This document shows positions 1 to 19,316 of a DNA stretch of 19,316 nt, piece after piece. The notes under the pieces are model-generated. The model did not search any database and was not told the origin of the DNA. It saw nothing but the letters and a program-made list of their open reading frames with translations. The stretch spans positions 1 through 19,316 of the forward strand of contig CAZLFZ010000024.1 in assembly GCA_964559215.1 (NCBI GenBank), read 5' to 3'. The stretch's first letter is position 1. Each line of letters starts with the position of its first letter. Source of the stretch: an uncultured archaeon (lineage in GTDB: Archaea > Aenigmatarchaeota > Aenigmatarchaeia > QMZP01 > JAFGSV01). The position numbers were made by a program, and so were the translations under genes.

Positions 1-1
1 A

Positions 2-185
2 TCCCGAGGGGGAGATTTGAACTCCCGACCTATCGGTCTCTCTCGAGCGACTGCGTTTGTCAAACACACTCATAAGACCGTTCATTCATCACAGTGTGCT
101 CGCCTTTAGCCGGCATGGAAGTGTTGCATCTTTTTCCACTTCCATTCCAACAGCCGATCGCTCTAATCCACTGAGCTACCTCGGG
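2..185 (-). tRNA. intron-containing tRNA, probably tRNA-Tyr(GUA), with a ~110-nt intron
   Basis: The reverse complement reads CCCGAGG-TA-GCTC-AGTGGATTA-GAGC-G-ATCGG-CTGT(T)..[intron]..AGA-CCGAT-AGGTC-GGGAG-TTCAAAT-CTCCC-CCTCGGG-A. Acceptor, D, anticodon and T stems all pair perfectly. The C1:G72 pair plus A73 is the archaeal/eukaryal tRNA-Tyr identity set. Joining 5' CUGU to 3' AGA gives the canonical Tyr loop CUGUAGA, which puts the intron at 35/36. A canonical 37/38 splice would instead give CUGUUGA (GUU, Asn) with an atypical G37. The intron contains two internal hairpins. Confidence 0.7.
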
Positions 186-269
186 GCTGTAATAGATTAT
201 AACTAATAATGCTTAAAAATTTAATGTGAATCGTGTTCGCAGAGATTAGGTGTGGCAGGTCCGGGATAT

Positions 270-1631
270 TCAGGCGGCCAGAAATGTTTGCTTGGACGTG
301 ACTTTTGACCTCTTCCCGCCAGCCGTCAAATACTTCATGTAAGCCTTGGGCAGCTTGAGGTGACCGTTGACCACGGGCCTTACGTTATAATGAATTATTC
401 TGTGGTCTCTCGGCTCTATCGCACCAAGCGACCAGACCAGTTCGGTTCCGTCTTCTGTTTGCCTGATTGCCGGTTTCACGGTCTCGAATTTTCCCTTGAC
501 CTCGAAAAGAGGTGAAACTTGGTCCCTGATAACAACGTTTGTTATCTTTTTGCCGGCGTTCTTGATTTCCAGAACAGTGGTATAGTCACCCCCTTTCTCA
601 CCTCCCATTTTCTTGATCAGCTTTGGTGCGTTGGCCTTGTTCCACCCAAAGACGAAAAAGGATACCAACAAAACGGCTATCACCAGGCCTTCGACAATGA
701 GCGGCCAGTATTCGATCCTGTATATGATTTGCAGGCTTTCCTCGGGGTTAAGTTTTCCGACAAGCCATTCACACCAGTCATCCTCGCATTTGACAGGCTG
801 CCTGGAAAAACTCAGGAAACCGGTGGGAACCTGGCTTTTGACCTTGTAGTCCTTTTCTATCACATTGCCCTCGTTCGCTATGGTTATCTTCACTTCGTGA
901 AAAAGCGGGGTGTCCGTTTCCTCTTCCCTCTTCACCATCCTGTGCACGGACTCTATGTTGAAATATGACTGAAATTCAATATCGGTGCCTTTCACCTGAA
1001 CCTTTGCCGTGTATTTGCCTGCGACTATGTCAGTGTGAATCGGAATCCTGTGAGTGACGTTTTTTTCGCCTTCCACGGTGCTTGTCCGCGTATCTGTGGC
1101 AATTATCACGCCGGAATCGCTCACCAGCGAGAAATCCATAGTGATGGCCTTTTCGGTTCTTGAGGACAAGGTCATTTTGAAATTCACGCCTTCCGCGTCC
1201 TTCCATATTTCATGGCCAAGCACCCCGATCTTCTCTTCTCCCTCACCTATTACGTTGAGGTAGATTTTTTTGCTCACCATCATATTCGGGTTGCTCACTG
1301 ACTGGAAAAAAACCTCGTAATCGTAATCCCCAGGCTTGTCATTTGGGTAAAAATTGAGCTTGAAATTTCTGCTTGAATGGGCAGGCATCTCCACATAACT
1401 TGTATCGATATTTATCCAGTTTGCTGGGGAGCCGGCTACAAACATGTAAAAACTCTCTGCACGCTCGAGATTATTTTCTCCGGTAATGTAGAATAAAGCG
1501 GGCTGTTTAACGTTCACTGTCCGCACCAGAGGCGAAACATCTATTTTCAGGCCTTGGGCATCCTGGGCAGCAGCTAGGCTGATATTCATAAGAAAGATTG
1601 CGGCAACAAGACCCAAGATCAACTTCTTCAC
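270..1631 (-). CDS. secreted or membrane-anchored surface protein with beta-sandwich-like repeats, function unknown
   Basis: The 453-aa ORF starts at GTG. It has an N-terminal signal peptide (MKKLILGLVAAIFLMNISLAAA), a long extracellular beta-rich region, one TM helix near residues 310-330 (YWPLIVEGLVIAVLLVSFFVFGW) and a ~120-aa cytoplasmic tail. I recognise no catalytic motif. Confidence 0.55.
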   Translation of the reverse strand: MKKLILGLVAAIFLMNISLAAAQDAQGLKIDVSPLVRTVNVKQPALFYITGENNLERAESFYMFVAGSPANWINIDTSYVEMPAHSSRNFKLNFYPNDKPGDYDYEVFFQSVSNPNMMVSKKIYLNVIGEGEEKIGVLGHEIWKDAEGVNFKMTLSSRTEKAITMDFSLVSDSGVIIATDTRTSTVEGEKNVTHRIPIHTDIVAGKYTAKVQVKGTDIEFQSYFNIESVHRMVKREEETDTPLFHEVKITIANEGNVIEKDYKVKSQVPTGFLSFSRQPVKCEDDWCEWLVGKLNPEESLQIIYRIEYWPLIVEGLVIAVLLVSFFVFGWNKANAPKLIKKMGGEKGGDYTTVLEIKNAGKKITNVVIRDQVSPLFEVKGKFETVKPAIRQTEDGTELVWSLGAIEPRDHRIIHYNVRPVVNGHLKLPKAYMKYLTAGGKRSKVTSKQTFLAA

Positions 1632-1757
1632 GTTATCAACTCAGTATATTATGGTCTTTAATTGTATATTAAATTTATAAATTCAAACCCTGCTTCGTAA
1701 GTTTGCAACTATAGCCATGCTAACACCCAAGGAAATCATCGGCCCAATTTTTATTTA

Positions 1758-1770
1758 TATTTTATTTATA
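1758..1770 (+). promoter_or_regulatory. TATA-like box (TTTATTTATAA) about 25-35 nt upstream of the tRNA at 1793
   Basis: An AT-rich box sits at archaeal promoter spacing upstream of the GGGGCCG tRNA 5' end. Confidence 0.3.
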
Positions 1771-1792
1771 ATCACCAATATGATAGATACAT

Positions 1793-2047
1793 GGGGCCGT
1801 GGTGTAGCTAAACCCTTTTTGCCATTGGCAGGCGGAAGGGCTCTGCAGTGGTCTAGCATCTGGGCTTAAAGCAACCCAAGGGGTCAATGCCCCTGGGGTA
1901 ATTGCCTAGCGGGTGACGTCAGGCGTCAGAAATAGTCCAAGACCTGAGTTCAATAACCTTTTCGCGCAAGTAAACGCCATAAAAACGTCAACGAAAACAC
2001 GCTGACGCAAAAATCGTGCAAAGGTTGGACGAATCTCGGCGGCCCCA
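1793..2047 (+). tRNA. multi-intron tRNA (three insertions); isotype unresolved, deduced loop UUAAAGA with anticodon AAA
   Basis: The 5' end is GGGGCCG-TG-GTGT-AGC and the 3' end is CTCGG-CGGCCCC-A. The T-stem CTGAG (1944-1948) pairs with CTCGG (2035-2039) across a 79-nt insertion (1954-2032) inside the T-loop, which splices to TTCAA+AT = TTCAAAT. There is a ~40-nt structured insertion in the D-loop (1809-1848) and a ~62-nt insertion in the anticodon loop (1872-1933), between stem TGGGC (1861-1865) and GUCCA (1935-1939). The exon lengths sum to ~74 nt. Confidence 0.5.
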
Positions 2048-2093
2048 TTCCATATTTATATTAATTTTTCATACAATACATCACCCCCAAAAC

Positions 2094-2283
2094 GGGGCCG
2101 TAGTGTAGCTTGGTCTATCACTCGAGACTGGGGGTCTCGTAACCGGAGTTCAATAAGCTTTTTGCCCAAGTAAACGGCGGGAGCAAGTTCCTTGTTTCCG
2201 CTCATGCGTAAACGGATAAAAACAATAAGGAAAAGTCCGCTGACGCAAAATGCGAGGAGCTTGGACGAATCTCCGCGGCCCCA
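2094..2283 (+). tRNA. tRNA-Pro(GGG) with a 115-nt intron in the T-loop (2154-2268)
   Basis: The gene reads GGGGCCG-TA-GTG-TAGCTTGGTCTAT-CAC-T-CGAGA-CUGGGGG-TCTCG-TAAC-CGGAG-TTCAA[intron]AT-CTCCG-CGGCCCC-A. The anticodon is GGG with G37. T-stem CGGAG/CTCCG is compensatory relative to CTGAG/CTCGG in the neighbouring tRNA. The intron is homologous to the T-loop intron of the tRNA at 1793. Confidence 0.7.
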
Positions 2284-2316
2284 TCAAATTTATTTCCTTT
2301 GCCGCAAATATTACTA

Positions 2317-3168
2317 ATGCTCGGCTTAATTTTGCTCGTTGTTGGAATAGCGGGGTTTGGCCTAGGGGGGTATCTGGATTTGCGCTACACGGAGTTCCCT
2401 GACTGGTTGCCATACTCCATGATAATCCTGGCGCTTGTGACAAGAGGGGTTTTTTCTTTCATCATGAACGATTTCTCAATCCTGACCAATTCGATTTTAA
2501 TCGGTTTGGGGTTCCTAGGATTTGGCCTGTTGCTTTATTATGGCAGGCAGTGGGGGGATGGCGATGCCTGGATGCTGGGCGCTCTCGGTTTCCTGTTCCC
2601 GGATGCGACCGGATTTGCGCCTGTTGTTGAAAGCGTGATACCCTTTTCAATGACCATGTTTTTCAATTTTTTCATGACATCTCTTTTTTACCTCATTTTT
2701 TATGCTGTTGTGCTGGGTCTTAGGTCGCCTAAGGTGTACGAGACCTTCATCAAAAACCTCAGGGGCAATGTGAGAAGAATTGGTTCGGTATTCTTTGCTT
2801 TGTTGACCGTATCGTTATTATTCACCATCTATTTCGGGCAGCTATTATCCATACCTGTCTACGATTTTTCCGGCATACTTAGCATACCTGTTTTGGCGGT
2901 GCTTATACTCCTGTTCTTCCAGTACGCCAAGGCCGTGGAATCAGACCTGTTCAAGAAAAAAATTCAAGCGAAAGAGCTTAAGGTGGGAGATGTTCTGATA
3001 GCGGACAGGTGGAGGGGCCTCACGGAAAAAGAAGTTGAGCGGATGAAAAAGAAAGGCAGGCAGGTCTGGATAAAGGAGGGTGTGCGCTTTGCCCCTGTTT
3101 TTATAATCTCCCTCATCGTCACGCTTTTTTACGGATTCTTGGGTGGGCTGCTGTTCCCGGTTCTCTAG
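2317..3168 (+). CDS. type IV prepilin / preflagellin peptidase (A24 family, PibD/FlaK/EppA-like)
   Basis: It is a polytopic membrane protein with two Asp motifs at PibD/FlaK-like spacing: GGYLDLRY, and WGDGDAWM (GxGD) about 62 residues later. The track ORF starts at TTG 2299; ATG 2317 (MLGLILLV) is more likely. Pilins carrying class III signal peptides are encoded at 9321-10488. Confidence 0.7.
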   Translation: MLGLILLVVGIAGFGLGGYLDLRYTEFPDWLPYSMIILALVTRGVFSFIMNDFSILTNSILIGLGFLGFGLLLYYGRQWGDGDAWMLGALGFLFPDATGFAPVVESVIPFSMTMFFNFFMTSLFYLIFYAVVLGLRSPKVYETFIKNLRGNVRRIGSVFFALLTVSLLFTIYFGQLLSIPVYDFSGILSIPVLAVLILLFFQYAKAVESDLFKKKIQAKELKVGDVLIADRWRGLTEKEVERMKKKGRQVWIKEGVRFAPVFIISLIVTLFYGFLGGLLFPVL

Positions 3169-3223
3169 TGCGTTAGCATGCCTTATAATTTTTCAGAATC
3201 ACAATCACAAAATCAGATAAAAA

Positions 3224-3289
3224 GATATAGTAAAAAATAAATAAAATAAAAAAGAAGTCTTGCGCCAGACTAGGCTTAGAACTTCTTTA
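3224..3289. terminator. bidirectional terminator region between the convergent peptidase and MC1 genes
   Basis: The oligo-A/T tract at 3224-3248 is an oligo-T on the minus strand right after the MC1 stop. A 7-bp inverted repeat (AAGAAGT at 3251-3257 and ACTTCTT at 3283-3289) lies beside it. A T-run (AATTTTTC) follows the peptidase stop. Confidence 0.3.
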
Positions 3290-3560
3290 CTCTGTCAACG
3301 CCGGCTTTGCTCACAACTGGCTTTTTGACTTTCGCTGGCAACCATGATGGCCTGTTAGCAGGTGCGCTGATTACCTTAACGGAACCCTTGAACTTGTGGA
3401 TGGAGTATGTCCCGTCCTTGTTTCTCCTGCCCCTCTCTCTGAGCTTTATGTCACCGAAGCCTCTAGCTGCAGCCTTGAGAGCAGCCTGTCGTGGTGATTT
3501 CCCTGTAAATACGTGCTTCTTACTGCCGACTTTCATTTCATAGTATTTTTTTCCTGCCAT
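3276..3560 (-). CDS. archaeal chromosomal protein MC1
   Basis: The 94-aa basic protein carries VFTGKSPRQAALKAAARG, LRERG, HKFKG and APANRPSWLPAKVKKP, closely matching my memory of Methanosarcina MC1 (FTGKQPRQAALKAANRG...LRERGTKK...APKNRPAWMPEKISKP). A GGAGGT Shine-Dalgarno sits 6 nt upstream of the ATG. Confidence 0.85.
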   Translation of the reverse strand: MAGKKYYEMKVGSKKHVFTGKSPRQAALKAAARGFGDIKLRERGRRNKDGTYSIHKFKGSVKVISAPANRPSWLPAKVKKPVVSKAGVDRVKKF

Positions 3561-3671
3561 GTTTATACCTCCTGATAAATTTTCAATATAACTATATTCC
3601 CCTGCTTTATAAATGTTACGCTTGATGTTTATTTCGGATTAAGAAGTAACAAAAAACAATACAAAAGCAAA

Positions 3672-3689
3672 CGCATGAGCGTTTATGAA
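3672..3689 (-). terminator. hairpin plus T-tract downstream of the epimerase gene
   Basis: AAACGC-ATGA-GCGTTT is a perfect 6-bp stem. On the minus strand it is followed by GCTTTTGTATTGTTTTTTG, a T-rich stretch immediately after the stop at 3703. Confidence 0.35.
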
Positions 3690-3702
3690 AATAAAACCGG
3701 AA

Positions 3703-4590
3703 TCATCCGAGGCCAAGATACCATTCCACCATCCGCTTGACTTCGCGCCTGAAATCGGCTTTTGGCCTGTATCCGAGCTCTTGTTCGGCTTTTTCTATGA
3801 CGTAGTGGCGGTTCATGGTGAGGACGTCGAGATAGGTTTTCATGCCTTTTAGCCTGGCGAGCAGATTCACCGCAAAGAACGGCATCCGGATGGGTTTTTT
3901 CCCGAGCAGCCTGACTATGGTCTCGGCAAAATTCACGAATGGAAGAGGCTCTTTGTCCGCTATGTTGTAAATGCCTTCCCCTTTACTGACAGCCAGTTCC
4001 AAGGCCTGGACCATGTCGGCCACATGGACCACATGGGTTTTGTTTTTTGTGTTCGGAATGGGGAATCCGTGCTCCAGCAACTTGAGATTCTTCTTCCAGC
4101 TGGGGCTTCCTTTGCCATAGGCAGGGGCTACCCTCAATATTACGTGATTGATCCTTGAATTCAGGATGAGACGCTCGGCCAAGGCCTTTGACTCACCGTA
4201 CGGTGTCCTCGGTGATAATGGATAATTCTCGTTGGCCTTCCCTATTATTTCACCATAGACCGAAACGGAGCTCGAGAAGATGAATTTCTCAACGCGTTTG
4301 CAGTGCTTGAGCAGGTTCTTCGTTCCGGCTGCATTGATTTCATATAGAACCGCCTTCGGCTTCAAGTAGGAGACCAGCCCCGCGAGATGCACCACTGTGT
4401 CAACACCCTTTAAGGCATTCCTCAGGGTTTCCGGTTTTGTTATGTCCCCCCTGATCACCTCTACTTTCGAAGAAAGGTCTCGGACGTCTTCGTCGGGGAG
4501 GCAAAGTATCTTTACATCATACCCCTTTTTGAGCAACCTCAGGGTGAGGTTCTTTCCAACAAAGCCCGTTGCACCAGTAACAAGCAGCAT
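3703..4590 (-). CDS. NAD-dependent epimerase/dehydratase (extended SDR family)
   Basis: The N-terminal Rossmann motif is LLVTGATGFVGKNL and the fold is SDR-like throughout. The track ORF extends to 4632, but the Met of MLLVTGATG at 4590 fits the family N-terminus. Confidence 0.7.
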   Translation of the reverse strand: MLLVTGATGFVGKNLTLRLLKKGYDVKILCLPDEDVRDLSSKVEVIRGDITKPETLRNALKGVDTVVHLAGLVSYLKPKAVLYEINAAGTKNLLKHCKRVEKFIFSSSVSVYGEIIGKANENYPLSPRTPYGESKALAERLILNSRINHVILRVAPAYGKGSPSWKKNLKLLEHGFPIPNTKNKTHVVHVADMVQALELAVSKGEGIYNIADKEPLPFVNFAETIVRLLGKKPIRMPFFAVNLLARLKGMKTYLDVLTMNRHYVIEKAEQELGYRPKADFRREVKRMVEWYLGLG

Positions 4591-4763
4591 AGATAAGTAT
4601 ATCTCGAGGACACATTTAAAAACTTGGGACATAATTTATTACAATGGACGGAAAGGTAAAGCGATACGTTCAAAGGATAATACCCAGAAAAAGGTACAAG
4701 GTAAAGATAGGCAAGGTTGAGAGATACATAAACGGTATTATTTCAAGTGGCCGGGGCGTGTTC

Positions 4764-5477
4764 ATGGGCCTCATAGACCCGGACAAGCAGAACCCGAACG
4801 AAGCCCTGCGACTTGCGAATACGATGTACGAGGGTGGCGCGGATGTTATAATGCTCGGAGGCTCCATAGGCGCCCAGGGCGTTGCGCTCGACGAGATGGC
4901 AAAGCTCATAAAGGAGAATGTCAGCATACCGTTGCATCTTTTCCCCGGCAACACCAGCAATATAACCAAATACGCAGATTCGACGTATTTCATGAGCCTG
5001 CTGAATTCAAAGAACCCTTACTGGATAACCGGGGCGCAGTCGCTGGGGGCGCCTATGATAAGGAAATACAAGATCGAGGCTATACCGACGGCTTACCTCG
5101 TCTTCGAGCCTGGCCAGACGGTCGGGTACATCGGGGAGGCCAAGCTGCTGCCCAGGGATAAGCCGGACGTGCCGGCGGCATACGCCATGGCCGCCCAGTA
5201 CATGGGGATGAGATTTGCCATTCTCGAATCAGGTTCCGGGGCACCAGCCCCCGTTCCGGTTCAGATAGTTTCTGCAATAAGACAGGTGTGCGACATAAAC
5301 ATTGTGATAGCCGGTGGGGTGAAAACACCGGAGCAGGCGAGAGAGCTCATACACGCCGGGGCGAGTTGCATTCATATTGGAACGAAGATCGAGGAAGACA
5401 AGAATCCATTGGAAAAGGTAAAGAAATTCGCAAAGGCCATACACACAAAGGCCAAGGCCAAGCAGAAAATAAAATAA
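4764..5477 (+). CDS. geranylgeranylglyceryl phosphate synthase (GGGPS/PcrB family)
   Basis: It carries GLIDPDK, IPLHLFPGNTSNI, FMSLLNSKNPYWITG and a C-terminal GG(V)KT region, all typical of GGGPS/PcrB (ether-lipid backbone synthesis). The track ORF starts at 4644, but residues 1-40 are a K-rich translation of the AT-rich promoter region, and ATG 4764 (MGLIDPDK) gives the typical ~237-aa length. Confidence 0.75.
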   Translation: MGLIDPDKQNPNEALRLANTMYEGGADVIMLGGSIGAQGVALDEMAKLIKENVSIPLHLFPGNTSNITKYADSTYFMSLLNSKNPYWITGAQSLGAPMIRKYKIEAIPTAYLVFEPGQTVGYIGEAKLLPRDKPDVPAAYAMAAQYMGMRFAILESGSGAPAPVPVQIVSAIRQVCDINIVIAGGVKTPEQARELIHAGASCIHIGTKIEEDKNPLEKVKKFAKAIHTKAKAKQKIK

Positions 5478-5495
5478 AGAAACGGCTGAATTCTT

Positions 5496-6452
5496 ATGAA
5501 ACTAAAAACTCTTGTCAAAAAGAAAAGGGATACACAATATTTCCTTTTTGGAGGAAAGGGCGGCGTTGGAAAGACGTCCCTGGCCGCAGCCGCAGCCCTG
5601 CATTTGTCCAAGGCCGGCTCGAAGGTCCTGCTCATTTCCACAGACCCCGCTCACTCGTTGTCGGATTCCTTCGAGACGAAAATCGGAGGGAAAGCCAAAA
5701 AGCTGAGCAAGAACCTGTTCGCTGTGGAGATAGAACCGAAATTAGCGATGCAGGAGTACAAGGCTCGGTTCATGCCGCAAATAGAGAAGGTAGAATACCT
5801 GCAGGGCCTTGGACTGGGAGACACGTTCGATATGATGGGAATGACCCCCGGCATAGACGAGATAGCCGCCATAGACAAATTCCTGCATTACATACAGTCA
5901 CCAGATTACGATGCGATGATATTCGACACGGCCCCGACAGGGCACACCCTGAGGTTTCTCTCCCTGCCCGACGTACTGGATTCATGGGTCGGCAAGATGA
6001 TAATGCTCAGGATGAGGCTGTCGGGAGTAACGAACCTTGTCAAGCGCTTCCTGCCTTTCGCGCAGGAAGATGAAAAAACAGACTCCGGACTTGAGCAGTT
6101 GCAGGCCATGAGAGCCAGAATAGCGCAAGCGAAAAAGATACTATCCAATCCAGACAAAACGCACTACAATCTGGTCATGATTCCCGAAGAGATGAGCATA
6201 CTCGAATCCGAGAGGTCCCTGGCTGTTCTGAGGCAGTACGGGATTCCGGTGCATGACATCATAGTGAACCAAATAATACCCAAAAATGTGCACTGCCCGT
6301 TCTGTAGCGAAAAGAGAAAACAGCAGCTTGTTCGGCTTAAAAGCATACGGAAAAAGTTCAGGGGATTCCCCATCCGGGAAGTCCAAATGTACAGGAAAGA
6401 GGTGAAGGGGTTCAAAATGCTGGAGACGGTCGGAAAAGAGATATTCCTATGA
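5496..6452 (+). CDS. ArsA/Get3-family P-loop ATPase (possible archaeal Get3 homologue)
   Basis: It has a deviant Walker A (GGKGGVGKTS), the switch/ArsA signature DTAPTGHTLRFL, and a CPFC pair near the C-terminus, like the Get3 Zn-binding CxxC. The gene lies 18 bp downstream of GGGPS on the same strand. Confidence 0.8.
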   Translation: MKLKTLVKKKRDTQYFLFGGKGGVGKTSLAAAAALHLSKAGSKVLLISTDPAHSLSDSFETKIGGKAKKLSKNLFAVEIEPKLAMQEYKARFMPQIEKVEYLQGLGLGDTFDMMGMTPGIDEIAAIDKFLHYIQSPDYDAMIFDTAPTGHTLRFLSLPDVLDSWVGKMIMLRMRLSGVTNLVKRFLPFAQEDEKTDSGLEQLQAMRARIAQAKKILSNPDKTHYNLVMIPEEMSILESERSLAVLRQYGIPVHDIIVNQIIPKNVHCPFCSEKRKQQLVRLKSIRKKFRGFPIREVQMYRKEVKGFKMLETVGKEIFL

Positions 6453-6685
6453 TGTCCGGTATCTCTGAACATTTCGTTTCCGAATAATGGATGTCTCCAA
6501 ATAACGATTTGCCCGAATAATGACGCTTTTACGCCTTACCAGTCTACACTAGTAGAGGCCCCACGGGTGGGAAAAATATCACTAAAGATAAATAGCAGCC
6601 CTGGATAAAATAGTTAACTATGCGGAGTGGAGATAACTTTAAATACCGCTTATACCTTCTATGTAGGATTGCAGTCCGATTTTCG

Positions 6686-6811
6686 CTGGATGCAAGGCTT
6701 AGCTCCTAGGGCCTTGCTTCGTCCCAGGTCCCTGCTGCCATATTAGGGCTGGAGGACGGAAGCCAAGAATTCCTATAACATAAGTTAGGACTGGCCCCTT
6801 GCATCCAGAAT
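6686..6811. ncRNA. candidate structured ncRNA (long imperfect hairpin) within a 785-bp ORF-free interval; class unknown
   Basis: GCTGGATGCAAGG (6686-6698) is perfectly complementary to CCTTGCATCCAG (6800-6811). Nested inside are CTTG-CTTC-GTCC / GGAC-G-GAAG-C-CAAG (12 bp with two bulges) and CCAG..CCC / GGG..CTGG. No ORF of 60 aa or more occurs on either strand between 6453 and 6991. Confidence 0.25.
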
Positions 6812-7237
6812 TCCAAAAAATCTCTCGTATCTATGTGGGTCATCTTTTAGGAGAAAAAGATTCATCCCCAAAATTAGTAGCACTTTGAGAAGAACAAAGT
6901 GATAGGGGATGCGTAGACTCCTGTACCTGCCACGACTCTTCTATTCATGGCCCAGCACATATGGTTTCTTTGCATAGTCTACAGATAATAATTAGCGCAC
7001 AAATATATAAACGTTTTCCTCTTCATGCCGGTTTTCGGATAATTTTTTTTCTATCTTTTGTTCTAAAATGGCCAAAAAATCTGGAAAAATATTCCAATCC
7101 AGATTTTTATTCCATTTTGAAAACAAACGCCTGATGAATTTTCTGTTACATTTCCCCGGCCCAAAACGTTCCCGGTTTTGGGTATTTTTTATGCCATTTT
7201 TTATCATTTTTTTATTAGTCCAAATCATTTAATACTC

Positions 7238-7927
7238 ATGCCTATAAAAGCCGTCTTGTTCGACCTTGACAACACGCTGATAGATTTCCTGAAAATGAAG
7301 AAGATGAGCTGCGAGGCCGCCATAACAGCCATGATAGACGCGGGATTGCCGATGAAAAAAGAGGCGGCTATGCGCGTTTTGTGGGACCTGTACGACGAAT
7401 ACGGGATAGAGTACAGCAAGATCTTCCAGCAATTCTTGCTTAAAACGCTGGGTTCGATAGACTGGAAGATACTGGCCAGCGGCATTATCGCGTACAGGAA
7501 TGTTAAGACCGGTTTCCTGGAGCCGTATCCGCATGTGATGCCCACGCTGCTCAAACTCAAAGAGCGGGGCTACAAGCTTGGCGTTGTCAGCGACGCCCCC
7601 AGGATGAAGGCCTGGCTGAGGCTGGCTGCGATGCATATTGCTGATTTCTTCGATGTTGTTGTCACGAAAGATGACGCTAATGGACATCTCAAGCCGCATC
7701 CGACGCCGTACAAGGCAGCCCTGCGCAAAATGGGTCTCAAACCTAAAGAGGTCATATTCGTCGGGGACAATCCGAACAGGGATATCCTGGGGGCCAAGCG
7801 ACTCGGAATCCAGACGGTCCTTGCGAAATACGGCGAGTGGACGAAGGCCAAAGGCAAGTCCCTGCGTCCCGATTACGAAATCAATGACGTCAAGGAGCTG
7901 CTGAAGATACCGGGCCTGGTCAAATGA
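7238..7927 (+). CDS. HAD-superfamily hydrolase (phosphatase-like)
   Basis: Motif I is FDLDNTL (DxDxT), with a downstream S/T motif and GDNPNRD (motif IV-like). The track start at 7178 adds a hydrophobic AT-rich leader; the Met of MPIKAVLFDLDNTL at 7238 is more plausible. Confidence 0.75.
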   Translation: MPIKAVLFDLDNTLIDFLKMKKMSCEAAITAMIDAGLPMKKEAAMRVLWDLYDEYGIEYSKIFQQFLLKTLGSIDWKILASGIIAYRNVKTGFLEPYPHVMPTLLKLKERGYKLGVVSDAPRMKAWLRLAAMHIADFFDVVVTKDDANGHLKPHPTPYKAALRKMGLKPKEVIFVGDNPNRDILGAKRLGIQTVLAKYGEWTKAKGKSLRPDYEINDVKELLKIPGLVK

Positions 7928-8289
7928 TATGGATATTGTCGCTGACGATAATATGCCTGGTTTTGCTGATTTTCTGGCTGGCAAGGTCCTACCTCAAGCT
8001 AAGAACAAAGCTGCTCGAGGCCTTGTCAAGGAAACAGAGCCTGAGCACCAAATACGGCAAGATGACGGAGCAGTTCATGCCCCTGCTGGACATGTACCCC
8101 TATGACGAGCATAACTTCAGGTTCTTGGGGAATCCCGTAGACGGCGTTCAGTTCAACCCTGACGGCATAGTGTTCGTTGAGTTCAAGGCAGCGGACAGCA
8201 GGCTGACCCCGGAACAGAAACGAATAAAAGAACTGGTCGGGGATAAAAAAGTGGGTTTCAAAGAGATAAGGATCCCGAAACCGGATTAG
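7924..8289 (+). CDS. membrane-anchored PD-(D/E)xK nuclease-fold protein (VRR-NUC-like)
   Basis: It has an N-terminal TM helix (ILSLTIICLVLLIFWLA). Then follows NPDGIVFVEFKAADSRLTPEQKRIKELV, which matches the VRR-NUC pattern PD..(E)xK followed by L(S/T)PEQK. The start ATG overlaps the HAD stop (ATGA). Confidence 0.5.
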   Translation: MIWILSLTIICLVLLIFWLARSYLKLRTKLLEALSRKQSLSTKYGKMTEQFMPLLDMYPYDEHNFRFLGNPVDGVQFNPDGIVFVEFKAADSRLTPEQKRIKELVGDKKVGFKEIRIPKPD

Positions 8290-8294
8290 CCAAT

Positions 8295-8747
8295 TCAATC
8301 AACGCTTATTCCGCCTTTGTCTTTCTGGGCTGCTTTTTCGTTGAGCTGTTGCAGCTCCAGACCTAGCTGGTTCATGGAATTGCCGATCTTTTCCATCTCC
8401 AGCTGCAGCTTCGTTTTCACCCTCGCGATCTCCTTTTTCCTTTCCCCTATGATCGACACGGCCTCTGGCAGTGTCTTGTTCGCCATTATGCCCGCGCCTA
8501 TCTCAACCATGAATTTGTTTTTATCCAGCAGCTTCCCATGACCGTAGCACCCCGCACCGAGATGGAACAGCGCCCCCGAGTCTTCCTTGACGCTTTTCAT
8601 CTCACGCAGCGCATTCTCGGTTATCTCAAGCTCGCCTAGCCTCGTTTCCAGCACCGTTCCCTGCTTCGCGAATTCTTCAAGCTGGTTCTGCAGAATCTGA
8701 TACACCAGCACCTTTTCCTGAATTTCCTTTTGTTTTTCATCCACCAA
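8295..8747 (-). CDS. pfdA: prefoldin alpha subunit
   Basis: The ~150-aa protein has N- and C-terminal coiled coils flanking two beta-hairpin segments (ALFHLGAGCYGHGKLL...FMVEIGAGIMANKTL). This is the alpha-class size and architecture. The start is TTG or GTG. Confidence 0.75.
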   Translation of the reverse strand: MVDEKQKEIQEKVLVYQILQNQLEEFAKQGTVLETRLGELEITENALREMKSVKEDSGALFHLGAGCYGHGKLLDKNKFMVEIGAGIMANKTLPEAVSIIGERKKEIARVKTKLQLEMEKIGNSMNQLGLELQQLNEKAAQKDKGGISVD

Positions 8748-8881
8748 TTAGACCACCACAATGTTCGAATACAATGCCAAGATATAATGGATTGTTATTT
8801 AGATTGTTATCTTAGTATATTAAAGCATTTAAACCCACAACAAACTCACAAAATCATTCAAAGAAAGTCCTTCAAAGCCAT

Positions 8882-9229
8882 TCACAGCATCTTTAGTCCC
8901 CCCGTGATCCTGTCTATCTCGTCCTCCCTCCACGGGCCTATACAAAGGGCCGTGACCGTCCCTGGTTTCACCTCCGTTCTTCCCGCATCCTTGATGAGCG
9001 CATAAGGCATCTTGGTTTTCTTCACTTTTTCGTACACCCCGAGCATCTCTTTGAGGGTTTTGACCTTGAGCACGACCTTTTTCGAGCCCCACGCCTCCCA
9101 TTCCAGCTGGGCCTCGAACGGGGACTGCTTGTAGGATTCAAGCGATGCGTGAGCGACCTGGGCGGCCAACTTCCCCTGGCTCAGCTTGAGATCGCGCCGG
9201 ACAACAATGACCTGCTTCCACATAACCAT
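8882..9229 (-). CDS. pth2: peptidyl-tRNA hydrolase, archaeal Pth2 family
   Basis: KQVIVVRRDLKLSQGKLAAQVAHAS...ALIKDAGRTEV...GTVTALCIGP is the characteristic Pth2 pattern. The Cys/Phe-rich N-terminal extension in the track ORF (to 9292) is likely not translated. Confidence 0.8.
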   Translation of the reverse strand: MVMWKQVIVVRRDLKLSQGKLAAQVAHASLESYKQSPFEAQLEWEAWGSKKVVLKVKTLKEMLGVYEKVKKTKMPYALIKDAGRTEVKPGTVTALCIGPWREDEIDRITGGLKML

Positions 9230-9320
9230 ATTTGAGCCGGTATATTTAAAAAAATAGAAACAACAGCGATTGCAAAAACCGCTACATGACACGAACGGAT
9301 TCGATCCAAAATCAAACGGC

Positions 9321-9803
9321 CTAAACTGTAGATCCGGTGACAGTGCCTATGTCGGTCTGTGAATATACTCCGCTGCCCTTTGTGTAAGTTACTGATACTA
9401 GTGTTGAATAACTGCTGCCCGCTGGGGTCAGAGCTACACAGTCGTCAGCGTCGGTGTACAACTCTATTGTGCCGCCAGCGCCAACCGTCCAAGGTGGAAC
9501 TACTGTCGAATTCAAGATAACATTTGGACTGCCTGTGGTGCCACACTCTGCCTTAACTTCGGTTATGCTTATCGAAGATCCAAGCGAGTTCTTCATTGTT
9601 ATGTTAAATTCCCCGGTAGTTGCGTAGTATACCCAGTCCGTTGGCTGTCCGATGTTCGCAAAACCGGTTGACCTTGTCCCTGTCCATGTCGCTGGGTTGA
9701 ACACTCCAAGAGCGTAGAGTGCTGCGGCCACTATGATCACTATCAGGATAGCCCATCCGTACGTCATCAAATACTCCATTGCTGCTTGTGCTTTCCTTTT
9801 CAT
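9321..9803 (-). CDS. type IV pilin-like protein with class III signal peptide (copy 1)
   Basis: The sequence is MKRKA|QAAMEYLMTYGWAILIVIIVAAALYALG: a basic leader, Q at +1, E at +5 and a hydrophobic helix, followed by a Thr/Ser/Gly-rich beta-rich domain. A TATA-like ATTATATA lies upstream. Confidence 0.7.
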   Translation of the reverse strand: MKRKAQAAMEYLMTYGWAILIVIIVAAALYALGVFNPATWTGTRSTGFANIGQPTDWVYYATTGEFNITMKNSLGSSISITEVKAECGTTGSPNVILNSTVVPPWTVGAGGTIELYTDADDCVALTPAGSSYSTLVSVTYTKGSGVYSQTDIGTVTGSTV

Positions 9804-10514
9804 ATTTATCTGTATATAATTGGCTGACCTTGTTTATAAAACGCAATGAAAAAAGACAATAGTCAATATCGGCGTCTCATTGCCTATTCCAAGATAATAA
9901 GGAAAAGGCAGGAATGCCCAGCCAAAGAAACAGAAATAATACTAAAACTGAAAAAATCAAAGAGTGTCCTATCCGGATGGATTTACTGTACTAATCCCTA
10001 TGGATTTAGACAGTGGAGCCTGTCACGGTTCCGGTGTCTGTCTGCATGTATGTTCCGCCCGCTTTCGTGTAAGTTACTGATACTAGTGTTGAATAACTGC
10101 TGCCCGCTGGGGTCAGAGCTACACAGTCGTCAGCGTCGGTGTACAACTCTATTGTGCCGCCAGCGCCAACCGTCCAAGGTGGAACTACTGTCGAATTCAA
10201 GATAACATTTGGACTGCCTGTGGTGCCACACTCTGCCTTAACTTCGGTTATGCTTATCGAAGATCCAAGCGAGTTCTTCATTGTTATGTTAAATTCCCCG
10301 GTAGTTGCGTAGTATACCCAGTCCGTTGGCTGTCCGATGTTCGCAAAACCGGTTGACCTTGTCCCTGTCCATGTCGCTGGGTTGAACACTCCAAGAGCGT
10401 AGAGTGCTGCGGCCACTATGATCACTATCAGGATAGCCCATCCGTACGTCATCAAATACTCCATTGCTGCTTGTGCTTTCCTTTTCATATTTATCTGTAT
10501 ATAATTGGCTGACC
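9382..10514. repeat. tandem duplication: a 448-bp identical segment (9382-9829 and 10067-10514) within two 685-bp-spaced pilin gene units
   Basis: Direct comparison of the two copies shows identity across the promoter-proximal region and about 145 N-terminal codons. The copies diverge only in the last ~15 codons and beyond the -30 region. Confidence 0.85.
10006..10488 (-). CDS. type IV pilin-like protein with class III signal peptide (copy 2, divergent C-terminus)
   Basis: It is identical to copy 1 over about 145 aa. The C-terminus is TYTKAGGTYMQTDTGTVTGSTV versus TYTKGSGVYSQTDIGTVTGSTV in copy 1. Confidence 0.7.
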   Translation of the reverse strand: MKRKAQAAMEYLMTYGWAILIVIIVAAALYALGVFNPATWTGTRSTGFANIGQPTDWVYYATTGEFNITMKNSLGSSISITEVKAECGTTGSPNVILNSTVVPPWTVGAGGTIELYTDADDCVALTPAGSSYSTLVSVTYTKAGGTYMQTDTGTVTGSTV

Positions 10515-10601
10515 CCCCTTATAAATGTTTATCTCGGGGATGTTTAAGCTCAAGGTGCCTGTTTATCTCAAATTTTTTACAACATCAGTTTATTGTGCCA
10601 C

Positions 10602-11459
10602 CTATCCTTTATCACTACCCGATATCTCACGCCTTTCCATTAACCTTGTAAACGGTTCGAAGATGAGCTCCGGTTTCTTGCCCCTCAGTATGATGTTCGC
10701 GTACAGGTGCGGACGTATGCGTATCTTCTTTTTGCAGTTGCCGGCCAGTCCCAGTTCCAGCCACCCGATTGAATCGAAATCGATTTCCCTCGGCAGCCTG
10801 AAACTGGCATCGGTGCCTGAGGCCCTCTTCGGCTCAACGTTCAGGATGGACATGGTCGCCGGCAGCAGCACCCTCTTCCCTTTTTTCAGATTTATTGCCA
10901 GGGAGGCGGAGCTGACCGAAACCGGTGAAAAGCTGTCGTTTACTATCTCGTACCTGATACGCACGTTCCGGATTTTTTTAATCTGATCCAGCCTTTCAAG
11001 TGCTCCGTACAGGTTCACCATCCTTATCCTGTCCGAGTAAAGCTGGCATCCGAGGATCCTGACGAAATCTATTCTGGGAACGTACTGGTCCAGCATCCTT
11101 TTCTGGAATTTGAGCTGCACGTAGATGACAACTATCAGAACGAGCAATAACAGCGCAATCAGGGAATTGAGGCCATTTGCATTCCCGGCGCTCACGGCCA
11201 TGATGAAGGCGAGCACTATTATCCCTGAGAAAAGCAGGGCCTCCGTATGCCTTGCCAGCTTTTTCATTCCGTACCACGCATCCTCGGCCGCATAGCGCGC
11301 TGACCGCCTCAGCCTGCTGAATTTGTGCCGGATGGGGTAAAAGCGGTCCCTGGTGCTCGGCAGTTTCTTGGCGTTGTGCCTGAGACCGTCATGCACCCTT
11401 CTTAACGCGTTCAGGATTTTCTCCCTGATGGACAGCCGCCGTCTTAAAGGGAAAAACAT
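10602..11459 (-). CDS. membrane protein of unknown function (Arg-rich N-terminus, 2 TM helices, ~150-aa C-terminal domain)
   Basis: The 285-aa ORF has TM helices at ALLFSGIIVLAFIMAVSAG and LNSLIALLLLVLIVVIYVQL. It lies on the same strand, directly upstream of the pilin pair. Confidence 0.45.
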   Translation of the reverse strand: MFFPLRRRLSIREKILNALRRVHDGLRHNAKKLPSTRDRFYPIRHKFSRLRRSARYAAEDAWYGMKKLARHTEALLFSGIIVLAFIMAVSAGNANGLNSLIALLLLVLIVVIYVQLKFQKRMLDQYVPRIDFVRILGCQLYSDRIRMVNLYGALERLDQIKKIRNVRIRYEIVNDSFSPVSVSSASLAINLKKGKRVLLPATMSILNVEPKRASGTDASFRLPREIDFDSIGWLELGLAGNCKKKIRIRPHLYANIILRGKKPELIFEPFTRLMERREISGSDKG

Positions 11460-11500
11460 AATATATTATTGCTCTTTTCATGTATTAATTATGATTAATT

Positions 11501-12310
11501 ATGTTGATTGTCTATTCCCCGCAATGCCTTGAATACGAAATCCCAGGCCATCCCGAAAGCCCGGCCCGGGTGCTAAGGATACACGATTTTCTCCTCGAAC
11601 ACGGGTTCAGATTCATTCCAGCGGAACCGGCGACGAAGCATGATGTCCTGCTTGTGCACACGGCGGAGCACTTTGCCAAGGTTGAAAGCAGGGATTACGG
11701 TGATATCGAAACACCTCCGATAGACATAAAATATCCCCTGCTTGCAGCCGGAGTAACGATAAAAGCCGCGGAAAATCTGGGGTTTGCCCTCACCAGGCCC
11801 CCGGGGCACCATGCAGGCCGGAATTCCCTGGGGGGCTTCTGCTACTTCAACAATGTTGCAATAGCGATAAAAAAACTCGGGAAGAAAACAGCGATTCTAG
11901 ATCTTGACACGCATCATGGAAACGGCAGCCAGGAGATATTCCTGGGTGATGAAAACGTCGTGTATGTCTCTCTGCACCAGTCGCCCCTTTATCCGATGAC
12001 TGGTTTGAGCTCGGAAAAGAACTGCCACAACTTCCCCATGTTTCCGGGCACGGACGAGAACACCTACCTGAAAACCTTGGAAAAGGCATCGGCGATCATT
12101 GGGAGGTTCAAACCGGAACTGTTGGCCGTTTCGATGGGGTTCGACACGTTCAAGGGAGACCCTCTGGCAGGGCAGCAGGTGACAGAAAAGGGATACGAAA
12201 GGATAGGGGAAATGGTCGGGGAGCTGAACCTGCCCACCTTCATAGCCCTGGAGGGCGGCTATTCGGATAAAATCGGTGAACTCTGTTATAATTTCTTGCG
12301 CCATTTCTGA
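11501..12310 (+). CDS. histone deacetylase / acetoin-utilisation (AcuC) superfamily deacetylase
   Basis: DLDTHHGNGSQEIF (DxDxHHGNG) and the catalytic-loop context PPGHHAG.....GFCYFNNVA are HDAC-family hallmarks. At 269 aa it is shorter than typical family members. Confidence 0.75.
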   Translation: MLIVYSPQCLEYEIPGHPESPARVLRIHDFLLEHGFRFIPAEPATKHDVLLVHTAEHFAKVESRDYGDIETPPIDIKYPLLAAGVTIKAAENLGFALTRPPGHHAGRNSLGGFCYFNNVAIAIKKLGKKTAILDLDTHHGNGSQEIFLGDENVVYVSLHQSPLYPMTGLSSEKNCHNFPMFPGTDENTYLKTLEKASAIIGRFKPELLAVSMGFDTFKGDPLAGQQVTEKGYERIGEMVGELNLPTFIALEGGYSDKIGELCYNFLRHF

Positions 12311-12508
12311 GTTCTGAGATTGGTTTTAAGATTTCCGGCCGCTGCAGCCTCGTGTCATACCAGTGGGAGTCAATGCAAAAAAGCTTATAAATCTATATTA
12401 ACCATTTTAAAGTGATAACATGAACGAGATGAAGGGAAAACCTGCTGGGCGGTTACCGATAAAGGAAGACTGGATTATTTGCATCGAGAGATTCTGTCTT
12501 CCCATTAT

Positions 12509-12805
12509 ATGCAGGACGACCCGGAATCAGGTGTTATCGGCGAGGCAACCCAGCTTCATAGAGAGACCAGGCAGCTAGGTGACAATACAGGTGACAATAC
12601 AAAGGCACACGAAGTGGTATTGCAAAGAGGTAAAAATGTCATGGGCATATTGGGATACAGGTCTGGCAGTGGTATCAGGCCCGGTTTTGATACAGATTAT
12701 GGGACCGCCCAATCTTTCGACATAGTAAATAGTGATGGAAATCCTGAAGCGGCATTGAATCGTGTGCTCAGGGATTTGCGGAAACACGACAGTAAGAAAT
12801 GTTAG
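12509..12805 (+). CDS. hypothetical small protein (weak call)
   Basis: The Gly/Asp/Asn-rich ORF overlaps an antisense ORF (12575-12871), and there is no recognisable domain. The 12311-13031 region is generally poorly coding. Confidence 0.15.
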   Translation: MQDDPESGVIGEATQLHRETRQLGDNTGDNTKAHEVVLQRGKNVMGILGYRSGSGIRPGFDTDYGTAQSFDIVNSDGNPEAALNRVLRDLRKHDSKKC

Positions 12806-13031
12806 ATTAACAGATTCGATGAATTCCCCATACGTGTTTAGCTCGTACAAACCAACAACTTTCAAAGGCATCGAAATAAAGTCAATCTGCCTTTAAAAAA
12901 TTCTGAAAATTAATAAGCGATAGCATAAGGCTTTTTATCGGTTTATTTCAAATTAGCCAGAGCACCATGATGTTTTGCAGGAACCAGCACACTGAATGCC
13001 CGTGGGGAGTAGCTAAACAAATACGATTCTC

Positions 13032-14108
13032 CTAGTCCTCTTTCCAGAAGAAGGTGTCCGTGCCCTTTATGTGTGACAGGAACTTGCAGGACTTCAGTAC
13101 CCCATGGACATCATGCTCATTGAATCCGAAGTCCTTCGCCACGGCCTTTTCAGCCACCACGAGCCTGCCCGATACCAGGTCGGCCAGGCGCTTCAACTTG
13201 GCATTGAAGTTATACGGCTCCTTTTTCTGGTTGAACCAGCCTGAATAGCCACGCGTGATCGGGTCGTTGATGTTGAAATAAAGATTCCCTTTCCTGGGCT
13301 CCACCATGTAAAGCGAGAAGCCCTTCTCAGAGAAGCGGTTAACGAAATTGACCAGGTCCAGCTTCGCCCCGTCGCTGACCAGCACAATCAGCTTGTATCC
13401 CTTATATTGCCTGGACAGCTTGTGCAGGTACGCCGTCAGGGAGTTCGCGTCCAGTTCAGCGGTTTCGCCAAATGATGTCACGATCACGGACGCCTTGACT
13501 TTGGACATGAACCACCTTTTTACCTTGATGGAGATCACGAACTCGCCGTTCTTTTTCTCCATCTTCGCATTGGCCTTGGACAGGAACTCCTTGGGCGTCC
13601 AGTCTATGGGACCAACCTTCCCGAGCCTCTTGTCCAGCCACCTGGCGTATTCACTGGTGTAGAATATCAGCTTTGCCATTCTCGAATCATCGGACTCTTC
13701 CAGCATTGCTCCCAGGTCCACCTTTATATCCTCTTCTTTGAAGAATTCCTTTTTCTTCGCCTCTTCCTCAGGGTGTCCGTAAACAGCGCGCGAGTGGTCC
13801 TTGCAGAACCTGTATTTCTTGACGTCCCAGCATTCCCTGCACAGCAGCTTGTCACAGCCAGACCACAGGCATTTCCCGGCCCAGTCTGTCCGTGAGCCTA
13901 TCTTCTTGTTACACCTTGAGCAGAACTCCATTTTATTCTCGGACAAGATTTCGTCGAGCTTGGCCTTTGCCTCAAGTTCCCTTTTCTCCACGTCCATCTC
14001 AAGCTCTTTTCTGGCCATCTCTATTTCTGACCCGAGCTTTCTCCCTTCGTTGTCAGCCTCTCCTCCCATTTCAGCCTCCAAGGGCATGCCTTCTTCTCTT
14101 GAAAACAA
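13032..14108 (-). CDS. Cys-rich zinc-finger protein with acidic coiled-coil N-terminus and an uncharacterised C-terminal domain
   Basis: The Cys cluster is FCSRCNKK..13..CLWSGCDKLLCRECW..FCKDH (C2-C2-C2-CH spacing). The C-terminal part IVLVSDGAKLD...E..K-like could be a restriction-endonuclease-like fold. The gene overlaps the upstream gene by 38 bp. Confidence 0.6.
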   Translation of the reverse strand: MFSREEGMPLEAEMGGEADNEGRKLGSEIEMARKELEMDVEKRELEAKAKLDEILSENKMEFCSRCNKKIGSRTDWAGKCLWSGCDKLLCRECWDVKKYRFCKDHSRAVYGHPEEEAKKKEFFKEEDIKVDLGAMLEESDDSRMAKLIFYTSEYARWLDKRLGKVGPIDWTPKEFLSKANAKMEKKNGEFVISIKVKRWFMSKVKASVIVTSFGETAELDANSLTAYLHKLSRQYKGYKLIVLVSDGAKLDLVNFVNRFSEKGFSLYMVEPRKGNLYFNINDPITRGYSGWFNQKKEPYNFNAKLKRLADLVSGRLVVAEKAVAKDFGFNEHDVHGVLKSCKFLSHIKGTDTFFWKED

Positions 14109-14571
14109 CCAGCAAATCGGATACGTATTTCTTGAGCAGGGCGCATCGTCTGACCATGGAGCCCCCCTTCCCGTGCATCACATTCTCCTGCATTTGCTCG
14201 AGTATTTTTGTCAGCTTGCGGCTGTTCCGCATGATGGTGACGTCGGCCTTCATAAGCCTGACAAATTTTTTGTAATCGGCCTTTTCGCCCCATACCAGAG
14301 GCAGCCCCAGTTCCAACAAGAAAACGTCAAGCCATTGCATAACGTCCTCGAGCGCCCCGGCATTGTCAAAATCCTCTTCCAGGTACGCGGCCTCTATCAT
14401 GGGAAAAAGGAAGTCCCTGGACTTGTTTATATCATCGGCGATCATGCGCCTGAATTGCTCATCGGTGCTCTCCGCCTTCTTTGGATCCTTGTAGCCGTAT
14501 CCTGGAACGGCCTTTTCCATCTCCTTGAATTCAGGCTTGCCTTCTCCTTTCGCTTTAACCCATTCGCTCAT
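14071..14571 (-). CDS. small acidic alpha-helical protein, paralogue of the adjacent 173-aa protein
   Basis: The 166-aa protein carries EEDFDNAGALEDVMQWLDVF, which resembles DAAEDAWDDVDSLVDMIE in its neighbour. The start is 1 nt after the upstream stop. Confidence 0.5.
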   Translation of the reverse strand: MSEWVKAKGEGKPEFKEMEKAVPGYGYKDPKKAESTDEQFRRMIADDINKSRDFLFPMIEAAYLEEDFDNAGALEDVMQWLDVFLLELGLPLVWGEKADYKKFVRLMKADVTIMRNSRKLTKILEQMQENVMHGKGGSMVRRCALLKKYVSDLLVVFKRRRHALGG

Positions 14572-14572
14572 C

Positions 14573-15094
14573 TCATTCCCCCGTGATTATTTTCTCCCTG
14601 GCATCCAGCAATGAGCTTATCCCATCGCTGTATTTTTTAATTTTGCCCAGGTTTTTAATAAAGTGCCTTTCCTTCCCTTTTTCGAGCAGCGCCCTGTAGA
14701 GCAGGTACACGGTCCTTTTCATGTCTTTCACTTCCATGACCAGTTGCCTGTCCCTTCTCAGTATGTTCTGGATGTCAGACTCTATCCTTTCTTTGCACTC
14801 CTCGCAGTATCGCTTGTTGCCTTTTAGCTTGGTGGTTTTGCTGTTTTCGATCATGTCAACGAGGGAGTCCACGTCATCCCAGGCATCCTCTGCTGCATCG
14901 CTGAGCTTGTCCCTCTGCAACTCGTAGCTCACCTGGACCACATGAAACAGGTAGTCCTTTATTTTTTTCATCTCGGCTATAAGCAATTCCCTTACCAGCT
15001 TGTCCGTTTTCACGATGTTGGACACGCTGGAATAGCTGTACTCAGGGACAAGGCTCTCCATCCTTTCCATGACATCAAGCATGTTCTCTTCCAT
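14573..15094 (-). CDS. small acidic alpha-helical protein (173 aa), function unknown
   Basis: The ORF is densely packed, with a 1-nt gap to the SPFH gene stop. It has a predicted helical/coiled-coil composition and a CEEC pair. Confidence 0.5.
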   Translation of the reverse strand: MEENMLDVMERMESLVPEYSYSSVSNIVKTDKLVRELLIAEMKKIKDYLFHVVQVSYELQRDKLSDAAEDAWDDVDSLVDMIENSKTTKLKGNKRYCEECKERIESDIQNILRRDRQLVMEVKDMKRTVYLLYRALLEKGKERHFIKNLGKIKKYSDGISSLLDAREKIITGE

Positions 15095-15095
15095 T

Positions 15096-16193
15096 TCACT
15101 TACCCGGCTTTCCAGACTTCTCCATCCTGACTTCCAGCTCAGTCTTTTGCTCCTCGTAGCGCTGCATGAGTTTTTTGAACGTTCCCTTGTCTATCTTCCT
15201 GTTTAAGAATTTTCGCTCGGTCGCTTTGATGATACGCTGCAGTTCGTCATACCTTTTTTCCAGTTTGCCCTTTTCGGCGGTGGGGAATGCCCCTTTCAGC
15301 GCATCAAGTCCAAGCTTTTTCCTCTCGGAGCCCCTGACGATTCGTTGCTTGTCATGTATCTCTTTTAGCTTGAGCGCTTCCATGGCGTCGCGCATGTCGT
15401 GCTGGGTTTCCTCCGATTCGATCTCCATTTCCGCCTCCCTTTTGACCCTTTCCCTTTCGAGCTCGTCCAGGACCTGCTCCCTGCTCTCAACGGTGCCCTT
15501 TATTTCCCCGACTTCCCTCTCATGAATCGCCTTCTCGGTTTCGAGTTCGAGTTCGGTCTCGGCCTTTTCCGTTTCCTCACGTATCACGCCCCGCTTTCTC
15601 AGGTAATCCTGGTACTCACCGGGCAGCACGAACTGCACCGAGAACGAGAGCAACTCAAGGCCACTAGGTTCGAGCTTCTTCCTGAGCCCGACCTCGGCGG
15701 ATACTTGGATCTCACGTCCCGTCTTCCTGTCTCCCTGCAACTGGTCTATGCTTTTTTTCTTTACGACCGGCGCCATGACAGATGTAACGATTTCGCTTTG
15801 CAGCTCTGACCATAGGTCCTCGTTAGTGATGACATCCTTCCTGCTCATCGTGGCGGAGCTCAGCTTATCCGGGTCAGCCACCACGAACTTCATCTCTACG
15901 GCAGCGATGATCTCCTTGTCATCACGTGTCCACAGGTCTTTCACCTCCCTCCTGATTACGTGAGGGGACTTGTCCACGAAAATGATGTTCCTGGCGGAAC
16001 CGGAGAACAAGCCACCCACCTTGTGTGTCCCGTGTTCGAATGTTCTCACGACCTTGCCTTCCTCCTCAAGGAGAGCCACTTCCCCGTCCAGAACATGGAT
16101 TTTCTTGCTTAGCAGGCCACCTACCTGGAAGGAGTTGATTCTCTGCGCCACGACTGCATCAGACCTCTCCCATTTCTTGGCCATGTTTATCAT
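15096..16193 (-). CDS. SPFH/band-7 (flotillin/stomatin-like) domain protein with long E/K-rich coiled-coil C-terminus
   Basis: The SPFH-like core is VIRREVKDLWTRDDKEIIAAVEMKFVVADPDKL...LQGDRKTGREIQ...GLELLSFSVQFVLP. This is followed by an ETEKAETELELETEKA...REAEMEIESEE flotillin-type coiled coil. There is no N-terminal TM helix. The likely start is M4 (16184), with TTTAAAATA about 25 nt upstream. Confidence 0.7.
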   Translation of the reverse strand: MINMAKKWERSDAVVAQRINSFQVGGLLSKKIHVLDGEVALLEEEGKVVRTFEHGTHKVGGLFSGSARNIIFVDKSPHVIRREVKDLWTRDDKEIIAAVEMKFVVADPDKLSSATMSRKDVITNEDLWSELQSEIVTSVMAPVVKKKSIDQLQGDRKTGREIQVSAEVGLRKKLEPSGLELLSFSVQFVLPGEYQDYLRKRGVIREETEKAETELELETEKAIHEREVGEIKGTVESREQVLDELERERVKREAEMEIESEETQHDMRDAMEALKLKEIHDKQRIVRGSERKKLGLDALKGAFPTAEKGKLEKRYDELQRIIKATERKFLNRKIDKGTFKKLMQRYEEQKTELEVRMEKSGKPGK

Positions 16194-16204
16194 TTATAGT
16201 CTTG

Positions 16205-16249
16205 TATTTTAAATTCATCCGAAGAAGAAATAAAAAACTTTAAAAAACT
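16205..16249 (-). terminator. oligo-T terminator-like tracts after the 575-aa gene, followed by the TATA box of the SPFH operon
   Basis: The minus strand reads GTTTTTTAAAGTTTTTTATTTCTTCTTC immediately 3' of the stop at 16250. Confidence 0.3.
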
Positions 16250-17977
16250 TCAAACATCTGTCCTCTGAACGACAGAGTCACTGATTTTCGTTTTCTTCTC
16301 CGTGACCTCCCCATCCTCGCCGCCGCTTGCTATCTTCGACCTCTGGACTATGGAATCGACTATGTTGACTATCTTCTTTATCTCCACTTTTTCGACCTCG
16401 CTTGCATCGGTTTCGGTCTTTATGGTGTACCGGATTATATTGGCCACCCTCTCCAGGGTCGGAACCAGGGTCTCCCTGTTCTCCGAGCATAGTTTAAGGA
16501 TGAGATGAACGAACCCCTCGTCTTCCTTGATGACTATGGTCAGCATGTAATGGATTTCATCCAGCCTGAAAGAATAGAGCAGCATCCTCTCGTGCTCGAA
16601 CTCGTGCTTTGCCACCAGCGCCATGTCATGGCAGTTCTCCTCAACGTGATGCAGCACGACGTCCAGGCCAGCTCCCCTCAGGGTGTACCCCCGCTGCTGG
16701 TTCCACTCCTTTTTGCTCAGGGACACGTAATAGCTCTCGCTAAGCGGGTAGGCCGTTATGCTGCTGTCAAAGTGCCTCTTTTCCTGCCTGAATTCCTCGC
16801 GTTTGGCGAACACCTTGCGCTCCGGGTGTTCATGTTCCAGCACCTCAGCTGTTATGTCGGGCACCCTGGCTTCGTATTCTATCCCGTTCTCATCAAGCAT
16901 AACGATTCTGCCGCTTGCGATTTTCTGCATACCGAGGATGCTTGGCTTTATCTTCCAATCCGTTCCCTTTTCCTCACCAGGGGCTATTTCTTCGAAGGCG
17001 CTCGGGCTTGACTGCACCGCCGTTATCTGGTCCGCGAAGTCAACATCCAGTTTTATATCGTGCACCGATTTTGAGGAAAGATTCTTTACAAGGATTACCA
17101 GTTCGCTGGTCTTGTTTATGATGGGATCCGGGCTTGTGTACGAGTTTACCTGTATCCTGGGCCTGACGAGTACCCTTGCCGGCTCCAGTTCCATGTCAAT
17201 GGTGTTACCCTTTGCATTCTTCCAGGTGATGAAATTGTAAGGTGACAGCATCCGGCCAAGCCTACCCGTGGTGTCGTACGAGAAGATTTTGACCTCTCCG
17301 GGCTTGAGGCCTGCTATCTCGTGCGTCAGTTTCGCGTCCCTGTCCCCGATCGTGATGTTCTTGATTACGCCCCTGCTATGGTTTTCTATCACCACTTCGA
17401 ACCTGACAGGGTCGTATTCCACCACCTCGCTCTTTTCCGCGTACTGGTCCACCGTGGGATGCGACACGAGGTGCTTTAGCCTGTCGATCTCGAGTTCCGT
17501 TTCATCGTCCCTTTCAATGTCGTATGCCTTTCCATAGAATTTGATGGCCTTTTCCAGGTCTCCGCCATCCTTGCACGCTTGGCCAGCTATCTGGTAGCAC
17601 CACTTCGCTGCATAGTTGCTCTTGGAGAGAGTGAAACACTCTGCCCCCTTGATGGCGTAGTCGACAGCGTTTTTGTAGTCGTTCTTATCTTTTGATGCTA
17701 TGGCAGCGGACCTGTAAGACCAGCCCGCGTTGAACAGCTTCCCATCCCTTTCGCTGTTGCCTGCGGCGAGCAGCGCGTACTTTGCGCTGTCGTCCCATTT
17801 CCTGGCCCTTCTCGCCAGGACAGACGCCATCTGGTACAGCCAGGCGGTCCTCGCCCTGTCCCCCTTTTTCGAACTCGAGTCAATTTTTTTCAGTAATTTG
17901 ACGATTGATTTCTCGTATTCTCCCCTTTTCAAAGGGGCCGATTCCGGCTTTTCGGCCAGCCAGTCAAAAATCGACAT
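16250..17977 (-). CDS. multidomain protein: N-terminal TPR/SNAP-like helical repeats, central beta-sandwich region, C-terminal alpha/beta domain (possibly roadblock/LC7-like)
   Basis: Residues 40-170 show repeated A/Y/W-spaced helices (WLYQMASVLARRARKWDDSAKYALLAAG...AIKFYGKAYDIE). The middle region has alternating hydrophobic beta-strands. No P-loop is present. Confidence 0.65.
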   Translation of the reverse strand: MSIFDWLAEKPESAPLKRGEYEKSIVKLLKKIDSSSKKGDRARTAWLYQMASVLARRARKWDDSAKYALLAAGNSERDGKLFNAGWSYRSAAIASKDKNDYKNAVDYAIKGAECFTLSKSNYAAKWCYQIAGQACKDGGDLEKAIKFYGKAYDIERDDETELEIDRLKHLVSHPTVDQYAEKSEVVEYDPVRFEVVIENHSRGVIKNITIGDRDAKLTHEIAGLKPGEVKIFSYDTTGRLGRMLSPYNFITWKNAKGNTIDMELEPARVLVRPRIQVNSYTSPDPIINKTSELVILVKNLSSKSVHDIKLDVDFADQITAVQSSPSAFEEIAPGEEKGTDWKIKPSILGMQKIASGRIVMLDENGIEYEARVPDITAEVLEHEHPERKVFAKREEFRQEKRHFDSSITAYPLSESYYVSLSKKEWNQQRGYTLRGAGLDVVLHHVEENCHDMALVAKHEFEHERMLLYSFRLDEIHYMLTIVIKEDEGFVHLILKLCSENRETLVPTLERVANIIRYTIKTETDASEVEKVEIKKIVNIVDSIVQRSKIASGGEDGEVTEKKTKISDSVVQRTDV

Positions 17978-17997
17978 AATTATTTAATGGCAGAAAG

Positions 17998-18013
17998 GAT
18001 TATATTTATAGGT
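17998..18013. promoter_or_regulatory. shared AT-rich TATA element (GGATTATATTTATAGG) in the divergent intergenic region
   Basis: It lies about 24-33 nt upstream of the minus-strand start at 17977 and about 50 nt upstream of the plus-strand small ORF, which has its own AGGTGA Shine-Dalgarno 8 nt before the ATG. Confidence 0.3.
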
Positions 18014-18059
18014 GTTTTTGCAATTAATCGTAATTCATTTTGGCGCCTCAGGTGATTAT

Positions 18060-18176
18060 ATGGCAAAATACGAATGTCTCAAGTGCGGGTGGACTGGGAA
18101 GCCCCTTGTGATGCAGCCCGTGACGAGGGTCTGCCCAAAATGCGGCTCCGTGCAGCTGGAAAAGATAAAGAAATAG
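18060..18176 (+). CDS. small zinc-ribbon protein (38 aa), absent from the ORF track
   Basis: The sequence is MAKYECLKCGWTGKPLVMQPVTRVCPKCGSVQLEKIKK, with two CxxC pairs 20 residues apart. An AGGTGA Shine-Dalgarno lies 8 nt upstream. Confidence 0.45.
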   Translation: MAKYECLKCGWTGKPLVMQPVTRVCPKCGSVQLEKIKK

Positions 18177-18280
18177 CCGCCGACTTTTCCCACTCCTAGG
18201 GGGGGTTAAGGTTTTAAAACTTTTACCCTTCGTACTTTTATGATATATGATATATAATGCTAGGAGATTTAGGAGATAAT

Positions 18281-18520
18281 ATGCCAGAGACGTTAGAAAC
18301 AGACAGCTCGCTTAGAACATTAAGAGGTACTGTCGGCGATATATGTCAGGGTGGCAGGGCGTTTGACCTGTACACCAAGGGGATGTTTGACGACCCCGTA
18401 ACTGTTTATTTGAATGAGCCTGACCCGAGCTTGGCTGTCGGCAGGGAAGTCGAGGTTTCGATCGAAGAAATGGAAACGGGAGCCTGTGAAGTGAATGCGA
18501 AATCTATCAGATACGTGTAA
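18281..18520 (+). CDS. hypothetical small acidic protein (79 aa)
   Basis: GGAG lies 5 nt upstream of ATG 18281. The track start at 18257 has no Shine-Dalgarno. There is no recognisable motif. Confidence 0.4.
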   Translation: MPETLETDSSLRTLRGTVGDICQGGRAFDLYTKGMFDDPVTVYLNEPDPSLAVGREVEVSIEEMETGACEVNAKSIRYV

Positions 18521-18597
18521 ACTACCCACAGCTAAAGCATGTGGGCTTCCTTGCGGCATTGGGTGAAATGTGGGAAATCCTCGGAAACAAATAAGCA

Positions 18598-19227
18598 TCA
18601 AATCTTCTTTATCTTCCCTGGCGTTGGCTCGTAGCATATCCCCTCGCCCAGCAGCTCGTTGATGACGTTTTCCAGCTCTTCTTCAGGGATCCCAGCCTTT
18701 TCCACCAGTTCGCTGTACTTGATTCCGTCTTTGCTGCCTTCTATGATGGACAGCATCTTACGCCTGAGCTGGTCTTCATCTATCTTGGCAGGTTCCGATG
18801 CCTTCTCTTCCTCCCCGGCTTCTTCCTTTTTTTCCAGGCGCGCCAGGATTTCGAGCCTCAGCATGCTCTCCTGATCAGGGCCGACTGGCAGGATGATCTC
18901 CGGAACGATGTATATGTCGCCCTCGTACTCCCGGACTTTTCCTATAAGGTTCACAAGGTCTCCAACGTTGGTTTCCACGATAAGTCCAGTCTCCCTCCAC
19001 AGCTTCCCCTGGATCGTGGCCGTGGAATCGTCCACCGTGATGGATGCGAAGTTGCCGTCCTCCGAAACGAATTTTGTGACGATGGTGCCGATTATCCTGG
19101 CCCTGGATATGTTTTCCTTGCGTGGGGTTATCACAAAACTTGGCTCCATGCCTTCTCGTTTGACCCATTCCCCGCTCACCAGGTCCACAATCCTCACTTT
19201 GATGGCTGTCTGTCTTTGCACAGGCAT
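18598..19227 (-). CDS. OB-fold nucleic-acid-binding protein with C-terminal winged-helix (RPA2/Stn1-like architecture)
   Basis: An OB-like beta-barrel segment (IKVRIVDL...ARIIGTIVTKF...ITVDDSTATIQGKLW...GDLVNLIGKV) is followed by an acidic linker and a wH-like C-terminus (KMLSIIEGSKDGIKYSELVEKAGIPEEELENVINELL). Confidence 0.5.
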   Translation of the reverse strand: MPVQRQTAIKVRIVDLVSGEWVKREGMEPSFVITPRKENISRARIIGTIVTKFVSEDGNFASITVDDSTATIQGKLWRETGLIVETNVGDLVNLIGKVREYEGDIYIVPEIILPVGPDQESMLRLEILARLEKKEEAGEEEKASEPAKIDEDQLRRKMLSIIEGSKDGIKYSELVEKAGIPEEELENVINELLGEGICYEPTPGKIKKI

Positions 19228-19316
19228 AACTAGAATATGGTGCTCATATTTATACCCTTTTCGGCCTTGCTGGAATTTTTAATCAAATTTTTAATCAAAG
19301 AAAACAAAGATAGGTT

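Follow-up and report, generated by a model that had tools for sequence, protein, structure and literature searches.

The bulge-helix-bulge (BHB) splicing motif consists of two 3-nt bulges placed around a 4-bp central helix (H), with a further helix on either flank, h and h' (PMC3239211, PMC3978253). The multiple-intron pre-tRNAs of Crenarchaeota of the order Thermoproteales were predicted with SPLITS/SPLITSX. Ordered removal of nested introns from crenarchaeal pre-tRNAs was reportedly described by Tocchini-Valentini et al. in PNAS in 2009. In the Thermoproteales, BHB introns occur at canonical as well as at non-canonical positions of one gene, one intron has to leave before the next BHB can form, and related introns are found in different tRNA genes, suggesting transposition (PMC4033280, PMC4090602). 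The tRNA-Pro(GGG) of the DPANN archaeon ARMAN-2 has introns at 53/54 and 59/60, two within one loop (PMC3239211), and sequential removal was shown by experiment for multi-intron tRNAs encoded in the nucleus of a red alga, Cyanidioschyzon merolae, where the 37/38 BHB is always the last to be processed (PMC3728597, PMC3978253). The intron of euryarchaeal pre-tRNA-Trp, in turn, acts as a box C/D guide for Cm34 and Um39 (PMC4090602, PMC11408192).

In the window, as we call the whole 19,316-nt stretch of archaeal DNA analysed here, a minus-strand tRNA-Tyr gene belongs to this known class of multi-intron archaeal BHB-spliced pre-tRNAs. It shares the three features listed above for the Thermoproteales, but its host belongs to an Aenigmatarchaeota-like phylum of the DPANN, the two introns share the anticodon loop and are separated by 2 nt, with one of them splitting the anticodon, and a micro-exon supplies two of the three bases of the second motif's bulge. 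The likeness to ARMAN-2 extends to the DPANN affiliation, to two closely spaced introns in one loop, with a strict BHB motif here for the one that splits the anticodon, and to the many tRNA genes overlooked by standard tools, whereas the ARMAN-2 introns are located in the T-loop, 6 nt apart, and the ARMAN-2 endonuclease is of the epsilon2 type. What is unusual here is an intron inside the anticodon, exons of 2 and 4 nt, a predicted order of removal imposed by structure, a neighbouring gene with four introns and the rapid gain and loss of introns among close relatives.

A PcrB-family GGGP synthase and an ArsA-type ATPase are among the products of the archaeal genes carried by the window. The relatives closest to it are uncultured archaea, labelled in their annotation as Aenigmatarchaeota, Nanoarchaeota or DPANN. 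Given these archaeal genes and archaeal relatives, the relevant splicing system is that of an archaeal BHB-recognizing endonuclease; genes for the splicing endonuclease (EndA) and for an RtcB-type ligase were detected neither in the window nor in the retrieved loci. The gene order from 2299 to 19316 is strongly conserved in L007-L011 and L018, with genes for a peptidase A24-like protein, an MC1 chromatin protein, an NAD-dependent epimerase, GGGP synthase, the ArsA-type ATPase, a HAD hydrolase, a Holliday-junction endonuclease, prefoldin, PTH2, a histone deacetylase, a Band-7 protein and a TPR protein of 575 aa.

The tRNA-Tyr(GUA) gene is complete (2 to 185, minus strand), with a pre-tRNA body of 184 nt and a mature tRNA of 74 nt, CCA not being encoded. 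The initial annotation had recognized here a minus-strand tRNA with C1:G72 and A73 and had proposed a search with covariance models, which bore it out: read from 185 to 2, the sequence matched the Rfam tRNA family RF00005 with 51.8 bits (gathering score 29; E 9.5e-09) end to end over model positions 1-71, with a 113-nt insert in the anticodon loop. The 7-bp acceptor stem CCCGAGG/CCUCGGG pairs C1 (185) with G72 (3), the discriminator A73 is position 2, and the D and T arms are regular. The combination of C1:G72 with A73 is the archaeal and eukaryal Tyr identity set. A conserved TATA-like box lies upstream of the gene and a T-rich trailer downstream. The putative archaeal BRE/TATA element AAATTTTTAAGC (211 to 222, minus strand) is located about 26-37 nt upstream of C1, and TTTTTAAG is found at equal distance upstream of tRNA-Tyr in every orthologue; AAATTTTTAAGC is presumably a promoter, judging from the general features of archaeal promoters.

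The anticodon stem is formed by AUCGG (158-154) and CCGAU (36-32). On the 5' side of the loop CUGU (153-150) is followed by UGG, and on the 3' side GAGAGAGA precedes CCGAU. Joining CUGU to AGA (39-37) produces the loop CUGUAGA, while joining at 37/38 produces CUGUUGA; among the possible joins, U35|A36 alone yields the Tyr loop CUGUAGA. When these hypothetical products were submitted to ARAGORN, CUGUAGA was called Tyr(gta) and CUGUUGA Asn(gtt), the latter with G37 beside U36, so that the wrong loop anticipated for a splice at the canonical position was recovered. The 74-nt product of the two-step splicing proposed below has standard arms and received the call tRNA-Tyr(gta), removal of both introns restoring a canonical cloverleaf. 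In two syntenic orthologues (L007 and L008), whose exons are the same as those of the window, CTGTAG is contiguous and a 66-nt intron is the only one, which fixes the identity as Tyr(GUA); the gene in the window is thus a tRNA-Tyr(GUA) and not an Asn(GUU), and the Tyr assignment already made from the letters holds on account of the loop, the call on the product and the contiguous CTGTAG of the orthologues. With default settings ARAGORN found no tRNA in the window. The same gene with both inserts recurs in three further independent assemblies (L005, L006 and L014), which excludes an assembly artefact.

We scored the hBHBh' geometry of every cut-site pair in the precursor. Exon 1 (150 to 185, minus strand) runs from C1 to U35 and comprises the 5' strand of the acceptor stem, the D arm, the 5' strand of the anticodon stem and C32, U33, G34 and U35; it is 100% identical to exon 1 of L007/L008, which there continues directly into A36 and G37. 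Intron 1 (106 to 149, minus strand), 44 nt long, interrupts the anticodon at the non-canonical position 35/36 and is bounded by a strict hBHBh' motif, BHB-1, at cuts 150|149 and 106|105 (H 4/4, h 2 and h' 2 plus a 9-bp hairpin). It consists of a hairpin (148-112) followed by GGCU (111-108), which pairs with G30-U33; the central helix comprises the pairs G:U, G:C, C:G and U:G, and the bulges are GU|U and AA|A. The join at BHB-1 gives CUGU+AGG..., which restores the GUA anticodon and leaves the second insert in place. The weak points of this motif are an outer helix h of 2 bp and the need for the anticodon stem to open. A search for further copies of intron 1 in 281 kb of sequence returned none.

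Between the introns lies a micro-exon of 2 nt, A36 (105) and G37 (104), on the minus strand, delimited by the two BHB cut pairs and by the contiguous CTGTAG of L007, L008, L009, L010 and L018. It is followed by intron 2 (38 to 103, minus strand), 66 nt long, at the canonical position 37/38 and present in all orthologues, and by exon 3 (2 to 37, minus strand), A38 to A73, with the 3' strand of the anticodon stem, the variable loop, the T arm, the 3' strand of the acceptor stem and A73. In the unspliced precursor the canonical 37/38 excision scored H 3/4, h 5 and h' 0, whereas in the intermediate from which intron 1 had been removed the top-scoring BHB anywhere was the canonical 37/38 motif (H3, h5, h'5). 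This second motif, BHB-2, is composed of the anticodon stem (5 bp), CUGU:AGAG (3/4 pairs), the bulges AG|G and AG|A and CGAGC:GCUCG (5 bp), and its removal leaves the loop CUGUAGA. Its central helix carries one mismatch in every orthologue (G.G, G.A or U.U), with 3/4 pairs. BHB-2 is a relaxed rather than a strict motif and is predicted to form only after intron 1 has been removed.

These features revise the single intron of about 110 nt at 35/36 put forward by the initial annotation. The predicted junction U35|A36 holds, but only the 44-nt part belongs to it, with 66 nt at 37/38, and the figure of about 110 nt, which is right for the whole (149..40), is made up of two elements, the introns of 44 and 66 nt. 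The remark that 110 nt is long for an archaeal tRNA intron is likewise explained by 44 + 66, although 66 nt still lies well above the reported median of 15 nt for archaea (PMC3218864).

To locate orthologues of the gene in relatives with 77-87% protein identity, we used the GGGP synthase gene, which is conserved and lies at a distance of 4.5 kb; in all syntenic loci tRNA-Tyr lies downstream of the same DUF11/CLIPPER-like gene. A pattern scan of metagenomes matched only two near-identical strain variants (L005 and L006), owing to a fixed D-loop sequence in the pattern that differs in more distant relatives. Synteny was not retained in L012, L013, L017 and L019, and a match in L013, located inside a ThrRS gene, was spurious. 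The 35/36 (44 nt) and 37/38 (66 nt) introns occur together in the window, L014, L005 and L006, and L011 (5109-4934, minus strand) has a homologous 35/36 intron of 35 nt in addition to that at 37/38. L007 and L008, with exons identical to those of the window, contain only the 37/38 intron. The remaining orthologues combine the 37/38 intron with one at 58/59 (77 nt; L009, gene at 4457-4240, minus strand) or at 59/60 (31 nt in L010, gene at 5764-5593, minus strand; 33 nt in L018, gene at 5205-5032, minus strand), and all three have a contiguous CTGTAG. None of the four tRNA-Tyr genes of L009, L010, L018 and L011 was detected by Rfam at the gathering threshold.

The 44 nt are missing from L007/L008 exactly between U35 and A36, at the borders predicted by the BHB scan, and the flanking bases fit no other placement of the insertion. 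The L011 intron is homologous to intron 1 of the window at both ends and has the same BHB geometry; in its central helix a G:U pair is replaced by G:C, and the hairpin tip is different yet paired. Intron 2 of L010 is identical to that of L011, L010 having a T-loop intron instead of the one at 35/36. In every orthologue the predicted cuts regenerate the same mature tRNA. L005/L006 differ from the window in the intron-1 hairpin at G142A and A146G, the former changing a G:C pair to an A.C mismatch; since L011 has U.C at this place, the pair at window position 142 is not strongly constrained.

The window's contig ends one base past tRNA-Tyr, the sequence downstream of tRNA-Tyr differs between strains (L005 vs L014), and L007, L009, L010, L011, L014 and L018 have a 5S rRNA gene some kb further on from tRNA-Tyr. 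The final 14 nt of tRNA-Tyr, together with about 17 nt of its trailer, recur as direct repeats in L014 (5372-5359, 4361-4348 and 3038-3025), about 1.0-1.3 kb apart, and in L006 (6523-6510, 2063-2050 and 847-834); they look like att sites of small elements that may have integrated in tandem at tRNA-Tyr.

The sequence, its motifs, the precise borders of the indels among the orthologues and the product's identity are shown, while the splicing of this pre-tRNA, its order and the enzymes that would act on it are inferred from sequence, predicted structure and comparison. In the first step, the precursor would take up a conformer in which G30-U33 are paired to the GGCU located at intron 1's 3' end, placing the cut sites in 3-nt bulges flanking a 4-bp helix; the splicing endonuclease would then cut at 150|149 and 106|105, and a ligase would join U35 to A36. 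In the second step, A36 and G37 would form, along with the base that opens intron 2, the 5' bulge of the canonical BHB, and a second round of cutting and ligation would join G37 to A38 to give the 74-nt tRNA with the loop CUGUAGA. By constrained folding, the BHB-1 conformer has an energy of -67.3 kcal/mol against -68.9 kcal/mol for that with the anticodon stem kept; being only 1.6 kcal/mol above the latter, it should be accessible. Unconstrained MFE folds, in which the U35 cut site is buried in a helix, were misleading; their ACUGUG:CGCAGU helix is broken in four of six orthologues. BHB-2 is impossible in the primary transcript because its bulge A36-G37-G103 must adjoin U35, from which 44 nt separate it; it needs the first ligation, and removal of intron 1 should hence be obligatory before intron 2 can be recognized. 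Because the first ligation would attach A36 and G37 to exon 1, a free 2-nt exon would never have to be handled. The proposed order, with 37/38 last, is consistent with that of C. merolae, in which, however, each BHB folds independently and the order follows from stability, whereas the second BHB predicted here requires the first ligation. It also fits the ordered removal reportedly described for nested introns of Crenarchaeota (Tocchini-Valentini et al., PNAS 2009).

A complete two-step BHB solution was obtained for 5 of 20,000 shuffled inserts in a test devised after the pattern had already been noticed, whereas 6.3% of shuffled inserts offered a lone BHB at the U35 cut. A lone BHB at this cut therefore proves little, and the case is made by the combination of motifs together with the orthologues. 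On these grounds we consider it highly probable that the tRNA-Tyr(GUA) gene contains a 44-nt intron at 35/36 and a 66-nt intron at 37/38, with a 2-nt exon between them and a predicted ordered splicing.

A single 110-nt intron at 35/36, excised in one step by cuts at 150|149 and 40|39 through a relaxed motif, would give the same mature CUGUAGA, and there are archaeal endonucleases, that of one DPANN archaeon included, that accept relaxed motifs (hBH, HBh') for cleavage (PMC3239211). The BHB that the initial annotation expected around +37..+40 and +147..+150 is, however, essentially no motif, this cut pair scoring H 1/4, h 2 and h' 2, with neither bulge nor helix context at 40|39, and the orthologues show the 66 nt as a stand-alone canonical intron and the 44 nt as a stand-alone indel; we regard one-step excision as very unlikely.

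Inactivation of the gene by the 44-nt insertion, with a functional copy elsewhere in the genome, is hardly plausible. The sequence examined amounts to about 30 kb of the genome, leaving room for a second copy, and the A.C mismatch in the intron-1 hairpin of L005/L006 would suit a pseudogene. Against this, a strict BHB falls precisely on the borders of the insertion, conservation of the exons is 100% among four assemblies (window, L014, L005 and L006), with identity to those of the relatives as well, and the promoter-like box and the trailer are intact. A homologous insert moreover persists at the same site in the more distant L011, with changes that preserve the BHB, and a neighbouring tRNA-Pro(CGG) gene has the same architecture.

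A tRNA-Asn(GUU) containing a 110-nt canonical 37/38 intron, as called by ARAGORN when introns were enabled (-i), a program that does not evaluate splice motifs, can be dismissed, since the canonical BHB of the unspliced precursor lacks helix h' (H3, h5, h'0), G37 would adjoin U36 in the product, the features of the gene, C1:G72 and A73, are not of the Asn type, and orthologues with identical exons encode a contiguous GTA.

Two introns with ordered removal, the reading we prefer for tRNA-Tyr, have a counterpart in the tRNA-Pro genes next to it. The relatives carry one or two such genes between the DUF11-like and peptidase genes, and their tRNA-Pro sequences served as queries against the equivalent gap of the window. 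A tRNA-Pro(CGG) gene was found on the plus strand (1793-2047), in five pieces separated by four introns, located in the D-loop (1810-1848, 39 nt; H4, h1, h'1), at 33/34 (1868-1909, 42 nt; H4, h5, h'2), at 37/38 (1914-1933, 20 nt) and at 58/59 (1954-2032, 79 nt; H4, h2, h'7). The 33/34 and 37/38 introns enclose a 4-nt exon, CGGG (C34-G37, 1910-1913). The 37/38 motif scored H1, h1 and h'5 before removal of the 33/34 intron and H3, h5 and h'5 after it, so that in this model the canonical BHB is well formed only once the 33/34 intron has been removed, the same logic as in tRNA-Tyr. The order expected of a multi-intron pre-tRNA is thus found in the predicted structures of both genes, with h' going from 0 to 5 in tRNA-Tyr and H1, h1 becoming H3, h5 in tRNA-Pro(CGG). 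With all four introns removed, the sequence shows 100% identity to the tRNA-Pro(CGG) of L008 (6678-6752), a gene that has no introns. A tRNA-Pro(GGG) gene follows on the plus strand (2094-2283), with one 115-nt intron at 58/59 (2154-2268; H4, h3, h'8). Both tRNA-Pro genes of the window were missed by Rfam as well as by ARAGORN. Papers of 2011 and 2014 give three as the maximum number of introns per tRNA gene (PMC3239211, PMC4033280), a number that the neighbouring tRNA-Pro(CGG), with four, exceeds; a non-exhaustive literature search found no published report of four introns in one tRNA gene.

The intron content of the three tRNA genes varies widely across ten loci. Pro(CGG) has 0, 1, 2 or 4 introns, and Pro(GGG) is either intron-free or interrupted in the T-loop by about 32, 64 or 115 nt. 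Two sublineages have the 35/36 intron of tRNA-Tyr and the relatives sampled nearest to them lack it, a patchy distribution that requires either lateral gain or loss on repeated occasions. The 58/59 introns of Pro(CGG) (1954-2032), of Pro(GGG) (2154-2268) and of the L009 tRNA-Tyr (4331-4255, minus strand) align as one family that shares TAAGCTTTTTG...CGCTGACGCAAA...GAGCTTGG. The occurrence of this family in three tRNA genes suggests, by sequence similarity, that introns may have transposed between genes, and the same pattern was read as intron transposition in the Thermoproteales (PMC4033280). In L005/L006 the D-loop intron of Pro(CGG) (gene at 7774-7474 of L005, minus strand) measures 86 nt vs 39 nt in the window. 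The 33/34 intron of these strains is 88% identical to that of the window and the exons 100%, indicating that introns diverge much faster than exons.

The 66-nt intron of tRNA-Tyr shows a different kind of conservation. Its six distinct versions align without gaps, and the pairing of 102-98 to 48-44 in helix h' holds for 100% of the alignment cells. GUGAU, CGGUCU(U/A)AUGAGUG(U/C)GUUUG and ACGCAGUCGCUCG are invariant or nearly so, and the 7 nt separating GUGAU from CGGUCU vary freely. On the minus strand, positions 66 to 97 can be drawn as a box C/D-like K-turn, with a stem (97-94 with 69-66), a 3-nt bulge (93-91), a C-like box GUGAUGA (92-86) whose first two bases are shared with this bulge, a 12-nt spacer (85-74) that includes the conserved CGGUCU (80-75) and a D-like box AUGA (73-70). 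The stem is paired in 100% of cases, with one compensatory change of A:U to G:C in L007, and each of the six versions has a spacer of exactly 12 nt. The C-like box reads GUGAUAU or GUGAUAA in relatives, and the D-like box is AUGA as against the CUGA of archaeal box C/D sRNA. The MFE-preferred helix ACUGUG:CGCAGU noted above, broken in four of six sequences, was dropped in favour of the K-turn stem. Covariation reached the observed level in 69 of 500 shuffles, weak statistics for six closely related sequences.

Read by eye, CGGUCU is complementary to A36-G41 of its own tRNA over 6 bp (7 bp in L007), compared with about 8 nt or more in guides, and the N+5 rule applied from the D-like box falls on C39. 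The element resembles the tRNA-Trp intron in being a long, conserved canonical intron with a putative C/D-like K-turn and a 12-nt spacer and in its conserved stretch complementary to its own anticodon arm, with N+5 pointing to position 39. It differs in its host, tRNA-Tyr, in having one K-turn and no C'/D', AUGA rather than CUGA, a complementarity of 6-7 bp and no Rfam family, and in a guide role that is predicted only. No UGA-containing box pair that could form a second C'/D' motif is conserved in the 3' half of the six intron versions, a permissive Rfam search of the region returned neither a C/D nor any other family, a scan of viral contigs for the intron-2 core gave 0 matches, and one archaeal tRNA modification paper makes no mention of Nm39 in tRNA-Tyr. 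That the 66-nt intron might serve as a guide or an L7Ae-binding element is, from its sequence, a hypothesis rather than a finding, and a tentative one.

Rather unlikely is a broader reading in which the lineage would harbour a mobile BHB-intron system and the 66-nt intron would be a minimal, one-K-turn C/D guide for 2'-O-methylation of C39 in its own tRNA. If this were true, the intron would be, to our knowledge, the second intron-encoded tRNA guide after that of tRNA-Trp and the first natural 'half-mer'. The mobile-intron part of this reading would mean that introns insert and exit on the timescale of species divergence, up to four per gene, with exons of 2 to 4 nt and an obligatory order of removal.

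For annotation, the genome would seem to be without tRNA-Tyr and two tRNA-Pro, the first being called Asn by ARAGORN and the Pro genes being missed; an 'incomplete tRNA set', the same kind of gap, has been reported for DPANN genomes (PMC5829648). For RNA processing, a 2-nt exon that provides two of the three bulge bases is a natural test of ordered, structure-gated tRNA splicing and of the tolerance of the endonuclease. For intron evolution, close relatives differ in single introns with base-exact borders, and one intron family is found in three tRNA genes. Reviewers in the field have sought 'snapshots of intron insertion' (PMC4033280), and the window and its relatives supply such cases.

Follow-up and report, generated by a model that had tools for sequence, protein, structure and literature searches.

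How do two neighbouring tRNA genes, each interrupted within its T-loop, still come to specify tRNAs, and why do their interruptions resemble each other? The genes lie in tandem within a 19,316-nt stretch of archaeal DNA (the window, by which we mean this whole stretch) on a contig, JGI 3300031651 Ga0315543_1001517, that recurs in independent assemblies. The gene content is archaeal (GGGP synthase PcrB, MC1 and Hjc), and homologues of the neighbouring ArsA protein show 96%, 80%, 79% and 76% identity; many of the matches at 76% identity and below are named Candidatus Aenigmarchaeota. Judged by these proteins, the host is an Aenigmarchaeota-like DPANN archaeon, and the Thermoproteales-like context into which the original prediction had put such T-loop introns does not hold here.

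Introns shared between tRNA genes have been reported in Thermoproteales, where similar introns in different tRNA genes are attributed to 'large-scale intron transposition' (Sugahara 2008; Fujishima 2010; summarised in PMC4033280 and PMC4090602); reviews call the mechanism of BHB-intron transposition unknown. Three introns per gene are given as the archaeal maximum in reviews and in the tRNAscan-SE 2.0 paper, which also describes ordered removal for closely spaced introns. According to PMC11291895 (2024, Supplementary Data 4), most tRNA genes of the Asgard Atabeyarchaeia and Freyarchaeia are interrupted, some by four introns, as in Freyarchaeia Arg-TCT and Ile2-CAT; four introns are thus rare, not new. 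Nuclear tRNA genes of Cyanidioschyzon merolae contain ectopic BHB introns, four in the T-loop and up to three per gene, and their ordered removal has been shown by experiment (PMC3728597). In DPANN, disrupted tRNA genes go together with EndA variants that have an L3 loop (PMC5829648). In the open-access literature, we found no paper on tRNA introns in Aenigmarchaeota and none on BHB introns common to tRNA and rRNA genes in DPANN. Shared tRNA introns and four-intron genes are already described elsewhere; the lineage reported here is new.

We propose that the locus very probably holds two functional tRNA-Pro genes, CGG and GGG, each with a promoter of its own, in an Aenigmarchaeota-like archaeon, and that their protein-spliced BHB introns include a family copied between RNA genes. 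Such an arrangement is like that of Thermoproteales in its introns at D-loop, anticodon-region and T-loop positions, several per gene, in near-identical introns at the same position of different tRNA genes, and in relaxed BHB motifs that need a broad-specificity EndA. There are also differences. The host is a DPANN archaeon rather than a crenarchaeon, one gene has four introns against the three of the reviews, and copies of the family also lie in intergenic DNA, within a 16S rRNA gene and on a viral contig. The Asgard set likewise has multi-intron tRNA genes, with four introns in one gene, but it belongs to another superphylum, and the available portions of PMC11291895 describe no common intron family or rRNA copies for it. 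Cyanidioschyzon merolae differs in that the alga is a eukaryote in which a homologous intron family is not reported (PMC3728597).

Exons and introns of two proline tRNA genes

Both genes are passed over by annotation tools. ARAGORN called no tRNA in the raw window, and Rfam reported nothing in 1700–2400 even at E <= 10; its sole tRNA in the window lies on the minus strand at 2–185 and receives the wrong identity. The window's tRNA-Tyr is called Asn by ARAGORN, and Rfam takes its two introns as one 113-nt insert. At lowered thresholds ARAGORN also gave an Asn(att), which was rejected as spurious. Since ARAGORN and Rfam miss both genes, genomes of this lineage would seem to be without tRNA-Pro, and possibly without others. 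The same gap in tRNA annotation has been raised for DPANN genomes by Kaneta et al.

The original prediction, made by reading the DNA, had recognised two genes that both begin with GGGGCCG and share one end, and this is borne out, the end being CGGCCCCA in both (1793–2047 and 2094–2283). Its insertions, at 1954–2032 and 2154–2268, have exactly the coordinates needed for tRNA products: deletion of 2154–2268 gives a 75-nt tRNA-Pro(GGG) in ARAGORN. In both units GAGTTCAA is followed by the insertion and then by ATCTC(G/C)G, and because an A flanks both junctions, a 1-nt slide (57/58 or 58/59) is the sole ambiguity in the coordinates of the T-loop introns. The predicted compensatory change in the T-stem is also present: where gene 1 has U-G at pair 50:64 (CTGAG/CTCGG), gene 2 has G-C (CGGAG/CTCCG). 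One T-loop intron per gene, as had been proposed, describes gene 2 but not gene 1, which has four introns; those in the D-loop, at 33/34 and at 37/38 had been missed, together with a micro-exon (Table 1).

No tRNA was obtained from gene 1 when its T-loop insertion alone was deleted. Its further introns were first indicated by a scan for BHB geometry, in which each strand of a 4-bp helix (H) is followed on its 3' side by a 3-nt bulge that is cut after its second base. The five exons join to 75 nt that match the intronless tRNA-Pro(CGG) gene of a relative with 80% ArsA identity (L011, 5803–5877) at 75/75 positions; with this identity to a gene at the syntenic site, the five-exon structure is not a matter of chance. 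On the joined exons ARAGORN calls Pro(cgg), and with Pro(ggg) for gene 2 both genes are thus called once their introns are removed, an outcome for which tRNA prediction had been suggested as a check. Gene structures were in this way established directly, as were the motif complementarity, family membership and presence or absence among relatives described below.

Three other readings of gene 1 were rejected against the intronless orthologue. The first is an intron at 1805–1848, the top-ranked match of the BHB scan with a textbook hBHBh' form; the orthologue sets the 5' junction at 1809/1810, a case which illustrates that a perfect BHB motif can arise by chance. The second is a tRNA-Leu(UAA) with a long variable arm, and the third the use of alternative 3' splice sites that would give GGG or UGG anticodons (site 1894, H GGGC/GCCC); the orthologue has CGG. 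By hand count, the second excision required by the alternative-anticodon route would have an H of only 2/4.

Table 1. Coordinates of the two tRNA-Pro genes, their parts and their putative promoters in the window
Feature	Position	Strand	Basis
A/T-rich TATA-like stretch, ~21–43 nt 5' of gene 1, putative archaeal promoter	1750..1772	+	Sequence reading
Gene 1, tRNA-Pro(CGG), five exons and four introns, without encoded CCA	1793..2047	+	Joined exons against L011; ARAGORN Pro(cgg)
Gene 1 exon 1, positions 1–17 (acceptor 5' strand, D-stem 5' strand, start of D-loop)	1793..1809	+	
Gene 1 intron 1, 39 nt, D-loop after U17, internally deleted copy of the intron family	1810..1848	+	Junction fixed uniquely by intronless orthologue
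Gene 1 exon 2, 3' part of D-loop to U33	1849..1867	+	
Gene 1 intron 2, 42 nt, between U33 and C34 (33/34)	1868..1909	+	H 4/4
Gene 1 exon 3, 4-nt micro-exon CGGG (anticodon C34 G35 G36, and G37)	1910..1913	+	
Gene 1 intron 3, 20 nt, canonical position 37/38	1914..1933	+	BHB after removal of intron 2
Gene 1 exon 4, A38 to A58	1934..1953	+	
Gene 1 intron 4, 79 nt, T-loop 58/59, family member, core CGCTGACGCA at 2000–2009	1954..2032	+	H 4/4; nhmmer E = 1e-10
Gene 1 exon 5, A59 to discriminator A73	2033..2047	+	
ATATTTATATTAAT, TATA-like stretch, ~29–42 nt 5' of gene 2, putative promoter	2052..2065	+	Sequence reading
Gene 2, tRNA-Pro(GGG), two exons and one intron	2094..2283	+	ARAGORN after splicing; orthologues in L007, L011 and L014
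Gene 2 exon 1, positions 1–58	2094..2153	+	
Gene 2 T-loop intron, 115 nt, 58/59, family member, internal ~37-nt insertion or duplication, core CGCTGACGCA at 2238–2247	2154..2268	+	H 4/4, h' 11 bp; nhmmer match
Gene 2 exon 2, A59 to A73	2269..2283	+	

The splicing motif at the junctions

By their base complementarity all junctions fit the BHB motif, that of intron 3 only after intron 2 has been removed. A BHB or relaxed fold at the T-loop junctions had been named beforehand as something to look for, and a BHB-type fold is found there: in both genes H is GTTC/GGAC (4/4), the 5' bulge has 3 nt (AA↓T) and the 3' side is relaxed, with GA↓A as the second bulge of intron 4. The inner helix h' covaries between the genes (AACCT/AGGTT versus AAGCT/AGCTT) and measures 7 bp in intron 4 against 11 bp in the gene 2 intron. 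For intron 1, H (GTAG/CTGC) pairs 4/4 and the bulges are CT↓A and AG↓T. The outer helix h is weak in the D-loop and T-loop introns (1–3 bp), which is the relaxed form of the motif; in the T-loop introns it has only 2–3 bp, its register competes with the T-stem, and the minimum-energy fold favours a slightly different pairing. Owing to this weak outer helix, the T-loop motifs count as relaxed ones, which are cut by broad-specificity endonucleases only.

The anticodon region of gene 1 is more intricate. Intron 2 has H GGGC/GCCT (4/4), bulges TT↓A and AG↓C and an h of 5 bp, which is built from the micro-exon and the first bases of intron 3. A BHB motif for intron 3 is absent from the primary transcript; once intron 2 has been excised, it appears with H TTCG/AGAA (3/4), h' GACGT/GCGTC and the anticodon stem TGGGC/GTCCA as h, which implies an order of removal.

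Pairing was counted over 11 of 15 BHB mini-substrates, namely those that could be aligned without gaps, as MAFFT broke the register of the other four. In BHB register, H is paired at 97.7%, with both-sided changes at all four pairs, h' at 90.9% and h at 70.9%; overall, the 11 junctions are 86.4% paired, against 62.9 +/- 2.5% in shuffled sequences (0/500) and 39–59% in slid controls, a test that overstates independence because some junctions were picked using the BHB rule and several rows are orthologues.

From the intact exons and these motifs we infer that both genes are spliced and give mature tRNAs. In the folded precursor, each splice site would fall within a 3-nt bulge beside a 4-bp helix, in which four bases of the 5' exon pair with four that lie close to the intron's 3' end. 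EndA, the archaeal splicing endonuclease, presumably of a broad-specificity type, would then cut after the second bulge base on each strand, and an RtcB-type ligase would join the exons. In gene 1, four excisions would be needed, and intron 2 would have to leave before the motif of intron 3 could form. The window contains neither an EndA nor an RtcB gene, and EndA is also missing from the annotations of the relatives' loci examined. With micro-exons of 4 nt and 2 nt and ordered removal, these would be demanding substrates, which could be used to probe the specificity of DPANN endonucleases.

A family of introns with a common core

The two T-loop introns had been taken for homologues with conserved blocks in common. 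They align at 80% mean column identity apart from the 37-nt insertion in gene 2, and the blocks are present; one of them, CGCTGACGCA, has exactly two occurrences in the 19-kb window, one in each of these introns. The D-loop intron of a relative whose ArsA is 96% identical (L007) is 86 nt long and has the same core (..GGAAAATCCGCTGACGCA..); intron 1 of gene 1 matches it at 35/39 positions with a 47-nt gap. On sequence similarity, both T-loop introns, like intron 1 in the D-loop of gene 1, are copies of a single intron family, which has probably been copied between RNA genes within the lineage.

The family, whose core follows the pattern ..GGAAAA-N2-3-CGCTGACGCA..., has four parts. The first is a pair of inverted-repeat ends, (A)ACCCTTTT or TAAGCTTTTT at the 5' end with the complement at the 3' end, which gives the pairs (A)ACCCTTTT...AAAAGGGT(T) or TAAGCTTTTT...AAAAAGCTTA. 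The second is a hairpin of CTTTT with CAAAA, whose stem sequence varies between copies and which folds in 12/15 copies by RNAfold, the loops being misaligned by MAFFT. The third is a conserved A-rich core, CAAAAGCGTTTACGGAAAAT, often followed by ACGCTGACGCA. The fourth is a 6-nt 3' tail, of which the first four bases complement the exon bases 3–6 nt upstream of the 5' splice site. For the intron interior, no consensus structure emerged when 12 family copies were folded with RNAalifold. In short form, the conserved family core reads AAAAGCGTTTACGGAAAA.

Further members were found with the core pattern in a collection of metagenomes, where real copies are mixed with noise. Copies occupy the T-loop of a tRNA-Tyr orthologue and of another tRNA, the D-loop of tRNA read as Pro(UGG), and both the variable region and, as short copies, the T-loop of type-II tRNAs. 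On the same contig, upstream of the window, a third tRNA gene, which has several introns and is read as Lys(UUU), has a family copy in its T-loop. A family HMM recovered all copies of the pattern scan, together with a T-loop copy in the Pro(CGG) gene of a more distant organism (L112) and weaker intergenic copies. When one genome of each GTDB species was scanned for the core pattern, all matches were bacterial and due to chance, so the exact core is absent from those representative genomes; three scans of viral collections also gave chance matches, with the exception of one viral contig discussed below. Highly similar introns in different tRNA genes of one lineage, which is how transposed intron groups are recognised, are thus found here in Pro and Lys(UUU)-read genes and, in related populations, in Tyr, Pro(UGG)-like and type-II genes. 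The proposal of intron copying between tRNA genes gains support, the same family being present in other tRNA genes and at other positions.

BHB introns also occur in archaeal rRNA genes, as in the 16S/23S intron class of Thermoproteales. Processing of pre-rRNA at BHB motifs is mentioned in PMC5829648. Two family copies lie within a gene on contig L124 to which Rfam gives 820 bits as archaeal SSU rRNA, and like archaeal rRNA BHB introns they have a perfect 4-bp H (GTAA/TTAC and TTAG/CTAA), in the register of the tRNA introns, and 3-nt bulges. They differ from the Thermoproteales rRNA introns in being short (64–67 nt), without an ORF and homologous to tRNA introns.

Could these introns instead be self-splicing group I or II introns, or carry a guide RNA such as the C/D-box sRNA of the euryarchaeal tRNA-Trp intron? 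The core does contain CUGA, which is D box-like, but the T-loop introns have no RUGAUGA C box, and in five copies inspected by eye no k-turn could be built from the strands beside CUGA (CUGA-CGC), nor was there a consistent partner strand. For a ribozyme, lengths of 20–115 nt are far too short, as the conserved core alone exceeds 100 nt, and Rfam gave no match even at E <= 10. We regard either function as barely credible.

Intron gain and loss, probable copying and possible routes of spread

The locus is syntenic in four relatives, identified as contigs with ArsA homologues, and the number of introns in their Pro(CGG) gene varies. It has none in L011, one (D-loop) in L014 and four in both the window and L007; L112, the more distant organism, has two (D-loop and T-loop). 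By contrast with 0, 1 or 4 introns in this gene, a T-loop intron is present in all Pro(GGG) orthologues that were recovered (window, L007, L011 and L014). With 0, 1 or 4 introns at ArsA identities of 79–96%, and with family copies in tRNA, 16S rRNA, intergenic and viral DNA, the lineage offers an unusually clean series of gain and loss. Filled and empty sites in close relatives mean that the mechanism of BHB-intron transposition could be studied directly.

The two T-loop introns might be alike simply through tandem duplication of an intron-bearing Pro gene, with precise loss in the relatives without the intron and no transfer between genes. The acceptor stem, D-loop and T-loop are indeed common to both Pro genes, the intron of Pro(GGG) must be old given its presence in every orthologue, and the Pro(CGG) T-loop intron of the distant L112 also belongs to the family. 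Yet Pro(CGG) has no T-loop intron in L011 and L014, and the two T-loop introns of the window are ~88% identical to each other (aligned columns), as opposed to ~77% between the Pro(GGG) intron and its L011 orthologue; this closer match suggests recent copying or gene conversion between the neighbours. Nor can duplication account for family copies that sit in unrelated tRNA genes or in 16S rRNA, or that occupy other positions. We therefore consider it unlikely and retain copying between RNA genes as the explanation.

Hints at how such copies might spread come from those that lie outside RNA genes. Diverged family-like copies occur between convergent ORFs in two contigs (L088 and L116), in both orientations, and hairpin-only derivatives of the family exist, again in both orientations. 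In L112, a family copy in the leader of a tRNA read as Lys(UUU) stands between two copies of a 19-nt stretch. A viral contig with terminase and major-coat-protein ORFs (L135) has an antisense family copy 3' of a tRNA gene, followed by a second copy of the last 20 nt of that tRNA. One nested insertion has a 2-nt ambiguity only, and the family copies inspected have no constant length of target-site duplication. The ends behave as terminal inverted repeats that pair in nearly every copy (RNAfold); since they also serve as the BHB helix h', which is 90.9% paired, this feature does not separate a MITE from a BHB intron.

The intergenic copies, the 19-nt duplication and the antisense viral copy with its 20-nt tRNA end favour mobility at the DNA level. 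The family is like MITEs in being short, non-coding and repeated, with inverted-repeat ends, hairpin-only deletion derivatives and intergenic copies in both orientations. It is unlike them in that no regular target-site duplication was found and that the copies in RNA genes have an exon-tailored tail, which a cut-and-paste element does not bring. The lack of a constant duplication and the tailored tail in every RNA-gene copy argue against a simple cut-and-paste element. As a tentative possibility, then, the T-loop introns might be a small mobile element acting at the DNA level, perhaps carried by viruses, whose inverted-repeat ends double as the closing helix of the BHB motif and which the endonuclease would remove harmlessly. 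Its landing site would be a structured RNA gene with a suitable upstream tetranucleotide, and 'intron gain' in archaeal tRNA and rRNA genes would, if this were true, be the visible, tolerated part of ordinary insertion by repeat elements.

Family-like elements outside RNA genes in both orientations, and the two copies flanked by 19–20-nt duplications of tRNA ends, could also suggest that the Pro genes are pseudogenes broken by MITE-like repeats, with nothing spliced and working copies elsewhere; a T5 run at ~2159–2163 inside the gene 2 intron could, moreover, terminate archaeal transcription. Against this, every insertion has a 4-bp complement to its upstream exon in exact BHB register, for which chance would give ~(6/16)^4, or ~2% per site (a rough estimate with G-U allowed), and each gene has kept its own TATA-like putative promoter. 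The exons are intact and identical both to the intronless orthologue and to the relative with 96% ArsA identity, while the introns diverge. We consider it highly improbable that the genes are dead. Between the window and L007, the exons of both genes agree at 150/150 bases; intron 1 has a 47-nt indel and 4 substitutions, and intron 2 and the gene 2 intron each have 4 substitutions and an indel. This exon identity with intron divergence fits, as far as sequence comparison can tell, functional genes with fast intron turnover, not pseudogenes.

A reinterpreted tRNA-Tyr gene at the window start

The gene at the start of the window was detected by Rfam with a match that shows one 113-nt insert, and on L001, the same contig extended upstream of the window, ARAGORN called it tRNA-Asn(GTT) with a single 110-nt intron. 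This call was rejected; the gene is instead tRNA-Tyr(GUA), carrying C1:G72 and two introns. The first of these, which has a four-base-pair central helix (H), is missing from the orthologues in L011 (the relative with an 80% identical ArsA), L014 (a syntenic relative) and L112 (a more distant organism); in L112, tRNA-Tyr instead carries a member of the intron family within its T-loop. The 37/38 intron is kept in four genomes. Within the window copy, GTGATGA and TATGAG resemble C and C' boxes, respectively; no clear D box was seen in this intron, and the C/C'-like boxes are not conserved in L014.

Coordinates of RNA genes, family elements and neighbouring features
Feature	Location	Strand	Details
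tRNA-Tyr(GUA)	window 2-185	-	two introns; Rfam detection, reinterpreted
tRNA-Tyr intron between U35 and A36	window 149-106	-	44 nt; H GGCT/GGCT
tRNA-Tyr micro-exon	window 105-104	-	2 nt, AG; separates the 35/36 and 37/38 introns
tRNA-Tyr intron at 37/38	window 103-38	-	66 nt
Two further split tRNA genes	L001 1296-1806	-	upstream of window; overlooked by tools
5S rRNA gene	L001 1872-2029	-	48-nt insertion; ~3.3 kb upstream of window start
Family cluster	L088 1700-2000; L116 6390-6640	both	3-4 diverged family cores, hairpin-only derivatives (TAAGCTTTTAGGAAAAGCTTA)
Family-like element	L112 8140-8270		flanked by two copies of a 19-nt stretch
Viral family element and its surroundings	L135 700-890		element antisense
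Methyltransferase gene	L011 5904-6560		218 aa
97-aa ORF	window 2150-2443	-	overlaps intron and exon 2 of tRNA-Pro(GGG); mechanical ORF list
Five-T run	window 2159-2163		AAGCTTTTTGC; in the tRNA-Pro(GGG) intron

Further RNA genes with insertions upstream on the contig

Of the two additional split tRNA genes on L001, one is read as tRNA-Asp(GTC), with introns at 37/38 and in the T-loop. The second gene, 286 nt long, is read as tRNA-Lys(UUU); it has insertions in the D-arm and at two places around the anticodon, together with a family intron in the T-loop that its L014 orthologue lacks. The insertion in the 5S rRNA gene, GGAAAGCTGGACGGCCTGCAATGATGGATGCAAGCCGTTACATGGCCTG, replaces the terminal TTCG loop found in L014 and L112, and could be either an intron or an expansion.

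Family copies in 16S rRNA, intergenic and viral DNA

Two family introns, 64 and 67 nt in length, occur in the archaeal SSU rRNA gene of L124 (SMTZ1_10027595) and L125, one after GGGGTAAAA and the other after GATTAGAT, and both have a perfect 4-bp H helix. Outside RNA genes, the family cluster of L088 and L116 is placed between two convergent ORFs, and Rfam gave no match to the clusters at either locus. The stretch repeated around the family-like element of L112, ACGAnAATGGGCCCGTAGC, corresponds to the leader of a tRNA gene plus its initial 11 nt, which gives the element the appearance of being flanked by a long target duplication. A viral copy was found on L135 (IMGVR_UViG_3300009285_002298), a head-tailed-virus-like contig with Terminase_6C and Gp10-like coat ORFs, where a tRNA gene is followed in order by TTTTTT, the antisense family element and a second copy of the last 20 nt of the tRNA.

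Surroundings of the tRNA-Pro genes

In L011, the methyltransferase gene separates the two Pro tRNA genes, and as called it extends at its end over the initial 10 nt of tRNA-Pro(GGG). The 97-aa ORF in the window is almost certainly spurious; in L014, a gene of 76 aa that resembles it has been called between the tRNA genes. The five-T run within the tRNA-Pro(GGG) intron is like an archaeal oligo-T termination signal lying inside a tRNA gene; T4-T5 is present at the equivalent position in most family copies.

Follow-up and report, generated by a model that had tools for sequence, protein, structure and literature searches.

Aenigmarchaeota are tiny symbiotic archaea of the DPANN group. Proteins of the SPFH type organise membranes in all life, and what each does is largely set by its partners. 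The window, a 19,316-nucleotide stretch of DNA from an uncultured member of this lineage, carries at 13032-16193 four consecutive open reading frames on the minus strand, encoding an SPFH protein (g1), two small helical paralogues (g2 and g3) and a zinc-finger protein (g4). What do these genes make together, and which known system do they resemble? An earlier note on this DNA had not recognised the combination as a described SPFH system, and our literature search likewise found no description of an SPFH / small-helical / Zn-finger combination. The features of the locus are as follows.

16250..17977, minus strand: p575, a 575-aa TPR/Ig-like accessory protein, directly upstream of g1
16232..16247 (16247-16242; 16237-16232), minus strand: pair of T6 runs immediately past the p575 stop codon, a candidate archaeal oligo-T terminator
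16205..16213, minus strand: TATA-like box TTTAAAATA, identified from the sequence, centred ~25 nt before the start codon conserved in g1
15096..16184, minus strand: g1, 362-aa soluble SPFH/Band 7 protein (Pfam Band_7; 365 aa from the first ATG, 16193)
15546-16088, minus strand: SPFH domain of g1, residues ~33-213 (Pfam Band_7)
15099-15545, minus strand: highly charged helical tail of g1, residues 214-362 (charge content)
14573..15094, minus strand: g2, 173-aa four-helix-bundle protein with invariant H51, C97 and C100
14071..14571, minus strand: g3, 166-aa paralogue of g2, lacking the CxxC
13032..14069, minus strand: g4, 345-aa multidomain protein (22 homologues)
g4 residues 5-45, minus strand: N-terminal long helix
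13794-13922, minus strand: binuclear C7H zinc finger of g4, residues 50-92 (ligands invariant in 22 sequences)
g4 residues 97-125, minus strand: disordered linker
13200-13691, minus strand: central alpha/beta domain of g4, residues 127-290
13035-13187, minus strand: C-terminal winged helix of g4, residues 295-345

Reading of the junctions revealed TGA a ATG between g1 and g2 and TGA g ATG between g2 and g3, leaving a 1-nt gap each, as had been claimed. The 38-bp overlap reported earlier between g3 and g4 turned out to be an artefact of the ORF list, which used TTG 14108. All 22 g4 homologues are about 345 aa long and begin at the Met encoded here by ATG 14069, which is placed 1 nt past the g3 stop (TGA a ATG) with GGAGG just upstream. 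With ATG 14069 as the true g4 start, all three junctions therefore follow the pattern TGAnATG with 1-nt gaps. Across ten other genomes the g3-g4 spacing is always 1 nt, and the g2-g3 and g1-g2 spacings range from 0 to 4 nt and from -4 to +13 nt, respectively. Judged by sequence, g1-g4 behave as one translationally coupled unit, and the tightly packed operon first described consists of four real genes. The GC content of the cluster is the same as that of its flanks.

The conserved start of g1 is the second ATG, 16184 (MAKKW...), and the upstream MIxM is missing from 3/8 orthologues; it is this start that places the TATA-like box at its distance. An AT-rich box lies at a comparable distance before the MA(K)KW start codon in the orthologous intergenic regions (positions judged by eye). 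The g1 orthologue in locus L023 has a GGTG 5 nt ahead of its ATG, indicating that leaderless expression is not universal. The leaderless g1 with a TATA box that had been suggested thus keeps its candidate box, but not a leaderless start throughout the family. The oligo-T tracts noted between p575 and the operon are present as the two T6 runs.

The upstream protein p575 comprises an N-terminal TPR/SNAP-like solenoid (~1-175), Ig-like beta-sandwich region(s) (~185-380) and a further C-terminal domain, and its tail bears a twin DS[VI]VQR[ST] motif; the literature search found no mention of DSVVQRS. Pfam scans of six orthologues detected TPR_12 in all six, DUF11 in four, and NEW3 and DUF7507 in three each, and a PDB profile search returned consensus TPR proteins and gamma-SNAP. 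The gene lies immediately 5' of g1 wherever sequence was available, at 8 loci from genomes and 8 from metagenomes; the three-gene form of L023 lacks it. Because p575 is always directly upstream of g1 in the main Aenigmarchaeota clade, the unit probably comprises five genes there, and three in its minimal form. In CP070804.1, p575 and the start of the g1 protein looked naturally deleted, but a 100-N assembly gap accounts for their absence.

Comparison of g1 with Pfam Band_7 (PF01145) yielded 38.4 bits (cut-off 23.6, E 1.7e-9) over profile positions 5-173 of 176. The L023 orthologue scored 43.1 bits and several other orthologues fell below detection, indicating a divergent family; the N-terminus MAxKWxRSEAVVAQ is nevertheless kept across orthologues, including that of L023 at 37% identity. 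The maximal 19-residue Kyte-Doolittle mean of g1 is 0.94 and no hydrophobic segment is present, in agreement with the earlier view of an SPFH protein lacking an N-terminal membrane anchor. Residues 200-362 are 43-57% charged, in line with the long charged helical region described behind the SPFH domain. Neither NfeD nor ClpP families were found among the neighbours in Pfam and NCBIfam scans, so the partners are indeed not NfeD. The locus shares with SPFH-NfeD operons (stomatin/flotillin/HflKC) an operon with dedicated partners and a Band_7 domain with a helical region behind it that serves oligomerisation, putatively so in g1; unlike them, it has no NfeD or ClpP-like partner, its SPFH protein bears neither a transmembrane helix nor a hairpin, and its partner families are novel.

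The operon encodes no membrane anchor or membrane protein, which counts against a role at the membrane. With no subunit anchored, and with an SPFH domain and long helix that mirror the shoulder and cap-helix of the major vault protein (MVP), g1 might instead build a vault-like or encapsulin-like soluble cage, its SPFH 'shoulder' and helical 'cap' forming a closed shell and g2, g3 and g4 serving as cap, cargo or cargo-loading subunits. Such soluble SPFH folds followed by a long helix occur in MVP-like proteins across archaea, DPANN included, according to a 2026 survey (PMC13607799), and SPFH proteins as a rule assemble into closed cups of many subunits (PMC11188069). However, no MVP repeat was detected in g1, in which Pfam matches Band_7 only, and vaults do not come with operon partners of their own. 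To our knowledge, vaults are the sole precedent for an SPFH cage that forms without a membrane, a further point against this reading, which we consider unlikely.

The two small proteins match each other by BLASTP (E 1e-7) and, at full length, by hhalign (96.8% probability, E 2.3e-10, 147 columns), and their family counts 35 homologues. They had been called small acidic paralogues; the paralogy holds, but g2 is only mildly acidic (pI 5.9) and g3 is basic (pI 8.9). As L023 has a single gene of this type, the family is two-copy in the main Aenigmarchaeota clade. An identity of g2/g3 with ESCRT-III (Snf7) or PspA was rejected at the sequence level: no Snf7 or PspA Pfam match appeared at E up to 0.1, and a 74-sequence g2/g3 profile aligned by hhalign with a probability below 1% to the L019 protein that Pfam identifies as Snf7 and to two proteins encoded next to Vps4-like genes. 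Structure search with g2/g3, in which the long alpha1-alpha2 hairpin of that superfamily was looked for, gave generic fold matches.

The finger of g4 has the ligands C50, C53, C67, C72, C77, C80, C89 and H92, all invariant, in a spacing of C-x2-C-x13-C-x4-C-x4-C-x2-C-x8-C-x2-H that is invariant in 22 sequences. The zinc finger proposed earlier is thus present, but with seven Cys and one His in place of eight Cys; the eighth, C328, sits in the winged helix. From the spacing, the finger appears RING/B-box-like with a cross-brace topology. No curated family matched above its cut-off, the best being Prok-RING_4 (E 0.011, 16.1 bits vs a cut-off of 27), and B-box matches were weaker (E 0.35-4). The sole ZZ match, CEBP_ZZ (E 0.0088), fell on a related finger-only protein, P0147, and not on g4.

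The central domain of g4 appears weakly nuclease-like when its fold is compared with the alpha-beta-beta-beta-alpha-beta core of the PD-(D/E)xK superfamily. No catalytic D...(D/E)xK residues are conserved in it across the wider family. The core family retains an acidic residue where strand 2 begins and has K-x-K/R in strand 3; a relocated acidic residue of the Cfr10I/NgoMIV type may be present. The protein is basic overall with a near-neutral winged helix, and distant relatives carry HTH_17. Basic charge, nuclease-like and winged-helix elements and the HTH_17 of relatives make a nucleic-acid role possible and count against the scaffold explanation proposed below. In such a module g4, through its zinc finger, restriction-endonuclease-like domain and winged helix, would bind or cut DNA or RNA or regulate transcription, with the SPFH and helical proteins tethering or regulating it, for example in anchoring the nucleoid at the membrane. 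We regard this as rather unlikely.

Scans of Pfam, NCBIfam, PADLOC and PHROG returned sub-threshold noise only for g2, g3 and g4, and also for p575 apart from the TPR/Ig-type Pfam matches of its orthologues. PDB sequence and profile searches with g1, g2, g3, g4 and p575 gave TPR for p575 as the only match. These homology searches assigned none of the partners to an unrelated, well-characterised family. A soluble SPFH protein is tied here to three protein families that have no curated match and no description in the literature searched. Three new protein families are defined here (g2/g3, g4 and p575), together with one new mobile RING-like zinc-finger module.

The order p575-g1-g2-g3-g4 was found in 10 Aenigmarchaeota genomes, at every genome locus with sequence available, and on 9 metagenome contigs. 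The 9 close metagenome loci were found from the SPFH side; a metagenome scan with P0133 alone gave no match. The SPFH / small-helical / g4-like trio is linked in three genomic contexts. Besides the main clade, a three-gene form occurs in one archaeal lineage (L023/L024), where the flanks are entirely unlike those of the main clade. There, a Band_7 gene (37% identity, hhalign 100%) is joined by a single gene for a small helical protein (99.4%) and by a g4-like gene with a 4-nt overlap. A rearranged form in L016, a Thermoplasmatota MAG, contains a g2/3-like gene (hhalign 96.7%, E 4e-10), a g4-like gene (95%) and an SPFH gene (86%, E 5e-6; Pfam Band_7 E 0.003) whose product carries a Zn ribbon at its C-terminus. 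L016 also encodes a Zn-ribbon-TPR protein; its TPR and 348-aa proteins were considered as p575 homologues and rejected, as nothing beyond generic TPR similarity was found. The linkage of the three gene types is thus conserved well beyond local synteny and spans at least two archaeal phyla.

Adjacency could in principle be synteny inherited among close relatives with no functional meaning, since the genomes that share the cluster also keep the RPA-like, HDAC and p285 genes around it and the clade preserves gene order broadly. The cross-lineage linkage of the trio, which L023/L024 show between unrelated flanks and L016 shows in rearranged form in another phylum, already contradicts this reading, and junctions of 0-4 nt are held at 50% protein identity; we judge it very improbable. 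Two observations count against the scaffold complex proposed below: in several genomes (L002, L025, L026 and L020) a g4-like gene stands alone, and distant g1-like SPFH genes occur without partners at L035 and L038. The partner-sized genes at the latter two loci proved unrelated by hhalign.

The cluster occupies a fixed locus between the RPA-like and HDAC genes in every clade genome, and its divergence parallels that of its neighbours, indicating a core gene set and not a defence island. The operon genes are also kept in genomes <1 Mb, which argues for an important cellular role. A defence-like module had been suggested. In an anti-virus or conflict system, the SPFH scaffold would sense infection and g4 or its partners would act as effector or adaptor. 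The zinc-finger module of g4 is also met in fusions with proteases of the CHAT and subtilisin-like kinds and with a DAC cyclase domain, architectures typical of conflict systems, and an HTH_17-bearing g4 relative in L019 adjoins a serine recombinase. However, PADLOC 2.0 gave matches at chance level only (E >=0.004), no enzymatic effector is evident and no relatives lie on viral contigs; with the fixed housekeeping-flanked locus, an anti-virus role is not supported and appears quite improbable.

Therefore, based on these comparisons, we propose with a probability of about one half that the locus is a vertically inherited core operon of Aenigmarchaeota encoding the subunits of one SPFH-based scaffold complex, with a probable role in membrane organisation or remodelling. 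The scaffolding role first suggested fits the architecture of an SPFH domain with a helical tail. In the proposed complex, g1 would oligomerise via its tail into a ring or cage, like HflK/C, flotillin, stomatin and the vault shoulder/cap, and g2 and g3 would form a heteromeric adaptor. The protein g4 may act as a modular protein-protein adaptor joining the scaffold to partners or membrane, with a winged helix that would bind protein, like those of ESCRT-II and CdvB, rather than DNA. In the main clade, the TPR and Ig-like parts of p575 would provide a cargo- or partner-recognition arm. Assuming membrane association, the complex would probably help to organise, repair or remodel membranes or to sort proteins.

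Such a role would be analogous to that of YdjI/SamI, which links PspA with the membrane, and also to that of the SPFH component in archaeal 'Meth_adaptin' ESCRT loci. YdjI is an anchor-less SPFH protein with a C-terminal zinc finger that recruits PspA (PMC8581546). The Bacillus subtilis pspA-ydjGHI (samGHI) operon thus resembles our locus in its anchor-less SPFH protein, zinc finger, all-helical partner and operon organisation (PMC8581546). It differs in that g2/g3 are not detectably PspA/ESCRT-III, equivalents of the membrane-integral YdjG/YdjH are lacking, the zinc finger sits here on a separate protein, g4, and the host is archaeal, not bacterial.

Archaeal ESCRT loci described by Makarova et al. 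2024 (PMC11188069) contain an SPFH + coiled-coil + Zn-ribbon protein ('Meth_adaptin'), adaptin-appendage Ig proteins, and arCOG09748 ('Main' clade), which has helical and coiled-coil parts, an unmatched globular centre and a C-terminal winged helix resembling Vps22/CdvB. Our locus likewise combines SPFH and coiled coil in one component, to which a Zn ribbon is fused in the relative from L016, and has a TPR + Ig-like accessory protein, p575; the domain order of g4 is that of arCOG09748, compared by the paper's description and for domain order only. Unlike those loci, the operon surroundings contain no Vps4 and ESCRT-III, and g2/g3 have no counterpart named in the paper. No Vps4, ESCRT-III or PspA gene was found in the 19.3-kb window, and no Vps4 or ESCRT-III gene within +/-8 kb of ten orthologous loci. 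Reviews describe DPANN as lacking ESCRT-III and Vps4. These points, like the missing sequence similarity of g2/g3 to Snf7-like proteins, count against the scaffold explanation. The operon would thus work without an ESCRT-III/Vps4 pair in its neighbourhood.

Tentatively, the operon might encode a self-contained membrane-remodelling or sorting machine, in which g1 forms the cage, g2/g3 replace ESCRT-III/PspA, g4 is an adaptor related to ESCRT loci and p575 is an 'adaptin-like' arm, as an ESCRT-independent analogue or a relic of an ancestral archaeal ESCRT adaptor layer. Distant g4 relatives (hhalign 98%, over zinc finger and central domain) take the first position in loci that encode Snf7, Vps4 (MIT, Vps4_C), a second AAA ATPase and Ser/Thr kinases. 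The g4 family thereby connects the operon by homology to Snf7/Vps4/kinase loci, which bears on membrane repair, vesiculation or host contact in ESCRT-less DPANN cells and offers a handle on the connection between SPFH scaffolds and ESCRT-type adaptors.

The ORF list gave four consecutive genes on the minus strand, encoding an SPFH/Band_7 protein (g1), two small helical paralogues (g2 and g3) and a zinc-finger multidomain protein (g4).

13032-16193, minus strand: four consecutive ORFs, g1 to g4

Read on the minus strand, the junction of g1 with g2 is TGA-a-ATG and that of g2 with g3 is TGA-g-ATG (stop, one base, start), confirming the 1-nt gaps claimed for both junctions in the earlier note. 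The 38-bp overlap it had described between g3 and g4 turned out to be an artefact, as the mechanical ORF opens at TTG 14108. All g4 homologues in the database (22/22) are about 345 aa long and align from the Met of ATG 14069, which is closely preceded by GGAGG and stands 1 base past the g3 stop (TGA-a-ATG). As g4 starts at ATG 14069 and not at TTG 14108, all three junctions are 1-nt gaps, and the genes are translationally coupled. In the g1 ORF, the ATGs at 16193 and at 16184 are both in frame. Since the upstream one is missing in three of eight orthologues and MA(K)KW from the second is common to all, g1 likely starts at 16184, with a product of 362 aa. The element TTTAAAATA at 16213-16205 of the minus strand is centred about 25 nt upstream of 16184, a spacing typical for an archaeal TATA box ahead of a leaderless start; the g1 start at 16184 is probably leaderless. 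In addition, two T6 runs were read after the stop codon of p575, the 575-aa gene directly upstream of g1, and might serve as its terminator.

Scanning a single genome for each species, we found ten distinct loci, each belonging to Aenigmarchaeota or to an unclassified archaeal MAG. By tblastn, the gene order is RPA-like, p575, g1, g2, g3, g4, HDAC (opposite strand) and p285 wherever sequence was available. The gap from g3 to g4 is always 1 nt, whereas that from g2 to g3 is 0-4 nt and that from g1 to g2 ranges from -4 to +13 nt, these figures taking in a correction for the internal stop of one locus (L012). A separate metagenome scan from the SPFH protein yielded nine close loci; in all nine, within the length of the contigs, p575 precedes the SPFH gene and g2/g3/g4 follow it. 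CP070804.1 was rejected as an exception lacking p575 and carrying an N-terminally truncated g1, as the cause is an assembly run of 100 N. This gap (L001 6161-6260; the same gap in L009), in a record titled 'chromosome', coincides exactly with the expected place of p575 and of the first ~124 codons of g1, which is why the SPFH protein was called in truncated form, at 235 aa.

Since gene order is broadly kept within the Aenigmarchaeota clade, synteny by itself carries little weight. The trio of SPFH, small helical and g4-like genes recurs in two further contexts beyond the main clade, L023/L024 and L016, which settles it as a conserved functional linkage and bears out the neighbourhood conservation that the earlier note had proposed to check. 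Meaningless synteny, the last of the rival explanations when ranked by likelihood, is contradicted by this cross-lineage linkage and is hardly credible. The flanks of L023/L024 (histone, aIF5B, PHP) are unrelated to those of the main clade. Their Band_7 protein matches g1 over the full length (hhalign 100%, 37% identity) with the same N-terminal motif; its gene is followed by that of a single 165-aa helical protein (hhalign 99.4%) and then by a g4-like gene, the last two overlapping by 4 nt. The g2/g3 family accordingly has one copy in L023 and two in the main Aenigmarchaeota clade. L016, a Thermoplasmatota MAG, holds five relevant genes in one tight same-strand array:

179-aa g2/g3 homologue (hhalign 96.7%, E 4e-10)
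476-aa SPFH protein with C-terminal Zn ribbon (86%, E 5e-6)
348-aa protein
Zn-ribbon-TPR protein
425-aa g4-like protein (95%)

The linkage is not obligate: g4-like genes are solitary in four loci (L002, L020, L025 and L026), and distant g1-like SPFH genes stand without partners in L035 and L038. A defence role, which the earlier note had offered beside scaffolding, is opposed by a locus fixed among housekeeping genes, the lack of PADLOC matches and the lack of viral relatives; we consider it improbable, third among the rivals.

Every Aenigmarchaeota locus has three further genes in synteny with the operon:

10602-12310 and 18598-19227: HDAC-family deacetylase (opposite strand), p285 and RPA-like genes

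The RPA-like protein combines an OB-fold with a winged helix, and p285 is a basic membrane protein (pI 10.8) with a strongly hydrophobic segment. All three genes are absent from L023 and L016 and hence unlikely to belong to the system; the closest candidate membrane anchor would be p285.

g1 matches nearly the full Pfam Band_7 profile with 38.4 bits (cut-off 23.6). No hydrophobic segment was found in it, charged residues make up 43-57% of its final 150, and PDB searches returned no sequence-close solved structure. Sequence and profile comparison identified g2 and g3 as paralogues, and neither matched Snf7-like proteins in profile comparison. The g2 model is a confident all-helical bundle (pLDDT 90.5). 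With a pI of 5.9, g2 is mildly acidic, whereas g3 is basic (pI 8.9) and has no CxxC. His51, Cys97 and Cys100 of g2 (14573-15094, minus strand) are its sole invariant potential metal ligands, and none is conserved in g3, which suggests an incomplete metal site in g2, possibly completed by a partner subunit.

In the g4 model (pLDDT 77; beyond residue 130, >85 for the most part), a long N-terminal helix is followed by a small zinc module, which a disordered linker connects to an alpha/beta domain; a winged helix forms the C-terminus. The zinc module is invariant as C-x2-C-x13-C-x4-C-x4-C-x2-C-x8-C-x2-H, a spacing of the cross-brace RING/PHD/B-box type judging from the sequence, with sub-threshold family signals throughout (Prok-RING_4, E 0.011; B-box, E 0.35 or worse). 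No PD-(D/E)xK-type catalytic motif is conserved over the wider g4 family and the winged-helix segment is nearly neutral by residue count, so the central and winged-helix domains may be interaction modules. A nucleic-acid-directed module centred on g4 ranks first among the rivals and is still unlikely.

p575 has an N-terminal TPR/SNAP-like solenoid (TPR_12 in 6/6 orthologues), Ig-like beta-sandwich signals (DUF11 in four and NEW3 in three of six), a C-terminal domain without family assignment and a tail with an invariant twin motif.

16337-16357 and 16259-16279, minus strand: twin DS[VI]VQR[ST] motif at the extreme C-terminus of p575

The copies lie about 20 residues apart, are kept in every p575 orthologue, and are missing from all other genes in the loci retrieved. 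The literature search gave no match to the motif, which is possibly a short linear docking motif. The orthologue at L011 4151-5866 is interrupted at codon 344 by a single in-frame stop, which reflects either a pseudogene or an error in sequencing; g1-g4 downstream are intact.

We propose, with a probability of about 0.5, that the g1-g4 operon, together with p575, encodes a core SPFH scaffold complex. In it, the g1 tail would mediate oligomerisation, g2 and g3 would together make up a heteromeric helical adaptor, g4 would act as a multivalent adaptor and p575 as a clade-specific recognition arm. We infer that the complex assembles and associates with membranes, where it would work in organisation, repair, remodelling or sorting. 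SPFH-centred operons as such are already known; this partner set and the three partner families were found neither in curated libraries nor in the literature searched. A membrane-free vault-like cage, the second-ranked rival, stays alive because SPFH-containing MVP-like proteins are reported from all archaeal groups (2026 survey, PMC13607799); we regard it as more unlikely than the g4-centred module.

Makarova et al. 2024 (PMC11188069) report archaeal ESCRT loci that encode a protein with SPFH, coiled coil and Zn ribbon, besides kinases, Ig proteins of the adaptin-appendage type and arCOG09748. The latter starts with a helical region and a coiled coil, continues with a globular centre without structural match and ends in a winged helix (PMC11188069), and by this description g4 shows the same domain order. 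The Zn ribbon on the SPFH protein of those loci is likewise fused in that of L016. Bacillus YdjI is an anchor-less SPFH protein with a C-terminal zinc finger, which requires partner proteins to reach the membrane and itself recruits PspA (PMC8581546). However, membership of either system is opposed by the absence of Vps4, ESCRT-III/PspA or a membrane-integral partner in the window and orthologous flanks. According to two reviews, DPANN archaea lack ESCRT-III/Vps4; that they have here a remodelling machine independent of ESCRT, or retain a relic of the ESCRT adaptor layer, is a doubtful reading.

An exhaustive g4 profile search gave 77 representatives, and every core-family member with an organism name is from Aenigmarchaeota. 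Relatives without the zinc finger have long helical N-termini (e.g. P0133, Thermoplasmatota). The finger alone is mobile, fused to Peptidase_S8 (subtilase), to a CHAT protease and to S8 with a DisA-type cyclase (DAC) among P0125, P0136 and P0137. In relatives of 400-470 aa, the finger and the central domain (hhalign 98%) are joined to HTH_17, and such a protein is encoded by the first gene in two loci.

L019 2056-12456: Snf7/Vps4/kinase locus
L017 1922-10346: Snf7/Vps4/kinase locus

Among the next genes are those for a Snf7 protein, for Vps4 (an AAA protein in which MIT and Vps4_C signals were found) and for another AAA ATPase, as well as genes for ~210-aa proteins and for large Ser/Thr kinases. 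The giant kinases carry PQQ propellers and LysM, with a small PG_binding_1 protein present and a serine recombinase nearby. As one cluster member is annotated as Anaerolineae bacterium, these may be bacterial ESCRT-III/Vps4 loci.

At the edge of the window, at 2-185 on the minus strand, Rfam matched a full-length tRNA (51.8 bits, model positions 1-71); ARAGORN called none in the whole stretch. The match extends over 184 nt and therefore implies an intron of about 110 nt.
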